From a virus (lineage: Duplodnaviria > Heunggongvirae > Uroviricota > Caudoviricetes): 64,000 nucleotides of DNA. Made by a program: the position numbers and the translations under genes. The notes below the pieces were generated by a model. That model did not search any database, had not been told where the DNA came from, and was given only the letters and a program-made list of their open reading frames with translations. Below, piece after piece: positions 1 to 64,000 of this stretch; positions within the stretch are counted from its first letter, which is position 1, and each line of letters starts with the position of its first letter. The DNA is taken from the IMG/VR virus record IMGVR_UViG_3300035184_001394, positions 1-64,000 of that record; one strand, 5' to 3'.

Positions 1-728
1 ATCATGTTTGCATCAATACGTTCAGCAATACGTTCTTCAGCCATTTCCATTGTAATATACAGTACGTCCTTTCCGTACATCAGATGGTTTGCAGCCATAT
101 GACATTTAATTAACGACTTACCGCCACCAGTAGTTGCTAGTAATACTGTCATTGACTTGCGAGGTAGACCACCTTTGGTAATTGTATTAAGCAAGTCAAT
201 ATCAAAGGGAACTCGTTCTTCTTTCTTATGATAGAAATCGTATCGACCTTCGTATTCTTCTAGATAATCATGACCAACGCTCGAGTCAAAACTGATACCT
301 AGTGAGTCTTGTAAAAGTTTTGGTATTGAACCCTTACCTTCTTCAGTACCATCTTTAGAGCCTTCATCATCAGCATCTAGGATATTAATTGCTTTACGAA
401 TAGAGTTATAAAGATCTTTATTCTGGCAAAACTTTTCAGTTTCATCGAATAGAAATTGAGTATTTGTATCTTTATCAACTTTCAATTCACTGATAGAACT
501 CATTATTTCAGAATAAGATGTTTCGTTTAAGTCTTTACGATTATCAATCGAGATTCGCAGAGCCTCCAATGAAGGAGGCGCCTTATATTGTTCAACATAA
601 TCGCGATAAGAATCAAAGATTTTACGGTGTGTGTTATCATCAAAATATTCGTCTTTAATAAAAGGATATACTTTTGCGTAGTATTCGTTATTATAGACTA
701 AATTAGATAGTATCGTTGTTTCCATCAT
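1..728 (-). CDS. 41: gp41 DNA primase-helicase (DnaB-like), N-terminal 242 aa; 3' end lies beyond the window start
   Basis: Reverse-complement translation from ATG at 728/725 gives MMETTILSNLVYNNEYYAKVYPFIKDEYF...GGGKSL...LYITMEMAEE...RIDANM, collinear with T4 gp41 N-terminus and the Walker A/helicase motifs. Overlaps the uvsX-C stop by about 26 nt. Confidence 0.85.
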   Translation of the reverse strand, partial: MMETTILSNLVYNNEYYAKVYPFIKDEYFDDNTHRKIFDSYRDYVEQYKAPPSLEALRISIDNRKDLNETSYSEIMSSISELKVDKDTNTQFLFDETEKFCQNKDLYNSIRKAINILDADDEGSKDGTEEGKGSIPKLLQDSLGISFDSSVGHDYLEEYEGRYDFYHKKEERVPFDIDLLNTITKGGLPRKSMTVLLATTGGGKSLIKCHMAANHLMYGKDVLYITMEMAEERIAERIDANM

Positions 729-1245
729 CTTTCATTTTTCCTGGTATAGTCAATTTATATTTACGTTCGATAAAGTTGTTAAATGTTTCGTTTTTAACAA
801 GAGCTTCGAAGAATTTATCATCAGAACCTAAGTCTTTCTGTCTACGCTTAGGTTCAACAAGCTCACCAGTTTCTTGGTCAACAACATTATACCAGCCTTG
901 AGTGGCGCCTTTTGCTATATGTCCAGATTCAATAGCTAAGTCAAACAATGCTGACCACTTTTGAATACCAGAATCATACAATACAGTGAATGGTAGTTTT
1001 GCTTTTTCACGAACAAAACGAGATTTTTCGATATTGATTGTAAATTTAAATCCTGCTAAATCAGTACCATCTTTTTCTTGAGACTTACTAATAATAAAGA
1101 TTTGATTTGCTGAATAATAGATACCAGTATTGTGTGTTACTATACCATTTTTGAGTACATAATGTTGCTCATCATAATTTTCAGTTGCTATTGATAAATC
1201 ATAAACCGGTTTTCTACCAACCTGTTTAACGTTAACTATTTTCAT
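703..1245 (-). CDS. uvsX: UvsX recombinase, C-terminal fragment. 39-aa split-intein C-half (IntC) fused to the 141-aa UvsX C-extein
   Basis: Starts MKIVNVKQVGRKPVYDLSIATENYDEQHYVLKNGIVTHN then TGIYYSANQIFIISKSQEKDGTDLAGFKF... The HN/T junction and VYDL...NGI.xHN match intein blocks F/G. The remainder aligns to T4 UvsX after its GGG|TG site. Own SD (AAGGAAAC) lies in the 53-nt gap upstream. Confidence 0.8.
   Translation of the reverse strand: MKIVNVKQVGRKPVYDLSIATENYDEQHYVLKNGIVTHNTGIYYSANQIFIISKSQEKDGTDLAGFKFTINIEKSRFVREKAKLPFTVLYDSGIQKWSALFDLAIESGHIAKGATQGWYNVVDQETGELVEPKRRQKDLGSDDKFFEALVKNETFNNFIERKYKLTIPGKMKDDGNNDTI
1129..1245 (-). other. IntC, the split-intein C-terminal half within the uvsX-C ORF
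   Basis: 39 aa ending in HN, followed by a Thr +1 extein residue. Close resemblance to DnaE-type IntC (e.g. ...VYDIGV..HNF.LKNGFIASN). Confidence 0.75.
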
Positions 1246-1298
1246 TTTGTTTCCTTATTTCATTAAGATATAGCTTTCTAGCTAGAGCAATTGTATCA

Positions 1299-2204
1299 CT
1301 AAATAACAGTACAATCCATTCCAACAACTAAATCTTTAGCTTCAACCCATTCTTCGTTAACCAAGAATTTATGTTTATCTGAAACAGTTGCTTTAAATCC
1401 ATCTTCAAATTCAACTTCATAACATTCTGGATTGCCATCTTCAAGTGTATCAGGGTTCCAAACATGACTTACAACTTTATCACCGTTTAGAGTAATAACT
1501 TTTTCGCCAACATTGAAGTCTTCAACATTCTTAAGACCATCTGGTGTTTGAATTTCTGTGCCTTCAACTACGCAACCACCAGATACAATATTCTTAGGAA
1601 ACATACCAATTTCTTGATAGATATGATTAACAGCTAAACAAGGAATGTTTCTTGTAGTTAGCTTTGGAGTTATGATGCGAAATAAAGATTTAAGTTGCTT
1701 AGCACGAGTCATATCAGCAGCTGAGTTATCTTTCATAGCATCGTCAACTTCTTTCTTAGAAGCTAAGTTACCGATAGAATCGATCATGATGAATACACGA
1801 TCTTTCTTATCAATCTGGTCTAATCGCTTAACGATATCAAATTTAAGCTGTTCAACATCTTCGATTGGAATATGTAGTACACGTGACGTATCAATATCAA
1901 AACTTTCTAAATAATCTGGTGTAATACCAAATTCTGAATCATACAACAAAGCAACACCATCTTTATATTTTTCAAGATATGCTTTCATACAATACAGTGA
2001 TAGTAGAGTTTTGAAACTTTTTGATGCACCAGCGACAACAGTTAGACCTGGGATTAAACCACCTTTAAGTGAACCACTAAAAGCGATATTCACAATTGGT
2101 AATTCAGTCTGAATTGGTTCTTTTTCGTCAAAGAAAGCAGATTTATTTACAACACCAGCTTGTTTGATTGAACCGGATTTTAACATTTTATCTAAAAGAC
2201 TCAT
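1299..2204 (-). CDS. uvsX: UvsX recombinase, N-terminal fragment. 210-aa RecA-like N-extein fused to a 91-aa split-intein N-half (IntN)
   Basis: MSLLDKMLKSG...GASKSFKT...DSEFGITP...MTRAKQLKSLFRIITP...CLAVNHIYQ...KNIVSGG is collinear with T4 UvsX. It is then followed by CVVEGTEIQT...ATVSDKHKF...DCTVI-stop, which carries intein blocks A/B. Stop codon and a 53-nt intergenic gap precede the IntC ORF. Confidence 0.8.
   Translation of the reverse strand: MSLLDKMLKSGSIKQAGVVNKSAFFDEKEPIQTELPIVNIAFSGSLKGGLIPGLTVVAGASKSFKTLLSLYCMKAYLEKYKDGVALLYDSEFGITPDYLESFDIDTSRVLHIPIEDVEQLKFDIVKRLDQIDKKDRVFIMIDSIGNLASKKEVDDAMKDNSAADMTRAKQLKSLFRIITPKLTTRNIPCLAVNHIYQEIGMFPKNIVSGGCVVEGTEIQTPDGLKNVEDFNVGEKVITLNGDKVVSHVWNPDTLEDGNPECYEVEFEDGFKATVSDKHKFLVNEEWVEAKDLVVGMDCTVI
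1302..1574 (-). other. IntN, the split-intein N-terminal half at the 3' end of the uvsX-N ORF
   Basis: Begins with Cys1 (CVVEGTEI). Block B-like T..H (ATVSDKHKF). 91 aa is typical of DnaE-type IntN. The ORF terminates immediately after it. Confidence 0.75.
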
Positions 2205-2483
2205 TTACAAATTATCTCCATTGTGTATTTTTTGTAACCTTTCTACAAAGGCATCAAGTTTTTCAGTGCGATTAGGCCAGAATATATAATCTTTTTCTGG
2301 ATTCGCTTTGAGATTTTTGATTAGTGGCATTATTGCTGCATAGAGCAATTCTGCTTTATTGTCGACAGTTTCTAGTTGAGCAGTGAGTTGTTCAGATTGC
2401 TTATTTGCAATCTGAACAACTTCCAATTCATCTTCGGAAACAGCATAAAAACCAAAATCTAATATTTCTTCAACGTTTTTCAT
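2205..2483 (-). CDS. hypothetical protein (92 aa) between gene 32 and uvsX
   Basis: Complete ORF in operon orientation, tightly packed (stop/start adjacent to uvsX-N). No recognisable motif. Confidence 0.5.
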   Translation of the reverse strand: MKNVEEILDFGFYAVSEDELEVVQIANKQSEQLTAQLETVDNKAELLYAAIMPLIKNLKANPEKDYIFWPNRTEKLDAFVERLQKIHNGDNL

Positions 2484-2498
2484 TACTGTTTCCTATTA

Positions 2499-3419
2499 TT
2501 AACCGCGAGCTAGATCCTTGAAGATTGCCAAGTCGTCGTCGTCGTCAGAGTTCATTTCACCAGCTGATTTAGATTCTTCAATTGGAGCTGAATCGGCAAT
2601 ACCGCTTAAATCTAATTCATCGCTTCCGCCAACAGGTTCTTGTTCTGCAGTTTTACCGAAGTCTTTATTATCGGCTTCGTCAAGTGCAAGTACACGGAAC
2701 AATTTAGTCTTTAACTCAGCATAAGATTTAAACTTATTAGGGTCTAACAATGACTGAAGTGAATGTTGAGTTTTCCACAATTTTTCCATTTCATCATCAT
2801 CGTCGAAAACAGAAGTAGGATCGTCAAACTCAGACTTATCATAATTAGGGTAACCTTCAACTAAACGAATTTTTAGTCGGAAGTTAGCACCTTCCCAAAA
2901 ATCAAAAGGATTTACTGGTGATTCATCTTCAAAAGATGGGTTCATCAAATCATTCAGTTTATCAAAGATTTTTTTACCATACTGATAAAGAAATACTTTG
3001 CCCTCATTTTCTGGGTTAGCTGGATCTTTAACAACTAATACGTTTGAAATATACTTAAGACGTCGTTTCTGTTTACGAGCAAGTTCTTTGTCAGAATCAA
3101 TACCAGAATTCCACAGCTTAGAGTTATATTCTGATACTGGGTCGTCGACGTTTAAAGTTGTAAGAGAACTTTCGATGTACCATAAACCAGTTGGTCCTTG
3201 GAATCCATGGTCAAACGTGCGAACAAATGGTAGTTCTTCACCTTCAACAGCAGGTAAGAAACGGATAATTGAAAAACCGTTACCAACTTTATCGCGAGTT
3301 GGTTTCCAATACTTATCAGCATCTGGATCAGCATATGACTTTTTAGTGATTTTTTCAAGCTGAGAGTTAAGCTTGTCGAGGGATTTTGTACGGTTCTTTT
3401 TTAGTGATGCAAATGACAT
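2499..3419 (-). CDS. 32: gp32 single-stranded DNA-binding protein
   Basis: GNGFSIIRFLP, WYIESS, LVVKDPANPENEGKVF.YQYGKKI.DKL, WEGANF.LK and an acidic C-terminal tail (SDDDDD) match T4 gp32. Confidence 0.9.
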   Translation of the reverse strand: MSFASLKKNRTKSLDKLNSQLEKITKKSYADPDADKYWKPTRDKVGNGFSIIRFLPAVEGEELPFVRTFDHGFQGPTGLWYIESSLTTLNVDDPVSEYNSKLWNSGIDSDKELARKQKRRLKYISNVLVVKDPANPENEGKVFLYQYGKKIFDKLNDLMNPSFEDESPVNPFDFWEGANFRLKIRLVEGYPNYDKSEFDDPTSVFDDDDEMEKLWKTQHSLQSLLDPNKFKSYAELKTKLFRVLALDEADNKDFGKTAEQEPVGGSDELDLSGIADSAPIEESKSAGEMNSDDDDDLAIFKDLARG

Positions 3420-3505
3420 ATTTAATATTCTCCTGAATATATGGCGTTTTATAGTTTAGTATAGCAATTTTTAATATAGCTTAGTATGCGTTGTTACCAA
3501 CGATA

Positions 3506-3513
3506 TATTTATA
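3506..3513 (-). promoter_or_regulatory. T4-type late promoter (TATAAATA on minus strand) upstream of gene 32
   Basis: Forward tatttata at 3506-3513, i.e. TATAAATA on the coding strand about 87 nt upstream of the gene 32 ATG. T4 gene 32 is also served by a late promoter. Confidence 0.4.
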
Positions 3514-3541
3514 ACAAGCTAGTTGTAAATTACAAATTTTT

Positions 3542-4150
3542 TTAAAAAAATTTATCTTTGACGATTTGTTTGAATCGTTGTTCATCGTATCGCAAGAAGG
3601 GTTTATACTTCTTGGATTTTATTATTATATCATAAAATATAATTTTGTCAACTACTTTTTCACTCCAATATGAATATATATTAGACATATGAGCTAACAT
3701 CGTAAATGTTTCAAGTGTTATCTTCTTTTGAAGCAATAATTTACCAATATGTGGATGTTGACCATTGTGTGATATAAAGTTAGATTGATAGTCATCTTTC
3801 AAATTACTCAAATCTGATTTGAAAACATGACCTAACGAATCTATCTTCTTTTTCCATTCAACATATATATTATAACCAGAATCATCCATAAGATCTCTTA
3901 TCCAAGCGTCTGGATTAACAACCATGTTAGCTAGTATCATATTCTCATAATCAGGTTTATTTGCAAGTTTTGCAAAAAAGTATGCGTCATTGCGAGTTCT
4001 AAAAGTTTCAAAGTTTGCTTTGACTTTGCCATTATATTTGTGAAAGTCGTAGCTTTTTGTAGTGAAATGTCTTTTATACGCAAGATATTTCACATAACTA
4101 TTGAAAGCAGTTTGGTTAATTAAATTCTGTGATGTCGATATCATCGTCAT
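3542..4150 (-). CDS. 59: gp59 helicase-loading protein
   Basis: RNDAYFFAKLANK and NPDAWIRDL match T4 gp59 (RDKYFFQKLSEK, NQDAWIGDI). Position 59 then 32 as in T4. Confidence 0.8.
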   Translation of the reverse strand: MTMISTSQNLINQTAFNSYVKYLAYKRHFTTKSYDFHKYNGKVKANFETFRTRNDAYFFAKLANKPDYENMILANMVVNPDAWIRDLMDDSGYNIYVEWKKKIDSLGHVFKSDLSNLKDDYQSNFISHNGQHPHIGKLLLQKKITLETFTMLAHMSNIYSYWSEKVVDKIIFYDIIIKSKKYKPFLRYDEQRFKQIVKDKFF

Positions 4151-4352
4151 ATACCATCCTAAGATTTATAGCTTCACTTTTAACTTTTTCGCGCAACACA
4201 GCAGATTTTTTAACTACACTAGCAACAACTTCAATTTCGATGTTGTTCTTTTCCGAATATTCAACAAGAGCTTCGATGTAAGGAATTCCACTTGCTATCA
4301 TATGGGATATTTCATGATGTATTTTTTCTGGTGTTAATGCGATTACAGTCAT
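4116..4352 (-). CDS. 33: gp33-like late transcription co-activator (78 aa, acidic C-terminus)
   Basis: Small protein directly upstream of 59-32 (T4 order 33-59-32). Acidic C-terminal tail. Sigma70-like promoter at 4400-4428. Identity rests on synteny and composition only. Confidence 0.45.
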   Translation of the reverse strand: MTVIALTPEKIHHEISHMIASGIPYIEALVEYSEKNNIEIEVVASVVKKSAVLREKVKSEAINLRMVYDDDIDITEFN

Positions 4353-4399
4353 AATATCTCCTTAGTTGTTCAAATAAGCTTTTTCCTATTTGATGTGCT

Positions 4400-4428
4400 A
4401 TTATAACACAGTTATAAATAAATGTCAA
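4400..4428 (-). promoter_or_regulatory. early sigma70-like promoter (minus strand) for the 33-59-32 transcription unit
   Basis: rc reads TTGACA, 17 nt, TATAAT. Confidence 0.5.
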
Positions 4429-4436
4429 CGTTTTAT

Positions 4437-5114
4437 TTAAATTTCTTCAAATAAAACGTTATTAATATATCTATCTTTAGCTTGTTCTGATATGCCCATA
4501 GCAAGTATAGATCTATGCAGGTGCTTATTCATCTTCTGATTTTCACAATATTTGTTAAGTTGAGTTTTAGTTGGTAAGGTAGTAATCATTTTAATATCAT
4601 TGCAAGAAGCCAAATAAGCCTTAATAAGGTTAGTAGATAAACAAATCAACTGTTCTAACTCATCACCATAAGTGATAGAACCAGCAGCAACCATGTTGTC
4701 TGAGAATATTTCAGTAGCCCATTCAGGTAAATCTCTTGGTTTATTCCATTTAATATCCTTAACAGACGCTTTAAACAGTTCGCATAATGGATGAACTTGA
4801 TCTTTTATAACAGGAGAAAAGTCAAAAAACGAACCACTTATTTTAGTTTTAGATGCAACTATATCAAAACCAAGAATAGGTAAGTTAACATTTTCTCTTG
4901 GAAATATATTGATATGTAGCAACCACATTCTACCATCGTTAATCGTTTTCAAATGACACTTTCTAATGTTATCACTACACCAGAAAGAATCAGTCCACCC
5001 ATCGAATTGCTGATCATGTTTTTCGTTTATAAACGGTTTTAAATGATTATTAAACGTTTCGCTAAGACTTGATGCAAATGTATCAAGTTTATCCCAGAGT
5101 GGATTGATATCCAT
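4437..5114 (-). CDS. ferredoxin-dependent bilin reductase (PebS/PcyA/PcyX family)
   Basis: WLLHINIFPRENVNLPILGFDIVASKTKISGSFFDFSPV matches the FDBR core (hhh.FP....d.P.fG.D.v.....i...hhD.sP). Start overlaps the heme oxygenase stop (ATGA). Confidence 0.7.
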   Translation of the reverse strand: MDINPLWDKLDTFASSLSETFNNHLKPFINEKHDQQFDGWTDSFWCSDNIRKCHLKTINDGRMWLLHINIFPRENVNLPILGFDIVASKTKISGSFFDFSPVIKDQVHPLCELFKASVKDIKWNKPRDLPEWATEIFSDNMVAAGSITYGDELEQLICLSTNLIKAYLASCNDIKMITTLPTKTQLNKYCENQKMNKHLHRSILAMGISEQAKDRYINNVLFEEI

Positions 5115-5689
5115 TATAGATCATCAACTTCAAAATCTTCACCTTCAAAATTATCAACTAATTCTAAAAATAATAGCTCTGCAAACTTAAAACAGACAAT
5201 AGCTTCTGGGGCCATATCATTATTTAACATACTACGAAGATCTGTGATCAACTGTTTGCGACCAGTAAACTCATACATTGTACCAGAACCAGGGACTCTC
5301 TTTTTGATTATTTGACCACCATGTAAATCACCAAAATGCCGAACGTACAGATGAGCTAATAGCTTATCATGTTCTCCTTTTGCGCTAAGCTCGGTTATAT
5401 GACTAATATATGAACTAACTGATTCGAGGTTTTCGGTTATTTCTTCAAGTCCATACTCATCTTCAAGTCCATGCATATCTTGCATTATATGAGAAGCTCG
5501 AAAAACAGTTTTAAGTTTTGACGGAATTGTCACTAACGACTCAAGTGCTTCATAAATCTCATACTGGGCCGAGAGATACTGGTAATATAGTAGTGGATTT
5601 ATTCTTCCGCCTAATAATATTTCAGCAAAATCTGAGCCTTCTATATTATTATGATTCTCTTTGGTCAGTTCTCTTAAGTTTAGTGTCAT
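5114..5689 (-). CDS. ho1: heme oxygenase
   Basis: AHLYVRHFGDLHGGQII is the HO signature (cf. YVRYLGDLSGGQ). Translationally coupled to the downstream bilin reductase. Confidence 0.8.
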   Translation of the reverse strand: MTLNLRELTKENHNNIEGSDFAEILLGGRINPLLYYQYLSAQYEIYEALESLVTIPSKLKTVFRASHIMQDMHGLEDEYGLEEITENLESVSSYISHITELSAKGEHDKLLAHLYVRHFGDLHGGQIIKKRVPGSGTMYEFTGRKQLITDLRSMLNNDMAPEAIVCFKFAELLFLELVDNFEGEDFEVDDL

Positions 5690-5784
5690 TGTTATTTCTA
5701 TTCCTATTTACAGTTGTATTTCATTGATAATAATCGCCATTTTTCTTTGCTTCACGTTTCCGATCAATCATAACTATAGATTTG

Positions 5785-6036
5785 TTAAACGTCCTCGCAT
5801 GCTTTGCGACTAAGTTTCTTGAGTTTGGTTTCTTTTGTTTTGTTGTATTCATCTTTAACACCTAATATAAAAAATATAACGTAAAAACACGATGGAATTG
5901 ATAAGATAACTTGTAATAATCCAGCTGCAGTATCAGTAGTTCGAACATAAGACGCTACTGATATTATTACAATTGCAACAATAAAAATTGAAAATCTAGT
6001 AACGTTAATGAATTTTGTTTTTCTTTCTGCAATCAT
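5785..6036 (-). CDS. small membrane protein (83 aa, two TM segments)
   Basis: Hydrophobic ORF downstream of early promoter 6069-6096. Confidence 0.5.
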   Translation of the reverse strand: MIAERKTKFINVTRFSIFIVAIVIISVASYVRTTDTAAGLLQVILSIPSCFYVIFFILGVKDEYNKTKETKLKKLSRKACEDV

Positions 6037-6068
6037 CTAAACTTTTCACTTTTATTATTAATATGTTA

Positions 6069-6096
6069 TTATAACACAACAAAAAGAAAATGTCAA
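6069..6096 (-). promoter_or_regulatory. early sigma70-like promoter (minus strand)
   Basis: rc TTGACA then 16-17 nt then TATAAT. Confidence 0.5.
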
Positions 6097-6105
6097 CATT
6101 TATTT

Positions 6106-6285
6106 TTAGTAACCGCCACTCTTAAACCAACCCTTACCTTTCAATTGAAATCCGCCAGTAGAGGTGATAATCTTTTTCAAATCTCCAGCGCATTCTTCAC
6201 AGTTAGTCAATGCGTCATCTGACATACGCTGAACTGTGTCAATAACTTTTTTACATTTAATACATTCATATGTATATGTAGGCAA
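6106..6285 (-). CDS. FmdB-family zinc-ribbon protein (59 aa, TTG start)
   Basis: rc translation (M/L)PTYTYECIKCKKVIDTVQRMSDDALTNCEECAGDLKKIITSTGGFQLKGKGWFKSGGY. CxxC...CxxC. GGAGG sits 7 nt upstream of TTG. Not in the ORF track (under 60 aa). Confidence 0.45.
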   Translation of the reverse strand: MPTYTYECIKCKKVIDTVQRMSDDALTNCEECAGDLKKIITSTGGFQLKGKGWFKSGGY

Positions 6286-6297
6286 ATGTCATCCTCC

Positions 6298-6552
6298 TTA
6301 GTAGATTGCTCGGATAAATTCATCGCTAACTAAGATGCACTTAACACCCTCTACTGTAACAGGTAATCCCTTAGCCCAATCAAGAGCAACTTTATTACCC
6401 TGTTCAATATCCTCAACCAATGAGCCAACTTCCAAGACTAACCCTGGTAATGCACCTGTTGTAACTCGCTGTGTTAAGATTATGCCACTTTCTGTCAACT
6501 TATCGTTTGTTTTTATTTCGGTTACTAGTACAAAATTCTTTAATGGTTTCAT
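6298..6552 (-). CDS. groES: GroES/cpn10-like co-chaperonin
   Basis: MKPLKNFVLVTEIK...SGIIL...VLEVGS...V.VGD.IL... shows GroES architecture and length (84 aa). Confidence 0.75.
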   Translation of the reverse strand: MKPLKNFVLVTEIKTNDKLTESGIILTQRVTTGALPGLVLEVGSLVEDIEQGNKVALDWAKGLPVTVEGVKCILVSDEFIRAIY

Positions 6553-6577
6553 TATAATTTCTCTTTATTGTTGTTGT

Positions 6578-7189
6578 TTAATCAACTTTGGCTTTTTTCT
6601 TAGCTTCGCGTTTTTCTAATTTGCACGAACGTTTCTCTAGGCGCAGTAAAACTTCTTTACCATCCATCCACAAATCTTTATTATTAAGCATATCTTTGAT
6701 TTCTCTTTTTGTTAAAAAACCGCAGTAAACATCTCTTAATAATTTAGCTGACCAACAGCGTTCATGAATTATTTGACTATACATTTCTCCACCTTTACCA
6801 GAGGTTTTTCCAGCATAGTTGTGGAACATAAACATTGTATGACTAGATAATTCGAATACATCAGCACTCAAGAATATCATTGTTGCCGCTGACATACAAG
6901 CGCCTTCAACTGAAGCAATTACAGTAGCCCGACACTCGCGCAAAACTCGCATCATCTGTATAGCAGCAAGTAGATCACCACCACACGAGTTAATATGTAT
7001 ATGTACTGTATCAGCTTCACTGCAGTTTCTAATTATATTAAACCATTCGACGTAATATTCTGGAGTTTCTACTGGTCCTGATAAGTAAAAATCATGAACA
7101 ACATCAGTTGATCTGGAAGTAAAGAAATCCTTAGATTTGCTTGGCTGCAGTAAATCTAAGAAGTTATTATCAAATTTATTTTTTTTCAT
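6578..7189 (-). CDS. ClpP-like serine protease subunit
   Basis: INSCGGDLLAAIQMMRVL..ATVIASVEGACMSAATMIFLSA...MFMFHNYAG matches the ClpP G-G/S-M-A/H-Q-P regions. Confidence 0.65.
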   Translation of the reverse strand: MKKNKFDNNFLDLLQPSKSKDFFTSRSTDVVHDFYLSGPVETPEYYVEWFNIIRNCSEADTVHIHINSCGGDLLAAIQMMRVLRECRATVIASVEGACMSAATMIFLSADVFELSSHTMFMFHNYAGKTSGKGGEMYSQIIHERCWSAKLLRDVYCGFLTKREIKDMLNNKDLWMDGKEVLLRLEKRSCKLEKREAKKKAKVD

Positions 7190-7206
7190 GTAGTTCCTTG
7201 TATCAA

Positions 7207-7485
7207 TTAAACTTTACGACGACAAGCTTTACCGCGGCCATCTTTAGCGTAAAATTCGTTTTTAGAATTTTCAATTGCTTCGGTTGTTTCGTATAAATCT
7301 TTTATTATTTGCTGGTCAGTTACTTGCTCACCATATTGATATGTAACGATGCCATTTCCTTGAGTCCTAAAAGCACATAGAGCTCTAAGAGAGCATTCTT
7401 TTGCGTAATTAATTGATTCTTGTGCGCTATTAAAATGTTCTTCGTTATTGTTACCGTTGTTTTTTATTACCCATACTTTATACAT
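7207..7485 (-). CDS. hypothetical protein (92 aa)
   Basis: Complete ORF on the operon strand. Confidence 0.5.
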   Translation of the reverse strand: MYKVWVIKNNGNNNEEHFNSAQESINYAKECSLRALCAFRTQGNGIVTYQYGEQVTDQQIIKDLYETTEAIENSKNEFYAKDGRGKACRRKV

Positions 7486-7510
7486 GATATATTCCGTTTA
7501 TTTATGCAAT

Positions 7511-7675
7511 TTAAATGACACTATGTGCTGCTACTGAAGCAAATATCAATAACAGTATAAAACCAACTAAAAAGTACCAAGCAAATTTAAATATAAATAA
7601 GATAATGTTTAAAAATAATTTAACCAATAAGACCATTATTACTATAATTATAAAAAATAATACAAGAACTTCCAT
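7511..7675 (-). CDS. small hydrophobic membrane protein (54 aa)
   Basis: rc ORF MEVLVLFFIIIVIMVLLVKLFLNIILFIFKFAWYFLVGFILLLIFASVAAHSVI with strong SD (AAGGAG) and promoter 7710-7738. Not in ORF track (under 60 aa). Confidence 0.4.
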   Translation of the reverse strand: MEVLVLFFIIIVIMVLLVKLFLNIILFIFKFAWYFLVGFILLLIFASVAAHSVI

Positions 7676-7709
7676 CTAACTATTACTCCTTGATTTAACT
7701 TATGAGACT

Positions 7710-7738
7710 ATTATAACACCACTAAAAGAAAATGTCAA
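7710..7738 (-). promoter_or_regulatory. early sigma70-like promoter (minus strand)
   Basis: rc TTGACA, 17 nt, TATAAT. Confidence 0.5.
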
Positions 7739-7741
7739 CTA

Positions 7742-8083
7742 TTATTTTAACAAAGATTCAAAACCTTGTTCTAAAGCAGCAGCTTCGATAATAGAGTTCA
7801 TTTCTAATTCAACTTCATCATATAAACATGATATATAACCGCTACTGTAGTTGCCATAATTGCGAGAAGGAATTCCGAATATTTTGGCAAATTGTGCTGC
7901 TCTATTACAAAGACCATTGTTATACAGGTCATAGTAACAATTTGATGCTTTGCGAAATTTCTCAAGCTTTTTGTTTTTACTACGTGGGTTATCAACACAA
8001 CCAGTAATTGGTATCAATTCGCAAAGCTCTTTTTGAGCTTTGTCATATTTTCCGTTATTGGCCCAATAAGTATTGTTGTTCAT
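7742..8083 (-). CDS. hypothetical protein (113 aa)
   Basis: ORF preceded by the conserved leader and by promoter 8133-8162. Confidence 0.5.
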   Translation of the reverse strand: MNNNTYWANNGKYDKAQKELCELIPITGCVDNPRSKNKKLEKFRKASNCYYDLYNNGLCNRAAQFAKIFGIPSRNYGNYSSGYISCLYDEVELEMNSIIEAAALEQGFESLLK

Positions 8084-8132
8084 AATTTAATTCCTAATTT
8101 AAGTTTTTTAAAGGTTTATCAATTTATGTAAC

Positions 8133-8162
8133 TATTATACTATAATCAAAGCGAAATGTCAA
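8133..8162 (-). promoter_or_regulatory. early promoter plus conserved leader cassette (minus strand)
   Basis: rc GTTGACATTTCGCTTTGATTATAGTATAAT AGTTACATAAATTGATAAACC...AGGAATTAAATT ATG. Confidence 0.5.
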
Positions 8163-8165
8163 CAG

Positions 8166-8348
8166 TTATATTGATACAAATTCGTATCTAATAAGAAGTG
8201 ACTCTACAACTAAGTAGAAAGCCCAAAACGGTATGGAAAAAGCAATGAGGGTTGACCAAAAGCCCTTAGCCAACACAATACCCCAAATCCATATGATGAA
8301 GAAAATTATTTTTACAAAAACGATTTTGTTTGTTCTCTTTGTTCTCAT
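8166..8348 (-). CDS. small membrane protein (about 60 aa, start taken at internal Met with AGGAAA SD)
   Basis: Hydrophobic ORF. The 5' extension listed in the ORF track overlaps the DUF551 gene. Confidence 0.4.
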   Translation of the reverse strand: MRTKRTNKIVFVKIIFFIIWIWGIVLAKGFWSTLIAFSIPFWAFYLVVESLLIRYEFVSI

Positions 8349-8350
8349 TA

Positions 8351-8659
8351 TTATTGTTTTTCCTGTGTTGGATCTGCTGGTAAATTCGTCCAATATGAAA
8401 TATCAGACTTATAAAATTTGTTTCCATTTGTGTCTCGAAATGTGTGAGAGTTGCGGCAAAACTCTCCTCTTAATGTACCAATATGTTTACCGGCATAAAA
8501 GAGTATTGGAGTGTGAAACGGTGGTGTATTATCTTTAACACTCAGCCATTGTGTCTTTGTTAGTGATGCTATATACTTTTTCAATACTCTTATATCTTCA
8601 TACAAGTTATATATAGAATTGCGAGACATCTCGGGCGATGTCTCGCAATTCGAAATCAT
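8351..8659 (-). CDS. DUF551-like protein
   Basis: C-terminal SYWTNLPADP resembles the DUF551 signature (THWMPLPEPP). Confidence 0.5.
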   Translation of the reverse strand: MISNCETSPEMSRNSIYNLYEDIRVLKKYIASLTKTQWLSVKDNTPPFHTPILFYAGKHIGTLRGEFCRNSHTFRDTNGNKFYKSDISYWTNLPADPTQEKQ

Positions 8660-8729
8660 GTTCGTCTGACCAAAGTTTTAAATTATCCATTTTTAGTAAT
8701 CCACGCTGTTAATATATTAAACAAATGAC

Positions 8730-9023
8730 TCAAGAACAAATCACACCAATTGCACCGCCGAGTATTAAAATATGTTGAGCTTTCTTTCTTTTTATTTTTT
8801 CAGCGGCTGTTAATACTTTTCGTTTCGGTGGGAATAATTTTCTATCTTCAATATAAGCTAAAGATTCAGCTCTACTCATATTATATAATGCAGCAGCTTG
8901 TTTTTTTCGTTGTGAGTTTGAAATTTGAACAACTTCTACTTTTGCTTCTTCTAGATAATTTTTATGTTTATTTTGAGTCATAATTATAGTTCTCTGTTTG
9001 GTGTTGTTTTTGATGTTAGCCAT
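8730..9023 (-). CDS. hypothetical protein (97 aa, basic, C-terminal hydrophobic helix)
   Basis: ORF on the operon strand. Start uncertain. Confidence 0.35.
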   Translation of the reverse strand: MANIKNNTKQRTIIMTQNKHKNYLEEAKVEVVQISNSQRKKQAAALYNMSRAESLAYIEDRKLFPPKRKVLTAAEKIKRKKAQHILILGGAIGVICS

Positions 9024-9198
9024 AGATCAGAATCAATTTATAAAATTTGTAAGTAGTACTACATATCTCGATTGTGTCCGGACATTTTGCTAAAGCTCTC
9101 TCCTCGGATTTACCGCCTACTACTAAATCAGTGCGACGCCCTGCGGTTTTACTAGTATGTGTCGAGATAGATTTATAAACAGCCTTGAATGTCATCAT
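9016..9198 (-). CDS. hypothetical protein (60 aa)
   Basis: Preceded by the leader AGTTACATAAATTGATAAAGG and promoter 9229-9257. Confidence 0.35.
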   Translation of the reverse strand: MMTFKAVYKSISTHTSKTAGRRTDLVVGGKSEERALAKCPDTIEICSTTYKFYKLILIYG

Positions 9199-9228
9199 AA
9201 TATATTACCTTTATCAATTTATGTAACT

Positions 9229-9257
9229 ATTATACTAAAATCAAAGTAAAATGTCAA
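9229..9257 (-). promoter_or_regulatory. early promoter plus conserved leader (minus strand)
   Basis: rc TTGACA, 17 nt, TATAAT, then AGTTACATAAATTGATAAAGG. Confidence 0.5.
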
Positions 9258-9264
9258 CGTTTAA

Positions 9265-9753
9265 TTAAATTTCTTCAACAGTACAACCAAAGTATTTGTT
9301 TTGTGTAACTTTAATTATGTGATTCGATCTGTTCTCGTAGATAGCCCAGAGAGGGGTTTCATTAATAACACTATGATCTTTAATTTTATAAGCATAACTA
9401 TTTAAGATACCGTTCGCATATCTAATATTTTTTGTCATAACTTGCTTAAACATCCTTTCAGTATGAGTTTCAAATTCTTTGATAACTCCGGTTATCAAAC
9501 ACCACTTATGATAAAATACAGGACAATGAACGCCATAAGAAGGAATATCATTCAAATCAAGACCTACAGTATTATCTAAGTTATCAGTAAGAACTCTTGT
9601 TTTTCTGTGTATATCATCTTCATCACCACCGTGATGTTTAACATGTATTTTCACAAGTGACTGGTGAGTAGTTGCTTTTTTACTTCCGTCTCCCATTATG
9701 TTAGTACAAGAGTCCAAATAGTCTTTGATTAATGGTAGCATTTCATTATACAT
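9265..9753 (-). CDS. hypothetical protein (162 aa)
   Basis: Complete ORF. Promoter-like TTGACA at 9808-9813. Confidence 0.55.
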   Translation of the reverse strand: MYNEMLPLIKDYLDSCTNIMGDGSKKATTHQSLVKIHVKHHGGDEDDIHRKTRVLTDNLDNTVGLDLNDIPSYGVHCPVFYHKWCLITGVIKEFETHTERMFKQVMTKNIRYANGILNSYAYKIKDHSVINETPLWAIYENRSNHIIKVTQNKYFGCTVEEI

Positions 9754-9834
9754 AGTGTAGTTTCCTTTATTAATTTATGGAATTATAATAATACAAATTA
9801 AAATAAATGTCAAAGCTTATTTTAGATTACAAAC

Positions 9835-9869
9835 AAAAAAGGTTCTCGCAATTAAGGAGAACCTTTTAA
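9835..9869 (-). terminator. rho-independent terminator (minus strand) after the SPFH gene
   Basis: aaGGTTCTC-gcaattaag-GAGAACCtt hairpin (9-11 bp stem). On the minus strand it is followed by TTTTTTGTTTG. Confidence 0.6.
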
Positions 9870-9884
9870 TTAGTTTATTTTATT

Positions 9885-10748
9885 TTAATTTGTGCGCATA
9901 TCCAATATCGGCATTCCGCCTTCACCAAGGATGGTATATGGCAATTGACCATTCCATTGTTGTGCTTCAGTTAAGTCGACAATAAGTGGATTACTTTTCA
10001 GTGCAGCAGCTTTTGCTTTAATAGCGGAAGCTTCAGCTTCACCTTTTAATCGAATTGAGTTCGCTTCAGCTTCAGCAACAAAGTTAATACCGTCAGCTTT
10101 TGCTTTTGCTATGTTAACACCCTGTTGAGCAACTAGTGCTTGCTTATCAAGATTGAATTGTTCAGCATCAGCTAAGTTTTTAGCAGTCTGTTTAGTTTCA
10201 ATTGATTGCAAGTACTTTGGTGGTAACGTAATATTCTCAATTTGAATGTTATCAACTTTGACTGGGAACGGAGTCATTTCTTCAATTAATAATGATTCAA
10301 TCAACATAATAGCAGAACTACGATCTTGTATTAACTTTTCCGCAGTAAACTTAGGAATAACATCCTTGGTAGCAGAACGGAATCGTGGATCTAATATTCG
10401 ATTTTCAAATTGTTGAAGGCCGCCGTATTGTTTAAATAATTCAAGCGCAGCAGTTTTGTCGACTGTCCAGTTAACAGACACCTTCACTGTGACTGGCATT
10501 TGTTCTGCAGTGCTTGAAGTCATTGCTTCTTCGTTTTTACGAGTACGGATTTCAATTTCTTCGACAGTATCTGCGAATGGTATTTTAAATCGCAAACCTG
10601 GGTTTTGTTGACTTTTTGCTTCAGAGAAGCGTTTAACGATTCCCACGTGTCCTTCAGATACAGTGTACCAGCTTGACCACAATAGAAGAAATATTAGTAG
10701 TCCAATGATAGATGCTACGATAGTTTTAATTGGTAATGTTTTTTGCAT
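9885..10748 (-). CDS. SPFH/band-7 (prohibitin/HflKC-like) membrane protein
   Basis: N-terminal TM helix then an SPFH domain (VSEGHVGIVKRFSE...). Ala/Glu-rich coiled-coil tail typical of HflK/C and prohibitins. Confidence 0.75.
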   Translation of the reverse strand: MQKTLPIKTIVASIIGLLIFLLLWSSWYTVSEGHVGIVKRFSEAKSQQNPGLRFKIPFADTVEEIEIRTRKNEEAMTSSTAEQMPVTVKVSVNWTVDKTAALELFKQYGGLQQFENRILDPRFRSATKDVIPKFTAEKLIQDRSSAIMLIESLLIEEMTPFPVKVDNIQIENITLPPKYLQSIETKQTAKNLADAEQFNLDKQALVAQQGVNIAKAKADGINFVAEAEANSIRLKGEAEASAIKAKAAALKSNPLIVDLTEAQQWNGQLPYTILGEGGMPILDMRTN

Positions 10749-10882
10749 TTAGTTTTTTCCTTTGGTTGTTATTATAAATTTAAGTTTGTTAATAGTTTGT
10801 TATATTTTGCATTTTCGAAAGAGTTTTTAAAATCTCCATATTTAAACGGGCTCTAATTTTATTCTAGAATCCGTGTATATCG

Positions 10883-10907
10883 ATGAGGGTGGAATTTCCA
10901 CCCTCAT
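10883..10907. repeat. perfect 11-bp stem / 3-nt loop GC-rich hairpin (ATGAGGGTGGA att TCCACCCTCAT)
   Basis: Seen directly. Lies 14 nt downstream of the stop of gene 10921-11238. No U-run on the minus strand, so possibly a 3' stabiliser or processing site. Confidence 0.5.
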
Positions 10908-10920
10908 TGTCTATATTAAT

Positions 10921-11238
10921 TTAATAATTATAATCATAAAATTTTACAGGCTTTTCAGATAACAAGTAACGAGAGCCGCCAGCATCTTGCCATCTATCAT
11001 TTGCTTTGCTATATCTGATGCGGATAACTGAAGATTCAGTATCAGGTGTTATAAACCATCTTTGATCGTTTTGATTTGAACAATTCGCAGAGAACCCACC
11101 AACATGAAATTCCAATTTAAACGTTTCATCACGTACAGAATTCATTCTACGAATATCCATAGTTTTAGCAGAAACAGCACGAACAACTTCATAAGGAGTT
11201 ACGTCAGAGTAACCGTGACAATTTGCAAAATTATACAT
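10921..11238 (-). CDS. hypothetical protein (105 aa)
   Basis: Complete ORF whose start codon lies in copy A of a tandemly duplicated leader. Confidence 0.5.
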   Translation of the reverse strand: MYNFANCHGYSDVTPYEVVRAVSAKTMDIRRMNSVRDETFKLEFHVGGFSANCSNQNDQRWFITPDTESSVIRIRYSKANDRWQDAGGSRYLLSEKPVKFYDYNY

Positions 11239-11368
11239 AATTTATTTCCTAATTCAAGTTTTTTTAAAGGTTTATCAATTTATGTAACTATTATAATTTA
11301 TTTCCACATAATTTATTTCCTAATTCAAGTTTTTTTAAAGGTTTATCAATTTATGTAACTATTATAAT
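11236..11368 (-). repeat. perfect tandem duplication (2 x 62 nt, period 71) of the early 5' leader/RBS/start region
   Basis: cataatttatttcctaattcaagtttttttaaaggtttatcaatttatgtaactattataat occurs at 11236-11297 and 11307-11368. The upstream copy yields mini-ORF ATG TGG AAA TAA (MWK). Confidence 0.85.
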
Positions 11369-11389
11369 AAAATCAAAGCGAAATGTCAA
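11361..11389 (-). promoter_or_regulatory. early promoter (minus strand) driving the duplicated leader and gene 10921-11238
   Basis: rc TTGACA, 17 nt, TATAAT. Confidence 0.5.
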
Positions 11390-11392
11390 CGT

Positions 11393-11581
11393 TTATTTTT
11401 TATTATGTGGAACGTTACTTTTTTCTAAACCGTTTTTCTTAAGCAGTAAAGCTACAGTTTCTCTCTCTGTACTAATTCCTATATCAAGAATATCTAAGAC
11501 TCTTATGTAACCATTTTGCTTTATTAATAAAGCAACTGATTTACCGCGAGTTAACGTTTGTAAGTTCCGTGCTTGTTTCAT
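11393..11581 (-). CDS. hypothetical protein (62 aa)
   Basis: Preceded by leader plus promoter 11611-11639. Confidence 0.35.
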   Translation of the reverse strand: MKQARNLQTLTRGKSVALLIKQNGYIRVLDILDIGISTERETVALLLKKNGLEKSNVPHNKK

Positions 11582-11610
11582 TTTTGATGCCTTTATTAAT
11601 TTATGTAACT

Positions 11611-11639
11611 ATTATAATAAAATCAAAGTAGAATGTCAA
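11611..11639 (-). promoter_or_regulatory. early promoter plus leader (minus strand)
   Basis: rc TTGACA, 17 nt, TATAAT, AGTTACATAAATTAATAAAGG. Confidence 0.5.
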
Positions 11640-11652
11640 CGTTTATTTTAGT

Positions 11653-11826
11653 TTATTGAAAACCGTTTTTGTAAAAATCCGACCAGATTTCACTCTTTGT
11701 TCGAGTATCAGGTTTGTTCATTGCTGATACATGCTTAAGCTGTGGTGTGCAAGACTGACACCTCGGTTGTTCATACATGCACACAGTTCGTCGACATCCA
11801 GGGCATTCTCTTTCGTCATAACGCAT
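11653..11826 (-). CDS. small Cys-rich (zinc-ribbon-like) protein, 57 aa
   Basis: rc MRYDERECPGCRRTVCMYEQPRCQSCTPQLKHV... with SD AGGAAC. Not in ORF track (under 60 aa). Confidence 0.35.
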   Translation of the reverse strand: MRYDERECPGCRRTVCMYEQPRCQSCTPQLKHVSAMNKPDTRTKSEIWSDFYKNGFQ

Positions 11827-11840
11827 ATCGTTGTTCCTTA

Positions 11841-12314
11841 TTAAGTTTTAAAAGAATCTAACTCAGTTAGCTCTTCTGGTGAAATCCAATGTAGTATCTT
11901 TGTTGTATCTTTATTAGATGGAATCCACAGATTCTTGTCGCGAGACATTTTATATTTCTTATGGTCTAGTATTTTTACTATCGAACCACCATATTCATGA
12001 TCAAACATTGTAGGAGGATTTCGTATTACGCATATAAGATGATCACACGACTTAATAGTTTCGAATGCTTTACCTGTATATCCAATATGGAATCTAAAAC
12101 TTCTCTTCGTTACAAACCGAGTGCATGTTTTTATTTGAATTGTTTGCGGCAAGGCATCTTCAATATTTTCTGTAATTCTGGTATCCCAGGTACCATATTT
12201 ATCCGGATTACTCTCAACAATAAACTTGTTCTTTTCAAAAAAACTGTTTACTAATCTTTCGCCATACTCGCCTTGAGCTTCTTCTTCAGTTATAAAAATT
12301 GACCTATCAATCAT
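11841..12314 (-). CDS. hypothetical protein (157 aa)
   Basis: Complete ORF. No motif recognised. Confidence 0.5.
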   Translation of the reverse strand: MIDRSIFITEEEAQGEYGERLVNSFFEKNKFIVESNPDKYGTWDTRITENIEDALPQTIQIKTCTRFVTKRSFRFHIGYTGKAFETIKSCDHLICVIRNPPTMFDHEYGGSIVKILDHKKYKMSRDKNLWIPSNKDTTKILHWISPEELTELDSFKT

Positions 12315-12531
12315 TTGATTCTATCGAGGAAAGTTGATTTATACTAAAAATTTTGTAAATATTGCGCAAGTAAGCTGTTTTCTTTTTATCAAACTCAATA
12401 AGCACACTGATTATAATATCTTGTTCAACTTCAGTTATTTTTACTGGAACGTCTTCCCAATTAGTATCAGCAGTGTTGCCGATTAACTCAAAATGACCTA
12501 GGTAAAAATCTTCTTCGTTTAATTCAACCAT
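12307..12531 (-). CDS. hypothetical protein (74 aa, acidic)
   Basis: Overlapping start/stop with the downstream gene. Immediately downstream of gene 43. Confidence 0.4.
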   Translation of the reverse strand: MVELNEEDFYLGHFELIGNTADTNWEDVPVKITEVEQDIIISVLIEFDKKKTAYLRNIYKIFSINQLSSIESND

Positions 12532-12597
12532 AATTTATTTCCTGTATTAATTTAAGAGAGTATTGTATCACGTCCTTGTGATAATTCAAATTTTATT

Positions 12598-15138
12598 TTA
12601 GCAAAAGAATTCATCAAGCGTGTCGCGTTTTTCAGCAGACCAACCTATTGCTTCAACAATTGCTCGAACTGGTGCAAGAAATACTTTCTCGAATTGCAGA
12701 TCGTAATCTATGTACTTGTCTAAACCCAATTCTTGTGGTAACACGCCCGGGAACGATACAATATTTTCGCGTAATGGATTTGGAACTTTCAAATACAGAA
12801 CTTTAACTTTATCTCCACCAATTATATGTTGATACTGTTTAGCTAAACCAGAATCATCTATCATCTTATTATATAGCAAAGCACCACGAACATGGAATGG
12901 ACAACCCTTTTTGTATATTGATTTTTTATCAGAATATTTACCAATATTATCAGTACCTGACGTCTTAGCTACAGAGTGAGCAGGTAACGAATAAAACTCA
13001 GATTTGAAGTCGCTAATAAACTCTTGAACATCTTCTTCACTACCATTCATAATTACTTCGAAAGACTTTTTCATTTTATCGCGACAGACTTGAGGTGTCG
13101 AAGATCGAACAGATTCTAAACCAGTCACAGAGATTTTAGGTTTATCATAATGAACACCTTCACTGTTTAACGTATTCATGATATAACGCTTCTTAGCTAT
13201 AAACACTGATTTATCTGTAATCTTTTCGCGCTTCATTACCATAGCATTACGATAGGCGCCTAAGTCTTTTGCTAAATTAACATAACCATCTTCGATTACT
13301 TTTTCAATTTTAGTACCACAAATCTTATCAAGGAACTGTTCTCCTTCATCACGAGAAATATCAGTTGTACCAAAAGCAGCTTCTATTAATGGACCAAAGT
13401 CTACATATATAGAATCCGTATCAATATAAACAATATAATCTTTGGATGTTGACTTGAGTATTTTATTCAAGTATTCATTAACTGATTTTTCAGCACAACG
13501 AATTGCCAACTGGCCTGACGTAGTAATTGCTTCAGCCATATCATTAATATAATACAAGAAGTAGATATTTGCGACAGCACCGTAAAGGCTGTTCATGGCG
13601 ATCTTTATAGCCATTTGCTGGTTATGTAATTGACTGGCTTGTTTCTTAAGTTCTTTTAGTTTAACGGGATCTTTTTCTATTTCAACTAACTTTTCAACTT
13701 CAAGCATTTCTGTCTTAATAACTTTACGATTACCATAATAAGTTGCGATTATTTCAGGGATAACACCGAGTTTATTATTATCAAAACACGAGCCATTAGC
13801 ACCAACTGACATATCTTTATTATTATTCTTATATTCACGGTTTAAAACCATTTCTTGAGTAACATATTCGTGTTCGTGTGGAAGATATGTTTCTGGTGAC
13901 ATGTTAAATTGCATCATCAAATGCGGATACAGACTGTTTAAATCGAATGATACAATCCACGGATGCATCCCAACTTTGGGATCTTTAACAAAACCACCAA
14001 CAAGATTAGAGCGAATTCCAGGGCTACCTTTAACTGGAGGTACAATCTTATCTTTAATAAGTTTGCGGTAAATTGTACTTTCCCATATACCAACAGTACC
14101 AAATGCATCATTATAGTTTACACCACCTGAATAAGCAACAGTCATAACTAATGATAGTAAACCAGTTTCTTCTTCGAATCTTTGAATAAGTCGAGTATCT
14201 TGTAAGTTATAATCTAAATATAACTGTGGATTTTGTTCATACAAATCAGTAAGAGTACCATAAGCAGAATAATCTAATTTCTTTTCACCAAGTATGACGT
14301 GAGCAATATGATCAAGTTTAAATGATTCCTGAGGACCATACTTATAACCAAACTTTTTAAACGCATCCATGTAATCAATTATTGATATACCAGATATTGA
14401 ATAAGTTGATTGTTCTTTACCAAAGAATTCGCGAGATGTCTTTTTTATTGATCTCCAAGGAGAGAAGTCACGGGCTTTTTCTTCACCAAACAGTCGCATC
14501 ACTCGAGTTACAATATACATAATATCGAAGTATTCAACATTCCAACCGGTAACTACATCAGGATAATCAGCTTTCCATAAGTCGATAAAACGAGATAACA
14601 TTGCTACTTCACTTTCGAATTTAACAAAGACAATATCAGCTGGATCAATACCGGTTATAGTCTTAGTTTTATCGAAGTCTTTACGACCTAACAGAAAATA
14701 TTTGTTAGACTTAGAAGACTTGTATGATATAGAAGTTATTTCTTTATCAGCTTCTTCAATATTTGGATAGCCATCTGATATATCAACTTCAATATCGAAT
14801 GAGCATATGTTAACTAGTGAAATATCAAAAGTAATATCGTCAGGATATTCTTCTTGAATAAACTGAGATACATAGTTAGTGTTACCGTATATTTTGAAGT
14901 TACTCACTTCCTTATAAAGTGCAATAAATTCTTTAGCGTCTCCCATTGAATCAAACTTTTGTGGATTCAATCGCTTATCGCTATATAGTGATTTGTAATC
15001 TCCTTCTGATTTCTTAGTGTGTAAATAAAGTGTTGGACCAAATGGAACACGCTCTGAAAAACGTTCGCCATCTTTGTATCCGCGCCACAGCATATTATTG
15101 CCATATCTTTCAACTGATGTATAAAAATTATTACTCAT
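12598..15138 (-). CDS. 43: gp43 family-B DNA polymerase
   Basis: Exonuclease and polymerase motifs present (YIDTDSIY, KIAMNSLYGA, KKRY). 846 aa, similar to the T4 gp43 length. Confidence 0.95.
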   Translation of the reverse strand: MSNNFYTSVERYGNNMLWRGYKDGERFSERVPFGPTLYLHTKKSEGDYKSLYSDKRLNPQKFDSMGDAKEFIALYKEVSNFKIYGNTNYVSQFIQEEYPDDITFDISLVNICSFDIEVDISDGYPNIEEADKEITSISYKSSKSNKYFLLGRKDFDKTKTITGIDPADIVFVKFESEVAMLSRFIDLWKADYPDVVTGWNVEYFDIMYIVTRVMRLFGEEKARDFSPWRSIKKTSREFFGKEQSTYSISGISIIDYMDAFKKFGYKYGPQESFKLDHIAHVILGEKKLDYSAYGTLTDLYEQNPQLYLDYNLQDTRLIQRFEEETGLLSLVMTVAYSGGVNYNDAFGTVGIWESTIYRKLIKDKIVPPVKGSPGIRSNLVGGFVKDPKVGMHPWIVSFDLNSLYPHLMMQFNMSPETYLPHEHEYVTQEMVLNREYKNNNKDMSVGANGSCFDNNKLGVIPEIIATYYGNRKVIKTEMLEVEKLVEIEKDPVKLKELKKQASQLHNQQMAIKIAMNSLYGAVANIYFLYYINDMAEAITTSGQLAIRCAEKSVNEYLNKILKSTSKDYIVYIDTDSIYVDFGPLIEAAFGTTDISRDEGEQFLDKICGTKIEKVIEDGYVNLAKDLGAYRNAMVMKREKITDKSVFIAKKRYIMNTLNSEGVHYDKPKISVTGLESVRSSTPQVCRDKMKKSFEVIMNGSEEDVQEFISDFKSEFYSLPAHSVAKTSGTDNIGKYSDKKSIYKKGCPFHVRGALLYNKMIDDSGLAKQYQHIIGGDKVKVLYLKVPNPLRENIVSFPGVLPQELGLDKYIDYDLQFEKVFLAPVRAIVEAIGWSAEKRDTLDEFFC

Positions 15139-15167
15139 TATATGCCTTTTTCATTATATTGTTTGCT

Positions 15168-15196
15168 ATTATATACAATCTAACTACAAATGTCAA
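15168..15196 (-). promoter_or_regulatory. early promoter (minus strand) upstream of gene 43
   Basis: rc TTGACA, 17 nt, TATAAT. Confidence 0.5.
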
Positions 15197-15201
15197 CTAT
15201 T

Positions 15202-16914
15202 TTATAATACAACATCACTAAAATTTTTAATTTTTTGGAATTTAATATGAGCAGCAAATTTTTCAGCAAACTGATCACCTCGATGCGATATCACAAATAT
15301 GTTATCATCGCTGTTCACACTATGTAATGTCTCTATTAGATTTTCAATACCAACACCATCTAAAGCACCGTCTAGTGTTTCATCAAGAATCAACAAATTA
15401 GTAGATACAGAATTTCTTAATTTTGCAACTGATCTCCAAGATAACATTATAGCTAAAGTGATGCGAAGTTTCTCACCTTCAGAAAAAGAAGCATAAGAGA
15501 ATTTATCACGGAATCTTGATTTTATTATTTCGTTAAAGTTCTCGTCTAATTGGAAGTCTACGAATAAATCAAACTCAGCAAGATACTTATTAATCAATTT
15601 ATTCATGACAGGAATATACTGACTAATAATGCGAGCCTTAATGCCGCCATCTTTTAATATAGTACTCACAACGCCAAGTGTATTTTTAGCTTCAAGTAGT
15701 GAGTTATGTTCGCACTGTATACTAGATAAATGATCTTTAAGTTCAATAATACTGTTACTATCAACTTCTTTCATCTCTTTTTCAGCTGAATCTAAATCTT
15801 TCTTATAACTAGCGAGAGCATTCTTCCCTATTTTTATTTCTGAGCGACACTCCATTATTTCGACGTTGTTGCTTTTAATTAAATTTTCAATCGCAAGAAT
15901 TTCTTCTAATCGATCTTCAAATTGTCTAATCTTAACATCAATATCAATTAGCGCTTGCTGTATTTCGTCTCTCTTCTTATTCTTTTCTTGAATAACATCA
16001 ACTTTAAAATCGTGATCAATTCCCTGCTTGCATACAGGACAGTTATCGTTTTCATGATAAAAACTAAGATCTCTTGTAAAATTAAGGCTAACTTTTTCAA
16101 GGTCGCGTCGTATATTTCTGGCTTTATCAAATTTAGATTTGGCGTTCTTCTTATCTTCTATTTGAGAAGCGTATCCGTTAAACACTTGTTCAAAACCATC
16201 TATTTTTACATCACAATCTTTTATATGATCCAAATGACTACGCATTTTAGATCGTATTTTTTCGACTTCAGTTTTGCGTATTTTTTGAATTGATTTGTTG
16301 TGTTCTTTCGCTGATGTTATTTTATTTTCAGTTAAATCAAGTTGATATGCATTTTCGCTAATATCTAATTTGTTCTGACTGATGCGATCTTTAGCTAACA
16401 CATTCATAGTACTAAAAACTTGTATATCTAACAAATCTTCAATGATATCACGTCGCTGTGACGGAGACAATTCCATGAAGGGAACATATGTTGCACTACC
16501 TAATACAACTATTTGATTAAATGATTTGTAATTAATACCCAGAATGTTTTGCTCTAGATACGATTGATAATCGCGCGAAGCTGCATCTTGGTCGATCAGT
16601 TTACCGTTCTTAAAAATTTCAAATATTCCAGGTTTCATCCCACGTCTAATTAAATACTCTGCACCGGTTGCATTAAACTCAACTTCAACTAACATATCTT
16701 TGTCGTTGATTGAATTTATTAATTGAGCTTTGTTGACTTTTCTAAAAGCCTTTCCATATAGACCAAATACAATCGCGTCTAATATAGTACTTTTACCACT
16801 ACCATTGGCTCCACTAATTAGTGTCGAGTTACGACGATCTAAATCAATATGAGTAAAGACGTTTCCTGTTGATAATAAATTTTTATATCTAACTTTCTTA
16901 AAATGTATCCTCAT
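15202..16914 (-). CDS. 46: gp46 recombination endonuclease ATPase subunit (SbcC/Rad50-like)
   Basis: N-terminal Walker A (GANGSGKSTILDAIVFGLYG), long coiled coil with CPVC zinc hook, C-terminal signature/Walker B (LLILDE). Confidence 0.9.
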   Translation of the reverse strand: MRIHFKKVRYKNLLSTGNVFTHIDLDRRNSTLISGANGSGKSTILDAIVFGLYGKAFRKVNKAQLINSINDKDMLVEVEFNATGAEYLIRRGMKPGIFEIFKNGKLIDQDAASRDYQSYLEQNILGINYKSFNQIVVLGSATYVPFMELSPSQRRDIIEDLLDIQVFSTMNVLAKDRISQNKLDISENAYQLDLTENKITSAKEHNKSIQKIRKTEVEKIRSKMRSHLDHIKDCDVKIDGFEQVFNGYASQIEDKKNAKSKFDKARNIRRDLEKVSLNFTRDLSFYHENDNCPVCKQGIDHDFKVDVIQEKNKKRDEIQQALIDIDVKIRQFEDRLEEILAIENLIKSNNVEIMECRSEIKIGKNALASYKKDLDSAEKEMKEVDSNSIIELKDHLSSIQCEHNSLLEAKNTLGVVSTILKDGGIKARIISQYIPVMNKLINKYLAEFDLFVDFQLDENFNEIIKSRFRDKFSYASFSEGEKLRITLAIMLSWRSVAKLRNSVSTNLLILDETLDGALDGVGIENLIETLHSVNSDDNIFVISHRGDQFAEKFAAHIKFQKIKNFSDVVL

Positions 16915-17975
16915 GGTAAATTTATTGCCTCTAAATATAGCTCGTCCATAATAGACTTAACGGTACCTGTATCAACTGAAGTTTTAATAGAATCTATATA
17001 GTTGTGTAATATTTCTTTAGTATCTTTAGATTCATCAAGAATTTCATTAACACCGGTAGATTCAAAGTTTAAAGAATCATCAATAGATTTTACGTCAGCA
17101 GCTCCAGCTTCAGTTAATCTGTTCATAAACATATCATACAAGTATGCGTTTGTTCTATGCTTAACAATTACTTTAATAAAACAATTTTTTAACGGTGCTA
17201 AATCTAGGCTAGCAACATCATCAATATTCATGTCTCTATCGTCATAATCTATTTTATGGAATATGCGATTTGGATTTTCTACTTTAACCATAGAGCGACT
17301 TTCTGTATCAAATACATGAAATCCACGACTACATTCATAATCAGACCAATTCATCTCATAAGGTGCACCTAAGTACTCAATATTTCTATATCGCGATGGA
17401 TGATGGAAATGACCAGAAAATACGTTCTCAAAATTCTTAAATACTTTCATATCTAAACCATGAACACATAACGAACCTTTCATCATTTCAAAGCCTTTCA
17501 ATTCTAGATGACCCATAACTATATTAGCATCTGTATTTTCTATGCTAGTCATAACCTGTTCGAAATTTGTTTTTGTAATCCACGGTAACATTAAGAATTT
17601 AGTTGAACCTAAAACTAATTCAGTTGCTGCAGATTCATACATATTAAAATTAGGATATTCTCGCAATAGAAGATCCATCGAATTGACTTCGTTTGTGTTA
17701 GTATAGAATGTAGTATGATTACCAACAAGCGTGTGAAATTCTATTCCACGTTTAGCTAATTGACCAAAGAAGAAATCCTTAGAGCGCTTTAAACTTAAAT
17801 AATTGATATACTTTCTTCTATCAAATGTGTCACCAAGATCAAATACGACTTTAATATCATTTGCGTCTATATACGGAAAGAACTGCTCCATAAAGAATTG
17901 TTCTTGGTGATCAAGGAATACTTTACTGTCCCCTCTTGCACCGATATGTATATCAGTAACAATAGCTATTTTCAT
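16911..17975 (-). CDS. 47: gp47 recombination endonuclease nuclease subunit (SbcD/Mre11-like)
   Basis: MKIAIVTDIHIG...GDTFD...GNHT...GHLE...GHFHH are calcineurin-like phosphoesterase motifs collinear with T4 gp47. 4-nt overlap with gene 46. Confidence 0.9.
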   Translation of the reverse strand: MKIAIVTDIHIGARGDSKVFLDHQEQFFMEQFFPYIDANDIKVVFDLGDTFDRRKYINYLSLKRSKDFFFGQLAKRGIEFHTLVGNHTTFYTNTNEVNSMDLLLREYPNFNMYESAATELVLGSTKFLMLPWITKTNFEQVMTSIENTDANIVMGHLELKGFEMMKGSLCVHGLDMKVFKNFENVFSGHFHHPSRYRNIEYLGAPYEMNWSDYECSRGFHVFDTESRSMVKVENPNRIFHKIDYDDRDMNIDDVASLDLAPLKNCFIKVIVKHRTNAYLYDMFMNRLTEAGAADVKSIDDSLNFESTGVNEILDESKDTKEILHNYIDSIKTSVDTGTVKSIMDELYLEAINLP

Positions 17976-18008
17976 TGTTTACCTCATTTATCTTGAATTT
18001 CATATGCT

Positions 18009-18037
18009 ATTATATAACAGTCAGTGACAAATGTCAA
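18009..18037 (-). promoter_or_regulatory. early promoter (minus strand) upstream of 47-46
   Basis: rc TTGACA, 17 nt, TATAAT. Confidence 0.5.
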
Positions 18038-18058
18038 CGTTATATAATAATTTGTTTA

Positions 18059-18556
18059 TTAAACTACTTGAACTTTTTTTGAATATAACTTCTGTTCAAA
18101 ATCATTAACAAATTCGCTGATATATTCTGGTGGTTCGTTAAGTGTGACCTTAGCATCGCCAGCATCAATCATAGCTAATTCAGACATCATATGCTGAGAT
18201 GATTTAAAGCGGATATACATTTGCTTTTTCTCTTTTTGGATACGGCGTAGGAACGCAAACCAGATAATTTGCGTAAAGTACGCGAAAGGATTTTCCGATT
18301 TCTCTGAATTAAAGTTACACATATATTGTAAACAGTTCTCAACACCGTCAGATACCATATCTTCTTTATATGTGTAACCAGAGAAATTCGGTTTTGTTGC
18401 AAGTCGGGTAGCTATCAGCAATATGCATTTGCCAATATAATCTGGAACCCTTGGTTTAGGATCACTACACTCTTCTGCTTCTTTCACTTTATTGTTATAT
18501 TCAACAAGAGCTGCGAATAGATCTTTGTTATTTACATAATTTTTCTTTTTAGCCAT
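18059..18556 (-). CDS. 55: gp55 late-transcription sigma factor
   Basis: From the internal Met: MAKKKNYVNNKDL...NFSGYTYKEDM...NPFAYFTQI matches T4 gp55 (NYVNNKEL, NFSGYTQ, NPHAYITQ). The ORF track extends 16 codons further upstream. Confidence 0.8.
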   Translation of the reverse strand: MAKKKNYVNNKDLFAALVEYNNKVKEAEECSDPKPRVPDYIGKCILLIATRLATKPNFSGYTYKEDMVSDGVENCLQYMCNFNSEKSENPFAYFTQIIWFAFLRRIQKEKKQMYIRFKSSQHMMSELAMIDAGDAKVTLNEPPEYISEFVNDFEQKLYSKKVQVV

Positions 18557-18594
18557 TATATTTAAACCTACAGTTAATAATTTTAATAGCATAC

Positions 18595-18623
18595 ATTGTA
18601 CCACAGTTATTATTAAATGTCAA
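18595..18623 (-). promoter_or_regulatory. sigma70-like promoter (minus strand) upstream of gene 55
   Basis: rc GTTGACA, 17 nt, TACAAT. Forms the left arm of a 24-bp perfect inverted repeat. Confidence 0.45.
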
Positions 18624-18680
18624 CGTTTATTATATTTTAATTTATCTGAAATAGTTGTTGACATTTAATAATAACTGTGG
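18601..18680. repeat. perfect 24-bp inverted repeat (CCACAGTTATTATTAAATGTCAAC / GTTGACATTTAATAATAACTGTGG) separated by 32 nt. Each arm carries a -35 box.
   Basis: Arms at 18601-18624 and 18657-18680, read directly. Confidence 0.85.
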
Positions 18681-18686
18681 TATAAT
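18658..18686 (+). promoter_or_regulatory. plus-strand sigma70-like promoter (TTGACA, 17 nt, TATAAT) firing antisense into the 3' end of uvsW
   Basis: Perfect consensus hexamers with 17-nt spacer. No plus-strand ORF follows. Confidence 0.4.
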
Positions 18687-18721
18687 AGATGTATCATCGT
18701 TAGTAATAATACTAAAAGGCT

Positions 18722-20215
18722 TTAAATATCTATATTGTATATCTTTAATTCAAATTCTTCTTGACTATACATTTCAACTCTCTTCCTAAAATGTCTTAAA
18801 GTATAATTCTCTGAACTTTCTGTTCCAAGATTATCAGCAATATCGTATAGAGTTGCTTTGTCCGACCCGTTGCCTTTCCTGAGTGATCGACCAACAGATT
18901 GTAATACTTTAATCTCAGATTTAGAACCGGACGCAAATATAACATTATCAAGTCTGCGCAAGTTCACGCCAGTTGAGAATGTGCCGTATGAAGCAAGAAT
19001 ATTATGTTTCTTTTCAGGATCATTTTCAACTAAGTGCCTGATACGTTCACGTTCTTCACCACTCACACTACCATGAATAAAATGTAATACACGGCCTTCT
19101 TTCTGTAAAATTGGCTCTAATACTTTGCCATGCTTCTCGACTAAATCAAATAATATTAAATTGTTCTGACCTTCCAATGACCATAATAAGTTACGAATAA
19201 AGATATTACGTTTAGTATGATTATTTATGAATTCGCGTTCTGCCGGATATTTACGAGTTGGCTCTTTAATAGTTTTAAGAGCTGTTCTAAACTTTTTCTT
19301 TTCTTCCTTTGAATATTCAAGTACAATACCTTTGATTTTAAAGTCAGCAACCGTGCCATCGTCAATTAGATTCTTAGTAGTCACATATTTACGAGTAGAT
19401 CCAAATGAACCTTCTAATACAAGCCTATTAGTTTTAGACTCAGAAGATTTAAGCGTACCAGTGAATCCATGTCTATAACGACAATCAGTCATTTTTTCCA
19501 TAATCGTAGTCAAAGCTTTTGCTTGGAATAAATGGGCTTCATCGCCAAGTACAACACCAAACTGACTAAACCACTCTTTTGGCATTTTTTGTAATGATTG
19601 CCAAGTACTGATAACGATTGGAGCTCGAGTATTTTTCTCGACACCACCTTTAATTGTATAAATCAATTCAGACTTACAACCATAATCAACAAAATCACCC
19701 GCCATCTGGAATACTAACGAGACAGTCGGCACAATAATGAGTGTTCGTAATTGCTCAGTTTGGTAGTAATGTTGTTGCAATAGATATATAATTAATGATT
19801 TACCAGATGAAGTTGGAGATACGTTAAGCGAACGTCTATCTCTTATTGCATTAACAATATATTTGTTTTGATAATCTCTTGGTTGAAATTTAGACTTGAC
19901 TAGTTTAGCAATATCATATCCATAATCATCCGCGCATCTATCTTTATCTTGTAATTCAGACGGCAAATTAAGTTCGTATTCTCGAACCTCACAGAACTTT
20001 TTGAGATGGTTTAACAGTCCAACTAGAAGTAATGGCTTAAATGGAGAGTACATTCGTATAACACCATCCCACATCCGGGATTTGTATTTTGGTGAGAATT
20101 GATAGCCTTCTGGTTTGAAGGAGAAATAGTCAGAAAGTTCTTGCCGTACAGATGGATCAGCAGTCACTTTCATATTAACTTCATTTATATATTCGACATT
20201 AATTATGTCAGCCAT
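18722..20215 (-). CDS. uvsW: UvsW SF2 helicase
   Basis: FSFKPEGYQF, RDYQ, SPTSSGKS, LIIVPT, WFSQFG..LGDEAH, YGTFSTG, LQSVGR are collinear with T4 UvsW. Confidence 0.9.
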   Translation of the reverse strand: MADIINVEYINEVNMKVTADPSVRQELSDYFSFKPEGYQFSPKYKSRMWDGVIRMYSPFKPLLLVGLLNHLKKFCEVREYELNLPSELQDKDRCADDYGYDIAKLVKSKFQPRDYQNKYIVNAIRDRRSLNVSPTSSGKSLIIYLLQQHYYQTEQLRTLIIVPTVSLVFQMAGDFVDYGCKSELIYTIKGGVEKNTRAPIVISTWQSLQKMPKEWFSQFGVVLGDEAHLFQAKALTTIMEKMTDCRYRHGFTGTLKSSESKTNRLVLEGSFGSTRKYVTTKNLIDDGTVADFKIKGIVLEYSKEEKKKFRTALKTIKEPTRKYPAEREFINNHTKRNIFIRNLLWSLEGQNNLILFDLVEKHGKVLEPILQKEGRVLHFIHGSVSGEERERIRHLVENDPEKKHNILASYGTFSTGVNLRRLDNVIFASGSKSEIKVLQSVGRSLRKGNGSDKATLYDIADNLGTESSENYTLRHFRKRVEMYSQEEFELKIYNIDI

Positions 20216-20245
20216 GATATACCCAATATTATTTGTTATTGAATA

Positions 20246-20253
20246 TATTTATA
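20246..20253 (-). promoter_or_regulatory. T4-type late promoter (TATAAATA, minus strand) about 30 nt upstream of uvsW
   Basis: Forward tatttata. uvsW is late-transcribed in T4. Confidence 0.45.
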
Positions 20254-20404
20254 AAAATTAATCGAAGTCGTATATGGCTATTGGGTACGGGTTTTTGTCA
20301 CACTCCCATTCACCATTTCCACGATATGTGAAGACAAATCTATCACCACACCAGAACCTTGTTACTGTTTCACCTATTGTTCGTTTCATAATATAATTCC
20401 TAAA

Positions 20405-20752
20405 TTAATTATCACTAGTAATTCCTAATAAAATATCAACAGCTTTAAATTCAGACTCATTGCAACGATCATTAAGTAGTTTAATCTTAGCATTAAGTTC
20501 TTCATTTGCATTATCTAGATCATATTTAAGTTCATCGATTAAATCGTGAAGTCTTTTTATTTCGCGTCTTTGCTCAATTGCGTTGCTGATGTCATCTAAT
20601 AGTCTAAGATTAGGAATTGTATTAACGTAGTCCCATTCGTCATCTTCGAGTAGCATATATCCATTTGAAGTATACATGTAATATAAGTTATCATCGCCAA
20701 CGTGAGTAGGACGCGTAATATGTTGGCTTAACTCTGTGTTTTTGTTATCCAT
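20405..20752 (-). CDS. hypothetical coiled-coil protein (about 115 aa from internal Met with GGAG SD)
   Basis: ATGGATAA start overlaps the stop of the upstream gene. The longer ORF-track version overlaps it. Confidence 0.45.
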   Translation of the reverse strand: MDNKNTELSQHITRPTHVGDDNLYYMYTSNGYMLLEDDEWDYVNTIPNLRLLDDISNAIEQRREIKRLHDLIDELKYDLDNANEELNAKIKLLNDRCNESEFKAVDILLGITSDN

Positions 20753-21017
20753 TGCCTTTCTCCATAACATGTTGATACAAGAGTTTAAGATCACATAAAT
20801 CGTTTATATCTTCAATATCGTAACCCCATACAAGCGAGAAGTCTTCGATAAATTCTTCAAATGTTAACTCTGAATTGACTAGAGCATGCGGAACGATATC
20901 GCTTTTTGTGCAAAAATATCGATGTCTCTTAACTTTTACAGTAGCGTATGAAACAACTGTTTGACAGAATACGCTATCGTCAATAAATAATTGATTTATA
21001 TTCTCGGTAACTTTCAT
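20745..21017 (-). CDS. hypothetical protein (90 aa)
   Basis: Complete ORF preceded by leader (AATTGATAAAGGAATTAAATT ATG). Confidence 0.45.
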   Translation of the reverse strand: MKVTENINQLFIDDSVFCQTVVSYATVKVKRHRYFCTKSDIVPHALVNSELTFEEFIEDFSLVWGYDIEDINDLCDLKLLYQHVMEKGNG

Positions 21018-21071
21018 AATTTAATTCCTTTATCAATTTATTAGACTATTATAATCAAATCAAAATGTTAA

Positions 21072-21659
21072 CTATTCAATATAGCGAACATCATCTGAAT
21101 CTACTACTAATATTTGCGGTACCAGGCCAGCAACATTAGTGTTAATTTTCCACAAACCATCGCTCTTAAGTGTATTTTTGTCAAGAATTGCAAAGAATGA
21201 TTCGCTATTCTCAGTATTACTACAATTTAACACTAATTGATTATGTGTTACTGCAGTAATAGTAATAAAGACATAATCATCGTAAATGTATCCGTGAAAT
21301 TCATCGCCTATTACAATTGGTACATCGAGATAATTACTAGTACTAACTTCTTTTTGGTATACAAATTTTGTTTTATTAATTTGACTAAAATAAACTGGTG
21401 TGTTATTTTTGCAGACTTCTATAGAAATACTATCTAATTTAATTCTGTCTTGACCACATCTTCTAAATTCTTCATTGTCTTTAATAACACTCACATTATA
21501 ACCCCAACCAACTTCCTGTATGACTAATGTACCATCTTGATTACTTAGAACTCTCCAGTCGATGGTTTGTGATTTTCTTGTAGTTTTTACTAAGGAATTT
21601 ACTTTTAGATCAATTTCCTTAGTTTTAATTACATCAACTTTAGTATTTCGTACGAACAT
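21072..21659 (-). CDS. hypothetical protein, paralog A of a duplicated early gene (195 aa)
   Basis: MFVRN...SN..V.....R.....VLSN..G.LV.QEV......V..D......CG.D......I.I......P..FS......FVYQKEV...........GDE..GY..DD........TI.AV...QLVLN.......SFFA.LDK.....DG.WKI is shared with 22015-22611. Confidence 0.55.
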   Translation of the reverse strand: MFVRNTKVDVIKTKEIDLKVNSLVKTTRKSQTIDWRVLSNQDGTLVIQEVGWGYNVSVIKDNEEFRRCGQDRIKLDSISIEVCKNNTPVYFSQINKTKFVYQKEVSTSNYLDVPIVIGDEFHGYIYDDYVFITITAVTHNQLVLNCSNTENSESFFAILDKNTLKSDGLWKINTNVAGLVPQILVVDSDDVRYIE

Positions 21660-21689
21660 AATTTATTGCCTTTATCAATTTATGTAACT

Positions 21690-21718
21690 ATAATAAAATA
21701 ATGACAGCGAAATGTCAA
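21690..21718 (-). promoter_or_regulatory. early promoter plus leader (minus strand)
   Basis: rc TTGACA, 17 nt, TATTAT, AGTTACATAAATTGATAAAGG. Confidence 0.45.
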
Positions 21719-21721
21719 CTA

Positions 21722-21994
21722 TTATTTTTTATTTCGCTGTACTTTTAATTCGTCTCTCAAAATGTCAACGCCTTGAATTTCATGAGCTGATGCTGGTCCG
21801 TCAACACCAGTCATGCATGCTACTAAACTGCATCTATGCTTATCTAGTTTATTTTTAAGATTGTCGATTTTCTTATCTTTTGCGTTTAATAAATTGCACA
21901 AGTCACTTAATTCAATTTCAACATCACCTAACATTATTCTGCTTTTTGATTCCATATCAGAATAACAAAACTTGTATACACATTCATATTTCAT
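21722..21994 (-). CDS. hypothetical Cys-containing protein (90 aa) between the two paralogs
   Basis: Complete ORF. Central coiled coil. Confidence 0.45.
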   Translation of the reverse strand: MKYECVYKFCYSDMESKSRIMLGDVEIELSDLCNLLNAKDKKIDNLKNKLDKHRCSLVACMTGVDGPASAHEIQGVDILRDELKVQRNKK

Positions 21995-22014
21995 AATATA
22001 ATTACTTTATAAGG

Positions 22015-22611
22015 TTATACTGCTTCTGTGTAACGTATATCAGATGAATCTAAGTGTAATGTGTTACCATTTTCAAGGAAGATTTTCCAATCGCCGTCAG
22101 AGATAATAGAATCTTTGTCAAGAACTGCAAAGAATGATTTATCAGTATCATTATCGTGATAATTTAGTACTAATTGTTCATCTGAAACTGCACTAATAGT
22201 AACTGCAACATGATTTTCGTCATTATCGTCATTAAGGTACCCACTTAATTCGTCACCTGTTGTAATTCGGGCATCTTGGCGTACGTGAGTAATAACTTCT
22301 TTTTGGTATACAAATCTTGATTTAGAATAATCGCAACTAAAACAGATAGGAGTTGTATTTTGATCTATCTTTATAAAAATATCTAGAATTTCAGTTTTAT
22401 CTGTACCACATTCCATATAATTATTATGGTCTTGTATGACATTAACATTACTTAGACATTTAACTTCTTGAACAACTAACACACCACCATCATTACTCAG
22501 AACATGATAGTCAGCTTGCCTTTTATTAGAATTAATTGTAACTACAGTGTTAGACTTTAAAACAATTTCCTTAGTTTCAACTTTAGGAACTGCAACATTT
22601 CGTACAAACAT
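22015..22611 (-). CDS. hypothetical protein, paralog B (198 aa)
   Basis: About 35-40% identical by eye to 21072-21659 over full length. Same leader/promoter cassette upstream (22642-22670). Confidence 0.55.
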   Translation of the reverse strand: MFVRNVAVPKVETKEIVLKSNTVVTINSNKRQADYHVLSNDGGVLVVQEVKCLSNVNVIQDHNNYMECGTDKTEILDIFIKIDQNTTPICFSCDYSKSRFVYQKEVITHVRQDARITTGDELSGYLNDDNDENHVAVTISAVSDEQLVLNYHDNDTDKSFFAVLDKDSIISDGDWKIFLENGNTLHLDSSDIRYTEAV

Positions 22612-22641
22612 AATTTATTACCTTTATCAATTTATGAGAAT

Positions 22642-22670
22642 ATTACAACACATTCAAAGCTAAATGTCAA
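22642..22670 (-). promoter_or_regulatory. early promoter plus leader (minus strand)
   Basis: rc TTGACA, 17 nt, TGTAAT, ATTCTCATAAATTGATAAAGG. Confidence 0.45.
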
Positions 22671-22673
22671 CGA

Positions 22674-23111
22674 TTAATATTCCCCAGCCTGAAATTTCAT
22701 CACATCTATAATCGACTTAATTATAAAATTGCGAGAGTGTATGGTTTTAATAATATCCTCTAGATAATTAGCTCGAGCGGAATAATAGTCAACTTTTAAA
22801 CTTTTTGCTATGATATCTTTATCAGCTTGGATGTGCTTGTCGACATCGTTGCGTAAAACTTTGAGTTGGAATGGCTTCCAACTCATTTCATTTAAGGTCT
22901 CTTCAGCCATCGAACCATCATAGTATGATCGCTTCAGGTGTTCTAAAGTTCTATATTCAGCTTTGTGTTTTTTGACCCGTAGTACTTCATTGAAGTACAT
23001 GTTATAATATTTACTATGAAGCTTAGGTATATTTTTAGATTCACTAATCAGATTGTTTTCGTCAATAGTTGAATCTTTTGCCCATATCTCGCTTAGATCA
23101 TCAATACTCAT
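22674..23111 (-). CDS. uvsY: UvsY recombination mediator
   Basis: C-terminal HSRNFIIKSIIDVMKFQAGEY matches T4 UvsY KSRGFAIKHIQDMRAFEAGK. Central VDYYSARANY matches LDYYSGRGDG. Similar length (145 vs 137 aa). Near uvsW as in T4. Confidence 0.7.
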   Translation of the reverse strand: MSIDDLSEIWAKDSTIDENNLISESKNIPKLHSKYYNMYFNEVLRVKKHKAEYRTLEHLKRSYYDGSMAEETLNEMSWKPFQLKVLRNDVDKHIQADKDIIAKSLKVDYYSARANYLEDIIKTIHSRNFIIKSIIDVMKFQAGEY

Positions 23112-23139
23112 TATGTATCCTTTATCAATTTATGCGACT

Positions 23140-23168
23140 ATCATATCACAATCATTATGAAATGTCAA
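23140..23168 (-). promoter_or_regulatory. early promoter plus leader upstream of uvsY
   Basis: rc TTGACA, 17 nt, TATGAT. Confidence 0.45.
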
Positions 23169-23171
23169 CAA

Positions 23172-23654
23172 TTATATTTTTTCTATTTTAAAATAATTAT
23201 ACTTGAAAGTTGCAGTTGCTTCTGGATATTCGATTGTTGTTGCAGTAACGTCTAGTTGAATATCAGATAAACTTATTGGAAAACAGTCAACGAAAGTAAT
23301 TCTTAAGTGTGGGTTTTTGTGACTATTCGTAATAAGGATAATTATGTCAGCTTTTTCAGTAAGTCCGTTTGGAAATTTACCATATTGAGAGCTTTCTTGT
23401 GGAGCACTTATTCCTATAAGCCAATTTGTTATTTCTAAATAATTGTCCATAGTCTCATTAACTATAAACGATAAAATTAGATCATCATATTCTAATCTAT
23501 CACCAACATTAAAAATATTACCAAGCGGAGAGCCAGTATTGATATTACCAGATGATATAGAAGGAATGTTTATTTTTTGAGTATTAAATTCAACATTAGG
23601 CAAACGATCAATCGATATAGAAAAACTCGCCGTTGATAAATAATTAGTATCCAT
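23172..23654 (-). CDS. late structural protein with tail-tube-like C-terminus (candidate gp3 tail completion/sheath stabiliser)
   Basis: C-terminal PISLSDIQLDVTATTIEYPEATATFKYNYFKI resembles the gp19-family C-terminus (GELQLDWDSNNEIQTFEVTLALDYWE). Late promoter 23693-23700. Position upstream of uvsY as gp3 in T4-like cyanophages, recalled from memory. Confidence 0.4.
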   Translation of the reverse strand: MDTNYLSTASFSISIDRLPNVEFNTQKINIPSISSGNINTGSPLGNIFNVGDRLEYDDLILSFIVNETMDNYLEITNWLIGISAPQESSQYGKFPNGLTEKADIIILITNSHKNPHLRITFVDCFPISLSDIQLDVTATTIEYPEATATFKYNYFKIEKI

Positions 23655-23692
23655 TTGTTTAACCTATAAAATATTAATGAAAGTAATACTCT

Positions 23693-23700
23693 TATTTATA
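23693..23700 (-). promoter_or_regulatory. T4-type late promoter (TATAAATA, minus strand)
   Basis: Forward tatttata, 39 nt upstream of the 23654 start. Confidence 0.45.
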
Positions 23701-23721
23701 CAAGCTTCCAAGGAGTTCAAA

Positions 23722-23940
23722 ATGTCAGATTTAGTACACAACATAATAGATGATATCGAGTCAGAAATAAGCGAGATACAAATTATGTATCTCGATGGTT
23801 CTATATCTCTTGCTGAGCTTAACGATATGTGTGATTACCATACAGATTTAGAAAAGATTAATTTTAAGTTAGAAACGCGGAGTGATAAGGAATTGGCGGA
23901 GAAATTAATCACCGCCATACTTGAAGTTTACAATTTATAG
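23722..23940 (+). CDS. hypothetical acidic protein (72 aa), lone plus-strand gene in the minus block
   Basis: ATG at 23722 with AAGGAG SD 7 nt upstream. ORF track lists a longer version from 23677. Confidence 0.4.
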   Translation: MSDLVHNIIDDIESEISEIQIMYLDGSISLAELNDMCDYHTDLEKINFKLETRSDKELAEKLITAILEVYNL

Positions 23941-25299
23941 TTTATCAATATCTGTTGTGAATTGGTTACTAGGTGTTGTTGTTTTCCAGAATTTTAGTTC
24001 AGCTTGAGCTTCTTTAATTTCTTTTGCTAGGCTTTTAACCATTTCGTCTGTTAAGCTCATAATGTTAATACGAAGCAAACGTTCAGAATCATCGTTACAA
24101 AGCGGAATTAAAGCATTAATCATTTGGTCTACAACTTGAGCTTTTTTCTTATTCTTAAATACGATATTATCGTCTAATACAGCTTGGATAAAATTCATTT
24201 TGACATTTAACCATCTGGCTTTTTCTGATATGTCACTAATTTGTATATCGATACGTTTTTGTAAGATACCCAACCTAAAATCACAGAAGTCTTTAATAAG
24301 CTGTCGCGCATCATCGTATTCGCGCAACTTACCATTGTAGTCGATTACAGTCAAGTTTTCAGATATTGATTTAGTAAGTTTAAACTTTTGTAATATTTTC
24401 GCATCGTTCCAGCTTGACGCTGTATTTAGTTTTAATTTAACTTCAAAGCAAAAACCAGTCTTGTCGCATAAATCATCATAACCAACAATATCTCCATCAT
24501 CTTCCAGTTTGTCTAATACTTTAACATAAGACTCACGATCGAATCCATATGGTACTTCAGTAATAGCCAGTTGTGTTTTACTCTTCCTATTATAAAGACC
24601 ACACACATTATATTTGTTAGGTTCGTCGCCATTAACGACGGTGCCTTTAAAGTCTGGAAATTTAATTTTAGGTTGTCTTGTGATTTTACCCTTTGTTAAA
24701 TATTCTCTACATGCTTTAATAACACTATTAGGATCGCGGGGCACGACGTTTGTAGCGAAACCAGTTGCGATACCTTTGGTGCCATTCACGAGAACTAACG
24801 GAATAACTGGTAAATAGAATGACGGCGGTTCATGCTCAGGATCGTCGTGAACCGGAGCTAAATTGATGTCTTTAATATATTTGTTGAAATTATCGTGCAA
24901 CTTGGTGTAAACATATCTTGGAGCACCAGCTTCTTGTATTAAGCGAGTACCAAATGAACCACGACCTTCGATTAAACAAAGATTGTTATTCCACTCAGCT
25001 GCCATTAACACACCTGCACCTGCAGCAGAGGATTCTCCGTGGTTATAACCATAATCTGATATGATACCTGAAACAGCTGATACTTTCTTGAACGTAGATT
25101 TCGAATTCATAATAGATGAATATAGATAAAACCGCTGTACAGGTTTCATACCATCTATCATATTTGGAATAGCTCGTGACTCTACAGTATACATCGCGAA
25201 TGATTTCCATTCGTTAGCAGCAACTTTAGAAATTGGATACATATTGTCATTCGATACTACAGTATTATCGTCATTTGTAAAACTTGTTAAATCAACCAT
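23935..25299 (-). CDS. 52: gp52 DNA topoisomerase II medium subunit (GyrA-like)
   Basis: MIDGMKPVQR..LY is the GyrA/ParC N-terminal signature. Length 454 aa like T4 gp52. Confidence 0.9.
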   Translation of the reverse strand: MVDLTSFTNDDNTVVSNDNMYPISKVAANEWKSFAMYTVESRAIPNMIDGMKPVQRFYLYSSIMNSKSTFKKVSAVSGIISDYGYNHGESSAAGAGVLMAAEWNNNLCLIEGRGSFGTRLIQEAGAPRYVYTKLHDNFNKYIKDINLAPVHDDPEHEPPSFYLPVIPLVLVNGTKGIATGFATNVVPRDPNSVIKACREYLTKGKITRQPKIKFPDFKGTVVNGDEPNKYNVCGLYNRKSKTQLAITEVPYGFDRESYVKVLDKLEDDGDIVGYDDLCDKTGFCFEVKLKLNTASSWNDAKILQKFKLTKSISENLTVIDYNGKLREYDDARQLIKDFCDFRLGILQKRIDIQISDISEKARWLNVKMNFIQAVLDDNIVFKNKKKAQVVDQMINALIPLCNDDSERLLRINIMSLTDEMVKSLAKEIKEAQAELKFWKTTTPSNQFTTDIDKL

Positions 25300-25326
25300 A
25301 ATCTACCTTATTTAATTTATGATACT

Positions 25327-25355
25327 ATTATATCGCATTCATTATGAAATGTCAA
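25327..25355 (-). promoter_or_regulatory. early promoter (minus strand) upstream of gene 52
   Basis: rc TTGACA, 17 nt, TATAAT. Confidence 0.5.
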
Positions 25356-25509
25356 CGTTTATTTTTGAATTATATAATGATGCAGCATAATCATCAAGCT
25401 GCTCAAATTTGATAATGTCTTCTTCATAAGCAAGCTGAGATTTAGCTAAACATTCGTCCCACAGTTTCCAATCGAGATTGTTTGTATCTTTATCAATTCG
25501 TTTAACCAT
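25342..25509 (-). CDS. hypothetical small protein (55 aa, from internal Met with AGGAA SD)
   Basis: Trimmed from ORF-track 25342-25581 to the SD-supported start. Confidence 0.3.
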   Translation of the reverse strand: MVKRIDKDTNNLDWKLWDECLAKSQLAYEEDIIKFEQLDDYAASLYNSKINVDIS

Positions 25510-25520
25510 AATATTATTCC

Positions 25521-25661
25521 TTACTGTAAATGTGTTGGATAAAATTCCCACTCTTGTCCGTCTGAGTCCTTTCTTTTCCACCCTACATGAATACCCTTAC
25601 TATCAAAAATAGGTTTGCAATCTGGTGGAGCCATTTGCTTTAACTCGTATGGTCTAGTCAT
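25521..25661 (-). CDS. hypothetical small protein (46 aa)
   Basis: MTRPYELKQMAPPDCKPIF... with GAGGAA SD overlapping the gp39 stop. Confidence 0.3.
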   Translation of the reverse strand: MTRPYELKQMAPPDCKPIFDSKGIHVGWKRKDSDGQEWEFYPTHLQ

Positions 25662-25665
25662 AGTA

Positions 25666-27492
25666 TTATTCCTCGAACATAAACTCTTTACGTAATCCAG
25701 CATCTTTACCAAACATCATTTCAAAATATTTAGCATCATCAACAGTGACAGTATCGTATACAGGTTTGTTAATAATGGTATCATACTCTTGTTCGTTAAG
25801 ACTTCCCAAGCCTTTGATATACCTATGATACCAACTCTTAGATTCTGTTTTGAAATCATTTGCTTCCTCGTATGTATAGAACCACTTGACTTCGTTTTTA
25901 ATTGTTGAAATCATAATCGGTGTTCTTGTAATTTTAACTCTATGTTCAGTTAAAAGTCTTGGCCAGAATTTGTAGAAGAATGTAATAAGAAGTGGGCAAA
26001 TATGTCCAATTCCATCATGATCGGCGTCTGTTAGTATTGCAATATTTTTGTATGTCATATTGACAACACTATTTGGATCGTTTATATCAAGACCTAGTAT
26101 AGCTGTTAATTCGCTAAGTTCTTTATTCTTTAATACGTCAGCAGGTTTCATATCCCAAGTATTCATGATAACACCACGAAGAGGATAAGCACCGACTTTG
26201 TTTGCATCGCGTACTTTAAGTAAGAAACCCATTGCAGAATCGCCTTCTACAATCTTTAAAGTTGCATCAGATCTGTTTGCAGATATGTGTTTTGCAACTT
26301 TAATTTTCTTTAATTTCTTTTGAGCCATCGTTGCAGCTCGTCTATCAGCAGCTATTTTTTTAGCTAATTGAGCTTCAATTATAGGATCGATAATTTCTGG
26401 AGTATCCATGATTTTACGAGCATAATAAGCATGATCTTTAGCACTAGTAGTAGCAAAATGATTTCTTACATCAGACATAGAATTAGTTAGACGTTCTTTT
26501 GTTTGGCTGTCAAATTTTGGATTTGTAAAGTTACGAGCAAATAATACGAAAGTTATTCCAGCTTTAATAGTGGTTTTAACGACTTCTATTTTATGTTTTC
26601 TTTTGACTAATTTGACTAGCTCATCAACAACACCGTTCATCACATAATCTATGTATGTTCCGCCTTGTCTAGTATTCACTCCGTTTATATAACTTGTTGT
26701 CCGGAAACCATCTTCAGAAGGACCAAAGAAAAACGATAAATTATCATCTTTCTCAACAATATTATTATTACTAAACATTTCAGAATATTTCTTAAGGTTA
26801 CTAACTTTAATTCGTTTCTTATTGAATGAAAAAGCAATCTCAGGAAACGCCATTTGTAATCCAATTAATCGGTCTTCGATTAACTCAACAGTATCTAAGT
26901 CTTGTAAGTTGTCGACTTCAAACAAGCTAAAGTCTGCAGTAAAAGCAACTTCAGTTCCATTGCCTTCTTTTTGATATTCGCTGACTTTAAGTTCTTCACC
27001 ACCATCTTTACAATCAACTTCGATCATTTTTCCATTTGACCAAGTTCTTCCTAAAAATTTAGATGAAAGGAAATTAGTTGCAGAGGAACCAACTCCGTTG
27101 GTTCCTATAGTGACTCGATTGTCATCGAAACTTGTACCTGCATTGACTTTTGTCCAAGCAGCAACAGGTCTATAGATGTTAGCTCCCGTGACCTCGTCAT
27201 ATATCTCGTCTTGCGGTATACCTCTACCGTTATCAGAAACAGTTACAGAATCACCATCAACAGAAACATTAATTTTGTTTCCATATTTGAAGTTTGTTCT
27301 AATTGCCTCATCAATTGAATTATCAAGAATTTCATCAACCATTTTAGATAAAGCAGGAACATACAAAGTTTTTTTCCAAGTACCTAGAACAAATCTTTCG
27401 ACTTCTTCTTTAGAACTCGAACCCATATACATACCGATACGAGCACGAATGTGCTGCCGCGGTGTTAAAATCTTAAATTCTTCACTCATCAT
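25666..27492 (-). CDS. 39: gp39 DNA topoisomerase II large subunit (GyrB-like ATPase plus Toprim; covers the T4 gp39+gp60 equivalent)
   Basis: GHKL ATPase motifs (DNGRGIP, GTNGVGSSA) and Toprim (KIVEGDSAMG, DADHDG). 608 aa. Confidence 0.9.
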   Translation of the reverse strand: MMSEEFKILTPRQHIRARIGMYMGSSSKEEVERFVLGTWKKTLYVPALSKMVDEILDNSIDEAIRTNFKYGNKINVSVDGDSVTVSDNGRGIPQDEIYDEVTGANIYRPVAAWTKVNAGTSFDDNRVTIGTNGVGSSATNFLSSKFLGRTWSNGKMIEVDCKDGGEELKVSEYQKEGNGTEVAFTADFSLFEVDNLQDLDTVELIEDRLIGLQMAFPEIAFSFNKKRIKVSNLKKYSEMFSNNNIVEKDDNLSFFFGPSEDGFRTTSYINGVNTRQGGTYIDYVMNGVVDELVKLVKRKHKIEVVKTTIKAGITFVLFARNFTNPKFDSQTKERLTNSMSDVRNHFATTSAKDHAYYARKIMDTPEIIDPIIEAQLAKKIAADRRAATMAQKKLKKIKVAKHISANRSDATLKIVEGDSAMGFLLKVRDANKVGAYPLRGVIMNTWDMKPADVLKNKELSELTAILGLDINDPNSVVNMTYKNIAILTDADHDGIGHICPLLITFFYKFWPRLLTEHRVKITRTPIMISTIKNEVKWFYTYEEANDFKTESKSWYHRYIKGLGSLNEQEYDTIINKPVYDTVTVDDAKYFEMMFGKDAGLRKEFMFEE

Positions 27493-27517
27493 TTATCCTT
27501 TATCAGTTTATGTAACT

Positions 27518-27546
27518 ATTATATCATAGCGAGAACGAAATGTTAA
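27518..27546 (-). promoter_or_regulatory. early promoter plus leader (minus strand) upstream of gene 39
   Basis: rc TTAACA, 17 nt, TATAAT, AGTTACATAAACTGATAAAGG. Confidence 0.45.
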
Positions 27547-27644
27547 CGTTTATTTAAATATAATTTGTTATTAATCTTTTGACTGACATCTTATTATTTC
27601 AAATATATATTTATCGTCAGTTTCGTGATGTCCACCTGTGCTTC

Positions 27645-27908
27645 CTACCATTTCAATCGGCCCAGATGTACTATTATAAATTCTAAATTCTGACCCAACT
27701 TGCGATGCGCTAAATTCATATTGTGGATATATTCCAGTACATTTAATATATTTACCCTAACACCTTTCATTTTTGGATTTATAATATAGTGTTTTTTCTC
27801 ACTGAGATTATATTCTCTACAAAATACTTTTTGATAGTTAGTTATAATCTCGTTAAATGTACCTATAAATCCTACAGAACTTGGTTGCTTTATCATTTTA
27901 CTTCTCAT
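27645..27908 (-). CDS. hypothetical protein (87 aa), possibly truncated by a frameshift
   Basis: The ORF stops at 27645. A second short frame (MVGSTGGHHETDDKYIFEIIRCQSKD) continues to about 27568. Confidence 0.3.
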   Translation of the reverse strand: MRSKMIKQPSSVGFIGTFNEIITNYQKVFCREYNLSEKKHYIINPKMKGVRVNILNVLEYIHNMNLAHRKLGQNLEFIIVHLGRLKW

Positions 27909-27922
27909 TTTAAATAAAAATA

Positions 27923-28465
27923 TTACATATCCAACATTTTCTCAACTTGTTCAATAGTTTTGTTTAGACTTTCTTCATCATTAGTATCAATATAAACCAT
28001 TGCACCAGATTTGCGTTTCATTACTCTAATTTTAATTCCTGTTTTTGCATTGTGTAATTTTTTCTTGATTTCAGCACCCATCTCATCACTTGTTGTAATT
28101 ATAGCTCTTGTATCAGATTTAATATCTACTATTGGTTTAGGTTGTTTAGGAGCAAACGCAGCTGCGTTTGCTTTAGTCCATTTTTCTATTTGTGCTGCCA
28201 AATCAGCAAGTGTATTATCTTTACGTATAGTACCCATTGTTGAGTCAGTTTTACTGTTAACAAAGTCTGCATCATCTATATACGAAGTTTTCATTGCTTT
28301 TTTAGCATCATCACTTAATATTTTAATAAGTGCTTTTTTGATTTGTCTAGGATCAAATTGCAATGTTTGCCGTTGAACGTCTGGGTCAAGGCGACTTCTA
28401 TCCATTTTTATTAAAACTGAGTTTGGTTTAATTGATTCGTTTATGTAACTTTTAAATGATTTCAT
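27923..28465 (-). CDS. hypothetical protein (180 aa), first gene of the minus-strand early block
   Basis: Complete ORF with promoter 28488-28516. Confidence 0.5.
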   Translation of the reverse strand: MKSFKSYINESIKPNSVLIKMDRSRLDPDVQRQTLQFDPRQIKKALIKILSDDAKKAMKTSYIDDADFVNSKTDSTMGTIRKDNTLADLAAQIEKWTKANAAAFAPKQPKPIVDIKSDTRAIITTSDEMGAEIKKKLHNAKTGIKIRVMKRKSGAMVYIDTNDEESLNKTIEQVEKMLDM

Positions 28466-28487
28466 GTTTATTCCTTTTTATGAGTTT

Positions 28488-28516
28488 ATTATAAACTCGT
28501 TTAAATTAAATGTCAA
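28488..28516 (-). promoter_or_regulatory. early promoter (minus strand) at the divergent hub
   Basis: rc TATTGACATTT, 17 nt, TATAAT. Confidence 0.5.
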
Positions 28517-28594
28517 TATTAAAAATATTTATTTACATCGTTATTAAATTGTGTTATAATAAGTTTATCGGTTATTATTTATAACAATTATTTA

Positions 28595-28625
28595 TTGACA
28601 TTTAGTTAAAATATGTTATTATAGT
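28595..28625 (+). promoter_or_regulatory. early promoter (plus strand) at the divergent hub
   Basis: TTGACA, 16-19 nt, TATTAT/TATAGT, then AAGGAA SD and ATG 28654. Confidence 0.45.
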
Positions 28626-28653
28626 ATTATCAAATAAGTTAAGGAAATAAATT

Positions 28654-29007
28654 ATGAAAGTGCTTGATCTTAAAATAGATAGTTTGTATAAATTTAAATA
28701 TGATGAAAATATATTTAGATATGTTGGTTATAACTTGAGTGGTAATGGTGTCTGGCATCAGTTTACAAAAGATGTCAATCACGATGTTTGTGTTGAATTG
28801 TTAGATTCTGATATTGAGCTTATTGAACCATATTACGATAGTGTTTCAATTGGTACTAGAACTAGTACAAGAGAATATTTCGTATTCAAAAATGATCAGC
28901 AACATATGAAAAAAGAAAATCAAAACTTTGATACTTATATAAGCATGCATAAACCAAAGTGGCCTGTTCCTCGAAAAAATAAAAAAGCTCGATTTGCTAA
29001 AGGTTAA
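28654..29007 (+). CDS. hypothetical protein (117 aa)
   Basis: First plus-strand early gene. Confidence 0.5.
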   Translation: MKVLDLKIDSLYKFKYDENIFRYVGYNLSGNGVWHQFTKDVNHDVCVELLDSDIELIEPYYDSVSIGTRTSTREYFVFKNDQQHMKKENQNFDTYISMHKPKWPVPRKNKKARFAKG

Positions 29008-29038
29008 ATTTAAAATTTTACTAACTGGGATTAAATAA

Positions 29039-29212
29039 ATGAATTATAAATTGGGATCTACTGTTCAAACAGGAGAAAAAATAAAAACATCTAAAGGATG
29101 GAGAAAAATCATAAGTGTGTTAGAGACGGGTGTAACTATTAAAGGTGATTTTATCTCATTTGGCGAAACTATATATGGATGGAAAGCAAAGCATATTGCT
29201 TCTAAGAAATAG
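29039..29212 (+). CDS. hypothetical small protein (57 aa)
   Basis: MNYKLGSTVQTGEKIKTSKGWRKII... with weak SD. Not in ORF track. Confidence 0.3.
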   Translation: MNYKLGSTVQTGEKIKTSKGWRKIISVLETGVTIKGDFISFGETIYGWKAKHIASKK

Positions 29213-29226
29213 CATTATCTATTAAT

Positions 29227-29550
29227 TTACCATTTTTCTTTGTCAGCCCAATATGCGCCAGACATTTTACCTTTTTTTATATTCTTAGCGTGTCTGGCTT
29301 TGAATGATTTACGCTTTGCTTTCATATTATCAGATTCACCTTTTTTAGGTTCTCCTGCAGTTGAAGAACCTTGCTCACCAAAGCGTATTGTTTTGATTTT
29401 ATCGCCTTCTTTGGCTACAACAATATGACTCTTGGTTGGATGACTTGGTGTTTTCTTTGGTTTATTATAACCTTTTACTCCAGCCCTTTTTAATCGAGAA
29501 TCATTTTCTTCAGTGATGCATTCTGTAATAAATGCAGCGAAAGTTTTCAT
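29227..29550 (-). CDS. hypothetical basic protein (107 aa), minus strand within the plus block
   Basis: AGGAA SD 5 nt upstream. Lys-rich. Confidence 0.45.
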   Translation of the reverse strand: MKTFAAFITECITEENDSRLKRAGVKGYNKPKKTPSHPTKSHIVVAKEGDKIKTIRFGEQGSSTAGEPKKGESDNMKAKRKSFKARHAKNIKKGKMSGAYWADKEKW

Positions 29551-29687
29551 TTGTATTCCTTTGTATGTAATATTATATGTTCTTATTATACAGCTATCTT
29601 ATTTATAATAGTTAATATGTGTGATCTTTAAACACACTCATCGAAGCTTATAAATGTTAATAAAGTCTTATATGATTAAAATAAACG

Positions 29688-29716
29688 TTGACATTAACAT
29701 TCAACTGTTGTATAAT
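29688..29716 (+). promoter_or_regulatory. early promoter P1 (plus), upstream member of a tandem promoter pair
   Basis: ATTAAAATAAACGTTGACATT...17 nt...TATAAT. Confidence 0.5.
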
Positions 29717-29788
29717 GGATATATAATCGATAATAATACTATATGTTTAAACGATGCAAGTAGGTACTTGATATAATTAAAATAAACG

Positions 29789-29816
29789 TTGACATTTATT
29801 TTTATTGTGTTATAAT
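29789..29816 (+). promoter_or_regulatory. early promoter P2 (plus), downstream member of the tandem pair
   Basis: The same 21-nt -35 context (ATTAAAATAAACGTTGACATT) is repeated 101 nt downstream. TATAAT, AGGAA and ATG 29846 follow. Confidence 0.5.
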
Positions 29817-29845
29817 AGTCTCGTAAATTTATTAGGAATTAACTC

Positions 29846-30589
29846 ATGCTTATTTTAAGTAAAACCCACGATTATTATGATTGCGTGTCGCAACACGGTA
29901 TCGACAAAACTATTATCTATAAGAGAAAAGATTCTGAAATAGAATTTAACTCAAATGAATTAAATTTTAAAATACATGATGTTTATCGAGATAGATGTTC
30001 TAGTGTATTAACTGTACGTTTATATTATATCTATTTTTGTGGTAAATTTTACCCAGGAGCTAAAATATCATGGTCACGCGACAGTCCATCTTTAGCAAAT
30101 AATTATAATATGAAAGATCCAGTTTATCATTGCTATTCAATGTATGAATACTTAGCTATCGTTGATCTATATAATAATACACATAATTATAATCAGTTTA
30201 AGATCTTAAAAGATTCAAAAAGAACTGCATATGTTAGCGCGCTTCGTTCACATAAAAAAATGAATTCATTCTTTTCTGATGAAGTAAAAATATCGCATGA
30301 TTTGATTCATAAAATTGGAACTCCAGTTGGCATGGTTGGTATGCGCATACCACGCCCTTTAAATAGTAATATTAAGTCAAATAACATTATTTTTTATAAA
30401 GACATAAATCTAAAGCAATTTGAGTTTTTTAGAGTTAAAGACACTTATATTGCGTTTAGTGAAATTGCTCAATTTATATCTGGTGTGCTTGGTGGTAACA
30501 GTCCACCTCTTATTGAAATAGAAGATAAACACAGAATCACTGGTCGCGGTTTTGACAATATGAGTTTTCGAAAACGCAAAGTAATATAA
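29846..30589 (+). CDS. hypothetical protein (247 aa)
   Basis: Complete ORF. No motif recognised. Confidence 0.55.
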   Translation: MLILSKTHDYYDCVSQHGIDKTIIYKRKDSEIEFNSNELNFKIHDVYRDRCSSVLTVRLYYIYFCGKFYPGAKISWSRDSPSLANNYNMKDPVYHCYSMYEYLAIVDLYNNTHNYNQFKILKDSKRTAYVSALRSHKKMNSFFSDEVKISHDLIHKIGTPVGMVGMRIPRPLNSNIKSNNIIFYKDINLKQFEFFRVKDTYIAFSEIAQFISGVLGGNSPPLIEIEDKHRITGRGFDNMSFRKRKVI

Positions 30590-30669
30590 AAAAATTATTG
30601 ACACCCATTTTTTATTATATTACAGTAGTCTTGTAAATTAATAAAACAACTTGAATTAGGAAATACACA

Positions 30670-30921
30670 ATGTTTAATTTTACACTAGGTAACGACAAGT
30701 TTTTAATAGAAATTAATTACATTTCAGGTATACAGAAGCGCTTTTGGGTATACAGTTTTAATATGAGTAATGGAAATGTAAATAATTGCAACTATGTCTC
30801 TGACTTAAACAGACCAATAGATATTTTTGCTGGTGATAAATACGAAAATAAAATAGAATCAATATATCAAATTGGTTATAAACGCGGCCTATTAAGTTTT
30901 TTAAAAGGGAAAAATAAATGA
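30670..30921 (+). CDS. hypothetical protein (83 aa)
   Basis: AGGAA SD. Overlaps the next gene start (ATGA). Confidence 0.45.
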   Translation: MFNFTLGNDKFLIEINYISGIQKRFWVYSFNMSNGNVNNCNYVSDLNRPIDIFAGDKYENKIESIYQIGYKRGLLSFLKGKNK

Positions 30922-31403
30922 GTAATGATTTAGTAAAAGACATTAGTGAAATGCACCAAAAGTTTGGTGTAAACGACTGGTTTGAAAAGAATAAACACGA
31001 CAAAGTATTAATGAAAGAATTCCTTAGATTCCGTATTAACATGTGTCTTGAAGAATTGCTTGAAACAGCAACTGCAGCCAACTTAGTGCTACATACTGAT
31101 ATTCAAGAAGGTCTAGTGTTTAAAGAATCTCAAAACAACGATTTGTGTATTGATTCTGAAGAAGTAGTAGATGGCTTAATCGATCTTTCTGTGTTCGCTA
31201 TTGGTACATTAGACGTGTTTAATGCTGATGCAAACAAAGCTTGGGATGCTGTATACGATGCGAATATGGTTAAAGAATCTGGTGTTAAACCTGGTCGCCC
31301 AAATAAATGGGGTCTTCCTGATATGATAAAACCGAAAATGGAAACACATGGCTACGACTGGGTAGCTCCATCTCATGAAGGTAATCACGGAGATTTTAAA
31401 TGA
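30918..31403 (+). CDS. MazG-like all-alpha nucleoside triphosphate pyrophosphohydrolase (candidate dCTPase, gp56 analogue)
   Basis: LEELLETATAANLV...VVDGLIDLSVFAIGTLDVF...NKAWDAVYDANMVK shows the MazG/NTP-PPase helix pattern. Confidence 0.55.
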   Translation: MSNDLVKDISEMHQKFGVNDWFEKNKHDKVLMKEFLRFRINMCLEELLETATAANLVLHTDIQEGLVFKESQNNDLCIDSEEVVDGLIDLSVFAIGTLDVFNADANKAWDAVYDANMVKESGVKPGRPNKWGLPDMIKPKMETHGYDWVAPSHEGNHGDFK

Positions 31404-31600
31404 GAAAGGAAATTATAGAAACACTAAAATCTCATGCTATTGGCCATATCAATAAACATAAGATGAACGTCGAGATTTACCTCGCAAACCCAGTTGGTAT
31501 CGGTGAGCATTCAGACGTCATTGAAACTATTGAACTAGAACTTAAACAAATTGCAGAGTATCAAGATCAACTCGAAGTTTTAGAAAAATACTTTAGTTAA
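31400..31600 (+). CDS. hypothetical protein (66 aa)
   Basis: Translationally coupled (ATGA overlap). Confidence 0.4.
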   Translation: MRKEIIETLKSHAIGHINKHKMNVEIYLANPVGIGEHSDVIETIELELKQIAEYQDQLEVLEKYFS

Positions 31601-31609
31601 AAATAACAA

Positions 31610-31638
31610 TTGACATTCCTTTTATTTTAATATATAAT
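31610..31638 (+). promoter_or_regulatory. early promoter (plus)
   Basis: TTGACA, 17 nt, TATAAT. Confidence 0.5.
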
Positions 31639-31681
31639 AGTTGTATATTAATTTAGAAGGTTTTCTAGTACAGGAGTTTAA

Positions 31682-32101
31682 ATGAAATACGATAACGGTA
31701 AAACAGATTTATCATTGATACCACCAGAAGTCTTAGTTGACATTGCGTGTGTATTAGGCTTTGGTGCAAAGAAATATGGTAGGGATAATCACCGCTTTGA
31801 TGCTGGAGAAACTGAATGGAGTAGAGTATATGCTTCAGCCCAACGCCACTTGCATGATTTTTGGTCAGGTGAAGATTTTGACCCAGAATCTGGTCAGAAA
31901 CATATAACACACGCAATTACCCAATTGATTATTCTTGCAACTGCAATTAACGATGGCCATACGAATATGGATGACCGGTTTTTTACAAAATTAAAACAGT
32001 TAAGCACTACAGAAAAACCAAAACCCGACAGTCTCTTAGATACTAAAGCAACTAAACATGCACCCTATGTATATTTAAAGTCTCGGGAGATTATTGAATA
32101 A
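31682..32101 (+). CDS. dNTP pyrophosphohydrolase of the MazZ / dATP-dGTP diphosphohydrolase N-domain type (DUF5664-like)
   Basis: MKYDNGKTDLSLIPPEVLVDIACVLGFGAKKYGRDN...WSRVYASAQRHLHDFWSGEDFDPESGQKHITHAITQLIIL matches the family consensus (KYD.GK...LIPPEAL..LA.VLTFGA.KY...W....W.R...A..RHL..........D.ESG..HLAHA). Confidence 0.6.
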   Translation: MKYDNGKTDLSLIPPEVLVDIACVLGFGAKKYGRDNHRFDAGETEWSRVYASAQRHLHDFWSGEDFDPESGQKHITHAITQLIILATAINDGHTNMDDRFFTKLKQLSTTEKPKPDSLLDTKATKHAPYVYLKSREIIE

Positions 32102-32850
32102 TGATAGTTGAAGATATACGTAAATACTTTAAAGAAGAACTTGCTGCAGAACGTTTCACTATTGATAAAACTGGTGCTAAAACGATCGAGTTGTTAGGTG
32201 CTAGCTTTATTGCTGATGAACCTGCTATTTTTGGTATTCCTAATCAAGAATATATTGATGCTGAAATAAAATGGTACAATAGTTGTTCTACTAATATTAA
32301 TACATTAGAAAAAATTTATGGTAAGAAACCAGCTGCGTGGGCTTACTCAGCAAATTCTTATGGCGAAATCAATTCGAATTATGGTCATCTTTTGTTTGAA
32401 CCAAAGTACTATAATCAATTTGAAAATGCTGTAAAAGAACTAATCAATAACCCTGATAGTAGACGTGCTCAACTAACATACACTAGACCTTCTGTATGGG
32501 TTGATTTTAACGAAAGCGGCAAAAACGATTTCATATGTACTTTAGGTCAACTGTTTTATATACGTGATAATAAATTACATATGGTAAGCATGATGCGAAG
32601 CAACGACTCTTGGGCTGGTTATCGCAATGATTATGCTTGGGCTAAATATCTTATGGAACTCGCTGTTAACGAATACAATGTTGGATGTGAAAATACTCCT
32701 ATTGCTATTGGTAATCTGTATTGGCAAGTAGCCAATATGCACATATATGAAAGAAATTTCTATTTAGTTGATTATTATTCAAAAACAGGTAAATTTCATA
32801 TTTCTAAACCCGACTATGCTGCAAAATATCCGAATAGTCAATATAATTAA
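32101..32850 (+). CDS. 42: gp42 deoxycytidylate 5-hydroxymethyltransferase
   Basis: Nearly collinear with T4 gp42: VDKTGAKTIELLGASFIADEP, GEINSNYG, NPDSRRAQLTYTRPS, MRSNDSWAGYRNDYAW (Asp retained, so cytosine-specific), HIYERNFYLVDYY, HISK.DY..KY. Confidence 0.9.
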   Translation: MIVEDIRKYFKEELAAERFTIDKTGAKTIELLGASFIADEPAIFGIPNQEYIDAEIKWYNSCSTNINTLEKIYGKKPAAWAYSANSYGEINSNYGHLLFEPKYYNQFENAVKELINNPDSRRAQLTYTRPSVWVDFNESGKNDFICTLGQLFYIRDNKLHMVSMMRSNDSWAGYRNDYAWAKYLMELAVNEYNVGCENTPIAIGNLYWQVANMHIYERNFYLVDYYSKTGKFHISKPDYAAKYPNSQYN

Positions 32851-32853
32851 CTG

Positions 32854-32882
32854 TTGACATTTCGGTTTAAGCTTGTTATAAT
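32854..32882 (+). promoter_or_regulatory. early promoter plus leader (plus)
   Basis: GTTGACATTT, 17 nt, TATAAT, AGTTACATAAATTTATTAGGAA ATG. Confidence 0.5.
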
Positions 32883-32911
32883 AGTTACATAAATTTATTA
32901 GGAAATATATT

Positions 32912-33364
32912 ATGTGTGATAAGTGGCATAAACGTTACCTTCATTTAGCAAAGAATATTGCTTCATGGAGCAGAGATCCTTCTCGTAAAATCGGAGCAGT
33001 TGCTATTGGTTCTAAAGGTCAGGTATTAGCTCAAGGTTTCAATGGATTCCCTCGGGGTATTCGAGATACTGAAGAAAGATATAATGACCGCGAGACTAAG
33101 TATAAATATGTCGTACACGCTGAAATGAACTGTATATATAACGCTACGTATAGTGGTGTTAGCCTTGATGGTAGTTCATTATATGTGCATGGTTTACCAG
33201 TTTGTTCTGAATGCGCTAAAGGTATTATTCAAACTGGAATCAAAGAAGTATTTTGGTCTGCTGATGAAGAAATACCAGTAAGATGGTGTGATGCTTATAA
33301 GATAACAAAGAATATGCTTCTAGAAGCTGGCATAAATATAACATATGTAAACATAGGAGAATAA
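32912..33364 (+). CDS. cd: dCMP deaminase
   Basis: Zinc-binding HAEMNC...PCSECAK motifs. Confidence 0.85.
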   Translation: MCDKWHKRYLHLAKNIASWSRDPSRKIGAVAIGSKGQVLAQGFNGFPRGIRDTEERYNDRETKYKYVVHAEMNCIYNATYSGVSLDGSSLYVHGLPVCSECAKGIIQTGIKEVFWSADEEIPVRWCDAYKITKNMLLEAGINITYVNIGE

Positions 33365-33367
33365 AAA

Positions 33368-33730
33368 TTGGAAGATGATTTATTACCAACAATAAGTGCG
33401 GTTATATTACTACCAGAGAGTAGATCTGACGTAACAAGATATGTGTTGATTGGAGATTTTAAATATGCTGGATTTGAAGTTCCAAGTGGGTTTGTGACTG
33501 ACGGTTTGACTATACCAAGGATATTTTGGAGCATACTACCACCCATTCACAGATACTTTCCTGCAGCCATAATTCATGATTATCTATTAACACAAGTATC
33601 TCGCGTAGAAGCTGACAGAGAGTTTAAGATTGTACTGAAAAAGCTAAATATATCTAGAGTGCGTAGATTTTTAATGGCTGCCGCAGTAAGATTATATTCA
33701 ACAATACTAAAAATATTAAATAAAAGTTGA
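33368..33730 (+). CDS. DUF1353 family protein (TTG start)
   Basis: FVTDGLTIPRIFWSILPP...AAIIHDYLL matches the DUF1353 signature. AGGAGA SD 8 nt before TTG. Confidence 0.6.
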   Translation: MEDDLLPTISAVILLPESRSDVTRYVLIGDFKYAGFEVPSGFVTDGLTIPRIFWSILPPIHRYFPAAIIHDYLLTQVSRVEADREFKIVLKKLNISRVRRFLMAAAVRLYSTILKILNKS

Positions 33731-33755
33731 CATTATAATCAACTTGTGATATAGT
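33727..33755 (+). promoter_or_regulatory. early promoter (plus) with an unusually long (about 80 nt) leader before the MIPS gene
   Basis: TTGACA, 17 nt, TATAGT. Confidence 0.45.
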
Positions 33756-33837
33756 AGTATCAATTAAACAACTGTGGGCTACTCTGCTTAAACCCAGCCA
33801 ATCCCACATTAATAAACTGAAATAATAGAGGAAGAAA

Positions 33838-35118
33838 ATGTCTAAAATTAATATCGCTATTGCCGGCGTCGGTAATTGCTCATCAGCACTTATTCAAGGT
33901 GTAGAATACTATAAAGAAAATCCAGAAGATACCATAGGTCTTATGTTTGAAGACATCGGTGGTTTTTCTGCTAAAAACTTTAATTTTGTTGTTGGATTTG
34001 ATGTCGATGCCCGTAAAGTTGGCCAACGATTAAATAACTCAATCTATGCTAAACCAAATTGTAACATGGAAGTATATCCTCCAAGTCATAATTTGACTTG
34101 TATAGCATCTAAATCGACAGTATACAGATCGCCAACATTTGATGGTATAGCACCTCACATGCACGATTTACATCCTGATATATCCTTCGTAGAAGATACA
34201 GAAACTCTGGCTATCACGGCTAATGAATACATTCAAATTCTTAAAGATAACAAAGTTGATGTATTACTTAACTATATGCCAGTTGGTTCTGAAACAGCAG
34301 CTCGTTGGCACATTGAAAATGCTATTCGCGCAGGTGTCCATATTGTTAACTGTATGCCAACATATATATCTACTAAAGATGCAATGGAACTTGAGAGACT
34401 TGCTATCGAACATGGCGTAACAGTTGTTGGTTCTGACATGCGTTCTGATTACGGCGCGTCACGTTTATCTGAGGTGTTACAAGGTTCAATTATGGATTCT
34501 GGATTGTTGGTTACTCAACACATCCAAGAAAACAAAGCTTGTGGAACTACTCAAGGTGATATGCGCCGTACTGGTCGTACTGCAAATACTGACTTCTTAA
34601 ACATGGCAACTAAAGATCGTTTAAAAAATAAACATATCTCTAAAGAAAATGTTTTAAATGGTCAAGCTGCTGTACGTGGTAAAGATATTGCTGGTCTTAC
34701 AATGTATGCTGGTCCGTCACTTACAGTTTTCCAAAAACCAGGTGATGAATACATTGGTTCAGATAATAAGATTGCTAATATTGATATGGTATTCTGGGGA
34801 TGGGCTGGGGCTCGCTATGAATTGACTGCTCGTTTATCTGTTCAAGATTCTCCTAATAGTGCTGGAATTGTATTTGATGCAGTTCGTTTTTGCAAAGTTG
34901 CTGCTGAGATGGGTATTGTTGGTTACTTACGTGGTCCATCGGCACACTCTCAAAAGACACCACCAACTCAGCTAAAAACTGCTGATTCAAAATTCGAATG
35001 CGAAGCATTAGCTCGTAGGATTTTAACTGATCTTACTCGTCCGCAACTCGCCGAAAATTACCCACAAGTTGAAGATTTGCTTTATACATTCCAAGCTGAT
35101 ACTTCAGATTACGAATAA
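33838..35118 (+). CDS. myo-inositol-1-phosphate synthase (MIPS/Ino1 family, bacterial-actinobacterial type)
   Basis: Collinear with mycobacterial Ino1, recalled from memory. INIAIAGVGNCSSALIQGVEYYK matches VAIVGVGNCASSLVQGVEYYY. KVDVLLNYMPVGSE matches KVDVLVSYLPVGSE. LSVQDSPNSAGIVFDAVRFCKVA matches [23 protein letters not shown]. Confidence 0.85.
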   Translation: MSKINIAIAGVGNCSSALIQGVEYYKENPEDTIGLMFEDIGGFSAKNFNFVVGFDVDARKVGQRLNNSIYAKPNCNMEVYPPSHNLTCIASKSTVYRSPTFDGIAPHMHDLHPDISFVEDTETLAITANEYIQILKDNKVDVLLNYMPVGSETAARWHIENAIRAGVHIVNCMPTYISTKDAMELERLAIEHGVTVVGSDMRSDYGASRLSEVLQGSIMDSGLLVTQHIQENKACGTTQGDMRRTGRTANTDFLNMATKDRLKNKHISKENVLNGQAAVRGKDIAGLTMYAGPSLTVFQKPGDEYIGSDNKIANIDMVFWGWAGARYELTARLSVQDSPNSAGIVFDAVRFCKVAAEMGIVGYLRGPSAHSQKTPPTQLKTADSKFECEALARRILTDLTRPQLAENYPQVEDLLYTFQADTSDYE

Positions 35119-35132
35119 AGGAAAAATATATT

Positions 35133-35510
35133 ATGAATACTTTTGATATTGATGGTGTGATTTATATGGGTAAAGACCATGACGGCGTTTACCCTGGGCC
35201 GAACGACTTGATTATTACTGGTCGTTCTATTGAAGAAAAACCAGAAACTATTAGGATGCTGCAGCAGAAAGGGATTAATAATAAAGTTTATTTTAATCCC
35301 TTACCATTTAAACAAAAGACCAGAGAAAGTTCTGGTCACCATAAAGCAGACATCATTTCAGCTCTTATTACATTAGGTTGTCCTATAGATATCCACTTTG
35401 AAGATGATCCAATACAAGCTGATATAATCAAAAAGGTTACATCAATTCACGTTGTATTATTAAACCACAACTTAACTGAAAAGGAGAATATGCGCCATGG
35501 GGGATACTGA
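35133..35510 (+). CDS. small HAD-superfamily phosphatase (125 aa)
   Basis: N-terminal FDIDGVIY (HAD motif I DxDGV) and C-terminal IHFEDD (motif IV). Confidence 0.5.
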   Translation: MNTFDIDGVIYMGKDHDGVYPGPNDLIITGRSIEEKPETIRMLQQKGINNKVYFNPLPFKQKTRESSGHHKADIISALITLGCPIDIHFEDDPIQADIIKKVTSIHVVLLNHNLTEKENMRHGGY

Positions 35511-36240
35511 AATGTATAAAGGCTATAAAATTAGAACAGGCCCGGGTATTGATCGTGATATGATTCGCGATTCACTAAAACATTATAGCCACTTCTCACT
35601 TGATAAAAAATCAGTAGTGCTTGATCTTGGTTCTAATATTGGTGGATTTACTAGGATGGCAAACGAAAAAGAAGTTAAACAATACATAGCAGTAGAACCA
35701 GATCCAGAAAATATGGAATTAACAACTGTTAATTCCATAGACGGAAGTAATAACTTATATTTGTTGGGTGTAGCCTCTATTTCTGAATCAGAACATTTAA
35801 CGTTTTTTCAATCTAATGCTGTAAGATCAAAATGCTCTGGAACTATTAATAGTAAAAGTCAAACAGCTACTAGAAAGAATGGCACTGCATACGATGTTGT
35901 TAATTATAATGTGTATGAACTGTTGGAAAAATATAAACCTACTCATGTCAAATGTGATATAGAAGGAGCAGAAATTGATTGGTTAGCTGATTGCGAAGGT
36001 ATATTTCCAGACTATATTCAGGAGTTGGCGTTTGAGTTGCATGGTAGAGCTGGTATAGTAGAACTCGAGCGATATTACGATAATATAATTGAACATTTTG
36101 AAATAGTTAGTTTTGTTCCATCTGTTGGGTTTAAAGGCAGTTTTAATAAAAAAGACGCTGTACTGTATGAAAAAGTTGGATATACAACAGAAGGTACTTT
36201 GTGGAGCATAGACTTATTCTTGCGTAGAAGAGTAAAATAA
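35497..36240 (+). CDS. FkbM-family SAM-dependent methyltransferase
   Basis: VVLDLGSNIGGFT is the FkbM motif (D.GAN.G.F). Confidence 0.65.
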   Translation: MGDTEMYKGYKIRTGPGIDRDMIRDSLKHYSHFSLDKKSVVLDLGSNIGGFTRMANEKEVKQYIAVEPDPENMELTTVNSIDGSNNLYLLGVASISESEHLTFFQSNAVRSKCSGTINSKSQTATRKNGTAYDVVNYNVYELLEKYKPTHVKCDIEGAEIDWLADCEGIFPDYIQELAFELHGRAGIVELERYYDNIIEHFEIVSFVPSVGFKGSFNKKDAVLYEKVGYTTEGTLWSIDLFLRRRVK

Positions 36241-37406
36241 TGATTGATGGTACACATAAATCATACGAAGTACCTAAAGGATTTAAATCTGCTGACTCAA
36301 ATTATCCACTGGATAAATATTTTGATTTGTGCGACGTTGAGAAATTTCTTGACTTTAAATATTTTGTATGCGAAGTTAATAAGAGATCGGAATGGCAAAG
36401 GGGTCTTATTACAACATACGATTATAAAGAGTATGCTCTTAATCCAAATACAGAATACTTTCATCCGATGATTACATACGACGATCGTATGGTTTATATC
36501 GCTGAAAATATAGTAGGATTATCAAGCGACACTTTATCTCTACACAATAAGATTGGTAACACAATTATATCTCACTTCTATGGAGCTAGAGGTATTCACC
36601 AGATTGCCACTCGTAATAATGACGTTAAAACTGCTCATGTTGATTTTGAAAACTATTTTACTACTGACGAGCGCTCTCGTATACGAGAAAATTTAAAACT
36701 TTCAAAAATTGCTGGTTTGCCTATATATGGTTCTACTGAATTGCGTACTTCTCTCTGGGGTGCTGCAAACAAATATCAACAAAGCCGTTTTAATGTTACA
36801 ACCGAAGAAGAAAGAAAGCACCCTGGAAATATTATGGATTGGGTAGCTGGTTTATGCGAAGATGGAACTTTTGATCGTTTAATTAGTTGTAATTCTATTA
36901 AAGAAGCATTTAATGAACTCACTTCTAACGCTGGTATTGGAAGTTATTATGGATTCCATTGTGCTACTTCAAATTCAGTAAACCCTGAGTTGAACTGGAC
37001 TAATGATGATAACTTCGTTAAACCTGGACCTGGTGCTCAATATACTTTAAAGTTGATGTTTCCAAACGCAACAAATAAGTTAATTAACAGTGGCGATCTT
37101 GTTATATGGTTTAGACACAATCAAAAGTTCTTTGGTTTTGGCGATATTGAAATCCATGAATCTGCTCATAATATTTTAAATTTTGAAGGCAAAAAGATTC
37201 TTGAAAAAGATCAAACCGAAATGATGACTTATGGTTCTGAGGTTGCTATGTGCCAATATGGTATTTTTTGTAAGTTGCGCGAAGATAAAAAAGCTTGCGA
37301 TAGACGTAAAGTTGCCCGTATAGGAGATAGAAACATTGAAAAAATGCTAAATATGGCTGAGCAAGAACAAATTTCTCAAGCAGCATTTCAACAATTTTTT
37401 ACATGA
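36240..37406 (+). CDS. hypothetical protein (388 aa) within the modification module
   Basis: Translationally coupled to FkbM (ATGA). No motif recognised. Confidence 0.5.
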   Translation: MIDGTHKSYEVPKGFKSADSNYPLDKYFDLCDVEKFLDFKYFVCEVNKRSEWQRGLITTYDYKEYALNPNTEYFHPMITYDDRMVYIAENIVGLSSDTLSLHNKIGNTIISHFYGARGIHQIATRNNDVKTAHVDFENYFTTDERSRIRENLKLSKIAGLPIYGSTELRTSLWGAANKYQQSRFNVTTEEERKHPGNIMDWVAGLCEDGTFDRLISCNSIKEAFNELTSNAGIGSYYGFHCATSNSVNPELNWTNDDNFVKPGPGAQYTLKLMFPNATNKLINSGDLVIWFRHNQKFFGFGDIEIHESAHNILNFEGKKILEKDQTEMMTYGSEVAMCQYGIFCKLREDKKACDRRKVARIGDRNIEKMLNMAEQEQISQAAFQQFFT

Positions 37407-37413
37407 GGTAAAT

Positions 37414-38517
37414 ATGAAAACAATTATAGCAGCACCATTCATCCCTATGTCGTTTCAGATAACGAGTCATAGGGCAGCACAAGGAATTATATATGCTGAT
37501 TTGCTTAAACACTATCACACAGACGATATTTCAGTAAGCTTATCTAGACCAAGCGTACAAGGTCCCGAAGCTAAAGAATCAAACAAAACAGAAGATTTTA
37601 ACGAATATGATAGATTATATATCTATCATGGTAATGATCGTAAAGCAGACGCTGGTGATCTAAACTTTTTTGGTGGAACTCGAAATTTCCCTCATGCTTA
37701 CAATATTAGAAATATTTCTAAATTTAAAGGTGAAGTTTATTCTATTGGATATGATATGCCTGATTATGCTACTATGTTAGAGCACAAGATTACTGGCCAT
37801 GAAAAGCGAGATGGTACACTTGACACAATGGTTCCTGAATTTCTCGAAGTTGATATTGATAATTTAAGAGCAATGCAAGAAAGAGCGATCACAATTATAC
37901 CACAACATCCTAGTTGGAGCGGTTTAGTGATCGGTGATAGTCATGCTATTTGTATGTATCGTGAAGGATATAATGTTAATTCAGTTCCGTTTAAAACTTT
38001 GTATGGAGCCTTAGAATTAGGCTTAAAAAGTTTCATAAATAAAAATGACATTAAGGATATTGAATGTTACTTTGGTAACATTGATATACGTCATCACATT
38101 TGTAGACAGGACGATCATAAACAAGCTATTAGAGATCTTGTTGATCGTTATGTCGACCAAGTCGATTCTTTGGATATGGAAAGTAAAGTGATCTATGAAC
38201 TATTACCTATCGAAAACGAACGCAGAAATCTTCCAAAAAGCGGATGGTATCTTGGTGAGAAATTTCATGGTACGTGGGCTGAGCGTAACGCAGCAAGACT
38301 TTACTTTAAAGAATACTCAATGAAAAGAGTTCAAGGAACGAGTGTTGAATTTCGTGAATGGCTCACTCCATCGTATTATAATGAATTAGGTGAACTTGAT
38401 TTTAAAGCTATGGAGCGACCAAAATCAGTTCATTTATCTCGTGAATACTATCCTCATTGGCAAGGACTTGAATACAATAAAATTAATAAAACAACAATTG
38501 AGGATTTTTTTCAATGA
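37414..38517 (+). CDS. T4 beta-glucosyltransferase-like DNA glycosyltransferase (GT-B)
   Basis: MKTIIA... and NEYDRLYIYHG...DLNFFGGTRNF parallel T4 beta-gt MKIAIINMG... and NDYDRLIVVNSSINFFGGK. Similar length (367 vs 351 aa). Confidence 0.5.
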   Translation: MKTIIAAPFIPMSFQITSHRAAQGIIYADLLKHYHTDDISVSLSRPSVQGPEAKESNKTEDFNEYDRLYIYHGNDRKADAGDLNFFGGTRNFPHAYNIRNISKFKGEVYSIGYDMPDYATMLEHKITGHEKRDGTLDTMVPEFLEVDIDNLRAMQERAITIIPQHPSWSGLVIGDSHAICMYREGYNVNSVPFKTLYGALELGLKSFINKNDIKDIECYFGNIDIRHHICRQDDHKQAIRDLVDRYVDQVDSLDMESKVIYELLPIENERRNLPKSGWYLGEKFHGTWAERNAARLYFKEYSMKRVQGTSVEFREWLTPSYYNELGELDFKAMERPKSVHLSREYYPHWQGLEYNKINKTTIEDFFQ

Positions 38518-39740
38518 AGCACGCAACGATCATACCACTTATAGGAGGCGAAGCACTAGCATCTACTGAAGTATTTGGAACTAAACCAGAATACATTTTG
38601 TCTTATAAAGGATTTGAAAACAATGAAAAACACTTACTAAACTATTGGAATAACGAAGTACCCTATCATGTACTTGACGATGAGAACAGTATTGCTCCTA
38701 AAAATATTAATGAGAAAGTTGATGTTATATCGAGTGTCTGTCCTTGTGCTGGATTAAGTCAATATCATTCTAAACACGGAGCTGAAAATCAAAATAACCA
38801 ATGGATGGAGAAAACAGCCAAGCATATTCTAGAAACCGTACAACCGAGTGTATTTTGGGGAGAAAATGCTCCTGCTCTTGTTGGTAAGATCGGTGAGTTT
38901 ATGTTAACTAAACTACGTAAAATTGGCCTCGATAATGGATACTCTATGGGTCTATATCTTACTAAGAATATTAAACATGGTATTCCACAATTTCGTAAAC
39001 GCACTTTCTATTTCTTCTGGAAGAAAAGCGAGTTTGGTGATACTGCACCAATGCTTAAATTTATTAACAAAGAACACACAAAAATTGAAGATGTAATTAT
39101 GAGCGCTACTGGTAGTACACAGTTAGAACCAATTAATTCTAAAATTCCAAGCAAAGACGATCCTTACTATAGATATCTTCTTGAAGTAATTCATGGTGGT
39201 ATTACGCATAGAGAATATTTTGAGTTATTAAAAACTAAAAATGTTCGAGGCAACGATGTAGAATCTATTATTATAAATTCAGGTCACGATTATATGATGG
39301 TTGGTGAATGGATGGAAAAAAATGGATACGACAGAGAAGTTCCAAAATGTGAACGAAAATATCATAAGCTAAAAGATGGTGGCAATATAATGCGACGTGG
39401 CACTATTATTCCTAAAGATTATATTGGAGCTTTTGTTGGTCATTATCCGACAGTTCTTACTCATCCATATGAAGATCGTTATATTAATTATCGCGAAGCA
39501 ATGACTATTATGGGATTACCACAAGATTACGAATTGTTAGACCCTAAAAAATCTGCTAATCATATTTGTCAGAATGTTCCATTACAAACTGCTAAAGATA
39601 TGGTGTTAGAAATTAAAGCTGTTTTCGAAGGAAAGCGCCAATTTTCTGATACTGATTTTTTATTACAATCTAACATAAACGAAACATCCAGAACTTTGAA
39701 TATACCAGATAAAGAGCAAAGTTTAGAATCATTTTTCTGA
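38514..39740 (+). CDS. C5-cytosine methyltransferase-like protein
   Basis: Motif I IIPLIGGEA, motif IV SSVCPCAGLS (Pro-Cys), motif VI FWGENAPAL (ENV), motif VIII QFRKR, motif X REAMTIMGLPQDY. Last gene of the module. Confidence 0.65.
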   Translation: MKHATIIPLIGGEALASTEVFGTKPEYILSYKGFENNEKHLLNYWNNEVPYHVLDDENSIAPKNINEKVDVISSVCPCAGLSQYHSKHGAENQNNQWMEKTAKHILETVQPSVFWGENAPALVGKIGEFMLTKLRKIGLDNGYSMGLYLTKNIKHGIPQFRKRTFYFFWKKSEFGDTAPMLKFINKEHTKIEDVIMSATGSTQLEPINSKIPSKDDPYYRYLLEVIHGGITHREYFELLKTKNVRGNDVESIIINSGHDYMMVGEWMEKNGYDREVPKCERKYHKLKDGGNIMRRGTIIPKDYIGAFVGHYPTVLTHPYEDRYINYREAMTIMGLPQDYELLDPKKSANHICQNVPLQTAKDMVLEIKAVFEGKRQFSDTDFLLQSNINETSRTLNIPDKEQSLESFF

Positions 39741-39748
39741 AATGATTG

Positions 39749-39777
39749 TTGACATTTAAACACAAACATGTTATAAT
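39749..39777 (+). promoter_or_regulatory. early promoter (plus) upstream of dexA
   Basis: GTTGACATTT, 17 nt, TATAAT. Confidence 0.5.
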
Positions 39778-39805
39778 ATGGAACATTAGTTAATTGGGGT
39801 AGTAA

Positions 39806-40438
39806 ATGAAAAAAGAATTATTAATAGATTTCGAAACATTAGGAATAAATCCTGAAAATTGCGTAGTACTCGACTGCTCGATTATTATCTTCGACAGAGA
39901 GAGATTCACATCTGATAAACCGTACACAGTAGCGGATATTACTGAAACTAAAACATTTAAAATATCTGTTACTGATCAGGTTAACAATTACAATTATGCT
40001 GTTGAAAACAGTGTTATTGAATTTTGGTCTAAACAAGATAAAGAAGTGCGAGCAAAAATTAAGCCGCTACCAACTGATCTTACTGTTAAGGAATTTACTG
40101 ATCAGTTTCTCAACTTAGTTTCTCAGCACAAAATTAGTTATTGGTGGTCTCGTGGAAACACGTTTGATCCACCTATTCTAACTAGAATTTTTGATGATCA
40201 AGGTAAGAAAAATGAATTAAATAAGAATTTAAAATATTGGGCAGTAAGAGATATGCGCACGTTTATTGACGCAAAACTCGATTTCCCGAAAGAAAATGGT
40301 TTTTCTCCTTTTGAAGATGAAGTAAAATGGGGGAAAATATTTAAAAAGCATGATAGCTCTTGGGATGTTTTAGCTGATGTTTTAAGATTACAAGCGATCG
40401 CGAGAGCCGAAGATGATTTGGAACAAGTGAAATTATGA
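39806..40438 (+). CDS. dexA: DexA exonuclease A (DEDD 3'-5' exonuclease)
   Basis: LLIDFETLG (Exo I), WSRGNTFDPPIL matches T4 CRGMSFDFPIL, and WAVRDMRTFIDA. Confidence 0.8.
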   Translation: MKKELLIDFETLGINPENCVVLDCSIIIFDRERFTSDKPYTVADITETKTFKISVTDQVNNYNYAVENSVIEFWSKQDKEVRAKIKPLPTDLTVKEFTDQFLNLVSQHKISYWWSRGNTFDPPILTRIFDDQGKKNELNKNLKYWAVRDMRTFIDAKLDFPKENGFSPFEDEVKWGKIFKKHDSSWDVLADVLRLQAIARAEDDLEQVKL

Positions 40439-41286
40439 AGATAGAAGCGACAATTGAACAATTAAGAGGAGCATCACTTTTTATTGGCGCACCAATGTAT
40501 GGAGGTAATTGCTCTGGTTTATTCACTAAATCTTGTACTGACTTATCTTCAATATGCGCGCTTAACGGAATTAAATTACAATACTATTTCTTATTCAACG
40601 AAAGTTTAGTTCAAAGAGCGCGAAATTACGTTACTGACGAATTTATGCGTTCTGGTTGTACTCATCTAATGTTTATAGACTCAGACATTGGTTTCGATGC
40701 TAGAGATGTTCTACACTTATTAAGCCTTCAGATATTAGATCCCAAGTATGATGTAATAACTGGACCTTATCCTAAGAAAACAATAGCTTGGGAAAAAGTT
40801 AGTAAAGCAGCTAAACTCGGCCATGGCGCAGAAAACCCCTTTGAATTAGAGAAATTTACAGCTGATTTCGTATTCAACCCAGAAGACAATAAAAATAGTT
40901 TTAATCTCGGTGAACCAATTAAAGTTAAAGAAGCAGGAACTGGTTTCATGTTAATTCCTCGCGTAACTCTTGAAAAATATCAAGAAGCTTATCCTGAAAT
41001 GAATTACAAACCAGACCACTTGCGATCTGAATCTTTTGACGGAGCTCGTAATATTACAGCATTTTTTGATTGTATTATAGACCCTAAGACGAAACGTTAT
41101 TTGTCTGAAGATTATTTCTTTTGTCATAAGACTCGTGAAGCTGGGATGAGTGTTTGGATGTGCCCTTGGATGCAAATCAACCATGTTGGTTCTTATATAT
41201 TTAGAGGCAATATGGCTGCGATTACTCAGTTGGGTGTTACTGCAACAGCAGACAATTCTGGTCAAAAGAAGAATTATAAAAAATAA
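40435..41286 (+). CDS. putative GT-A-type glycosyltransferase (DxD-like LMFIDSDIGF)
   Basis: A hydrophobic stretch followed by DSD, typical of GT-A DXD. Otherwise unknown. Confidence 0.35.
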   Translation: MKIEATIEQLRGASLFIGAPMYGGNCSGLFTKSCTDLSSICALNGIKLQYYFLFNESLVQRARNYVTDEFMRSGCTHLMFIDSDIGFDARDVLHLLSLQILDPKYDVITGPYPKKTIAWEKVSKAAKLGHGAENPFELEKFTADFVFNPEDNKNSFNLGEPIKVKEAGTGFMLIPRVTLEKYQEAYPEMNYKPDHLRSESFDGARNITAFFDCIIDPKTKRYLSEDYFFCHKTREAGMSVWMCPWMQINHVGSYIFRGNMAAITQLGVTATADNSGQKKNYKK

Positions 41287-41302
41287 TTCATAAATAAAAA
41301 CG

Positions 41303-41331
41303 TTGACATGTACATAAATGTGTTATATAAT
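41303..41331 (+). promoter_or_regulatory. early promoter (plus) upstream of gene 45
   Basis: TTGACA, 17 nt, TATAAT, AGGAA. Confidence 0.5.
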
Positions 41332-41364
41332 ATCTAACTAATAAACAAATAGGAATACAATATC

Positions 41365-42027
41365 ATGAAATTTTCTGAAAGAACTATCACGATCCTTAAA
41401 AGTTTTTCTTCTATTAATAAGTCAATATTAATGCAAGAAGGTCAAACTATTAAAACGATTACTCCTGAAAAGACACTTATCGCAAGTGCCAATATTCCTG
41501 AGACAATTCCATCTCAAGCTTGCATATACGACTTATCAAGATTCTTGTCAATCTTGAGTTTGTATAGCGATCCGGATGTTAAGTTTAATGATACTCACTT
41601 TATTATATCGGAAGGTAAGCGCAGAACAAAATATATATATGCTGATGTTTCGATGATTCACACGCCACCAGCTAAAGAAATCAAGATTCCAACACAAGAC
41701 GTCGTTGTTGATGTTAAATGGGACGATCTTCAATCTGTTCTTAAGGCAGCTGGTGTTTTGCAGTTCTCTGAAGTTGCATTTGTCGGAGATGGCGACAAAT
41801 GTTATCTTAAAGCAATTGATAGTTCAACCGAAGGTGCAGACGATTATGGAGTTGAAATCGGCGAGACTGGCGACACGTTTAAGATTATAGTTAAAACAGA
41901 TAACCTTAAATTATTACCGCAAGATTACAGCGTTACTATTTGTGCTAAGGGTATATCTGAATTTAAAGGTAATGAAGTTACGTATTTCGTTGCTATTGAT
42001 TCTAAGTCAACTTACATTAAAGGATAA
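41365..42027 (+). CDS. 45: gp45 sliding clamp
   Basis: MKFSERTITILKSFSSINKSILMQEGQ matches T4 MKLSKDTTALLKNFATINSGIMLKSGQ. Similar length (220 vs 228 aa). Confidence 0.85.
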   Translation: MKFSERTITILKSFSSINKSILMQEGQTIKTITPEKTLIASANIPETIPSQACIYDLSRFLSILSLYSDPDVKFNDTHFIISEGKRRTKYIYADVSMIHTPPAKEIKIPTQDVVVDVKWDDLQSVLKAAGVLQFSEVAFVGDGDKCYLKAIDSSTEGADDYGVEIGETGDTFKIIVKTDNLKLLPQDYSVTICAKGISEFKGNEVTYFVAIDSKSTYIKG

Positions 42028-42035
42028 AAACTATT

Positions 42036-42278
42036 ATGGATGAACAACATCAAGAGCCGGTATCTGTATCTTTGGCTGATATCGCATCGTTAGTACAAAT
42101 CATCGACATAGTATCACTTCGTGGTGGAATTCAAGGCAACGAAATGGCCAATGTTGGTATGCTTCGCAACAAATTAGAGTTATTCTTAAAACAAAATGAC
42201 GTTAAAACTCAAGAAGATGCACAGCGCGAAGCTAAAGTTGATACTATCGGTCCAATGCGTTCTAAGCTAGTTAGTTAA
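42036..42278 (+). CDS. hypothetical protein (80 aa) between 45 and 44
   Basis: Complete ORF. Followed by T-rich sequence. Confidence 0.45.
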   Translation: MDEQHQEPVSVSLADIASLVQIIDIVSLRGGIQGNEMANVGMLRNKLELFLKQNDVKTQEDAQREAKVDTIGPMRSKLVS

Positions 42279-42356
42279 TTAATATGATATAACTATATTT
42301 GACTGGGGAGTCATTCTCCCCTTTATTTTTTATTTTACTATGATGGGTACATTATT

Positions 42357-43310
42357 ATGACAATTACAACTAAATCAAACGAAGTATTGTGGGTTGAGCG
42401 ATATAGACCAACAGTTATTGCCGACACAATACTACCTCAAAAAACTAAAGATGTATTCAAAAAATTCGTTTCTGACAGCACTATTCCAAACTTATTACTG
42501 TCTGGAGGTCCAGGTTGCGGTAAGACTACAGTCGCAAAGGCAATGCTTGACGAATTGGGTTGTGACTATATCGTAAAGAATGGTTCACTAAACGTAAATA
42601 TCGATACTATCCGACATGATATATCAACATATGCATCATCTGTATCTCTTACTGGTGGTCGCAAGTATGTAATCTTTGATGAAGCAGATTACCTTAACGC
42701 AGCATCTGTTCAACCTGCACTTCGTAACTTTATTGAAGAATACTCAAGTAACTGTGGTTTTATCTTTACTTGTAACTTTAAAAATCGTATCATATCGCCA
42801 CTTCGTTCTCGTTTATCTGAAATCGACTTTTCTATTGAAAGTAAAGATAGACCTAAACTTGCTATGCAATTCTTTAAACGTGTTACTGCTATTCTTGAAC
42901 AAGAAAAAGTACCATTTGAAAAAGCAGTTGTTGCTAAGGTTATTGAAAAGCATTTCCCAGACTTCCGTCGCGTATTAACTGAACTTCAATCATACGCAGC
43001 TTCTGGTAAGATTGATGAAGGTATTTTCATTAATCTTAAGCAAGAATCTATTGATGCGTTGTTCAAATTTCTTAAGGAAAAGAACTTTACTCAAATGCGC
43101 AAATGGGTTGGAAACAACTCCGACCAAGATATGAATGAAATGTTTCGTAGAATATATGATCTTTCAACTGACAAGGTTGAATTCCGAAGCCAACCTGGCT
43201 TTGTAGTCACACTTGCTGATTATATGTATAAAGCTAATTTTGTTGCTGATTTAGAAGTTAACATGGTTGCTTTCCTTACTGAAGTTATGATTGAATGTGA
43301 GTTCAAATAA
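42357..43310 (+). CDS. 44: gp44 clamp-loader large subunit (AAA+)
   Basis: WVERYRP...LLLSGGPGCGKTT...VIFDEAD shows the RFC box/Walker A/B. Confidence 0.9.
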   Translation: MTITTKSNEVLWVERYRPTVIADTILPQKTKDVFKKFVSDSTIPNLLLSGGPGCGKTTVAKAMLDELGCDYIVKNGSLNVNIDTIRHDISTYASSVSLTGGRKYVIFDEADYLNAASVQPALRNFIEEYSSNCGFIFTCNFKNRIISPLRSRLSEIDFSIESKDRPKLAMQFFKRVTAILEQEKVPFEKAVVAKVIEKHFPDFRRVLTELQSYAASGKIDEGIFINLKQESIDALFKFLKEKNFTQMRKWVGNNSDQDMNEMFRRIYDLSTDKVEFRSQPGFVVTLADYMYKANFVADLEVNMVAFLTEVMIECEFK

Positions 43311-43501
43311 TGTTAAGCTTTGGTCGGTTAAAATGTTTTTATTGTAAAACGAAGGTTAAGAAAAAGCTTGTGTTTACTACAATAATCACGACAGCAGAAG
43401 GCGATCTTTCATTACAATTGTGCCCGTTGTGTGGTGAACAATTAGATGAAATACTTAAAGATATTGAACTAGTTAAAATGGAAAGAGAAAAAAATGGCTA
43501 A
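43310..43501 (+). CDS. small C4 zinc-ribbon protein (63 aa)
   Basis: CFYC...CPLC. Coupled between 44 and 62. Confidence 0.45.
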   Translation: MLSFGRLKCFYCKTKVKKKLVFTTIITTAEGDLSLQLCPLCGEQLDEILKDIELVKMEREKNG

Positions 43502-43892
43502 AGAATTAACACCATTTGATTTTATGACAGCTGCGTCGTATTCGAAAGTTGACTTGATTGGAGATAATGAAAATCCAGATCATATAGAAAAATTGTATAG
43601 CCCATATATGGTTAATCGGGGTTTTTCAAATTTCCAAGATACAATTCTACACGCAAATGAAATGAATCAAAGACCTGCTTTATTCTATCGTGCTCAATTT
43701 GATTATTATCGTTCAGTGTTAAGGAAAGGCAAGAGGTTTTCTAAATGGGCAAAACCATCTAAAGATAAAGATTTAGATGCGATACAGCAAGTATATCAAT
43801 GTAGTAGAATAGTAGCACAACAATATTTTAAAGCACTATCTAAAGATGATATGAAGACAGTGCACAACAAACTGATAACGGGTGGAGCTTAA
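43494..43892 (+). CDS. 62: gp62 clamp-loader small subunit
   Basis: LRKGKRFSKWAKP matches T4 gp62 VPRGKRYGKWAKL. Adjacent to 44. Confidence 0.7.
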   Translation: MAKELTPFDFMTAASYSKVDLIGDNENPDHIEKLYSPYMVNRGFSNFQDTILHANEMNQRPALFYRAQFDYYRSVLRKGKRFSKWAKPSKDKDLDAIQQVYQCSRIVAQQYFKALSKDDMKTVHNKLITGGA

Positions 43893-43963
43893 CTTATTAT
43901 AAATAATTTCATAGCTAACTTTGGCTTTATGAAAATAATAATAATAAAAGGTGAATATGTATT

Positions 43964-44368
43964 ATGAACTCAGAAGATATTTTTAAAGGGGTCGGTGTAG
44001 AGATAACTTTACCAACCGATGATAGTTTCTTAAAAATAAAGGAAACTCTAACTAGAATTGGTATATCAGCAAGAAAGGAAAAGAAATTATTTCAATCTTG
44101 TCATATACTTCATAAACAAGGTCGATATTCAATTCTTCATTTTAAAGAGTTGTTTGTATTAGACGGCAAAATTGATACATTCGCTACAGAAGATATGGCT
44201 CGTAGAAATACAATAGTCAATCTGCTAGATGAGTGGGAATTGCTTAAAATTGTTGATAAAGAACGAGCTTCAGCTCCCCGCGCATCACTAAATCAGGTTA
44301 AGATTATTTCTTATAAAGATAAAGCTGACTGGGAACTTTGTGTTAAATATAATATAGGTAAAAAATAG
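43964..44368 (+). CDS. regA: RegA translational repressor
   Basis: FLKIKETLTRIGI...KLFQSCHILHKQGRYSILHFKELF matches T4 RegA FLKVKETLTRMGI...VLYQSCHILQKKGLYYIVHFKEML. Confidence 0.85.
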   Translation: MNSEDIFKGVGVEITLPTDDSFLKIKETLTRIGISARKEKKLFQSCHILHKQGRYSILHFKELFVLDGKIDTFATEDMARRNTIVNLLDEWELLKIVDKERASAPRASLNQVKIISYKDKADWELCVKYNIGKK

Positions 44369-44373
44369 GTGAG

Positions 44374-44868
44374 ATGTTAATTATGAATGAACTAAAGTTT
44401 TATAAAAATAAGGAATACGCGTATTCTCCTAAACTACATGAAGTGGATTCAATAGAGTTTGATATTCAAGCTGCATTTCAAATGGGCGATAAGATTAGAA
44501 CATACAATCCATGGAATAAAGAATGTTTAATACCAGTTAAAAATATTGGTGGAAAAGTTGGTTTTCAGTTACATCCAGAAAACCGTGCACAAGTACCGAC
44601 TGGTTTGATATTTGATATACCAGAAGGATACAGTCTAAAAATGTATATGAAACCCGAAGTTGCTCTTAAAAAAGGATTAGTCTTAGCGAATGGTACTACT
44701 ATTATAAGCTATGATCTTCATCGTAGACCAAATGATGAATTGTATATGGTATTATACAATGTTTCTGATAGCTTAGTTGTAGTAAACGAAGGCGAAATAC
44801 TTACAGCAATTTCCATGGAATTAGCCTGCGAATATTCTCTTTCAGAATCTGTTAAAGTACCAGTATAA
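44374..44868 (+). CDS. dUTPase/dCTP-deaminase-fold protein (divergent)
   Basis: GLVLANGTTIISYDLHRRPNDELYMVLYNVSD resembles dUTPase motif 3 (G....G.IDSDYRG...V.L.N.S). Low similarity. Confidence 0.4.
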   Translation: MLIMNELKFYKNKEYAYSPKLHEVDSIEFDIQAAFQMGDKIRTYNPWNKECLIPVKNIGGKVGFQLHPENRAQVPTGLIFDIPEGYSLKMYMKPEVALKKGLVLANGTTIISYDLHRRPNDELYMVLYNVSDSLVVVNEGEILTAISMELACEYSLSESVKVPV

Positions 44869-44907
44869 AAAAAGTTAAAAAAAGTTTTATACATCGAGTT
44901 TTTTGTG

Positions 44908-44915
44908 TATAAATA
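44908..44915 (+). promoter_or_regulatory. T4-type late promoter TATAAATA upstream of hsp20
   Basis: Exact TATAAATA, about 100 nt upstream of ATG 45014. Confidence 0.5.
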
Positions 44916-44918
44916 GAA

Positions 44919-44953
44919 ATGTTAGCATGATGCCGAAAGGGTTTTGCTAACAT
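44919..44953 (+). other. stable hairpin in the predicted hsp20 5' leader (9-bp stem ATGTTAGCA/TGCTAACAT, 17-nt loop)
   Basis: Read directly. Begins at about the expected late-transcript +1. Confidence 0.45.
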
Positions 44954-45013
44954 AACAACAATGCTAGTTATAATTATAACAGCAAATTAATCTTGCTCAA
45001 AGAGGAGAAAACA

Positions 45014-45481
45014 ATGAGAAATCTACAAGTTAACACTGATCACCTAAAACCATTCACCGTTGGATTTGATAACATACTAAATCGTTTATTTGAAAATGAA
45101 AATTGTGCAACACGAAGTACTGGGTTTCCACCCTACAACATCAGAAAGCGTTCAGACACAGAATTCCATATAGATCTAGCAGTAGCTGGCTTAGATATTA
45201 ATGATGTTGATATAGAAGTATCAGATGGTCAGTTAGTTGTGCGTTCAGCATTCGACGACAAAGCAAAAGTATTTAATGGTGAATTTATTCATCGCGGTAT
45301 TTCGTTTAAGAAATTTACGAGACCATTTACTCTTGCCGATGATATCGAAGTTACTGGTGCAAATTTGAAAAATGGATTGCTTACAATCGATTTAACTCGT
45401 ATAGTACCAGAAGAGAAAAAACCAAAGAAGATTACAATTGAATGTGGTTCGCCCAATGATAAACAGTTCTTGGCTGGTTGA
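45014..45481 (+). CDS. Hsp20/alpha-crystallin small heat-shock protein
   Basis: P.YNIRKRSDTEFHIDLAVAGLDINDVDIEV.DGQLVVRS...GEFIHRGISFKKFTRPFTLADDIEVTGANLKNGLLTIDL matches the alpha-crystallin domain. ATG at 45014 has a GAGGAG SD. ORF track begins at an upstream TTG. Confidence 0.8.
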   Translation: MRNLQVNTDHLKPFTVGFDNILNRLFENENCATRSTGFPPYNIRKRSDTEFHIDLAVAGLDINDVDIEVSDGQLVVRSAFDDKAKVFNGEFIHRGISFKKFTRPFTLADDIEVTGANLKNGLLTIDLTRIVPEEKKPKKITIECGSPNDKQFLAG

Positions 45482-45510
45482 ATAAAGAATATATTTAAAT
45501 AGTTATATAT

Positions 45511-45545
45511 AAGGAAACTCGATATTGAGTTTCCTTTTTAGTTTT
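45511..45545 (+). terminator. rho-independent terminator after hsp20
   Basis: AAGGAAACTC-gatatt-GAGTTTCCTT followed by TTTTAGTTTTT. Confidence 0.65.
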
Positions 45546-45561
45546 TAAAGATAGGAAAGTT

Positions 45562-45714
45562 ATGAAAATGTTAAAGATGTTAAATAAAAATGCGAAAGCT
45601 TGGTTAAATACTTGGTTTAAATACACTTGCCATACACAAATTATGGCTCCTTATCAAATTACGTGTAACGCAAATTCATTCATAAACAAAATAAAAACAG
45701 AAAAAGAGGCTTAA
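45562..45714 (+). CDS. possible small protein (50 aa)
   Basis: MKMLKMLNKNAKAWLNTWFKYTCHTQ... with AGGAAAG SD. Speculative. Confidence 0.25.
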   Translation: MKMLKMLNKNAKAWLNTWFKYTCHTQIMAPYQITCNANSFINKIKTEKEA

Positions 45715-45848
45715 TAATAGTAATGGAAAAGTATAAGTTAAAGGTAGTGGTGAATTGTATATCAACAATGATATTAATAGTATCACTACCAATTTTTGTT
45801 ATTTTGCTACACATGTAATAGTTAGTGGTTGGGAAAACTCGGCCACTA

Positions 45849-47597
45849 TCATCCAGCCCAGTTTGGATCTAGCGAATTTCCACCGCCATGGCCAAATAAA
45901 ACTGATTGTGAATTACTATTAATATCACCTTCTTTTATATTAGTTGATCCTTCTAATTTATTATAAACATTAGTAACCCCACCTCCAACATTTTCTTTTA
46001 CGGTGTCAATAGTTTTAAGCTTATTATCTCCTTCTGTTTGTCTTTTAATTGATCTTCTAAGCCTAGCAACTTGCATTTTTGTTCTTCTGTTTTGTTTAGT
46101 CGTTACAGATCTAACTTCTTGTACAAGAGACACTTCGGGTATAAACGTTCCATCATCTACCGATGAAGCTAATTGCTCGAGTTTATTGAAACTATCTTCT
46201 AAAATTACTTTTTGCTCTTCTATTCGTTCTAATTCTGCTTTGCCGCTTGCTATTATTCCTTTATTACTACGACCGCCTGCCGTACTTTTTGATTTAGCAA
46301 GAGCTGCTTCTTCCTGAGCTAGAAGTTCATCGTTAATTTTATTAAGCTCGCTTCTAGCTTTTAATATTGCTTCACGTTTTTCTTTTTCTGTTTTTGCTAG
46401 AGATAAATCTGTGTTAACAAGATAAAAATTATTATCCATATCAGCAACCAATTTTGATCTACTTTTTTCAACTTCACCTTTTATATAATCGGCTGCAACA
46501 CCACCTAAAGTATAAACAGCGCCGCCAACAGCACCAACTAGCGCTCCAACTGGGCCAAACATTGCACCTATTGCTGCGCCTTTTAGAGCAGTTTCACCAA
46601 GATTGACGAGATTAAGTTCAGCTTCACCAATTTTAACAGCACTATTAATACTGTTTTTCTCAAAATTATCTCTAACCATATCAGCTGCAACATCAACTAC
46701 TATTGTTGCAACCGATGCAAGACCAACTCCACGAACAATTGATCCTTTTAATCCAAATGGCAGTTTTCCTGCACCTATAGGAGGTGTTGCTGTTGTAGGG
46801 CTTGCTGCTGTAGGAAGAGTGTTTGTCAATTTACCTAATCCGAGAGCTTTCAATACTGATCCACCGGCAGCAAACATATTTTTTACAAGTCCAGCTGCTA
46901 TTCCAATAGCACCACTGAGTAATTTAAAATTGTTTCTTAAACCAAGAACAACAACAGAACTTCCAACTAACCAAGTTAATGGATTTGTGATTATCTCTGA
47001 AAAACTTGATAAACTTTCACTCACTTTAAAAATCCAATCTTTGAATTTTGTTTCATATTCTGTGAACTTTCCACCGGTCATCTTGTTAACCATACCTTTT
47101 ATCAAGTTATAGCTAAAAAATACACCACCAGCTACTTTAGCAAACGTTTTAATGAAGTCAAATCCAGCTTTAGCACCACTTTTAAGTTTATCACCTAGCA
47201 CTGGTTTTGTTTTTTTAGGTTTTGTTTTTTCTGGTTTTGTTAGATCTTCTACGTCATCAATAGCTTGTCGTCTTTCTGCTGCTTCTTTATCTTGAATTTC
47301 AGTTAACTCAAGAGATTTAGCAAGTAAACTGGTTTGTTCAATTAAACTAGTTGATATAGTTTGAAATACATTGTCAAATTTACTCAGTTGTATTTTAACT
47401 TGTCTTATAGAATTTGGACTACTGTTTCGATTTAATAAACCTTCTGCCTTCAACCTATCTATAATAGCTTGTGTATCATCAGACACTCTAGCCTTTTTAG
47501 ATTTCTTTTCACTTTTTTGTGATGGTTGATCTTTCGCGCTTTTTTGTTGTCCGACTATACTCGGTAGTGTTTGATTTTTTTCTGGTTTATCAGCCAT
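45849..47597 (-). CDS. 29: gp29-like baseplate hub / tail-length tape-measure protein
   Basis: 582 aa (T4 gp29 590 aa). Lys-rich coiled-coil N-terminal half, Gly/Ala-rich hydrophobic middle, in the baseplate block. Confidence 0.45.
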   Translation of the reverse strand: MADKPEKNQTLPSIVGQQKSAKDQPSQKSEKKSKKARVSDDTQAIIDRLKAEGLLNRNSSPNSIRQVKIQLSKFDNVFQTISTSLIEQTSLLAKSLELTEIQDKEAAERRQAIDDVEDLTKPEKTKPKKTKPVLGDKLKSGAKAGFDFIKTFAKVAGGVFFSYNLIKGMVNKMTGGKFTEYETKFKDWIFKVSESLSSFSEIITNPLTWLVGSSVVVLGLRNNFKLLSGAIGIAAGLVKNMFAAGGSVLKALGLGKLTNTLPTAASPTTATPPIGAGKLPFGLKGSIVRGVGLASVATIVVDVAADMVRDNFEKNSINSAVKIGEAELNLVNLGETALKGAAIGAMFGPVGALVGAVGGAVYTLGGVAADYIKGEVEKSRSKLVADMDNNFYLVNTDLSLAKTEKEKREAILKARSELNKINDELLAQEEAALAKSKSTAGGRSNKGIIASGKAELERIEEQKVILEDSFNKLEQLASSVDDGTFIPEVSLVQEVRSVTTKQNRRTKMQVARLRRSIKRQTEGDNKLKTIDTVKENVGGGVTNVYNKLEGSTNIKEGDINSNSQSVLFGHGGGNSLDPNWAG

Positions 47598-47769
47598 TTT
47601 TAATTTTCGCTCTTATCTTTTTGTTGTTCGAGATAGTTTACCAGCATTCCAAAATATAAGTCGCGTTCATATGGCAACATGTGTTCTATATCATGTATTG
47701 AGTATTTGTGGTGCTGAGCTAACGAAAATATCATTTGATAGTACGCAGATAAATCAATGTGGCTCAGCA

Positions 47770-48471
47770 CTAGATAAAAAAACTTCGCATTCCTTCTATA
47801 ATAAATGTTTTATCAACACCATCTTTATTTTTGTATTTTAATTCGTGTCTAACTTTTGGCATAGTCTCAAAGAATTCTTTTATTCCTTTAATGACGTCGC
47901 CCGTCATATTATCCATGAATTCATCAATCTGCTCATCGCTATATTCTTTAAAATCAAAAACTTCATCATTTGATACTAATTTGTCTAAACACGAAGTCAT
48001 AACAAAATAGTTAACAAGTGGATCATTTGGATCCATATCAATAATACTGGCAAACTCGTCTATTGTTGGGTATTTTAACATTATAGTGTATTCGTCATTG
48101 ATTTTTATTTTGTTTGTGTGGTTTTCATCTTTGCTTATTTGAACCTTATCTATATCAATAGACAATTCAATTGTTTCTTTTGTATCTGGATCTTTAATAG
48201 TAAATTCTAGAGAGTTATCAACAGATCTAGCACGTATAACTAAAATTATATATTCTAAGTCAAACATTGCAAATTTAGAAACATCCGAATCTAATAGACA
48301 GTTATTAACTATCTGTTTTGTCGCTAGTAATTCCTGTGTTGCATCATCTGACTCTTGTGCGACTAATAAGATCTTCTCTTCTTTTACTGTAAAAGGTCGA
48401 TACTTAATTTTCTCACCAGTTGAAGGTAAGATCATCTCTGATATTGGCAAATCGATTTTTGGTAACGACAT
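47770..48471 (-). CDS. late structural protein (233 aa), possibly a baseplate hub assembly component
   Basis: Acidic protein between gp29-like and tube-fold genes. No motif recognised. Confidence 0.3.
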   Translation of the reverse strand: MSLPKIDLPISEMILPSTGEKIKYRPFTVKEEKILLVAQESDDATQELLATKQIVNNCLLDSDVSKFAMFDLEYIILVIRARSVDNSLEFTIKDPDTKETIELSIDIDKVQISKDENHTNKIKINDEYTIMLKYPTIDEFASIIDMDPNDPLVNYFVMTSCLDKLVSNDEVFDFKEYSDEQIDEFMDNMTGDVIKGIKEFFETMPKVRHELKYKNKDGVDKTFIIEGMRSFFI

Positions 48472-48485
48472 TATGTAAATCTCCT

Positions 48486-49274
48486 TTAGATTCTATTACT
48501 GATATTGTCAAATGAATTTCTTGTTCGCGATATTCTATTAATCGCATCTTGTATACTGTCGAATTTAACACCTTGGTCTATTGTTTGTTTTACTACTCCC
48601 GCAAATCCTGCAACTGCTCCTAATCTATCAAGTAGTCCATTTCCTCTACTGTTTCTAGCAGTTGGAGTTCCCGACTTTGTGCCTGAATAAGATATTTTGT
48701 CGTACACAAAGGCAACAGGCAGAGTAAGGAATGTATTATTATTAGCCCAACCCAAATCCAGATCACCAAGAGTTATAGGATATGCGTTGTGCAGTTTAAC
48801 TTCATAATATTTATTTTCAAAACATTCAGATGAATAATGTCGTATTGTTATATTTGTTGCGTATTCATCTTTATATCCAAACTCGTATGGTAATTTACCA
48901 TCAACTTCATTAAATGCACCAGCATCAGACGCACCATGATTAACTATCTTTTGGATCCAATTATGAAAATAGTTTAAAATATTATGATCAGAGTCGACCA
49001 TAAAAACAGCGCTAACTGGTTGATTAACAACCGACATTGGAAATACTGTCGTTAATTGACCAACAGCCTGGTATGGTATCGCGTTAATATTAACACCTGG
49101 GATGTTAGCTGTCATACAAAAGAAAGAAAATATTCTTGAATCTATTTTTGTACCTTTATCTAACTCAGTTACACCATCTTGTATAGGAGATATTATAATC
49201 TCAAAAAGTGACGACCTTGCCGGACCGCCTCTACTATCAATTTCAGATTTAAACCTACTGATGTCGAAAGCCAT
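48486..49274 (-). CDS. tail-tube-fold baseplate protein (gp19/gp48/gp54 family)
   Basis: N-terminal ...GPARSSLFEIIISPIQ... and C-terminal YPITLGDLDLGWANNNTFLTLPVAFVYDKI parallel T4 gp19 (RPNLFQVEISYLG... and LWPTNVGELQLDWDSNNEIQTFEVTLALDYWE). Confidence 0.45.
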   Translation of the reverse strand: MAFDISRFKSEIDSRGGPARSSLFEIIISPIQDGVTELDKGTKIDSRIFSFFCMTANIPGVNINAIPYQAVGQLTTVFPMSVVNQPVSAVFMVDSDHNILNYFHNWIQKIVNHGASDAGAFNEVDGKLPYEFGYKDEYATNITIRHYSSECFENKYYEVKLHNAYPITLGDLDLGWANNNTFLTLPVAFVYDKISYSGTKSGTPTARNSRGNGLLDRLGAVAGFAGVVKQTIDQGVKFDSIQDAINRISRTRNSFDNISNRI

Positions 49275-49279
49275 TTAAT

Positions 49280-49885
49280 TTACCTTTTATTAATAATTTT
49301 ACGTGAATCAGCGTAAACTTTTTGTTTAGATGCACCGATAAATTTACCAGCTGGTAGGAATAGAGCAATGTCCCATTCTGATGGTGTTATGTAAATAAAC
49401 CTTGATTTAATTTGTTTATTAAGGTAATGTTTAATACATGGCGCAAATTCTTTAAATTTAGCAGCTCCGTTTAATAAATCATAAGATATTTTTGCTCTAG
49501 TATTTTCGTCGTATCGATCATTAGTTACAGTCTTATATATTTCATCCATTAAAACTGCACGTAATTGTGGAGGCAAATAGTGCATATTAATTCCTAAAAA
49601 TCCACCTTTTGCTAGACTAATTGGAAATATTAATGGAAACGCATCATAGTAAGGTAACGTATCTTTGTGTTTAGCGACGTATGAAAACATATACATATTT
49701 CCGAACCTAATTTTAGATTCTGCACTTGACTTCTTTTCTTGCATTATTTTCTTTTGTACAATATCAGGACCTTTCTTTATTTTTCTGGCCTGATCGCGAT
49801 ACCAATTTCTGGCTTCGTCAGTTCTGGCTGGTACTTGTCCACCTCTTATACCTTTGAGTAATATGTTTGCAAATAAAGTAGCCAT
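49280..49885 (-). CDS. 2: gp2-like DNA end-protector protein
   Basis: Position directly downstream of gene 4 (T4 order 4-2-3). Motif YYDAFPLIFP...INMHYLPP recalled as gp2-like. Identity not verified. Confidence 0.4.
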   Translation of the reverse strand: MATLFANILLKGIRGGQVPARTDEARNWYRDQARKIKKGPDIVQKKIMQEKKSSAESKIRFGNMYMFSYVAKHKDTLPYYDAFPLIFPISLAKGGFLGINMHYLPPQLRAVLMDEIYKTVTNDRYDENTRAKISYDLLNGAAKFKEFAPCIKHYLNKQIKSRFIYITPSEWDIALFLPAGKFIGASKQKVYADSRKIINKR

Positions 49886-49995
49886 TTATTTAATTCCTAG
49901 TTCGTATTTTCTTTCAGTTACAGCTTTCTGCAACTTTACTTTATTTTTATAAGAATTATCAGTAGGTTCGTTACAATTAATACAACTATTATACA

Positions 49996-50454
49996 TTATT
50001 TAATTCCCAACTCTTTTTCAGTCATAATAATAAATTCCCAAGCTCGATCTTGACAATATATTCGAGCCGCTTTCCACTTAGCTTCATTAACACCATATGT
50101 TTTAACTTCATTCAGATATCTTCGTGATACTCTACCGGTAGGTGTAGAATTCTTTTTCTTTATGTTTGGTGGTAATGTTTGAGCATAAGGTTTAATTTCA
50201 ATCATTGTTGTAATCTTTCTACCATCTGGCATATTCTTGTGTACAACAACGTCAGGATAATATCTGTGCATCTTACCATCAATTGGAGATCTATAAGGAA
50301 CTATATGTTCTTCTGATGCCCACCAAATTACGTCATTATGCTTATCAACAAATCTAAAAAATTTTAGTTCCCACAGAGATCTATACGTGATCTTAGAATA
50401 ATCACCTTTATATTTGGCTGGGTTTGTCGGTCTAAATTTACCTCGATATGCCAA
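49996..50454 (-). CDS. 4: gp4 head completion protein
   Basis: YRSLWELKFFRFVD...VIWWASEEHIVPYRSPIDGKMHRYYPD matches the gp4 family pattern. Diverges from gp53 as in T4. Confidence 0.7.
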   Translation of the reverse strand: MAYRGKFRPTNPAKYKGDYSKITYRSLWELKFFRFVDKHNDVIWWASEEHIVPYRSPIDGKMHRYYPDVVVHKNMPDGRKITTMIEIKPYAQTLPPNIKKKNSTPTGRVSRRYLNEVKTYGVNEAKWKAARIYCQDRAWEFIIMTEKELGIK

Positions 50455-50470
50455 TTATATATTCCTTTTG

Positions 50471-50478
50471 TATAAATA
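50471..50478 (+). promoter_or_regulatory. late promoter TATAAATA (plus) for the baseplate operon starting at 50534
   Basis: Exact TATAAATA. Confidence 0.5.
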
Positions 50479-50498
50479 ATAGTTAATAGTATATTGTT

Positions 50499-50506
50499 TA
50501 TTTATA
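50499..50506 (-). promoter_or_regulatory. late promoter TATAAATA (minus) for the gene 4 operon
   Basis: Forward tatttata, 45 nt upstream of the gene 4 ATG. Divergent with the plus-strand late promoter. Confidence 0.5.
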
Positions 50507-50533
50507 CAATATTAGAAAATAACAGAGGCAAAT

Positions 50534-51496
50534 ATGGCATCTAATACATCAACTCGCCCGGAACGAGCGCGCAAAGCAAAAGAATTTAAGAATAGCAATA
50601 AGATACATTCTTTTCCTGCTAAGCCAATGCCACATTCTATGATGTTGACATTTAAAAAATATGATTACTCAAACTTATACAGTAAAATAAATACGACAAC
50701 TACAAGCAGTAACAATTCCGGCGTTCAAAAATCTGAAGAAGTAATAATAGAATTACCTTTCCCTACAAATTTATCAGATGTAACTTCTTTAAGAGTTGAA
50801 ACTTTTGGTCGATCGGCTGCATCTTCAGCTTTCGCTTCTAGTTTGTCTGGTGCACAGTCTGCAGGTACAAGCGGAAATGCAATGCTTGATAATGCATCAA
50901 CAGCAATTGGTAATATTGCTAAAGGAATACAGAAAACTGGTGTTTCAATAGTTGATCAATCTAATGCAGGTAGACAAGATATGGCAGCATTTCTGAGTCA
51001 GTCTGCTGCTAAATTATACAAAAATGATTTTTCGACAACATTAGATAGCGTTGTCGGTCGTGCGTCTAACCCGAAAGAAACTTTATCTTTTAATGGTGTT
51101 AATTTAAAATCATACACGTTTACTTGGAGATTATTTCCAAGTAATATACAAGATTCAGAATCTATTAAGAATATAGTAAAAACAATAAAATCTCAGATAT
51201 TACCATCAACTAGAGATTTTTTAGCATTTGAAAAGGTATTTTTAACTTATCCCAGTACAGTAGACATACAATTGCTTGGTGTTGATGAATCGCATTTCTT
51301 TAAATTTAAAACTTCAATGGTATCTAGTTTTAATGTTAATTACGGCTCCGGTGATGACATACCACTTATTTCTGGTGGAAAGCCAGCTCATGTGACAATA
51401 GATATAGGATTTTCTGAATTAGAAGCTCACACTGCCGGACACGAAGATAATCTAGATGAAGTTGTTAGTAGCAGTGATAGTGGAGGTCAAGGATAA
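50534..51496 (+). CDS. 48: gp48-like baseplate tail-tube cap (tube-fold family)
   Basis: FTWRLFP...NVNYGSG is tube-like. 320 aa. Adjacent to gp53. Confidence 0.4.
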   Translation: MASNTSTRPERARKAKEFKNSNKIHSFPAKPMPHSMMLTFKKYDYSNLYSKINTTTTSSNNSGVQKSEEVIIELPFPTNLSDVTSLRVETFGRSAASSAFASSLSGAQSAGTSGNAMLDNASTAIGNIAKGIQKTGVSIVDQSNAGRQDMAAFLSQSAAKLYKNDFSTTLDSVVGRASNPKETLSFNGVNLKSYTFTWRLFPSNIQDSESIKNIVKTIKSQILPSTRDFLAFEKVFLTYPSTVDIQLLGVDESHFFKFKTSMVSSFNVNYGSGDDIPLISGGKPAHVTIDIGFSELEAHTAGHEDNLDEVVSSSDSGGQG

Positions 51497-51873
51497 TGAC
51501 TAAGTATTTTGAGAATTTTCCAACAATAGAATATAACGGTAGACGAGTTAAAGATATTACACGGCGAAATAACTTTGCTCGTAATATATCTAACAACCCA
51601 TATTTATTTATGCCTTACACTGTTAAACAAGGTGAAAGAGCAGAAGACATAGCTGAATTCTATTATGGTTCAGTTGATTATATTTGGTTGGTTTATTTAG
51701 CTAATAACATTATAGACCCTTATCATGAATGGCCATTTGATGAATATAATTTTAACCAATATATCATGAAAAAGTACGAAAAAGAATCCGGTGAAATTGG
51801 TGAAGATATTGTAGCTTGGACACAATCTGAAGAAAACGAAGAAAACGTACTTTATTATTACAGGGAGGTATAA
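51496..51873 (+). CDS. 53: gp53 baseplate wedge protein
   Basis: IAEFYYGSVDYIWLVYLANNIIDPYHEW matches T4 gp53 LANAIYGNPQLYWVLLMCNDNYDPYYGW. Confidence 0.65.
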   Translation: MTKYFENFPTIEYNGRRVKDITRRNNFARNISNNPYLFMPYTVKQGERAEDIAEFYYGSVDYIWLVYLANNIIDPYHEWPFDEYNFNQYIMKKYEKESGEIGEDIVAWTQSEENEENVLYYYREV

Positions 51874-51876
51874 CTA

Positions 51877-52134
51877 ATGGCTGTTGATATAATCAAATTA
51901 ACACCAGAATCTTTTGAGACTATTTATTTGCGTGGCGAAGACCGTGTTATATTAAGAACAGAACAAGGCAGAAAGATTATAATTAAACGTATCATTCCGG
52001 AAGAATGGACTCCATATAGAATATACGACTTTGAACGGGCGTTAAACGATAATAAAAAAGAAATATTCTTATTTGATAGTAAGTACATTAACAAAATTTC
52101 TAAAGATTTTGTTAACAGTGTAAGAGATGACTAA
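51877..52134 (+). CDS. hypothetical late protein (85 aa)
   Basis: GGAGG SD. Coupled in the baseplate operon. Confidence 0.45.
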   Translation: MAVDIIKLTPESFETIYLRGEDRVILRTEQGRKIIIKRIIPEEWTPYRIYDFERALNDNKKEIFLFDSKYINKISKDFVNSVRDD

Positions 52135-53492
52135 TGGCTGAATTTAATCCATCAAACTGCCAAATATTAGAAGCGTCAATTAGGTCTCATGGCAAACCGA
52201 AAGGGACTAATATTAATGGAATGATCGGTAATATAAGCTTCACTCAATCAATTAATATGACTTCATGGATGGGATCTATTACTGTACATGACAACTCTGG
52301 ATTTTTAGAAAACTATCCATTGAGAGGTGAAGAGGAATTAATTCTAAAATTAAATAGTCTTGATTTAAATTACGAAATTGATTTAAATGCACAAATATAT
52401 AAAATAAATAACATGTCTACTACAGAAAATAACGATGGTGTAGTATATACTCTGCATTTTATGTCAAAGGCTAGTTACGCTGCTGGTACTCGCAGAATTA
52501 TTAAATCATTTAAAGATCAATCAGCTTCTGAAATAGTCGGTTCGTTATTTAAAGAGTATGTTTCAAACTATTCTCAACAAAAGAGAGTTGATGAAGAGTT
52601 ACCGTTTTCAACTAAAAAATATAATCTAATTGGTGACGATAACAGAGGTCGTCGATTATATATCCAACCAACAAACGGTTATCTTAGAGCAATAATACCA
52701 AATTACGGAACAAATCAGGCAATGCGATTTATTTCTTCTAAATCGTTTAGTGTCAACGCTCAATCAAGTTCTTATAGGTTTTTCGAAACATTTGAGGGTT
52801 ATTATTTTGTTACTGACGAGTTTTTAATTAAGAGTGCCATTAGTAATAACGACAAGGTAATTAATCTTTTTTATGACTCATTCGTAAGTTTAGACCCTAA
52901 AAAAATGTCTGATCAAATTAGAACAATAGAGACACTTTCTAATACGAAACGTGTTGATGTCGGATTTGATACTCATGGCGGTGGGTATGTGAATAAAGTA
53001 ATAGAAATAGATTATGTTCGCAGAAAGGTAAACGAAAACGTATTCGATTATACTAAAGACGCGAAATATATTGACACTACTGGAAATATACCAAAAATAT
53101 CATCTGATATACATTCTCCTGAGTTTATAAAAGACACATTTAATGAGGAAAACGCAAAAAGATTTTTGGTATTTAAAGATTATAGTCAAGAAGGTGATAT
53201 GGCTAGTAATTTAAGGGCTGATCAATATTATAGTGAAATAATATCAAGAAGAACATCTCAACAACATCATATGAGTAGTATAGAAATTAGTATTGGTTTA
53301 AAAGGTCGATTAGACATATCAGCTGGATCTATTATTAATATTAATGCCACTGGTTTTTCTGGTAGTAATGATAAAAAACCAAATAAACAGATATCTGGAA
53401 ATTACTTAGTTTATTCTGTAAGCCATGATATTAACAAAGATATATTGAAAACAAGTGCTAATTTAATTAAATACGACTGGAGTACTACATAA
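52134..53492 (+). CDS. 27: gp27-like baseplate hub protein
   Basis: Immediately upstream of, and coupled to, gp5 (gp27-gp5 pairing as in VgrG). 452 aa. No strong motif seen. Confidence 0.4.
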   Translation: MAEFNPSNCQILEASIRSHGKPKGTNINGMIGNISFTQSINMTSWMGSITVHDNSGFLENYPLRGEEELILKLNSLDLNYEIDLNAQIYKINNMSTTENNDGVVYTLHFMSKASYAAGTRRIIKSFKDQSASEIVGSLFKEYVSNYSQQKRVDEELPFSTKKYNLIGDDNRGRRLYIQPTNGYLRAIIPNYGTNQAMRFISSKSFSVNAQSSSYRFFETFEGYYFVTDEFLIKSAISNNDKVINLFYDSFVSLDPKKMSDQIRTIETLSNTKRVDVGFDTHGGGYVNKVIEIDYVRRKVNENVFDYTKDAKYIDTTGNIPKISSDIHSPEFIKDTFNEENAKRFLVFKDYSQEGDMASNLRADQYYSEIISRRTSQQHHMSSIEISIGLKGRLDISAGSIININATGFSGSNDKKPNKQISGNYLVYSVSHDINKDILKTSANLIKYDWSTT

Positions 53493-54907
53493 TGATTGAA
53501 TCTGGAATTGGAATACGTAATCCACTTTTTTTTATGGGTGTTGTTGAGCGTAATGATGATCCAAGACTCGAAGGAAGAGTTCAAGTACGTGCGTTTAGTG
53601 TTCATGGAAAAAACCATCAAAACGAAGTACCTACCACTGATCTTCCGTGGGCTGTGTGTGTAGCTGGTAATTACAGTCCAAACAACCCACCACCAAAGCT
53701 AAATTCGTTTGTTTATGGAATGTTTTTAGATGGAAGAGATGCTCAGCACCCTCTTATACTTGGTTTAATACCAACACAATTTGCAGAAGTTATTGATCCA
53801 GCAAAAAATGGTTGGGGAGTAATACCCGATAAAGATGGTAATGTTTCAGCGCATGGTTCTTCTCCTAGGGATTTTGGTAGTCCACAGAATTCAAATCTAG
53901 CACGTGGCGAAAATCTTAATGATACATATATAGAATCGCAAGAATTAAATAGAGTATTAGGATCGAGGATTGCTGGTACAGATGAAACTTGGGACGAACC
54001 TCCTACGGCGTATGCTGCACAATATCCTTATAATAAAGTTGTTGAAACTGCTAAACATTCAGTAGAGATTGATGATACACCAGGTGCTGAAAGAATCATG
54101 ATTCATCATGATTCAGGTTCGTATATTCAAATGGATTCATCTGGCAGTGTATCATATAAATCAATGAAAGATACCTCAGATGTTCGTCTTGAAAATGAAA
54201 GTATATATGTTGGTGGAAAAAGTATTGTCCATATAAACGGCGACAGCCACGTATACGTACATGGAAATAAAACAGAAGAAGTTAACGGTGATTATCGTTT
54301 ATTAGTGAAAGGTAACGCCGAATTTGGCGTTGGTGGTCAAATGAACTTAAACGCTGGCGATCAGATTCAGGCTCGTGCTGCTGATATTAAATTAGATGCT
54401 AATGTATCAACACTAACAATTAAAGCAAAAAAGAATATTCATATCGGATCTGATGAAACAATATTAATGCACACAAATTTCATGAATCAAACAGCACTTC
54501 TCAATTTTGACACGTTTGTGGGTTTTGATTATAATTTAACATCAGGTAGAGATTGTATAACATCATCAAGTAATATATTTGCGACTGCCAATGGATCAAT
54601 GCCGAGTGAAACTATTGCTGGCAGTGTTGGTATTCATCTAAAAAGCTTAACAGCACCAATAAATTTAGATTCTAGTACAGTTGTAAGCATGAAAGCTCCA
54701 ACTGTTAATATGGATAGTGTAATTAATCTTGCAAGTGGGTTTAGTTCATCAGCAAGTGCAGCAATACAAATATTACCAACTTTTAAACCAAGTCCAGCTA
54801 TTATGCCTCAGCCACCAACAAAATCAACATCATTAACACAGCACAAGAAATCGGGTACTTCGTCAGTTAGCGGTTTAAGCGGCGTGTTTGATGATAAATT
54901 AAAATAG
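53492..54907 (+). CDS. 5: gp5 baseplate central spike (OB-fold N-domain plus beta-helix; no lysozyme domain)
   Basis: FFMGVVERNDDPRLEGRVQVRAFSVHG is the gp5/VgrG OB-fold signature. C-terminal repetitive beta-helix-like region rich in G/S/N/V. Confidence 0.7.
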   Translation: MIESGIGIRNPLFFMGVVERNDDPRLEGRVQVRAFSVHGKNHQNEVPTTDLPWAVCVAGNYSPNNPPPKLNSFVYGMFLDGRDAQHPLILGLIPTQFAEVIDPAKNGWGVIPDKDGNVSAHGSSPRDFGSPQNSNLARGENLNDTYIESQELNRVLGSRIAGTDETWDEPPTAYAAQYPYNKVVETAKHSVEIDDTPGAERIMIHHDSGSYIQMDSSGSVSYKSMKDTSDVRLENESIYVGGKSIVHINGDSHVYVHGNKTEEVNGDYRLLVKGNAEFGVGGQMNLNAGDQIQARAADIKLDANVSTLTIKAKKNIHIGSDETILMHTNFMNQTALLNFDTFVGFDYNLTSGRDCITSSSNIFATANGSMPSETIAGSVGIHLKSLTAPINLDSSTVVSMKAPTVNMDSVINLASGFSSSASAAIQILPTFKPSPAIMPQPPTKSTSLTQHKKSGTSSVSGLSGVFDDKLK

Positions 54908-54916
54908 GATAATAAG

Positions 54917-56491
54917 ATGGCTTCTACTTGCATAGACAAAAATGATCAAACAACAATTAATGGGTTGAGCGTAAGTTCTAGTCCAACTACTAATTCTAAT
55001 GGTGAATATACATTAAATCAAATAAGCTTGTTTGCAAAAGAACTTGCTGATAATATTGTAGCAGAAAAAGAATCTAACCCAATATTAATTGCTCAAAATA
55101 AGTATGGCGATTCTTTCTATAAATCTGTAAACTACACAAACAAAGAGTTTCTTGTTAACAAAGATTTAACTAAATATCCAAAATTACAAGAAAGATTAAA
55201 TCAAGGGCAAATTACACCAATTGAATTGGCCGACTTTCTCACTCTTTTTAATCTTACACCTAATGGCGTAATCGCAAAAGGTACATTATGGCCAGATAAT
55301 TTATTATTTGAACTTGAGCGATATTATGCTAATGATATTAAGTTTGGCTCTCTCGGTGGGATTTGCTCAATTTTTGAAAGTGTATTCGTGAATGTAGACG
55401 GATTTTTTAACGCAATTGGAGTGATTCAAGGTTTTATTAACGATGCATTCACATTCATAGCTAAAATAAAAAGTTACTCCAATAGTCCAGAAGATCGTGC
55501 TGTAGCTGCTGCTGAAGCAATTACAGTTCAAGAGTTAATAACGAAGATTGGAGAATTCATTAGCGATGAAGTAGATCAAATGCTTAAAGCTGTAAGTTTA
55601 ATGTTTGAAAATTTTAGTATTTCTGATATCATAGGTAATGTTAATCACAGAATTAAATTATCAACTATCAGAACTATAATGAAGTGCAAAGACGAAGCAT
55701 GCCTTTTGACATCTGAAGAAAACAAACAAACTATTAGAAATAAAATAAATGGATTGTTTAGTTACGCAGTAGGCTTATATGAAAATCCAGGCGTTGCCGA
55801 AATACAATTTCTAATTACACGAGTTTGCGCTCTTATTTCTAATGTTAGAGCATTATTACTAGATTTTAAATCCCCTATGGATCAATTTGAATTCAAATAT
55901 AAAAGAATATCAAATAGATTAAAAACAATTTCCAACATAACATCTTCAACTGCGATTAGAAATGGTGCCATAAGATTCTCAGAAGACGCCAAGTTAGAAA
56001 ATATAAATAGTATAAACACCAGCTGGGAAGATAACGGTGATGTTAGTTATACACCTACTGGTAAAAAAGCAAACAATGTGAAAGAACCAAATATACAAGA
56101 ATATTCAGACTTGCCATCATGCAGCGATGTTAGAAATGGAAAAGATTCAAGAATAGAAGTTGATAGTAATAGTTTTTGGGTTAAAGATTTTGGCATGGAA
56201 GGTTGGACCGGATTAGATTTTGATTTAAGAGTATATCTCATGAGATTTTCTGATTTAGTCGGTGTTAAACTTATTCTTAAAAGAGGATGGATAAGCCAAC
56301 AGTATAACTCAAAAATTGGTGGTGATCCGGATTCAATTTATATGAGTGGGAAGACAGTTAGTATTTCAACTGAAAATATTTTTTATCTTGATACAATACC
56401 AGACTATGCAATCAGAAGCGGTTTTAAATTTGTTAAAATAGACAAAGTTAATAATCTCATTCACTTAGATACAAGGCCACTAATCGGTTAA
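54917..56491 (+). CDS. baseplate-associated structural protein (524 aa) with a possibly degenerate M15-peptidase-like C-terminus
   Basis: C-terminal GDPDSIYMSGKTVSIS...NLIHLDTR weakly recalls S.H..G.A.D...H.D of VanY/M15 peptidases, but the His and Asp are replaced. Confidence 0.4.
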   Translation: MASTCIDKNDQTTINGLSVSSSPTTNSNGEYTLNQISLFAKELADNIVAEKESNPILIAQNKYGDSFYKSVNYTNKEFLVNKDLTKYPKLQERLNQGQITPIELADFLTLFNLTPNGVIAKGTLWPDNLLFELERYYANDIKFGSLGGICSIFESVFVNVDGFFNAIGVIQGFINDAFTFIAKIKSYSNSPEDRAVAAAEAITVQELITKIGEFISDEVDQMLKAVSLMFENFSISDIIGNVNHRIKLSTIRTIMKCKDEACLLTSEENKQTIRNKINGLFSYAVGLYENPGVAEIQFLITRVCALISNVRALLLDFKSPMDQFEFKYKRISNRLKTISNITSSTAIRNGAIRFSEDAKLENINSINTSWEDNGDVSYTPTGKKANNVKEPNIQEYSDLPSCSDVRNGKDSRIEVDSNSFWVKDFGMEGWTGLDFDLRVYLMRFSDLVGVKLILKRGWISQQYNSKIGGDPDSIYMSGKTVSISTENIFYLDTIPDYAIRSGFKFVKIDKVNNLIHLDTRPLIG

Positions 56492-56496
56492 CTAAT

Positions 56497-56913
56497 ATGA
56501 CTATAAACGTTTTTACAAATAGAAGCAAAACTCCAGATTTATTTTCAGACTTACGAAAAGATTTAGTATTGAGTCCGTTATCAGAAGATCTTGCTGTTCT
56601 CAAGAATGAGAACGCTGTGAAAGAATCAATTAAAAATCTGATATTAACAGATCGCGGTGAAAGGCTCATGCAACCATTTTTGGGTGGTGGCATAAGAGAA
56701 TTGCTTTTTGAAAACCTTATACCAAGAACAGTTAAATCAATAGAAAACCGAGTGAGAGATACAATTGAGTTGCATGAACCAAGATGTGAATTGATAGATG
56801 TATCGGTATCAGCTAACTTAGATGAAAATTCAGTTAGAGTTATAATACAATTTTACGTATCAAACGTCGATCAACCGACTTCTCTTGATATTATTTTAGA
56901 AAGGATAAGATAA
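56497..56913 (+). CDS. 25: gp25 baseplate wedge protein (GPW/gp25 lysozyme-like fold)
   Basis: SIKNLILTDRGERLMQPFLGGGIRELLFEN...IQFYVSNVD parallels T4 gp25 SLLGIITTRKGSRPFDPEFGCDLSDQLFEN...IRFSVIDNPD. Confidence 0.75.
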   Translation: MTINVFTNRSKTPDLFSDLRKDLVLSPLSEDLAVLKNENAVKESIKNLILTDRGERLMQPFLGGGIRELLFENLIPRTVKSIENRVRDTIELHEPRCELIDVSVSANLDENSVRVIIQFYVSNVDQPTSLDIILERIR

Positions 56914-56914
56914 G

Positions 56915-58732
56915 ATGACACAACCAACAACACCAATTGTAGAATTGGATTTTGAAGGTATAAAAGAACAGCTTAAAACGTTTTTGCAAGGTCAAACTCA
57001 GTTTAAAGATTATAATTTTGACGGTTCAAACTTGAGTGTCCTTCTTGATGTTCTTGCATATAACACTTTTCAAAATAACTTTTATACTAACATGGCAATT
57101 AATGAAATGTTTCTTGACTCTGCTCAGATTAAAAACTCAGTAGTTTCTCATGCAAAAGAATTAAACTATTTGCCACGATCAAGAAAATCAGCAAGAGCAA
57201 TTGTTCAATTAACAATAACTGATGTGACAGAAACAAATTCAACTATAGTAATACCAAAGTATAGTGAATTTACTACAAGGTATCAGGGCGATACATTTTC
57301 ATTTGTAACTAATAAGACATATATTGCACGAAAAACCGGCAAAGACGGCACGTTCACAACAGATAACATTGAGATATTCGAAGGTCAGATGCTAGCAACA
57401 TTTGAAAGAGAAGGTTATTTTATAGATGATGACGGTAAATTGCGCATTGCTATTACTAATGATACTGTTGATACTGATTCAATTGGTGTTTTCATAGACT
57501 CAGAACAAACTGATGATCAGAATCAATTTACATATGCTAGTGGTATTTTTGGAATCAAACCCGAAGATAAAGTATTCTATGTTGAACCATATTTTGATGA
57601 CAAATATTCAATTTATTTTGGTCGCAATGTTTTTGGCGTTCAACCAACCGAAGTTGAAGATGTTCGCGTACTATATCGTATTACAAGTGGAGCAGAAGCA
57701 AACGGGGCTGTTAAATTTGATGCGACGTTTATTAGTGGTGCATCGATTAGTGTTGCAACAATAACAAAAGCTTATGGTGGCGCTGAGCGTGAAGATTTAG
57801 CATCTATAAGATATTTTGCTCCAAAGTCGATTCAAATACAAGAAAGAGCGATTACAACAAGCGATTACGAAATATTATTGAAACAAGCTTTCCCGGAAAT
57901 TAGTGCTGTATCTGCATATAGTGGAGATCAGTTAGATCCTCCTCAATTTGGTAAAGTTGCTATAGCTGTTTATTTAAGAGATAATACCCAATTGATATCT
58001 ACTACAGTATCAAATGAATATCTTCAATTTCTAAGTGATCGAAGCCCATTAAGTGTTGAACCAATATTTGTTTCAACTGACTTTGTATATTCTGACCTAG
58101 ACATTAAAATATATTATACAACAAAGTTAACTGAAAAATCAGTTGATGAAATTGAAGCGCTCGCAAGAGCTGCAATACAGTCATATTCTGATGATAACCT
58201 AGAACAATTTAACAAGTCATTAAGACTATCTAAATTATCTTCTATTATTGATAATCTTGATCAATCTATACAGAGTAATAATATTGAAGCTTATCCAGTT
58301 ATTGAATATTCACCACCATTAAATGTTAAAGTAAATCCAACATTTAAGTTTGAAGCTGAATTGACTAAACCTTATCCATTCAAAGAATCAAATGGTTTTT
58401 CTGATTATAAACCAGCAATTAAGAGTGGCGTGTTTGATGTTGACGGTGTTTGTGTATTTCTACAAGATGATGGTATGGGTAATATTCAAATTGTTACTGA
58501 TGACGCAACAAATCCACAAGTTATAAATCCAGCTGCTGGAACAGTTGATTATGTTACTGGTACAGTAAGATTAGTAAAATTAACAGTTGAAGATTTTCCA
58601 AACTCGGCTATTAAAATTATAGCAAGAACAGTTAAAAACGATATCAAATCTCCACAAGGTAGAGTATTCATTTTAAGAGATGATGATGTTAAAATTAACG
58701 TAATAGTTGAAGATGAAAGATCTTCTCAATAA
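56915..58732 (+). CDS. 6: gp6 baseplate wedge protein (Baseplate_J family)
   Basis: ERAITTSDYEILLKQAFPEISAVSAY...GKVAIAV matches the Baseplate-J core (RAVT..DYE.LA....GV.RV). Follows gp25. Confidence 0.65.
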   Translation: MTQPTTPIVELDFEGIKEQLKTFLQGQTQFKDYNFDGSNLSVLLDVLAYNTFQNNFYTNMAINEMFLDSAQIKNSVVSHAKELNYLPRSRKSARAIVQLTITDVTETNSTIVIPKYSEFTTRYQGDTFSFVTNKTYIARKTGKDGTFTTDNIEIFEGQMLATFEREGYFIDDDGKLRIAITNDTVDTDSIGVFIDSEQTDDQNQFTYASGIFGIKPEDKVFYVEPYFDDKYSIYFGRNVFGVQPTEVEDVRVLYRITSGAEANGAVKFDATFISGASISVATITKAYGGAEREDLASIRYFAPKSIQIQERAITTSDYEILLKQAFPEISAVSAYSGDQLDPPQFGKVAIAVYLRDNTQLISTTVSNEYLQFLSDRSPLSVEPIFVSTDFVYSDLDIKIYYTTKLTEKSVDEIEALARAAIQSYSDDNLEQFNKSLRLSKLSSIIDNLDQSIQSNNIEAYPVIEYSPPLNVKVNPTFKFEAELTKPYPFKESNGFSDYKPAIKSGVFDVDGVCVFLQDDGMGNIQIVTDDATNPQVINPAAGTVDYVTGTVRLVKLTVEDFPNSAIKIIARTVKNDIKSPQGRVFILRDDDVKINVIVEDERSSQ

Positions 58733-58744
58733 CAGGATAGTGTA

Positions 58745-60910
58745 ATGCAAATAGAAAAGAACATTGCGTTTCTGGTAAATCAGCAATTTCCTGCTATATA
58801 TCGCGAGAGTGGTCCAGAGCTAGTAAATTTAGTTGAAGAGTATTACAACTTTTTAGAAACAGATACGAAGCAAAGTAATTACGTTGGTAGGCGGTTGTTT
58901 GAATATAAAGATATAGCAACAACTGTTTCGAGTATGATAGTATTCTTTCAAAAGAAATATATGGCAGACTTGCCATTTAAAGAAGAGTCTGTTAGATTTA
59001 TATCAAGAAACATAATGGAATTGTATCGTCGCAAAGGAACAAAGGCAGGTATAGAATTATTTTTTAGTGCGTTTTATAACGAAGAAATTGATATATTTTA
59101 TCCGGCTATTAAAATGTTTAAACCATCTGATTCTAAATGGAAGACTGGTATATATTTGCAGATGTTTGTAAATTCAAATTTCTTCGAATCTAATTCTGGG
59201 TTATCATATAATTATAATGATTTGTTAGGTAGAAATATAAAAGGTACGTCGTCTAATGCTAAAGCAGTCGTCGACAAGATAAATTTTGTTGTATTGAATG
59301 GTATAAGCACTGCTATAATTTATATAGAAAAAGTTCAAGGAACTTTCAAGCGTTTTGACGATATCCAAACAAGCATATTAGGTGAAGTTGTTACGTTCGG
59401 CAGAGTAAACGGATCTTTAAGTTCTTTTTTAGTTGACGATGATTTCAACAGTACGTCTGGAAATTCGGTTGGCGATATATTCGATGTTCAGTCTGAATTT
59501 GGTTTTGGTGGTACTGCAATTGTAACAAAAGTATCAGAAGAATTTACAGGTGAAATTAATTATAAAGTAGAAGATGGCGGTTTTGGATACTCAATAGAAA
59601 ATACAAAATTAATAGTATCAGATCAAGTTATTGTATTAGATAATATAGATCTTAGCTTCGTTGTTGGTGAAACTTTGACTGATACTGTTGGTAACACTGG
59701 AACAGTCGTTGGTCAAAATACTAACATCGTTGGTGTTAAAATGATTGCTAATAATGATTTTAGTATTGCTGAAACAATAAGCACTGTTAACAGAACTATT
59801 AACATAGATTTAGATATTTCAGATGTAACAGTCAAAAATTTAACATCACCTGGTCCAATGTTTGCTGATACAGGTGATGCTAATAATGTTATAGTTGAAT
59901 CACTATCAAATCAAGAAGTGATTCAAATTATAACTGATATCATCGAACCATATATAGACGTAGATATTAACAGCCTAGATTACGGGCTTGATGCAAATAA
60001 CAACATGTCTGGAACTGCTGGACAAGTTAATCTCACAACGGTAATTCAAGACGCGTTTGATTTAACTCCTTTTACTATCGGAACAATTGATTCATTTGCT
60101 AACATAAACCCTGGAACTGGTTACGAAAATGATGCGTTTACTATTGCAGTTGACAGCGTAATTCACACGCTAGAACGATATAATCAAATAGTAACATTGT
60201 CTGAACCCTTAGATGCCGCAACGTTTGTAGTAGGTGAGATTATAACAGAAGAAACAACAGGTAAGACTGGAAAAGTTAGATCTGTTAACTCTCAAGACGG
60301 ATTTATTATAATAACTCCATTTTCATATTATGGATTCAGTGGTAGCTATAATGTACTAAAAGAAAATGCAGCGCCTGGCGATGTTAAAATAGTAGAAAGA
60401 GTCGATACAGATTATACATCTGAAGTACACGGTAATAACGCAAAAATAAAAAGTATAACTGAGTTTGCTGTTGGTGCCATTTCAGAAGTTGCAATTAGTG
60501 ACTCTGGATTTGGTTATGTTGATGAGTCAGAAGCTTTCCTATTAGATGGTAATAATAATATAGTAGTAAAAGGAATAATTGAGTCTGATACTCAAGGCAA
60601 AACAGCGGGTTTCTGGTCTTCACTTTCTTCTCACATAAACGGTTATAAGGAATCTGCGAACACTATATCATATTACGATTCTGGAATGAGAATACAAGAT
60701 AGCGATTATTATCAAGAATACTCATATGAAATAAAATCGACTATTGGTATTGAACGATACGAAACACTAGTAAGAGATAATGTACACTTAGCAGGTACTA
60801 AAATGTTTAGTAAATTCTCATACAAGAATAAAACTGGCGGTGGAAACAAACCACGATTTATAAGATTATTTAACGACCAAGGTACAGGTTCACCACTAGA
60901 AGTTGTATAA
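58745..60910 (+). CDS. large baseplate/tail structural protein (721 aa; gp7-like position)
   Basis: Late operon position after gp6. Repetitive G/T/V-rich segments. Confidence 0.5.
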   Translation: MQIEKNIAFLVNQQFPAIYRESGPELVNLVEEYYNFLETDTKQSNYVGRRLFEYKDIATTVSSMIVFFQKKYMADLPFKEESVRFISRNIMELYRRKGTKAGIELFFSAFYNEEIDIFYPAIKMFKPSDSKWKTGIYLQMFVNSNFFESNSGLSYNYNDLLGRNIKGTSSNAKAVVDKINFVVLNGISTAIIYIEKVQGTFKRFDDIQTSILGEVVTFGRVNGSLSSFLVDDDFNSTSGNSVGDIFDVQSEFGFGGTAIVTKVSEEFTGEINYKVEDGGFGYSIENTKLIVSDQVIVLDNIDLSFVVGETLTDTVGNTGTVVGQNTNIVGVKMIANNDFSIAETISTVNRTINIDLDISDVTVKNLTSPGPMFADTGDANNVIVESLSNQEVIQIITDIIEPYIDVDINSLDYGLDANNNMSGTAGQVNLTTVIQDAFDLTPFTIGTIDSFANINPGTGYENDAFTIAVDSVIHTLERYNQIVTLSEPLDAATFVVGEIITEETTGKTGKVRSVNSQDGFIIITPFSYYGFSGSYNVLKENAAPGDVKIVERVDTDYTSEVHGNNAKIKSITEFAVGAISEVAISDSGFGYVDESEAFLLDGNNNIVVKGIIESDTQGKTAGFWSSLSSHINGYKESANTISYYDSGMRIQDSDYYQEYSYEIKSTIGIERYETLVRDNVHLAGTKMFSKFSYKNKTGGGNKPRFIRLFNDQGTGSPLEVV

Positions 60911-60926
60911 ATAAACAAAAATGTAA

Positions 60927-62558
60927 TTGGAATTCGAGCGAATCATGGCAGAAATATTAACAACTAATTTTAAAACTGATACTACTAAATTATTTACTGC
61001 GAGCGCGCTTAGTAGTGAATATTACCTGTTTGCTTCTAGTATAAATGCTACTGTATCAAATAATGGAATGCGATCAACAAACAACTTTCTAGAGAACACG
61101 TTGTTTGGTAAGAAAGTATTAAACGAAAATAAGTTATTTATGATTAAATATTATCCATGGCAAAGCGGCTTGGTTTATACTCAATACGACGACATAGAAG
61201 ATTTAGAAGATGTTAATTTCTATAGTGTTGTCGGACCAAACAGTAATGATACAGGTGATTATAGAGTATACAAATGTTTAAATAACAATTTTGGTGCAAA
61301 AGTTTCAAGTCCCCCAAATTATAGCGGAGTTACAGTAGATCAAATATATAGAACCGCTGATGGTTATGTTTGGAAGCACATGTATGCGTTAACTGAAATT
61401 GAATTTGACGCGTATAACGCTATCGGATATATTCCAATAATTGGCTCTTTTGATATTTCACCACAACATATAACCAACGGATCTCCGATATCAGACATAA
61501 TTGTGGAAAACATAGATTCTAATAATGGATATACTGTAGATACTGGAACTATAGAAACGGTATACGCCGCCGGTAGCGCTAAACAAGACGAAATGCAAAT
61601 GCGACCTACAACTGAGTTAAATCAAACATTAAATTATTATGTCGGCCAGAGTATCTATATAACAAATACTAGTGGTGTATCGTTTCTTTTTGAAGTTACA
61701 TATTATTCATACGGTGTTGGTGGTTTACCAGTTATTAGTGTAGATGTAACTAACGGAACACCAAACTCGCTTGGGATTCTTAGAGGAGCAACTTTTAGCT
61801 TCTTACCAAGAATAGAAATATTGGGTGACGGTACTGGTGCTCAGGCTGTACCTAACATATCAAACAGCAAAATAAATTCAATCAGTATACTAAATAGTGG
61901 TACTGGTTATAACAATTTATCAGTCAGAGTTGTTGATCCAGAATTTAACTTCGATCCTGAAAATGCTAACACTGTTGAGATAAGCGCTGAAGTAAGAGGA
62001 ATACTTGCACCAAAAGATGGTCATGCTTATAACTTATTAGAAGAATTTAAATGCAGACACATGTTATTATATGCATATATTACAGCGGATAATAACAATA
62101 ATATTGGTGCGACAAACACATATGGTACCGTGGGATTTGTGAAGAATCCAGAGTTTGCAAATACATCACCAGCTGTGTTTGATAATAGAATAGCAGTTAC
62201 TACAGACGATATTGGATCTGTATTAGTAAACACAATAATAACTCAAGTTGACAATAACAATAAAACTATTTTTTCCGGCAAAGTTCACGAAGTTAATCTA
62301 TCGACTAATACGATGTACATCGCTGAGCATTGCGGTCCATACCAAAATGTTGGCAATACAAGCATATCATTTAGTGAAGATTATCCATTTAGATCTGAAA
62401 CAGGTCAAACAATTAATATAAATACACCTATAAATACAAATGTAATAACACCAGAATACACACAAAGAACCGGTGAAGTATACTTTATGGAAGATTTCTT
62501 CCCACTGGATAGAAACATTTTATCAAGAGAAGAGTTTAAACTTGTTCTGGAATTTTAA
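60927..62558 (+). CDS. baseplate/tail structural protein (543 aa)
   Basis: Late operon. Ig-like repetitive segments. Confidence 0.5.
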   Translation: MEFERIMAEILTTNFKTDTTKLFTASALSSEYYLFASSINATVSNNGMRSTNNFLENTLFGKKVLNENKLFMIKYYPWQSGLVYTQYDDIEDLEDVNFYSVVGPNSNDTGDYRVYKCLNNNFGAKVSSPPNYSGVTVDQIYRTADGYVWKHMYALTEIEFDAYNAIGYIPIIGSFDISPQHITNGSPISDIIVENIDSNNGYTVDTGTIETVYAAGSAKQDEMQMRPTTELNQTLNYYVGQSIYITNTSGVSFLFEVTYYSYGVGGLPVISVDVTNGTPNSLGILRGATFSFLPRIEILGDGTGAQAVPNISNSKINSISILNSGTGYNNLSVRVVDPEFNFDPENANTVEISAEVRGILAPKDGHAYNLLEEFKCRHMLLYAYITADNNNNIGATNTYGTVGFVKNPEFANTSPAVFDNRIAVTTDDIGSVLVNTIITQVDNNNKTIFSGKVHEVNLSTNTMYIAEHCGPYQNVGNTSISFSEDYPFRSETGQTININTPINTNVITPEYTQRTGEVYFMEDFFPLDRNILSREEFKLVLEF

Positions 62559-62572
62559 AGGAAGCAATCTAA

Positions 62573-64000
62573 ATGCCTATTAACACAGATCTTAATACTG
62601 CACCGTATTTCGACGATTTCGACATAGCAAATCAATATCATAAGATATTGTTCAAGCCTGGGTATGCAGTTCAAGCCCGTGAACTAACACAACTTCAGAC
62701 TATTTTGCAAAGTCAGATAGAGCAGTTTGGAGATAATATCTTTAAAGAAGGTAGCATAGTTAAAGGTTGTAACTTTACAACGCTAGGTGATTTGCAATTT
62801 GTTAAAGTTATTAATGATATTATACCAGCATCACCCGGTGATCCAACTGATATTTTATCATATGTAAGCAAGCGCGTAGTTGAACAAGTCGTAGGTGGAA
62901 ATGATATTGAAGTAGATTATGTGTATGAAATAGTTGGTACAACTTCTGGATTACGAGCAAGTATATTATCTTCTGCTCGTGGTTTTGAATCACGCCCACC
63001 AGATTTAAATACTTTTTACATAAACTATTTAACAACAAACGAAGACAACAATTATAAAGTCTTTCAAGGCGGCGAAGCTTTAACTATAAATTTGTATAAG
63101 TTTAAAGTGGGAACTACTGAAACAGCTTTCCCGCCTGAATTAGGAAAGGCAACAACGAGTGTAACACTATTTAATAATCCTACCGGTCATGCTTATGGAA
63201 TTCAATCTTCACCCGGAATAGTTTTTCAAAAAGGTCATTTCCTGTTCGCAGAAGAACAAACATTGGTGGTTGCAAAATATTCAAATTTACCTGATAGTGT
63301 TGCTGTTGGTTATACAGTACAAGAAAGACTTACTTCTGCACTAACTGATAATTCTTTGTATGATAATGCAAACGGTTCTAATAACGAAAATGCTCCTGGT
63401 GCTGATAGATTAAAATTACAACCTTTACTTACTGTTTTAAGTACTGGCGCTGCTGACTCAGATCCAACGTTCTTTGCTTTAATTAGGTATCAAAACGGAA
63501 ACGAAATTGCTTTGCGCGATGTATCGCAATATAATGTATTAGGCGAAGAACTTGCCAAGAGAACATTCGAAGAATCCGGTAATTACATTTTAAATGATTT
63601 CAAAATAAAGACAGATCGACGTGATAGTGTCGTCAAAGCGCTTGTTGGTACAGGTACTGCATATGTTAAAGGTTTTCGTGTTGAAAATACAGGCGAGCGT
63701 TCATATACGATAGATCAAATCACTGGTACCGAAATTCACAACAGTCAGCCAGTATCATTTAATTATGGATCATACGTTGATGTCGTATCTTATAATGGAC
63801 AGTTTGATATTGATGTTCCAACTCCGGTTCCATTACTAAACGCAAACACTGTTCAAATTGGTACAACTTACGTATCAAATTTAACACCAACTAAATTATT
63901 TTTACATGGTACTCGATTCGATGTCGGTGAAAGATTCGCAAACGTCGCCAAAATAGACGGACCATATGGTGAAGTTACTGTCGGTAATATATTAAAAGAC
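62573..64000 (+). CDS. structural protein, N-terminal 476 aa; continues beyond the window end
   Basis: ATG 62573 with AAGGAAG SD. Open to the last base. N-terminus MPINTDLNTAPYFDDFDIANQYHKILFKPGYAVQARELTQLQ is a conserved structural-protein N-terminus. Confidence 0.5.
   Translation, partial: MPINTDLNTAPYFDDFDIANQYHKILFKPGYAVQARELTQLQTILQSQIEQFGDNIFKEGSIVKGCNFTTLGDLQFVKVINDIIPASPGDPTDILSYVSKRVVEQVVGGNDIEVDYVYEIVGTTSGLRASILSSARGFESRPPDLNTFYINYLTTNEDNNYKVFQGGEALTINLYKFKVGTTETAFPPELGKATTSVTLFNNPTGHAYGIQSSPGIVFQKGHFLFAEEQTLVVAKYSNLPDSVAVGYTVQERLTSALTDNSLYDNANGSNNENAPGADRLKLQPLLTVLSTGAADSDPTFFALIRYQNGNEIALRDVSQYNVLGEELAKRTFEESGNYILNDFKIKTDRRDSVVKALVGTGTAYVKGFRVENTGERSYTIDQITGTEIHNSQPVSFNYGSYVDVVSYNGQFDIDVPTPVPLLNANTVQIGTTYVSNLTPTKLFLHGTRFDVGERFANVAKIDGPYGEVTVGNILKD

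Follow-up and report, generated by a model that had tools for sequence, protein, structure and literature searches.

Phage thymidine hypermodification clusters, such as those of M6, PaMx11, ViI, SP10 and PhiW-14, combine a dUMP hydroxymethylase with a 5-hmdU DNA kinase, an aGPT-Pplase/amino-acid:DNA transferase and tailoring enzymes (PMC8989533). The locus analyzed here, from a window of 64,000 nucleotides (the whole stretch of DNA examined, from virus record IMGVR_UViG_3300035184_001394), resembles these clusters in that a hydroxymethylase of the thymidylate synthase (TS) family provides the hydroxymethyl-pyrimidine, small-molecule tailoring enzymes are grouped with DNA-acting enzymes, and the predicted logic is to activate the 5-CH2OH and then substitute it (PMC8989533). 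It differs in that the base is cytosine rather than uracil, with Asp as the specificity residue; the cassette has neither a P-loop kinase nor a PF18724 transferase; activation probably falls to a chimera of a beta-glucosyltransferase (beta-GT) N-terminal domain and an SGNH domain; and the co-substrate route runs through MIPS and a HAD phosphatase to a cyclitol, whereas the thymidine clusters use amino acids or polyamines. The arabinosyl-5-hydroxycytosine clusters of RB69 and DLP3 are similar in uniting a TS homolog, a small HAD-type sugar-phosphate phosphatase, sugar-making enzymes and DNA transferases in a T4-like phage, with a substituent derived from phage-encoded carbohydrate enzymes (PMC13326640). 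Their TS homologs, however, carry Asn169 (ThyA numbering) and yield 5-hydroxy-dCMP, where the enzyme here has Asp, and attachment there employs GT-B enzymes and NDP-sugars (PMC13326640), whereas our cassette contains neither a nucleotidyltransferase nor a GT-B protein. As with T4 beta-GT (PF09198, GT-B), the fifth gene of the cassette adjoins gp42, its product is predicted to act on the hydroxyl of 5hmC in DNA, and about 100 of its N-terminal residues are homologous to the N-terminal domain of the T4 enzyme; an SGNH hydrolase-fold domain nevertheless stands in place of the UDP-glucose-binding C-terminal Rossmann domain. The succession of MIPS and a phosphatase recalls how bacteria use inositol-3-phosphate in making mycothiol, phosphatidylinositol and di-myo-inositol phosphate. 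There, inositol-3-phosphate is the species that is coupled and its phosphate comes off later, which suggests an order of steps for the phage pathway, although the bacterial acceptors are sugars or lipids and the transferases are GT-B or CDP-alcohol enzymes, neither of which occurs in the cassette. In this T4-like phage, an inositol pathway joined to base-modifying enzymes points to an undescribed phage DNA decoration rather than ordinary glucosylation.

All six open reading frames of the cassette were found on the + strand where the sequence-only reading had placed them, with g1 at 33838..35118, g2 at 35133..35510, g3 at 35497..36240, g4 at 36240..37406, g5 at 37414..38517 and g6 at 38514..39740. 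The translational coupling proposed for g3-g4 and g5-g6 is borne out by overlaps of 1 nt and 4 nt (ATGA), and g2 and g3 overlap in addition, by 14 nt. An early sigma-70-type promoter, as claimed, precedes g1 at 33727..33755 on the + strand (TTGACA-17-TATAGT with a TG extension, score 11/12), about 75 nt upstream of its start; no comparable + strand promoter occurs before the next strong one at 39749, and g1-g6 are therefore predicted to form a single early operon (33727-39740), the leader of which does not fold significantly (z -0.87). Another promoter at 31610 (12/12) serves gp42 and a MazZ-like gene. A tblastn search of the window gave no homolog of T4 alpha-gt, in agreement with the earlier statement that none is recognizable.

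The gp42 ortholog (32101..32850, + strand) matches T4 dCMP hydroxymethylase (1b49) with a phmmer E of 6.6e-71, and both its catalytic Cys (DFICT) and its cytosine-specific Asp (RNDYAW) are intact, in keeping with the proposed production of hydroxymethyl-dCMP. T4 residues D145, C148, D171 and D179 are all retained. The D171 position is equivalent to ThyA D169, where Asn is the mark of 5-hydroxy-dCMP synthases (PMC13326640); because it is Asp in gp42, the enzyme is assigned to the hydroxymethyl type. With all diagnostic residues present, gp42 is, as judged from its sequence, a true 5-hydroxymethyl-dCMP synthase. The TS-like genes found near related cassettes are likewise all of the Asp/Asp (hydroxymethyl-cytosine) type, and gp42 is present in 36 of the 37 g5 loci with at least 6 kb of upstream sequence.

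The assignments of the first three genes withstood scrutiny. The g1 product (426 aa) belongs to the MIPS family of cyclitol-phosphate synthases, with Mycobacterium tuberculosis Ino1 (1gr0) matched at E 2.7e-48 by the single sequence and retention of the SK..SK, D-x-K and DSPNSAG catalytic motifs. The small g2 protein (125 aa) had no match in Pfam or PDB sequence searches; its HAD-superfamily phosphatase identity is supported by the conserved DxDGV / T / K / EDD motifs, with D5, D7, G8, V9, T29, K71, D91 and D92 invariant, and it matches phrog_415, the phosphatase part of polynucleotide kinase (E 2.9e-6). The g3 protein (247 aa) is an FkbM-family SAM-dependent O-methyltransferase that would provide an optional tailoring step; it passes the TIGR01444 cut-off of 37.7 with 57.5 bits and also matches PF05050.

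The likeness of g5 (367 aa) to T4 beta-GT, noted earlier from YDRL and NFFGG, is real and extends only over residues 21-123 (hhalign probability 96.9%, E 1.6e-10), within an N-terminal domain spanning residues ~1-165. The Asn (BGT N70) and Gly-Gly (G73/G74) that are invariant in beta-GT are invariant in g5 as well, whereas the equivalent of the catalytic Asp100 is only 72% conserved. We take the beta-GT N-terminal domain to be the acceptor/DNA-binding half, whose Asn plugs the helix in beta-GT-DNA structures. The C-terminal half (~166-367) has an SGNH fold in which the catalytic residues Ser, Gly, Asn and His are all invariant, and its closest structural neighbors are acetyl-esterases and O-acetyltransferases. 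Because of this domain, the lack of a PF09198 hit and the incomplete conservation of the Asp100 equivalent, g5 is not a glycosyltransferase; the earlier proposal of a GT-B DNA glycosyltransferase is corrected accordingly, the fold of the C-terminal half being of the SGNH esterase/acyltransferase kind. The same SGNH family is found in PaMx11 as the stand-alone gp50, within the thymidine hypermodification cluster.

The 388-aa product of g4, previously listed as unknown, is a member of PF18723 (HMUDK_hel), a helical protein of the thymidine-hypermodification type. It has a DNA-glycosylase-like helical fold, and DNA-acting base flippers are among its structural neighbors; g4 is predicted to act on a flipped-out modified base. 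It has no sequence-level match to the characterized transferase gp46 of PaMx11. The g6 protein (408 aa) has a C5-cytosine-methyltransferase fold (PF00145, E 5e-21), and its family profile matches M.HaeIII (E 2e-8) and M.HhaI (E 8e-7) through motifs IV-X only. Residues P77-C78, E117-N118-A119, Q159/R161/R163 and Q353-N354-V355 are invariant, and the N-terminal motif is PLIGG rather than FxGxG. Of the three motifs described earlier as intact, PC and QFRKR are present, while the third reads ENA, not ENV.

IMG/VR was searched with g4, g5 and MIPS as seeds, and each recovered one and the same cassette of g5, MIPS, HAD and g4, in some cases with FkbM added; uncultured phages carrying the gene set number in the hundreds. 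Among 80 g4-seeded loci, MIPS is present in 77, HAD in 76, g5 in 73 and FkbM in 37; among 50 MIPS-seeded loci, HAD is present in all 50, g4 in 48 and g5 in 47. HAD adjoins MIPS in 76/80 g4-seeded, 33/80 g5-seeded and 50/50 MIPS-seeded loci. Two gene orders of the cassette are seen, across two phage lineages; in the T4-like clade g6 lies immediately 3' of g5 at 60 of 72 loci, and the other clade lacks it. The portable core is thus g5, MIPS, HAD and g4, with FkbM optional: the module described earlier is genuine, conserved and adjacent to the hydroxymethyl-dCMP synthase, but is not a fixed six-gene unit. Its neighbors include DNA polymerase, NrdAB, MazG- and MazZ-like dNTP pyrophosphatases and gp45. 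In relatives, the MIPS-HAD-g4 block is swapped for other cassettes, including one with a PLP-type enzyme, in the same slot between cd and g5. The DNA-acting parts are tied together by gene fusions, with FkbM::g4 in P0174 and P0191, FkbM::g4::g5 in a single 981-aa protein (P0307) and g5::g4 in Aeromonas phages 44RR/31/25. These Aeromonas phages have genes 42 and 56 and lack a glucosyltransferase (PMC2993671); they contain no MIPS, and their g5::g4 fusion lies beside a sugar-type Na+/solute symporter. The evidence supports a module in which enzymes of the DNA-base-modifying type are linked with an O-methyltransferase and with cyclitol synthesis by MIPS and HAD.

The reading we favor, at somewhat less than even confidence, is that 5hmC is hypermodified post-replicatively to a cyclitol-bearing base, here O-methylated, by a route other than glycosyl transfer. 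The first two steps below and the fold assignments rest on tool results; we infer the coupling chemistry (steps 3 to 6) and the final base. By homology and diagnostic residues, gp42 would make 5hm-dCMP, which is then polymerized into DNA (step 1). MIPS would turn a hexose-6-phosphate into a cyclitol phosphate, most likely inositol-3-phosphate, and HAD would strip the phosphate before or after coupling (step 2). The beta-GT-like domain may dock g5 on 5hmC in DNA, where the SGNH Ser/His site would act on the 5-CH2OH, most likely by esterification, e.g. acetylation, creating a good leaving group (step 3). The g4 protein, from a family that accompanies 5-hydroxymethyluracil kinases, would hold the flipped-out base and help a cyclitol hydroxyl to displace the leaving group, with an ether-linked inosityl-methylcytosine as the product (step 4), and FkbM would O-methylate the cyclitol (step 5). 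Since an already substituted C5 is not methylatable, the methyltransferase-fold g6 may either aid substitution through Cys-C6 covalent catalysis or methylate residual cytosines (step 6). The non-glucose, cyclitol-type decoration suggested previously is thus kept as the best reading; no published account of such a 5hmC modification was found in the searchable literature.

Several points count against this pathway. We know of no enzyme that couples inositol to a hydroxymethyl-pyrimidine and of no demonstrated function for PF18723; M6 gp55 was dispensable in vitro (PMC8989533). The leaving group in the analogous thymidine pathways is a kinase-made phosphate, and the cassette encodes neither a kinase nor an acyl donor; cytoplasmic SGNH enzymes are mostly esterases. 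The missing sequence match between g4 and gp46, the 72% conservation of the Asp100 equivalent in g5 and the phages that have MIPS and HAD but not g4 or g5 weigh the same way. Only a minority of clade-B loci (22/80) have a TS-like gene within 10 kb, and many relatives have g5 and g6 without MIPS, HAD or g4.

The same relatives would fit two independent functions, in which g5 (with or without g6 and g4) decorates 5hmC with something small, e.g. an O-acyl ester, and MIPS, HAD and FkbM are auxiliary metabolism supplying the infected cell with free (O-methyl-)inositol, for example for use as an osmolyte or as a membrane or redox precursor, with no cyclitol on DNA. O-methyl-inositols are known compatible solutes, and the structural neighbors of the SGNH domain are in keeping with acyl chemistry. 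MIPS and HAD occur without g4 or g5 in the cultured phages RP13 (Ralstonia) and Moby (Stenotrophomonas) and in a few metagenomic loci, where cyclitol synthesis is therefore untied from g4/g5, and MIPS is present in Caulobacter phage Cr30. Such a division is nonetheless unlikely given that g4 is nearly always accompanied by MIPS and HAD, and close phage MIPS by g4 and g5, at the frequencies above; moreover, FkbM, the supposed solute tailor, is fused to g4 and to g4 plus g5, and the MIPS-HAD pair of Moby sits inside a DNA-modification cluster (FolE/QueC/DpdA/QueE).

Cyclitol transfer to DNA also has to be weighed against other targets and other substituents. That g4 and g5 modify 5hm-dCMP/dCTP or a tRNA base with a cyclitol co-substrate, before or independently of polymerization, would agree with the dNTP pyrophosphatases and nucleotide-metabolism genes that flank the cassette and with a thymidylate-kinase-like gene after g5 in one locus (L008). 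We regard this as quite improbable, however, as g5 keeps the Asn and Gly-Gly of the beta-GT family, DNA-acting base flippers are among the structural neighbors of g4, a PaMx11 gp46-DNA complex has been solved (PMC11472151), and every hydroxymethyl-pyrimidine hypermodification so far characterized for this type of enzyme takes place post-replicatively (PMC8989533, PMC13326640). The attached group might also be something other than inositol: g1 might make another cyclitol phosphate, e.g. a five-membered carbocycle as Ari2 does, or the cyclitol might act only as an intermediate carrier for a different final DNA adduct. Among the solved relatives of g1, the five-membered cyclitol-phosphate synthase 6k96 ranks second (E 2e-27), the GDDxKS Lys is Arg in 69 of 74 phage homologs and Ala in 6k96, g1 scores 198 bits against the TIGR03450 Ino1 equivalog cut-off of 638, and a 17-aa insertion splits its NVGGN motif. 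This too appears quite improbable, since the g1 family profile is much nearer to Ino1 than to 6k96 (E 1.4e-107 vs 4.7e-62) and the other catalytic Lys/Asp motifs agree with Ino1.

The + strand carries six consecutive ORFs at 33838-39740, exactly as the sequence-only reading had listed them. They encode a MIPS (g1), a HAD phosphatase (g2), an FkbM methyltransferase (g3), a 388-aa PF18723 protein (g4), a protein resembling T4 beta-glucosyltransferase (g5), and a C5-methyltransferase-like protein (g6). The overlaps behind the coupling proposed in that reading are also present, with 1 nt shared by g3 and g4 and 4 nt (ATGA) by g5 and g6, and the ORFs of g2 and g3 overlap by 14 nt. Upstream of g1 is a near-consensus, TG-extended promoter, TTGACA-17-TATAGT (33727-33755, +). 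It is one of seven + strand sites that match TTGACA-N17-TATAAT at 11-12 of 12 positions (29688, 29789, 31610, 32854, 33727, 39749 and 41303), all of them lying between genes and pointing the same way as these; weak matches as a whole are no more numerous than in shuffled sequences. These seven strong sites look like a set of early promoters delimiting transcription units, and because the next one (39749) directly follows g6, g1-g6 are predicted to form a single early transcription unit. The 75-nt leader ahead of g1 has no significant RNA fold, and an Rfam search of the window returned no match. The surrounding genome is that of a T4-like phage of about 33% G+C, with genes for gp32, gp59, DNA polymerase, gp46/47, gp55, UvsW, gp39/52, gp45, and gp44. 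Elsewhere on the - strand, a UvsX-like recombinase is divided between two ORFs within 703-2204 (1299-2204, 301 aa, N-terminal part; 703-1245, 180 aa, C-terminal part), for which a frameshift, an intervening element or a true gene split are possible causes. The replication genes are also interspersed with an auxiliary gene resembling ferredoxin-oxidoreductase (phrog_7278) and with one for a ClpP-like ATP-dependent protease (4437-5114 and 6578-7189, both -).

The thymidylate-synthase (TS) homologue at 32101-32850 is the orthologue of gp42, the T4 dCMP hydroxymethylase (E 6.6e-71 to structure 1b49). Published residue criteria for gp42-type enzymes are the catalytic Cys together with T4 D179 (ThyA N177, cytosine specificity), D145 (ThyA L143), and D171 (ThyA D169), whereas some phage TS homologues form 5-hydroxy-dCMP instead and are marked by Asn at the ThyA D169 position (2026 paper, PMC13326640). 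The Cys and the equivalents of D145, D171, and D179 are all invariant in our alignment (A5): the window protein has Asp at the ThyA D169 position (MRSND), carries the cytosine-specific Asp within RNDYAW, and keeps the water-admitting acidic residue. The same diagnostic residues occur in gp42 of Aeromonas phage 44RR and in every TS-like gene found near a related cassette. Since these residues are kept, 5-hydroxymethyl-dCMP is the nucleotide that this phage is expected to make. Upstream of gp42 are genes for a MazG-like protein and a PF18909 MazZ-like dNTP pyrophosphatase, and cd follows it.

To define the extent of the module, IMG/VR was searched with three seed families, g4, MIPS, and g5, and the same cassette was recovered each time. 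The g4 seed found 293 loci, and the 80 that were kept contain MIPS (77), HAD (76), g5 (73), FkbM (37), and g6 (8). MIPS found 527, and among the 50 kept with at least 3.2 kb downstream, HAD is present in all 50, g4 in 48, g5 in 47, FkbM in 9, and g6 in 43. From the 534 loci found with g5, 80 were kept, with MIPS in 32, HAD in 33, g4 in 39, FkbM in 4, and g6 in 63 (60/72 when only loci with at least 1.3 kb downstream are counted); 37 of the g5-seeded loci extend 6 kb upstream of g5, and 36 of these contain gp42. Genes 1-5 thus form a module, and the cassette is widespread in uncultured phages, with hundreds of loci in IMG/VR. Across loci L009-L088 and L172-L251, FkbM and g6 are largely alternative to one another, and the window belongs to a minority with both. 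The order in the T4-like clade is mazG ... gp42-cd-[MIPS-HAD-(FkbM)-g4]-g5-g6-(exo)-g8-gp45-gp44, and in a second lineage, from which g6 is absent, it is [MazZ-like]-g5-MIPS-HAD-FkbM-g4-[MazG-like]-DNA polymerase. Several members are fused: FkbM to g4 (P0174, P0191), g5 to g4 (the 795-aa ORF233c of Aeromonas phages 31, 44RR, and 25), and FkbM to g4 and g5 in a single 981-aa protein (P0307). These fusions are a separate line of evidence that the DNA-acting parts work together. Synteny and fusions, like the fold and family assignments below, are direct results of the tools used.

The resemblance of g5 to beta-glucosyltransferase (BGT) is true homology but is limited to the N-terminal part, and the glycosyltransferase function attributed to it in the sequence-only reading does not hold. 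A profile of g5 (A1) aligned by hhalign to a profile of 30 BGT homologues (A4) at 96.9% probability (E 1.6e-10) over g5 residues 21-123 and BGT residues 20-109, with the BGT-invariant Asn70 and Gly73-Gly74 falling on g5 invariants N84 and G87-G88. The N-terminal domain of BGT is the acceptor side, and in BGT-DNA structures Asn70 fills the space that the flipped base vacates. The second domain of BGT (family PF09198), a UDP-glucose-binding Rossmann domain with R191, R195, R269, and E272, is absent from g5, as is a whole-protein GT-B fold. The C-terminal half of the g5 model (pLDDT 91.4) is instead an SGNH/GDSL fold with acetyl-esterases and O-acetyltransferases as structural neighbors, and the residues that define this family along with the fold, Ser (block I, GDSH), Gly (II), Asn (III, GNID), and His (V), are invariant in 47 homologues. 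With a BGT-like N-terminal domain, an SGNH domain, and no UDP-glucose domain, g5 is a chimera and not a glycosyltransferase. The protein itself has no Pfam or PDB sequence match, and its family, of 646 representatives at 50% identity, lacks a Pfam model. Six homologues (P0327, P0348, P0354, P0369, P0382, and P0420) reach 680-790 aa through long extra regions with neither a Pfam match nor similarity to g4, and these are further uncharacterised fusion partners.

The g4 protein scores above the gathering cut-off of PF18723 (HMUDK_hel; clade-1 aGPT-Pplase-like proteins) and has a DNA-glycosylase-like all-helical fold. The usual partners of this family, a P-loop 5-hmdU DNA kinase or a dUMP hydroxymethylase, do not accompany it: no kinase is found in the operon or the conserved cassette, and the partner hydroxymethylase is of the cytosine type. 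HMUDK and aGPT-Pplase were reportedly defined by Iyer et al. in 2013. In phage PaMx11, which carries a thymidine hypermodification cluster, gp50 is a stand-alone PF18723 gene beside a kinase, and another family member, gp55 of phage M6, is dispensable in vitro (PMC8989533). Comparison of the g4 family by hhalign with the PaMx11 transferase gp46 gave no signal, so that any tie to this characterised enzyme lies in structure and not in sequence. Signal was likewise lacking against the C-terminal halves of the long g5 fusions P0354 and P0327. The g4 and g5 families are both large and unannotated, and functions assigned to them would annotate many metagenomic phage genomes. A stand-alone bacterial homologue (P0240; locus L171, 9001-10032, Crocinitomix algicola) occurs without MIPS, HAD, or g5 among neighbors of defence-island type (SLFN/AlbA_2 ATPase, NUDIX, PLD-helicase, and integrase), and may be a host-side enzyme recognising modified bases.

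Upstream in the operon, g1 is a cyclitol-phosphate synthase. It matches Mycobacterium tuberculosis Ino1 (E 2.7e-48; family profile E 1.4e-107) and PF01658 (32.8 bits, cut-off 27), and most of its catalytic motifs are intact, with SK..SK, D-x-K, and DSPNSAG conserved. Its score against the Ino1 equivalog TIGR03450 is far below the cut-off (198.6 bits, cut-off 638), and the Lys of GDDxKS is replaced by Arg in 69 of 74 phage MIPS homologues; for these reasons inositol-3-phosphate is the probable rather than the certain product. Among solved relatives, a five-membered cyclitol-phosphate synthase ranks next. A 17-aa insertion (residues 233-249; 34534-34584) takes the place of 'VGG' in the N-V-G-G-N-x-D motif. 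The g2 product is a minimal HAD phosphatase with motif I DxDxT/V (D5, D7, G8, V9), motif II T/S (T29), motif III K (K71), and the motif IV acidic pair (D91, D92) invariant in 22 sequences. Because neither Pfam nor PDB sequences match g2, and its family profile has no significant PDB match, this assignment is based on the motifs and on phrog_415. The g3 protein is an FkbM methyltransferase (TIGR01444, 57.5 bits; NCBIfam curated cut-off 37.7) in which the SAM-binding DxGxxxG is conserved as LDLGSNIGGF.

The C5-methyltransferase family is matched by g6 (PF00145, E 5e-21, 75.9 bits, cut-off 22). Of the three motifs first described as intact, PC and QxRxR are present but ENV reads ENA; the invariant residues are P77-C78 (IV), E117-N118-A119 (VI), Q159/R161/R163 (VIII), and Q353-N354-V355 (X). 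The cofactor motif is atypical, with IIPLIGGE (P8, L9, G11, and G12 invariant) at the site of the motif I FxGxG, and PDB profile matches begin at motif IV, leaving the N-terminal region unaligned to solved methyltransferases. N37-E38 resembles what we take to be the N39-E40 pair of M.HhaI. Carboxymethylation of the CmoX type (PMC12783734) was considered for g6, but none of the annotated genes stood out as a CmoA homologue.

Tentatively, and as a possible rather than a probable reading, we propose that hundreds of uncultured aquatic phages, T4-like and other, carry 5-(inosityl-oxymethyl)cytosine in place of cytosine, as would, dependent on a transporter, Aeromonas phages 44RR, 31, and 25; in the window phage the base would be O-methylated. 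The pseudo-sugar would be held by an ether rather than a glycosidic bond, through a new two-step chemistry of activation by g5 and substitution by g4. In thymidine hypermodification, a TS-family hydroxymethylase makes the precursor, a P-loop kinase phosphorylates its 5-CH2OH once it is in DNA, and a DNA-glycosylase-like transferase exchanges the phosphate for an amine before tailoring enzymes act (PMC8989533, PMC11472151). The cassette has a like logic but neither kinase nor glycosyltransferase, and activation and substitution steps are proposed on that account. As its SGNH site resembles those of acetyl-esterases and transferases, g5 may activate the 5-hydroxymethylcytosine (5hmC) hydroxyl, most simply as an ester, and g4 would promote its replacement by a hydroxyl of the cyclitol that MIPS and HAD produce; FkbM would methylate this cyclitol. 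Inositol-3-phosphate itself may be the nucleophile, with dephosphorylation later; in mycothiol, phosphatidylinositol, and di-inositol-phosphate synthesis, inositol-3-phosphate is coupled and dephosphorylated afterwards. Unable to methylate a substituted C5, g6 may provide Cys-C6 covalent catalysis, a type also invoked by the authors on PaMx11 gp46 (PMC11472151), or methylate residual cytosine. What we infer is the order of the reactions, the nature of the leaving group, the ether linkage, and what g6 does.

Other readings of the same genes differ in where the cyclitol goes or what it is. The MIPS-HAD pair stands alone in a few phages, as in Ralstonia phage RP13, and the cyclitol genes could therefore be an auxiliary metabolic module unrelated to DNA, against which stand the near-obligate linkage of MIPS to g4 and g5 and the FkbM fusions. 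The pathway could also act on nucleotides or RNA, a reading favored by the resemblance of g4 to QNG1. Alternatively, the product could be another cyclitol, to which the Ari2-like relative of g1 and its K-to-R change point.

For the proposed 5hmC pathway, further indications come from the slot between cd and g5, where the MIPS-HAD-(FkbM)-g4 block is exchangeable and relatives carry other gene sets or nothing. One alternative set (L143, 6615-10004; also L127, L131, L133, L146, and L168) encodes a UDG-like 134-aa protein, uncharacterised proteins of 384 and 330 aa, and a PALP (PLP)-like protein of ~292 aa, of which the 384-aa and 330-aa proteins gave no hhalign signal with g4. Another (L004, 8829-9991) encodes an Asp/Arg-hydroxylase-like cupin and a methyltransferase-like protein. 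Such cassettes may encode other 5hmC substituents. The exchangeable slot is the pattern of a hypermodification island, in which g5 is the predicted constant enzyme on the gp42 product and the variable block sets what is attached. The same L004, from a close relative of the window phage, also encodes an NCS1 permease (cytosine/purine/uracil-type) and an aldolase-like protein (19355-21107), some 8 kb beyond g5 in the downstream direction. Stenotrophomonas phage Moby (L002, 8207-13621) carries MIPS-HAD, without g4 or g5, inside a FolE/QueC/DpdA/QueE 7-deazaguanine DNA-modification cluster, and a cyclitol might also be used on deazaguanine there. In Aeromonas phages 31, 44RR, and 25, which lack MIPS, the g5::g4 fusion gene comes after one for a YidK/SGLT-type Na+/solute symporter; in phage 31 (L003, 6408-10388) the symporter matches PF00474, with a YidK-type family as the best NCBIfam match, and ORF233c is directly downstream of it. 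This arrangement fits a co-substrate that is imported rather than synthesised.

The system is best viewed as a predicted hydroxymethyl-pyrimidine hypermodification, one whose enzyme architecture and expected class of substituent are new. To our knowledge, all known hydroxymethyl-pyrimidine decorations are sugars (from NDP-sugars) or amines (after phosphorylation); if the proposal is true, a cyclitol joined without glycosyltransferase or kinase would bring a class of substituent and an activation chemistry that are both new. The region had no megablast match among 50,697 phage records, and none of these genomes contains the complete cassette. A full-text literature search pairing inositol, MIPS, or SGNH with phage DNA modification brought up no relevant work; the founding bioinformatic paper was outside its scope, and an earlier mention is possible. 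Phage DNA hypermodifications decide the outcome of restriction, CRISPR, and glycosylase-based defence, and have supplied tools such as T4 BGT and 5hmC mapping enzymes. BapA removes glucose and exposes 5hmC to the host glycosylase Brig3 (preprint, PMC13160076). An ether-linked carbocycle would resist BapA, and glycosidases that expose glucosyl-5hmC to host 5hmC glycosylases could not strip an inosityl base. A 2010 review noted that Aeromonas phages 44RR, 31, and 25 have genes 42 and 56 but no glucosyltransferase, and left open whether and how their Hm-dCMP is decorated (PMC2993671). The present finding is a candidate answer for such gene-42-positive, glucosyltransferase-negative phages, and because these three are cultured, the hypothesis is directly testable.

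The GT2-like gene g8 (40435-41286, +) was considered as the missing glycosyltransferase but set aside as not specific to the cassette, since phages that lack the cassette have it at the corresponding site, as in Stenotrophomonas phage DLP_6, where it is kept before gp45. Its product is GT2/GT-A-like (phrog_1574, weak PF13506), and homologues also occur, independently of the cassette, in Sinorhizobium phiM12-like phages, Caulobacter phages, and some cyanophages.

Follow-up and report, generated by a model that had tools for sequence, protein, structure and literature searches.

The phage DNA studied here carries a gene for a MIPS-family protein (MIPS, myo-inositol-1-phosphate synthase) directly followed by one for a small HAD-like protein, and phages of different backbones have this pair inside sets of DNA-hypermodification genes, arranged in at least six ways. 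We propose that an active MIPS-family cycloaldolase and its HAD-like partner may supply a cyclitol for DNA base hypermodification, a proposal that we regard as evenly balanced. What appears to be new is the genomic context and not the MIPS gene itself: phage MIPS is not a first, as GenBank already annotates it in Ralstonia phage RP13, in 16 Stenotrophomonas Moby-like records and in Caulobacter phage Cr30, and the gene alone is ordinary.

The window (the whole 64,000-nucleotide stretch that was analysed) is phage DNA, with genes for a T4-type DNA polymerase, gp46-like SbcC, topoisomerase II, a gp5/gp6-type baseplate, gp45/gp44/gp62 and RegA. The phage is uncultured, and a nucleotide search with positions 30000–40000 against 50,697 phage records gave no match. 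One neighbour protein in the window is 100% identical to a protein on a 77-kb JGI contig.

The MIPS-family protein and its HAD-like partner

The two genes of the pair are as follows:
33838..35118, + strand: MIPS-family protein, 426 aa; ATG-to-stop ORF, identified by homology to MIPS
35133..35510, + strand: predicted minimal HAD-like phosphatase, 125 aa; motifs D5xD7GV, T29, K71 and E90-D91-D92; PHROG match

The first-pass annotation had called the 426-aa protein a bona fide MIPS encoded by a phage and collinear over essentially its full length with mycobacterial and actinobacterial Ino1. A full-length MIPS-family protein is indeed present: the catalytic/tetramerisation-domain model Pfam PF01658 matched residues 250–338 at 32.8 bits (E=8e-8), above the gathering cutoff of 27, and a single-sequence PDB search returned Mycobacterium tuberculosis Ino1 (1gr0) at E=2.7e-48, a match that reached E=2.5e-90 with a family profile. 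Collinearity extends over query residues 3–382, with 129 identities in 338 aligned positions (38.2%), but is not gap-free: 42 query residues are inserted relative to Ino1, including 14–15 aa within the catalytic N-x-GGN-x-D block, and the window protein has a C-terminal extension of ~44 aa. All four motif strings that had been quoted occur in the translation, namely GVGNCSSALIQGVEYY at residues 10–25 in the Rossmann region, KVDVLLNYMPVGSE, SVQDSPNSAGIVFDAVRFCKVA, and PSAHSQKTPPTQL as the match to PS.H..K.PP.QL. At the Rossmann GxGxxA/S motif, GVGNCSS of the window aligns to GVGNCAS of 1gr0. A homoserine dehydrogenase-like family had been named as the alternative NAD-dependent assignment; it gave a trace match of only 16 bits, and the MIPS Lys and Asp residues are present.

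Conserved MIPS blocks comprise N-x-x-G-N-x-D, S-K-x-x-x-K, a block-B Lys, a block-A Asp and a C-terminal Lys (PMC5614600). With catalytic and ligand positions taken from Table 3 of that paper, the residue check against M. tuberculosis (Mt) Ino1 that the first-pass annotation had suggested found every tested position kept (N229, N233, D235, K248, K252, K284, D310 and K346), as were the equivalents of Sc D320 and S323. Window residues N232, N250, D252, K265, K269, K311, D337 and K373, together with D200 and S203, were invariant in ten family members that are 39–85% identical to the window protein. Two substitutions relative to Mt were seen, G232 to A249 and S247 to N264. The protein looks like a working MIPS-family member, and the family is clearly constrained. 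It is predicted to be an NAD-dependent hexose-6-phosphate cycloaldolase, and probably an inositol-3-phosphate synthase.

The family assignment thus stood, and ‘bona fide’ overstated what the sequence can say. Ari2 (6k96), a non-MIPS paralogue, keeps the same catalytic residues, so these residues do not fix the substrate, and we infer glucose 6-phosphate as substrate and inositol 3-phosphate as product. Against the NCBIfam equivalog TIGR03450 (mycothiol_INO1) the window protein scored 198.6 bits, below the cutoff of 638, and is therefore not classed as an actinobacterial-type Ino1. The specifically mycobacterial or actinobacterial likeness was also not borne out by the relatives: the window clade forms a separate 50%-identity cluster that carries the 15-aa insertion, its nearest cellular relatives are Sediminibacterium/Chitinophagaceae sequences at 62% identity, and the next-nearest MIPS clusters are metagenome-only. 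At least 533 IMG/VR contigs encode a MIPS relative.

In the partner, four HAD motifs were found in the expected order (DxDx(T/V), Thr/Ser, Lys, acidic pair). Across 60 distinct orthologues, conservation is 95% or higher at D5-x-D7-G-V9, T29, K71 and E90-D91-D92, and the motifs are invariant in 11 divergent members. All 11 matched phrog_415, ‘polynucleotide kinase’ (best E=2.7e-15). Both Pfam matches were sub-threshold (Hydrolase_6, E=0.1; Acid_phosphat_B, E=0.0065 in one member), and sequence and profile searches with the partner against the PDB gave no match. GenBank labels it hypothetical, ‘polynucleotide kinase’ or ‘phosphoribosyltransferase’; we consider it a HAD-like protein with predicted phosphatase activity.

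Across 50,697 phage records, MIPS and the HAD-like partner turn up in exactly the same 19. Wherever a viral locus has sufficient sequence downstream of MIPS, a HAD-like ORF comes after it, over a range of MIPS identities from 38% to 88%, with the exception of one phage locus (L096) that is without this specific partner and whose NT5C protein gave nothing significant against the partner profile. The sequence of L097 ends before the partner position, and the context of L098 is uninformative. The Cr30 partner homologue is 8868–9254; an ORF at 8283–8750 had been considered and was rejected at 14% identity. The Sediminibacterium cellular homologue has no HAD-like neighbour.

DNA-modification genes around the pair

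The genes and sites around the pair in the window are as follows:
31682..32101, + strand: dGTP_diPhyd_N-family nucleotide pyrophosphohydrolase, 139 aa (Pfam PF18909, phrog_801)
32101..32850, + strand: T4 gp42-type dCMP hydroxymethylase (1b49, E=6.6e-71, full length)
32912..33364, + strand: dCMP deaminase (Pfam PF00383); shares synteny with hydroxymethylase and MIPS genes in most loci
33727..33755, + strand: sigma-70-type promoter-like site, TTGACA-17 nt-TATAGT with extended -10 TG (11/12 matches)
33828..33834, + strand: Shine-Dalgarno-like GAGGAAG, 3 nt before the MIPS ATG, read from the sequence
35497..36240, + strand: FkbM-family methyltransferase, 247 aa (Pfam PF05050; TIGR01444 57.5 bits, above cutoff)
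36240..37406, + strand: AADT-like DNA-base transferase candidate (helix-hairpin-helix glycosylase fold), 388 aa
37414..38517, + strand: SGNH/GDSL-hydrolase-fold protein, 367 aa, with invariant G174-D175-S176-H177
38514..39740, + strand: divergent C5-pyrimidine-methyltransferase-like protein, 408 aa (Pfam PF00145)

The hydroxymethylase keeps the Asp of RNDYAW, where the 6l18 variant chain reads RNNYAW; it is of the dCMP type and not the dUMP type, and is likely to be the source of a 5-hydroxymethyl pyrimidine. P0217 and P0234 have the FkbM methyltransferase and the AADT-like protein as one fused protein, and the PC (Cys77), ENA, QxRxR and QNVP motifs of the C5-methylase-like protein are conserved in 29 orthologues. 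Pairwise BLAST found no similarity of the 367-aa protein or the HMUDK_hel protein to the Cr30 ADDT, and a fold search was then used for ADDT likeness. Searches of the operon proteins with Pfam, NCBIfam and PHROGs found no 5-HMUDK-type P-loop kinase, so the activation step is missing from the window operon.

The promoter-like site, which resembles a strong early promoter, lies in a 107-nt gap upstream of the MIPS gene, and the operon genes after MIPS are tightly packed downstream of it. Only four sites in 31400–40600 score 11–12 of 12, all on the + strand, intergenic and just upstream of genes; promoter-like sites overall are no more numerous than in shuffled sequence, so the MIPS promoter call is suggestive only. 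The genes from MIPS to the C5-methylase-like gene may form one early operon.

In the arrangement of the window, also found in ~60 marine T4-like contigs, a gp42-type hydroxymethylase and dCMP deaminase are followed by MIPS, HAD, in some cases FkbM, then the AADT-like, SGNH and C5-MTase genes. A second arrangement places MIPS-HAD within FolE/QueD/QueE/QueC/DpdA clusters (Moby, L006, L013, L052, L097 and L099); no AADT-like gene was seen in these 7-deazaguanine contexts. In a third, an ADDT gene is directly upstream, together with HMUDK_hel in L090 and at E=1e-52 in Cr30; ADDT occurs in only 0.4% of phage records. RP13 has an HMUD2 kinase 3 kb downstream of MIPS. The Pol A phage L096 combines HMUDK_hel, HMUD1 kinase, ADDT, an RGP-like GT, MIPS, NT5C, a ThyA-like gene and MazG. 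The sixth arrangement came from reverse look-ups, in which AADT-like homologues adjoined MIPS-HAD in two of three cases, including a 280-kb contig (L102).

Three cultured phage groups (Cr30, Moby-like and RP13) carry the module. The 80 IMG/VR loci include many close relatives and so cannot be counted as independent cases. The MIPS-HAD pair lies between DNA pol and uvsX/gp41 in many loci; in the window, the block has been relocated away from uvsX/gp41 and is still intact. The T4-like pol-to-uvsX region is variable and gathers accessory genes.

A scan of genome contigs returned four ‘bacterial’ MAG contigs, among which Sediminibacterium was the only true cellular match, its homologue sitting on a 3.98-Mb contig. 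L004 (Melainabacteria) and L006 (Caldisericales) were rejected as bacterial MIPS loci, as they carry MIPS-HAD with phage genes and are binned phage DNA. A literature search on MIPS, inositol or cyclitol with phage DNA hypermodification returned unrelated mentions only (glycosyltransferase structural matches and one genome note).

A proposed cyclitol pathway and its alternatives

The chemistry established for MIPS enzymes starts with NAD+-dependent oxidation of a hexose 6-phosphate at C5; an intramolecular aldol reaction then closes the ring, and reduction gives a cyclitol phosphate. The window's MIPS-family cycloaldolase would act on a hexose 6-phosphate, most likely glucose 6-phosphate, to give a cyclitol phosphate, most likely myo-inositol 3-phosphate. 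Together with the small HAD-like phosphatase it would form a fixed two-gene module, in which the phosphatase would dephosphorylate the cyclitol phosphate, while it is free or once it is joined to an acceptor. We propose that this module feeds a phage DNA-hypermodification pathway and would be co-transcribed early with the FkbM methyltransferase, AADT-like transferase, SGNH-fold enzyme and C5-methylase-like enzyme. A hydroxyl of the cyclitol would add to an activated 5-hydroxymethyl-pyrimidine in phage DNA, like the serine hydroxyl in phage ViI, possibly followed by O-methylation.

AADTs have a helix-hairpin-helix glycosylase-like fold with essential Cys and Glu residues, and the chemistry characterised for them acts on 5-hmdU. 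Several observations count against the DNA proposal: the enzyme upstream of the pair is a dCMP hydroxymethylase, the search for a kinase in the window operon found none, the 7-deazaguanine contexts showed no AADT-like gene, and many of the loci are related to one another. In its favour, AADTs can couple either an amine or a hydroxyl nucleophile to 5-PmdU (PMC8989533). In its most specific form, the proposal would have MIPS-HAD phages attaching a cyclitol to their DNA, a chemical class so far unreported for DNA modification; one candidate would be an inosityl ether of 5-hydroxymethyl-cytosine or -uracil that the AADT-like protein installs and FkbM sometimes O-methylates. This form we put forward tentatively, with more doubt than confidence. 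Phages with 7-deazaguanine clusters might carry a different cyclitol adduct.

Alternatively, the pair may be auxiliary metabolic genes that make free myo-inositol from glucose 6-phosphate and alter host physiology, by providing a compatible solute or a precursor of inositol lipids or surface polysaccharide, or by draining glucose 6-phosphate, and the DNA-modification neighbours would then reflect a variable early region. MIPS and a phosphatase do form a complete two-step route to free inositol by established pathway knowledge, and the position of the pair is often the one between DNA pol and uvsX/gp41. The closest cellular homologue, in Sediminibacterium, has capsule/EPS genes around it (Epimerase_2, glycosyltransferases, Poly_export and Wzi), a setting that suggests that cells put the product to a use unrelated to DNA, and MIPS loss in Bacteroides perturbs capsule loci (PMC9246714). 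However, the association is seen again in phages with a non-T4 backbone (RP13, L100, the Pol A phage L096 and L102, the 280-kb contig) and with different modification gene sets, the window block is detached from uvsX/gp41, and look-ups that start from the AADT-like gene recover MIPS-HAD. In addition, no gene for lipid or polysaccharide transfer (CDP-alcohol transferase, nucleotidyltransferase) was seen beside the phage MIPS genes. We consider this explanation unlikely.

The window protein could also be a MIPS-superfamily paralogue with different chemistry. Among solved relatives Ari2 ranks second (E=2e-27, 33% identity); it has all catalytic residues in common with the window protein, and the neighbouring genes encode nucleotide and DNA enzymes. 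The phage clade falls below the Ino1 equivalog cutoff, with the 15-aa insertion inside the N-x-GGN-x-D block and the substitutions at Mt G232 and Mt S247 as further departures. The family profile, however, scores 307 bits to Ino1 versus 158 to Ari2, and Moby and Cr30 are without the insertion and have a canonical NVGGN, yet sit in comparable contexts. A different chemistry is accordingly, in our judgement, rather improbable.

The first-pass annotation had taken a higher GC content of the MIPS stretch as a sign of acquisition from a cellular host. The GC content is 0.383 versus a mean of 0.336 (z=2.1), the highest among the 62 window genes, and the excess sits in the first and second codon positions alone (amino-acid composition). 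At third positions the value (GC3) is 0.223 versus a mean of 0.234 (z=-0.31) and the codon-usage fit ranks 8 of 62; on this codon and GC deviation analysis, which had been suggested as a check, neither departs from what is usual in the genome, and composition therefore offers no hint of a recent acquisition. A recently captured host passenger gene with no dedicated phage function, which the high GC and the description of the Ps15 MIPS as ‘of presumably bacterial origin’ (PMC9025141) would favour, is highly improbable given these codon properties, the invariant catalytic residues, nearest cellular sequences only 62% identical, and orthologues at 59–95% identity fixed within the same operon in hundreds of viral contigs.

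For the DNA-hypermodification proposal, a strict MIPS-HAD pair in base-modification clusters on unrelated backbones predicts a new DNA hypermodification, or at least a new branch that supplies precursors to the known ones. With at least 533 IMG/VR contigs carrying the module, many of them marine T4-like, a cyclitol modification, if true, would be environmentally common. It would widen the known chemistry of phage anti-restriction DNA decoration, give functions to widespread ‘hypothetical’ marine phage genes (HAD-like, AADT-like and SGNH-fold) and offer DNA-labelling tools. If the proposal is false, what is left is a well-defined phage module for inositol synthesis, with a purpose that still calls for explanation.

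Comparison with known systems

M. tuberculosis Ino1 (1GR0) shares the fold family and length class of the window protein, at 38% identity over residues 3–382; unlike it, the window gene is linked to HAD-like and DNA-modification genes and not to mycothiol or PI genes. Ari2 (6K96), a five-membered cyclitol-phosphate synthase of aristeromycin biosynthesis, has the same catalytic residues and a nucleoside-type product, but the window protein is 33.4% identical to Ari2 versus 38.2% to Ino1. Ari2 acts on fructose 6-phosphate in a Streptomyces antibiotic pathway; the predicted substrate of the window enzyme is glucose 6-phosphate.

Bacteroides thetaiotaomicron BT_1526 is an assayed bacterial MIPS of the Bacteroidota with a crystal structure (PMC9246714). 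Assignment of the long (~425 aa) subtype to the BT_1526 type was dropped, as BT_1526 was outside the three PDB matches at E<=0.001 in sequence and profile searches, although its chain is possibly absent from the PDB copy searched. We take this to mean that BT_1526 is probably a different MIPS subtype from the window clade; it gives no direct support for the activity of that clade.

In the RB69/DLP3 arabinosyl-cytosine system, the group that decorates a modified cytosine is provided by an enzyme that forms a sugar phosphate, together with a small HAD phosphatase (PMC13326640). Like the window, it is a T4-like cluster beside a gp42-type enzyme, in RB69/DLP3 also with dCTPase. Its later steps use a kinase, a nucleotidyltransferase and GT-B glycosyltransferases, none of which was found in the window. 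With no anomeric carbon, a cyclitol cannot serve as a glycosyl donor.

Among cultured phages, the MIPS of RP13 (ORF125) is 73% identical to that of the window, those of Moby, Mendera, IME-SM1 and Ps15 are 40% identical and that of Cr30 is 38% identical. RP13, the Moby-like phages and Cr30 have the same HAD-like partner, with DNA-modification genes nearby, and the MIPS of Moby and Cr30 differ from the window's in being without the 15-aa insertion. The GenBank phage MIPS records state no function or DNA-modification link.

The thymidine hypermodification systems of ViI, M6, PaMx11, PhiW-14 and SP10, which use 5-HMUDK and an amino acid:DNA transferase, resemble the window in that genes for a nucleotide pyrophosphatase and a source of hydroxymethyl-pyrimidine cluster with one for an AADT-fold protein, in the window a candidate. 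They also provide, in the serine of ViI, a precedent for a hydroxyl nucleophile. In the window's relatives L096, L090, Cr30 and RP13, the genes to either side of MIPS include bona fide ADDT and HMUD kinase genes.

The MIPS-family gene, its active site and its origin

The first-pass annotation had described a phage-encoded, bona fide myo-inositol-phosphate synthase (MIPS), and the open reading frame was borne out from ATG to stop at exactly 33838–35118 (+), encoding 426 aa, with every string quoted there present in the translation. The protein matched PF01658 (Inos-1-P_synth) in Pfam at 32.8 bits (gathering score 27) and, by phmmer against the PDB, three solved structures: Mycobacterium tuberculosis inositol-3-phosphate synthase Ino1 (1gr0; E=2.7e-48, query residues 3–382), the five-membered cyclitol-phosphate synthase Ari2 (6k96; E=2.1e-27) and a MIPS-related protein (3cin). 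HMMER alignments gave 129/338 identical residues (38.2%) with Ino1, relative to which 42 residues fall in insertions, and 33.4% identity with Ari2. Homoserine dehydrogenase, the competing family named in the annotation, left only a 16-bit trace.

Catalytic residue numbers were taken from a published table (PMC5614600) and were reproduced by the 1gr0 numbering in our HMMER alignment. All were kept: Ino1 N229, N233, D235, K248, K252, K284, D310 and K346 correspond to N232, N250, D252, K265, K269, K311, D337 and K373 of the window protein, which also retains the Asp and Ser of GDD-x-K-S (D200, S203). These positions, including D200/S203, were invariant in 10/10 family members (39–85% identical to the window protein). 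Two other positions varied: where Ino1 has G232, the window clade has Ala but Stenotrophomonas phage Moby and Caulobacter phage Cr30 have Gly, and where it has S247, the residue is Asn, Asp or Ser. Within the N-x-GGN-x-D block, the window clade and its relatives from Sediminibacterium carry a 15-residue insertion that Moby and Cr30 lack.

Ari2, which cyclises fructose 6-phosphate (PMC9092360), retains the same residues, so they indicate a working cycloaldolase and do not fix its substrate. With the actinobacterial Ino1 equivalog model the window protein reached 198.6 bits (cutoff 638 bits), and the family profile gave 307 bits to Ino1 versus 158 bits to Ari2. The family assignment, with its Rossmann and catalytic residues, thus holds, but ‘bona fide’ claims more than residues common to Ari2 and a missed equivalog cutoff allow; conversion of glucose 6-phosphate to inositol 3-phosphate is the probable activity predicted from sequence. 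The Bacteroides MIPS BT_1526 has been assayed and crystallised (PMC9246714), but was not among the PDB matches of the window protein in sequence and profile searches and so gives no direct support.

The annotation had also read the GC-richness of the gene as a sign of acquisition from a host. The excess is real, MIPS topping the 62 window genes (GC 0.383, z=2.1), but it sits at codon positions 1 and 2 (GC1 0.521, GC2 0.404); GC3 is ordinary (0.223, mean 0.234; z=−0.31, rank 38/62), and in synonymous codon usage MIPS is closer to the remainder of the genome than most genes are (rank 8/62). The high GC can therefore be put down to the amino-acid make-up of a conserved enzyme and gives no indication of recent capture.

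An exhaustive search through 1.84 billion representatives placed the window clade in a single cluster at 50% identity (62% identity, 569 bits); the next relatives were at 44–46% identity and at most 276 bits. The sole truly cellular members found were from Sediminibacterium/Chitinophagaceae (62% identical, contigs of 3.98 Mb and 775 kb), where the homologue lies within a capsule/EPS locus without a phosphatase-like neighbour. The closest (L014, 8001–9311 of the surveyed Sediminibacterium locus on the 3.98-Mb contig, 62%) lies among epimerases, glycosyltransferases, Poly_export and Wzi, and the ~1.9 kb that follow it contain no ORF of 80 aa or more; these Bacteroidota may thus make a polysaccharide that contains a cyclitol. 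The remaining ‘bacterial’ matches were phage contigs binned into MAGs. Two of these, CALBDR010000242.1 (L004; Melainabacteria MAG), carrying MIPS–HAD with phage genes including HMUDK_hel, and CAZVYK010000003.1 (L006; Caldisericales MAG), carrying it with QueC/DpdA/QueE/UvsX, are most likely mis-binned phage DNA.

Among 50,697 phage records, tblastn found the gene in 19, all already annotated as MIPS, including Ralstonia RP13 (73% identity), 16 Stenotrophomonas Moby-like records (~40%) and Caulobacter Cr30 (38%); one genome paper names phage MIPS as bacterial-like and says no more about it (PMC9025141). At least 533 IMG/VR contigs carry a relative. The window protein thus adds to a known family that already had annotated phage members.

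The HAD-like partner gene

A 125-aa ORF (35133–35510) lies immediately downstream of MIPS. In a scripted survey of 96 loci, its homologue followed MIPS in every viral locus with sufficient downstream sequence, including RP13, Moby, Cr30 and the divergent contigs L099, L100 and L102, and none lay beside the cellular MIPS gene. Both genes occurred in the identical 19 of 50,697 phage records. Across 60 distinct orthologues (35–67% identical), D5-x-D7-G-V, T29, K71 and E90-D91-D92 were conserved at 95% or more, matching the four HAD-phosphatase motifs in order and type. All of the divergent members (11/11) matched phrog_415, ‘polynucleotide kinase’; Pfam HAD matches were weak, and sequence searches found no solved structure. 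We regard the partner, with moderate confidence, as a predicted minimal HAD phosphatase.

The window phage and its operon

The phage is a T4-like myovirus, with a gp43-type polymerase, gp46-like SbcC, topoisomerase II and gp5/gp6 baseplate proteins, as well as gp45, gp44/62 and RegA; it had no close nucleotide relative among the 50,697 phage records. UvsX homology extends over two adjacent minus-strand ORFs (703–1245, 180 aa; 1299–2204, 301 aa), which could be a split gene, a paralogue or a frameshift, and an adjoining gp41-like helicase ORF runs off the window start. A 582-aa ORF (45849–47597, −) between the replication module and the structural genes had no PHROG match at E<=1e-5.

Features around the MIPS operon
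31610–31638, 32854–32882 and 39749–39777 (+): promoter-like sites, perfect 12/12 sigma-70 (TTGACA-17-TATAAT)
31682–32101: MazG-like pyrophosphohydrolase
32101–32850 (+): full-length homologue of T4 gp42 dCMP hydroxymethylase (E=6.6e-71)
32912–33364: dCMP deaminase
33727–33755 (+): promoter-like site before MIPS, near-consensus sigma-70-type (11/12)
36240–37406 (+): 388-aa amino acid:DNA transferase (AADT)-like protein, Pfam match HMUDK_hel only
37414–38517 (+): 367-aa protein of a large family (849 matches)
38514–39740 (+): divergent C5-methylase-like protein; PC, ENA, QxRxR and QNVP motifs conserved

MIPS, HAD, an FkbM methyltransferase and the last three proteins form a predicted operon (33838–39740) in which neighbouring genes are separated, or overlap, by no more than 14 nt. 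Each 12/12 site is intergenic and immediately precedes a plus-strand gene, and the next promoter as strong as that of MIPS is at 39749, past the operon end; from their sequence, the four sites look like T4-style early promoters dividing the region into transcription units. A DUF1353 gene (33368–33730, +; PHROG ‘tail assembly chaperone’) lies between dCMP deaminase and MIPS, and a probe search of the other surveyed loci detected nothing equivalent there.

The gp42 homologue keeps the Asp of RNDYAW, which we take to be the cytosine-specifying residue D179; the 6l18 variant chain has RNNYAW there. The phage probably replaces C with 5-hydroxymethylcytosine (5-hmC), and no glucosyltransferase was seen in the window.

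AlphaFold models of the 388-aa and 367-aa proteins were confident (pLDDT 92.5 and 88.8). The former was closest to the PaMx11 5-PmdU glycinyltransferase and HhH glycosylases; E334 and C338 are invariant, and in other contigs it is fused to an FkbM methyltransferase (proteins P0217 and P0234). Distant homologues (24%) occur in 19 Aeromonas T4-like phages (31, 44RR2.8t) without MIPS, and another adjoins an integrase in a Crocinitomix algicola genome. The 367-aa protein, without a Pfam match, has an SGNH/GDSL-hydrolase fold domain with invariant GDSH and an uncharacterised N-terminal domain; an acyl-transfer or esterase step on a DNA adduct could be its role. In phrog_17781 it is fused to the AADT-like protein. 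The C5-methylase-like protein had no PDB match by phmmer. Because the phage apparently makes 5-hmC, ordinary C5 methylation would have no substrate, and this protein may perform other chemistry started by attack at C6.

Recurrence with hypermodification genes and a proposed pathway

At least six arrangements were found in which the MIPS–HAD pair lies among DNA-hypermodification genes.

Arrangements of MIPS–HAD
A: the window's block in ~60 marine T4-like contigs (MIPS identity 59–88%)
B: 7-deazaguanine clusters (FolE/QueD/QueE/QueC/DpdA) in Moby and contigs L006, L013, L052, L097 and L099
C: directly after ADDT + HMUDK_hel in contig L090, and after ADDT (E=1e-52) in Cr30
D: HMUD2 kinase 3 kb from the pair in RP13
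E: in L096 (Pol A-type phage), HMUDK_hel, HMUD1 kinase, ADDT and an RGP-like GT on one side; NT5C, ThyA-like and MazG on the other
F: look-ups from AADT-like homologues recovered the pair in 2/3, one on a 280-kb contig

Many of the type-A loci are closely related, so the count of independent observations is closer to six to eight than to eighty. Only 0.4% of phage records have an ADDT homologue. The window's block is intact yet away from uvsX/gp41, which lie ~32 kb off on the other strand. In L096, where MIPS lies in a canonical 5-HMUDK/ADDT cluster, it is flanked by an RGP/GT75-like protein (5333–6313) and an NT5C-type HAD nucleotidase (8834–9415), and in Cr30 a weak TAGT-like (TET-associated glycosyltransferase) match lies directly upstream; such glycosyltransferase-like genes may cooperate with a cyclitol pathway.

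A MIPS-family enzyme with an intact predicted active site and a strictly co-inherited phosphatase-like partner is co-located, and probably co-transcribed, with DNA-base-modifying enzymes. We propose that the pair would make a cyclitol, with myo-inositol formed through inositol 3-phosphate as the most likely one. The AADT-like enzyme would then join this cyclitol to a 5-hydroxymethyl pyrimidine of phage DNA that has been activated, with optional O-methylation of the adduct afterwards. This chemistry is supported by the acceptance of hydroxyl nucleophiles by AADTs, such as serine in ViI (PMC8989533), and by RB69/DLP3, where a sugar-phosphate enzyme and a small HAD phosphatase feed cytosine glycosylation (PMC13326640). 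Alternatively, the phosphorylated cyclitol may be attached first and dephosphorylated later, an order that suits a polynucleotide-phosphatase-like HAD. Mycothiol and bacterial phosphatidylinositol synthesis provide a basis for attaching a phosphorylated cyclitol. Among the genes of the window's operon no P-loop kinase was detected. The window hydroxymethylase is specific for cytosine, but the AADT chemistry characterised so far uses 5-hmdU. In the 7-deazaguanine clusters the attachment chemistry for a cyclitol is not obvious.

As far as the searchable literature shows, a MIPS–HAD module embedded in hypermodification clusters is undescribed. The bare MIPS finding is ordinary; its context yields a sharp hypothesis, testable in cultured phages. 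Should the module function as suggested, it would count as a new variation on the known post-replicative pyrimidine hypermodification pathways.

Follow-up and report, generated by a model that had tools for sequence, protein, structure and literature searches.

Described systems and the locus under study

Phages are known to have repurposed the fold of PF00145 cytosine C5-methyltransferases (C5-MTases; e.g., M.HhaI, M.HaeIII and Dcm) for DNA hypermodification, as in CmoX, the DNA cytosine C5-carboxymethyltransferase of Synechococcus phage S-B43 (PDB 8yf3; PMC12783734). Clusters that combine a C5-MTase with a TET (5mYOX) enzyme and glycosyltransferases (GTs), some of them in marine T4-like phages, also hypermodify cytosine; in these, the MTase makes 5mC, which TET oxidizes to 5hmC (PMC8256090; bioRxiv 2023.12.21.572611). 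Among laboratory variants of M.HhaI (Q82A, also with Y254S/N304A), the Q82A change lowers methyl transfer approximately 16-fold and favors larger groups (PMC3526304). C5-MTases can also bind 5hmC DNA covalently, strip off its CH2OH group and, without SAM, attach thiols to it (PMC8829811, PMC11347137; for the SAM-free reactions, Liutkeviciute 2009/2011, as cited in PMC8829811), hence the fold can activate 5hmC via a C6 adduct.

Here, we analyzed a 64,000-nucleotide stretch of DNA from an uncultured marine T4-like phage (IMGVR_UViG_3300035184_001394, "the window"), in which a gene encoding a C5-MTase-fold protein, hereafter the MT-like protein, is the last gene of a hydroxymethylcytosine (hmC) modification island. 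The island comprises the following features:

30918-31403 (+), PRA-PH/MazG-like protein, nucleotide-level partner
31682-32101 (+), dGTP_diPhyd_N protein, nucleotide-level partner
32101-32850 (+), gp42 homolog, T4-type dCMP hydroxymethylase (1b49, E=7e-71)
32912-33364 (+), dCMP deaminase, nucleotide-level partner
33838-35118 (+), inositol-3-phosphate-synthase homolog (Ino1), cassette
35133-35510 (+), small HAD/PNK-phosphatase-like protein, cassette
35497-36240 (+), FkbM methyltransferase, cassette
36240-37406 (+), p388, helical domain of 5-hmdU DNA kinase (HMUDK_hel; PF18723, E=2.4e-12), tail ...FQQFFT
37414-38517 (+), p367, N-terminal alpha/beta domain followed by an SGNH/GDSL-hydrolase-fold domain (G174-D175-S176-H177), tail ...IEDFFQ
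38514-38517 (+), 4-nt ATGA start/stop overlap of the MT-like gene with its upstream gene, read from the sequence
38514-39740 (+), MT-like gene, 408 aa (ORF, PF00145, AF2 model, Foldseek)
39749-39777 (+), consensus sigma70-type promoter (TTGACA-17 nt-TATAAT), read from the sequence

A T4 dCMP hydroxymethylase has the thymidylate synthase fold with a catalytic Cys and is distinguished by Asp at the position of ThyA N177 (dCMP), Asp or Glu at L143 (water addition), and Asp rather than Asn at D169, the latter marking it off from a 5hodCMP synthase (PMC13326640). The gp42 ORF of the window, which aligned to 1b49 with the segments NDFICT...RSND...RNDYAW, carries all of these residues (D/C/D/D at ThyA L143/C146/D169/N177), and the same signature was found in 121/121 complete linked gp42 homologs. 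An RB69-like 5-hydroxy-dCMP synthase is ruled out by the Asp at D169, and a thymidylate synthase by the D/C/D/D signature as a whole. The first-pass annotation, which had C5 of cytosine already substituted through gp42, was thus right about this gene. With a T4-type gp42 present, hmC DNA is expected in the source phage, and we infer that replacement of C by hmC is complete. Related loci also keep the PRA-PH/MazG-like, dGTP_diPhyd_N and dCMP deaminase set upstream. The puzzle is real: the source phage makes hmC as a nucleotide, yet it encodes a C5-MTase-fold enzyme whose catalytic residues are intact.

The ORF starts with ATG, preceded 9 nt upstream by GAGGA, and its product matched PF00145 (E=5e-21, 75.9 bits against a cutoff of 22). 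The AF2 model (pLDDT 89.6) has a class-I MTase fold with a small DNA-recognition domain, and its best PDB matches by Foldseek were HhaI, HaeIII, DNMT1, MET1 and CmoX (E ~1e-13; TM ~0.67 on the target for the C5 DNA MTases). The initial assignment of a C5-MTase-like enzyme that overlaps the stop of its upstream gene is therefore upheld. The protein nevertheless scored below the NCBIfam dcm (TIGR00675) cutoff (39.5 versus 100.65 bits). A PDB search with the single sequence returned no match, and in the PDB profile search motifs IV-VIII and IX-X alone aligned. The promoter directly downstream indicates that the gene marks the end of its own transcription unit.

Catalytic core and altered cofactor pocket

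Residue conservation was assessed in an alignment of 135 diverse cluster representatives, down to 28% identity. The motifs of the MT-like protein are:

38535-38549 (+), variant motif I, P8-L9-I10-G11-G12, replacing the FxGxGG loop (conserved in the 135 relatives)
38739-38759 (+), motif IV, C76-P77-C78-A79-G80-L81-S82, aligned to HhaI GFPCQAFS
38862-38870 (+), motif VI, E117-N118-A119, ENV-type, aligned to HhaI ENV
38988-39002 (+), motif VIII, Q159-F-R161-K-R163, aligned to HhaI QKRER
39492-39581 (+), motifs IX-X, R327-E328 ... Q353-N354-V355-P356, aligned to HaeIII RECARVQGFP...GNAVPV

The earlier annotation had listed all principal Dcm-type motifs as present, which holds for motifs IV, VI, VIII, IX and X but not for motif I, the motif II acid or the Gln of PCQ. 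CPCAGLS, ENA, QFRKR, REAMTIMGLP and QNVP align to the former five motifs of HhaI/HaeIII, and their residues are invariant or nearly so across the relatives. C76-P77-C78 aligns to F-P-C81 of HhaI, providing the Pro-Cys pair, and Cys78, the presumed C6 nucleophile judging from this alignment, is kept in 134/135. The Glu of motif VI protonates N3 of the flipped cytosine; this residue (E117) is present in 135/135 relatives and N118 in 133/135. In motif VIII, R161 and R163 are both found in 135/135 and Q159 in 133/135, followed in motifs IX and X by E328 (129/135), Q353 (132/135) and N354 (129/135). As in other PF00145 MTases, motifs VIII and IX are separated by a large insert at the position of the target-recognition domain; its mean top-residue frequency is 0.30, versus 0.58 in the core.

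The cofactor side differs from that of PF00145 MTases. IIPLIGG had been read as motif I, an assignment that we do not retain: the family has [IV]PL[IV]GG here (I7-P8-L9-I10-G11-G12 in the window; P8 in 132/135, L9 in 131/135, G11 in 133/135 and G12 in 130/135) where FxGxG(G) forms the SAM loop, this region found no alignment to PF00145, HhaI or PDB profiles (Pfam, PDB profile, hhalign), and no C5-MTase profile aligned over the first 60 residues of the protein. Motifs I-III as a whole aligned to no C5-MTase profile in the same searches (Pfam, PDB profile, hhalign to M.HhaI), and since hhalign of the N-terminus to M.HhaI failed, their mapping rests on the order of predicted secondary structure, using an HhaI sequence that was checked for residues 70-174 and 272-295. 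On this mapping, the ribose-binding acid of motif II (HhaI E40, CmoX E47) is replaced by S30 (Ser in 117/135, Thr in 11/135), an assignment that is moderately secure. Beside the catalytic Cys, Ala79 occupies the position of HhaI Gln82 (Ala in 109, Ser in 18 and Gly in 6 of 135; Gln never), and Trp stands at the position of HhaI Leu100. Judged from these residues, the enzyme is not a textbook Dcm. Other contacts survive, namely an aromatic residue at position 31, which we take to be HhaI W41, D55 (Asp in 95/135), presumably HhaI D60, and N354, which corresponds to HhaI N304; their retention suggests that an adenosyl/amino-acid cofactor may still bind, an observation that runs counter to chemistry on 5hmC.

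The Gln-to-small-residue change matches that of the engineered M.HhaI, except that it is natural, fixed in the 135 aligned representatives, and known here from sequence. A change of this kind widens the pocket around the transferable group, so the enzyme might, like CmoX, a phage precedent, place a larger-than-methyl group from a SAM analog onto unsubstituted cytosine, giving a second C5 handle beside hmC. We consider this very improbable. CmoX keeps the canonical SAM contacts (Phe25/Glu47/Phe48/Asp69) and uses Arg350, at the position of HhaI N304, for the carboxyl group, whereas these contacts are altered in the MT-like family and Asn354 (Asn in 129/135) takes the place of the Arg. Moreover, no CmoA-like gene was matched among the ORFs of 29846-42027, neither CmoA nor CmoY lies near the MT-like gene, and unmodified C would be scarce. 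The same residue and the missing CmoA-like gene exclude CmoX itself as the identity of the enzyme.

A divergent cofactor site, in a protein that always accompanies other DNA modifiers, could alternatively point to a role outside the catalysis of DNA modification, either as a base-flipping or hmC-binding accessory for those modifiers or as a DNMT2-kind RNA m5C enzyme. Near-absolute retention of the Cys, the Glu and both Arg residues over 135 clusters implies catalysis, however, and the C-terminal tail described below implies DNA rather than RNA as the substrate, which makes such a role a poor prospect.

Organization of the modification island

Gene order (gp42, dCMP deaminase, variable cassette, MT-like gene) was the same in 30/30 related marine T4-like loci with enough flank, so that the MT-like gene invariably closes the gp42 island at its 3' end, which confirms that it belongs to the modification region. 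What lies between varies. In 80 related loci, the gene upstream, irrespective of its type, stops 0-8 nt away from the start of the MT-like gene, and at least five unrelated gene types occupy this place. In other phages these include a homolog of the T4 alpha-glucosyltransferase AGT, a GT4 enzyme, a UDP-galactopyranose mutase, or an unknown protein. The MT-like gene thus has no specific upstream partner, and the start/stop overlap does not carry the tight, specific coupling that had been read into it. The supposed partner itself, p367, had been called bgt-like, but it has an SGNH/GDSL fold and neither the GT-B fold nor a PF09198 match of T4 beta-glucosyltransferase.

Elsewhere, p388 and p367 are fused in one protein (Aeromonas phage 31 ORF233c / phrog_17781); a PDB profile search with p388 gave no match. 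The p367/Ino1/HMUDK_hel cassette adjoins gp42 without an MT-like gene in loci L247, L249, L251 and L254, and FkbM was found in 0 of the first 80 related loci. One related island (L005) carries a homolog of T4 endonuclease IV. Downstream, p283 (40435-41286) was considered as a functional partner and dropped as evidence: it is a lineage-core syntenic gene that follows the MT-like gene in 53/53 cases and also occurs in phage DLP6, which has no gp42 island. It showed weak GT-A matches, and a PDB sequence search was without match.

The post-replicative MTase plus GT clusters to which the first-pass annotation compared this locus likewise place a C5-MTase in a cytosine hypermodification cluster with glycosyltransferases, but the comparison is not directly applicable. 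In the window, 5hmC is supplied pre-replicatively by gp42, and no TET_JBP Pfam match was found for a TET/JBP dioxygenase among ORFs of at least 90 aa in 29846-42027 or among the neighbors of the homolog in L104, which rules out an MT + TET reading of the gene.

A putative sliding-clamp-binding tail

In T4, the gp45 sliding clamp binds client epitopes such as SLDFLFG (PMC6212786, PMC2988020), and its clients include gp43, gp33, gp55 and a loop of DNA ligase. A similar acidic-hydrophobic peptide ends the MT-like protein, and the window encodes both the polymerase and the clamp:

39720-39737 (+), C-terminal tail S403-L-E-S-F-F408, putative gp45 sliding-clamp-binding epitope (likeness to the gp43 tail)
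12598-15138 (-), gp43 DNA polymerase ending ...RDTLDEFFC, reference clamp-binding tail (Pfam DNA_pol_B)
41365-42027 (+), gp45 sliding clamp, presumed docking partner (PF09116, phrog_223)

SLESFF of the MT-like protein and TLDEFFC of gp43 represent the same motif, and a C-terminal tail of the "[ST]L[ED]xFF" type is common to the MT-like protein, two neighboring DNA modifiers (p367 and p388), and the phage DNA polymerase; GT4-type enzymes bear it as well. It was present in 97/120 close homologs and in 51/62 locus copies of the MT-like protein, and in three lineages its sequence changes together with that of the polymerase tail. It was absent from gp42 (0/44), PRA-PH (0/30), p283 (0/51) and other proteins. 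In the AF2 model, a flexible linker (pLDDT<50 at residues 397-402) leads to a helix at 404-407, and the epitope sits at the extreme C terminus, as in the cognate polymerase. The tail matches the T4 gp45 epitope, and clamp binding is predicted for what would be an analog of PCNA-tethered DNMT1; our literature search found no description of a clamp-binding tail on a phage C5-MTase-like enzyme. Such a tail argues for action on replicating phage DNA and disfavors the earlier suggestion that host DNA is the target.

Distribution of the family

We identified 2,495 homologs of the MT-like protein. The family comprises 373 clusters (50% identity, E<=1e-30) and over 2,400 close homologs, and it was found solely on phage contigs and in no restriction-modification (R-M) context. 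A scan of 185,579 genomes with two peptide patterns gave 15 matches, all of them on T4-like phage contigs mis-binned into MAGs; no bacterial member was found, a result limited to what these two patterns can detect. The source phage had no near DNA match among 50,697 phage records, and protein matches in cultured phages were confined to S-TIM5-type phages, XG4 and phage G (25-30% identity). Pairing of gp42 with an MT-like gene recurs in the unrelated Pseudoalteromonas phage XG4 (vB_Psh_XG4) and in jumbo-size contigs (L120, L124, L139), and in cyanophage S-TIM5 a 30%-identical homolog is paired with a ThyA bearing Asp at the N177 position. The association also has exceptions, which count against 5hmC as the substrate. 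In lineages of the L088-L109 and L191 types, the MT-like gene closes sugar/GT clusters and the flanking +-10 kb contain no gp42, and most gp42 phages are without the enzyme, which was found in 8/80 and 20/117 gp42-selected loci.

Its absence from most gp42 phages, the varying upstream gene, and the fact that such MTases are common in phages would all fit an ordinary orphan C5-MTase, anti-restriction or host-directed, that merely lies beside modification genes. This is improbable given the gene's constant place and its presence alongside gp42 in 30/30 loci of the clade, the recurrence of the pairing in unrelated phages, the non-canonical cofactor motifs, a tail that directs to replicating phage rather than host DNA, and the lack of matches in bacterial genomes (two-pattern scan) or R-M contexts.

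A candidate enzyme acting on 5hmC

The MT-like protein is best viewed, tentatively, as a phage-specific C5-MTase-fold enzyme that forms the constant last gene of the hmC island and acts on 5hmC; it probably works on phage DNA soon after replication, through an as yet undescribed mode of action. In the proposed mechanism, the SLESFF tail would dock the enzyme on the gp45 clamp so that newly replicated phage DNA is scanned, and a cytosine-type base would be flipped into the conserved pocket, where, by analogy with the family, Cys78 would attack C6, with N3/N4 and O2 held in place by Glu117 and Arg161/Arg163. The substrate would most likely be 5hmC itself, since cytosines in new DNA are expected to be 5hmC and the pocket facing C5 and the cofactor has been remodeled. 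The C6 adduct would then activate the exocyclic CH2-OH, with a second substrate held in the former SAM site, and the outcome would be a further-derivatized 5-substituted cytosine. Consistent with this, the catalytic set is nearly invariant while the pocket changes are fixed family-wide, and gp42 is present in all close loci with enough flank as well as in unrelated carriers. The C5-MTase fold, the putative clamp tail, the distribution on phage contigs and the known reactions of C5-MTases with 5hmC DNA also speak for it. To our knowledge, though, nearly all characterized PF00145 proteins move a group from SAM or carboxy-SAM to unsubstituted C5. The more specific proposition, that the enzyme no longer methylates cytosine and instead, tethered to the clamp, replaces or extends the hydroxymethyl group of 5hmC by covalent Cys-C6 catalysis, is possible but doubtful.

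The main rival, close to the residual-C option of the first-pass annotation and itself rather unlikely, is a role as a clamp-tethered MTase that uses SAM to methylate the few cytosines escaping hmC replacement in new phage DNA, such that every packaged C has a C5 substituent and is guarded against host restriction and the phage's own anti-cytosine nucleases. The fold and full catalytic set are of the C5-MTase type, and the protein still has the adenine-stacking aromatic, D55 and N354; the tail fits the scanning of nascent DNA, the related island L005 encodes a T4 endonuclease IV homolog, and the enzyme occurs in lineages where gp42 was not seen nearby. Set against this, substrate cytosines would be few and scattered at random, the Gln required for efficient methyl transfer by HhaI is always missing, and neither motif I nor the motif II acid has its canonical form. 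T4 does without such an enzyme, and so marginal a task hardly explains strong conservation with gp42.

Implications

If the MT-like enzyme acts on 5hmC or transfers a non-methyl group, this would be a new activity for a very well-studied fold and would probably also mean that many marine phages, as a large group, contain a new DNA base. Enzymes of this sort are sought as tools for sequencing 5mC/5hmC and for labeling DNA. Two cultured phages, Pseudoalteromonas phage XG4 and cyanophage S-TIM5, carry members of the family, and a published E. coli gp42+gp1 system makes hmC DNA (bioRxiv 2024.12.05.627091). The clamp tail shared among these proteins suggests that enzymes hypermodifying phage DNA travel with the sliding clamp, which would account for the completeness of modification after replication. 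Should the enzyme elaborate 5hmC, it would represent a natural counterpart of SAM-free 5hmC derivatization, so far a laboratory side reaction only, and would give rise to a novel hypermodified cytosine in abundant marine T4-like phages.

A C5-methyltransferase fold with a remodeled cofactor pocket

The open reading frame at 38514-39740 (+) is a genuine gene encoding a 408 aa protein (MT-like), which matches Pfam PF00145 (E = 5e-21). Its AlphaFold model is confident (pLDDT 89.6), and the top matches among solved structures were the DNA cytosine-5 methyltransferases HhaI, HaeIII, DNMT1 and MET1 and the phage carboxymethyltransferase CmoX. The first-pass annotation credited the protein with all principal Dcm motifs. 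Profile alignments bear this out for HhaI/HaeIII motifs IV, VI, VIII, IX and X (CPCAGLS, ENA, QFRKR, RE...MGLP and QNVP, respectively), but not for motif I ([IV]PL[IV]GG), and the first 60 residues (motifs I-III, SAM-binding) aligned to none of the C5-methyltransferase profiles tried. The protein scored 39.5 bits against the NCBIfam dcm model (cutoff 100.65) and is no textbook Dcm.

An exhaustive HMMER search recovered 373 family clusters (50% identity, E ≤ 1e-30), nearly all full length. The family turned up on phage DNA only: when 185,579 genomes of bacteria and archaea were scanned with two peptide patterns, there were just 15 matches, all on T4-like phage contigs binned into MAGs. One member (P0330, 598 aa) carries an additional zf-CXXC domain, fused at its C-terminal end (E = 6.6e-07); in eukaryotic DNMT1, TET and MLL this domain binds unmethylated CpG DNA.

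Conservation was assessed in an alignment of 135 proteins, of which 132 represent clusters and the others come from the window, cyanophage S-TIM5 and Pseudoalteromonas phage XG4 (identity down to 28%). C78 is retained in 134/135, E117, R161 and R163 in 135/135 each, Q353 in 132/135 and N354 in 129/135. When the N-terminal residues are mapped to HhaI by predicted secondary structure (with the HhaI sequence confirmed only over stretches shown in the HMMER alignment), motif I reads [IV]-P-L-[IV]-G-G, not F-x-G-x-G-G (P8 132/135, L9 131/135), and strand 2 ends in Ser/Thr (128/135) and then an aromatic residue (127/135), where HhaI has Glu40-Trp41 and CmoX Glu47-Phe48. The residue after the catalytic Cys (HhaI Gln82) is Ala in 109, Ser in 18 and Gly in 6 of 135 and never Gln, and Trp occupies the HhaI Leu100 position in about 80% of the family. 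Cofactor contacts that are kept comprise an aromatic at position 31, D55 (95/135) and N354. Because the catalytic residues are conserved and cofactor- and C5-side positions are replaced family-wide, the base-activating machinery is intact and the cofactor and C5-facing pocket consistently remodeled.

In M.HhaI, Gln82 abuts the transferable group, and Q82A lowers methylation about 16-fold while raising extended-group transfer 4-fold (PMC3526304). That the enzyme takes such a larger group from a SAM analogue is nevertheless improbable, and the CmoX solution is ruled out, as the family has N354 where CmoX has Arg.

A hydroxymethylcytosine island with an exchangeable cassette

The window derives from an uncultured T4-like phage with AT-rich DNA (G+C about 33%) and encodes gp32, gp59, gp43, gp46/47, UvsW, topoisomerase II, gp45 and gp44. 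Other features observed were:

1299-2204 (−), UvsX/RecA-like ORF; Hint/intein-splicing domain matches toward the C-terminal end (region 703-2204), so that UvsX appears interrupted by an intein, or split
4437-5689 (−), heme oxygenase beside ferredoxin-dependent bilin reductase, an auxiliary pigment-metabolism pair of marine phages
6578-7189 and 9885-10748 (−), ClpP/NfeD-like serine protease and SPFH/Band-7 protein of the early region
39749-39777, flawless sigma70 consensus promoter (TTGACA, 17 nt, TATAAT) within the 65-nt MT-like/exonuclease gap

The premise that this phage makes hydroxymethylcytosine (hmC) through gp42 holds. The ORF at 32101-32850 matches T4 dCMP hydroxymethylase (E = 7e-71) and has Asp at the ThyA L143, D169 and N177 positions, the 5hm-dCMP synthase signature; a 5-hydroxy-dCMP synthase, with its recently described Asn169 signature (PMC13326640), is excluded by the Asp at D169. 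The gene sits among others for MazG/PRA-PH-like and dGTP_diPhyd_N proteins and for dCMP deaminase, a set tied to fully modified cytosine in metagenomic selection experiments (PMC8670742; bioRxiv 2024.12.05.627091), and we infer full replacement of C. All 121 complete gp42 homologues linked to MT-like genes (121/121) carry the D/C/D/D signature. In S-TIM5, the annotated "ThyA" (L001 5766-6602, −) carries Asp where the E. coli enzyme has N177, a signature specific for dCMP, and Cys in place of L143; it lies 2.4 kb from the MT-like homologue and may produce C5-modified dCMP rather than dTMP. A related island (L005, 3480-4055) encodes a homologue of T4 endonuclease IV (denB), a nuclease specific for cytosine-DNA, consistent with phage DNA without unmodified C.

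Across 80 IMG/VR loci (52-76% identity), the order is PRA-PH ... gp42, dCMP deaminase, a variable cassette, MT-like, an exonuclease or small DUF3310 protein, p283, gp45 and gp44, with gp42 present in 30/30 loci having at least 8.3 kb upstream. The gene directly 5' of MT-like always ends 0-8 nt from its start, and no fewer than five unrelated families are represented there: an SGNH protein, a T4 DNA alpha-glucosyltransferase (AGT) homologue (PF11440, E = 4e-73), a GT4/GT1 enzyme, UDP-galactopyranose mutase and an uncharacterized 361-aa protein. In the window this neighbor, previously called bgt-like, is no beta-glucosyltransferase; it is the SGNH protein p367. Since the upstream gene varies yet always abuts, the overlap once taken as tight coupling is a matter of how genes are packed in the operon where an exchangeable cassette ends, and marks no specific partnership. 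The window cassette comprises:

33838-36240, inositol-3-phosphate-synthase (Ino1) homologue (TIGR03450, E = 1.6e-58, below cutoff), small HAD/PNK-phosphatase-like protein and FkbM methyltransferase
36240-38517, p388 (388 aa; 5-hmdU DNA kinase helical domain, HMUDK_hel, PF18723), then p367 (367 aa), as two separate genes

The first segment hints at a cyclitol-type, not sugar-nucleotide, decoration of hmC; FkbM was absent from the 80 closest loci. In Aeromonas phages 31/44RR2.8t, SGNH and HMUDK_hel are fused in reverse order in one 795-aa protein (ORF233c, phrog_17781; cf. L007 7001-9388). The SGNH/Ino1/HMUDK_hel cassette also occurs beside gp42 in loci without the MT-like gene, which is present in only 8/80 and 20/117 gp42-selected loci. 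MT-like and gp42 also pair on jumbo-size contigs (L120, L124, L139), and XG4 has the order gp42, HAD, nucleotidyltransferase/kinase, two GT-like genes, MT-like. Downstream, p283 (40435-41286, phrog_1574) gave weak but consistent GT-A family matches (Anp1 15/16 members, GT21 14/16) and is a putative conserved glycosyltransferase. It adjoins gp45 by synteny in the non-island T4-like phages DLP6, Cr30 and phiM12, and was dropped as functional evidence, being a lineage-core gene present in DLP6 without the island.

In further T4-like loci (L088-L109, L112-L114 and L122, e.g., L104 541-12258; L191, 4126-12497), MT-like is the last gene of a large sugar-biosynthesis/GT cluster (KDO8P-synthase-like, CapD-like dehydratase, acetyltransferase, DegT aminotransferase, GT2, HAD, kinase, nucleotidyltransferase, GT-B-like protein, epimerase). 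The L088-L109-type and L191-type clusters adjoin clamp and polymerase genes, and gp42, dCMP deaminase, PRA-PH and TET were all absent within ±10 kb of MT-like. Such lineages without nearby gp42, together with family priors and the surviving adenine and Met contacts, speak for the main rival reading, SAM-dependent methylation of residual unmodified cytosines, which we consider rather unlikely given the remodeled pocket.

A clamp-type tail shared with the polymerase

Among 83 window ORFs, only four share the acidic-hydrophobic ending [TS][LI][ED]xFF:

12601-12621 (−), gp43 DNA polymerase, ...RDTLDEFFC
39720-39737 (+), MT-like, ...EQSLESFF
38494-38514 (+), p367, ...TTIEDFFQ
37386-37403 (+), p388, ...AAFQQFFT

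This ending resembles the gp45-clamp-binding epitope of T4, which forms the gp43 tail (EKASLDFLFG), is common to gp33 and gp55, is interchangeable and is copied in a T4 ligase loop (PMC6212786, PMC2988020).

Tail motif across loci
MT-like, 51/62
p367 (SGNH), 22/29
p388 (HMUDK_hel), 11/15
GT4-type, 5/5
AGT-type, 3/15
gp42, 0/44; PRA-PH, 0/30; Ino1, 0/12; HAD, 0/12
Exonuclease, 0/20; p283, 0/51; gp45, 0/48; gp44, 0/40

Nearly all carriers among the 1046 unique ORFs of these loci belong to the five motif-bearing families or to gp43, and 97/120 close MT-like homologues have the motif. Polymerase and MT-like tails vary in step between lineages: T[LI][ED]xFF accompanies [TN]L[ED]xF[FILM], VDMFSF accompanies IDLFENQ, and YTTSLF accompanies KVNSTF or KVKSII (a weaker likeness). 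In L191, MT-like and the adjoining GT-like protein both end in K-x-LF. In the model of MT-like, the tail forms a short helix attached through a linker of low confidence.

Judging from these sequences, DNA-level modifiers including the MT-like enzyme probably ride the phage sliding clamp and act on newly replicated phage DNA. Such clamp riding disfavors a host DNA target, an option raised in the first-pass annotation, as well as an RNA target. A non-catalytic or RNA role seems improbable. An orphan methyltransferase unrelated to its neighbors is scarcely more credible, given the recurrent pairing with gp42 and the enzyme's own clamp-type tail.

Proposed activity

The MT-like enzyme, tethered to the clamp, would attack C6 of a flipped cytosine-type base through Cys78. 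In freshly synthesized DNA of this phage its target bases are expected to be 5hmC, and the pocket changes resemble ones that disable methyl transfer and give room at C5. C5-methyltransferases do engage 5hmC, through covalent complexes, CH2OH removal and SAM-free thiol coupling (PMC8829811, PMC11347137). Because 5hmC is expected in nascent DNA, the pocket is remodeled and C5-methyltransferases can engage 5hmC, we tentatively rank first a reaction on 5hmC in which a second substrate occupies what was once the SAM site.

MT+TET+GT clusters, CmoX, a 5hmC carbamoyltransferase and the 5hoC pathway are already described. Our full-text literature search, of incomplete coverage, found no description of a C5-methyltransferase-like gene fixed in gp42 islands or of clamp-binding tails on phage DNA-modifying enzymes. 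There is an appreciable chance, though well short of even, that the MT-like enzyme has a new activity. More broadly, the shared tails suggest that the DNA-hypermodifying enzymes are clients of the sliding clamp.
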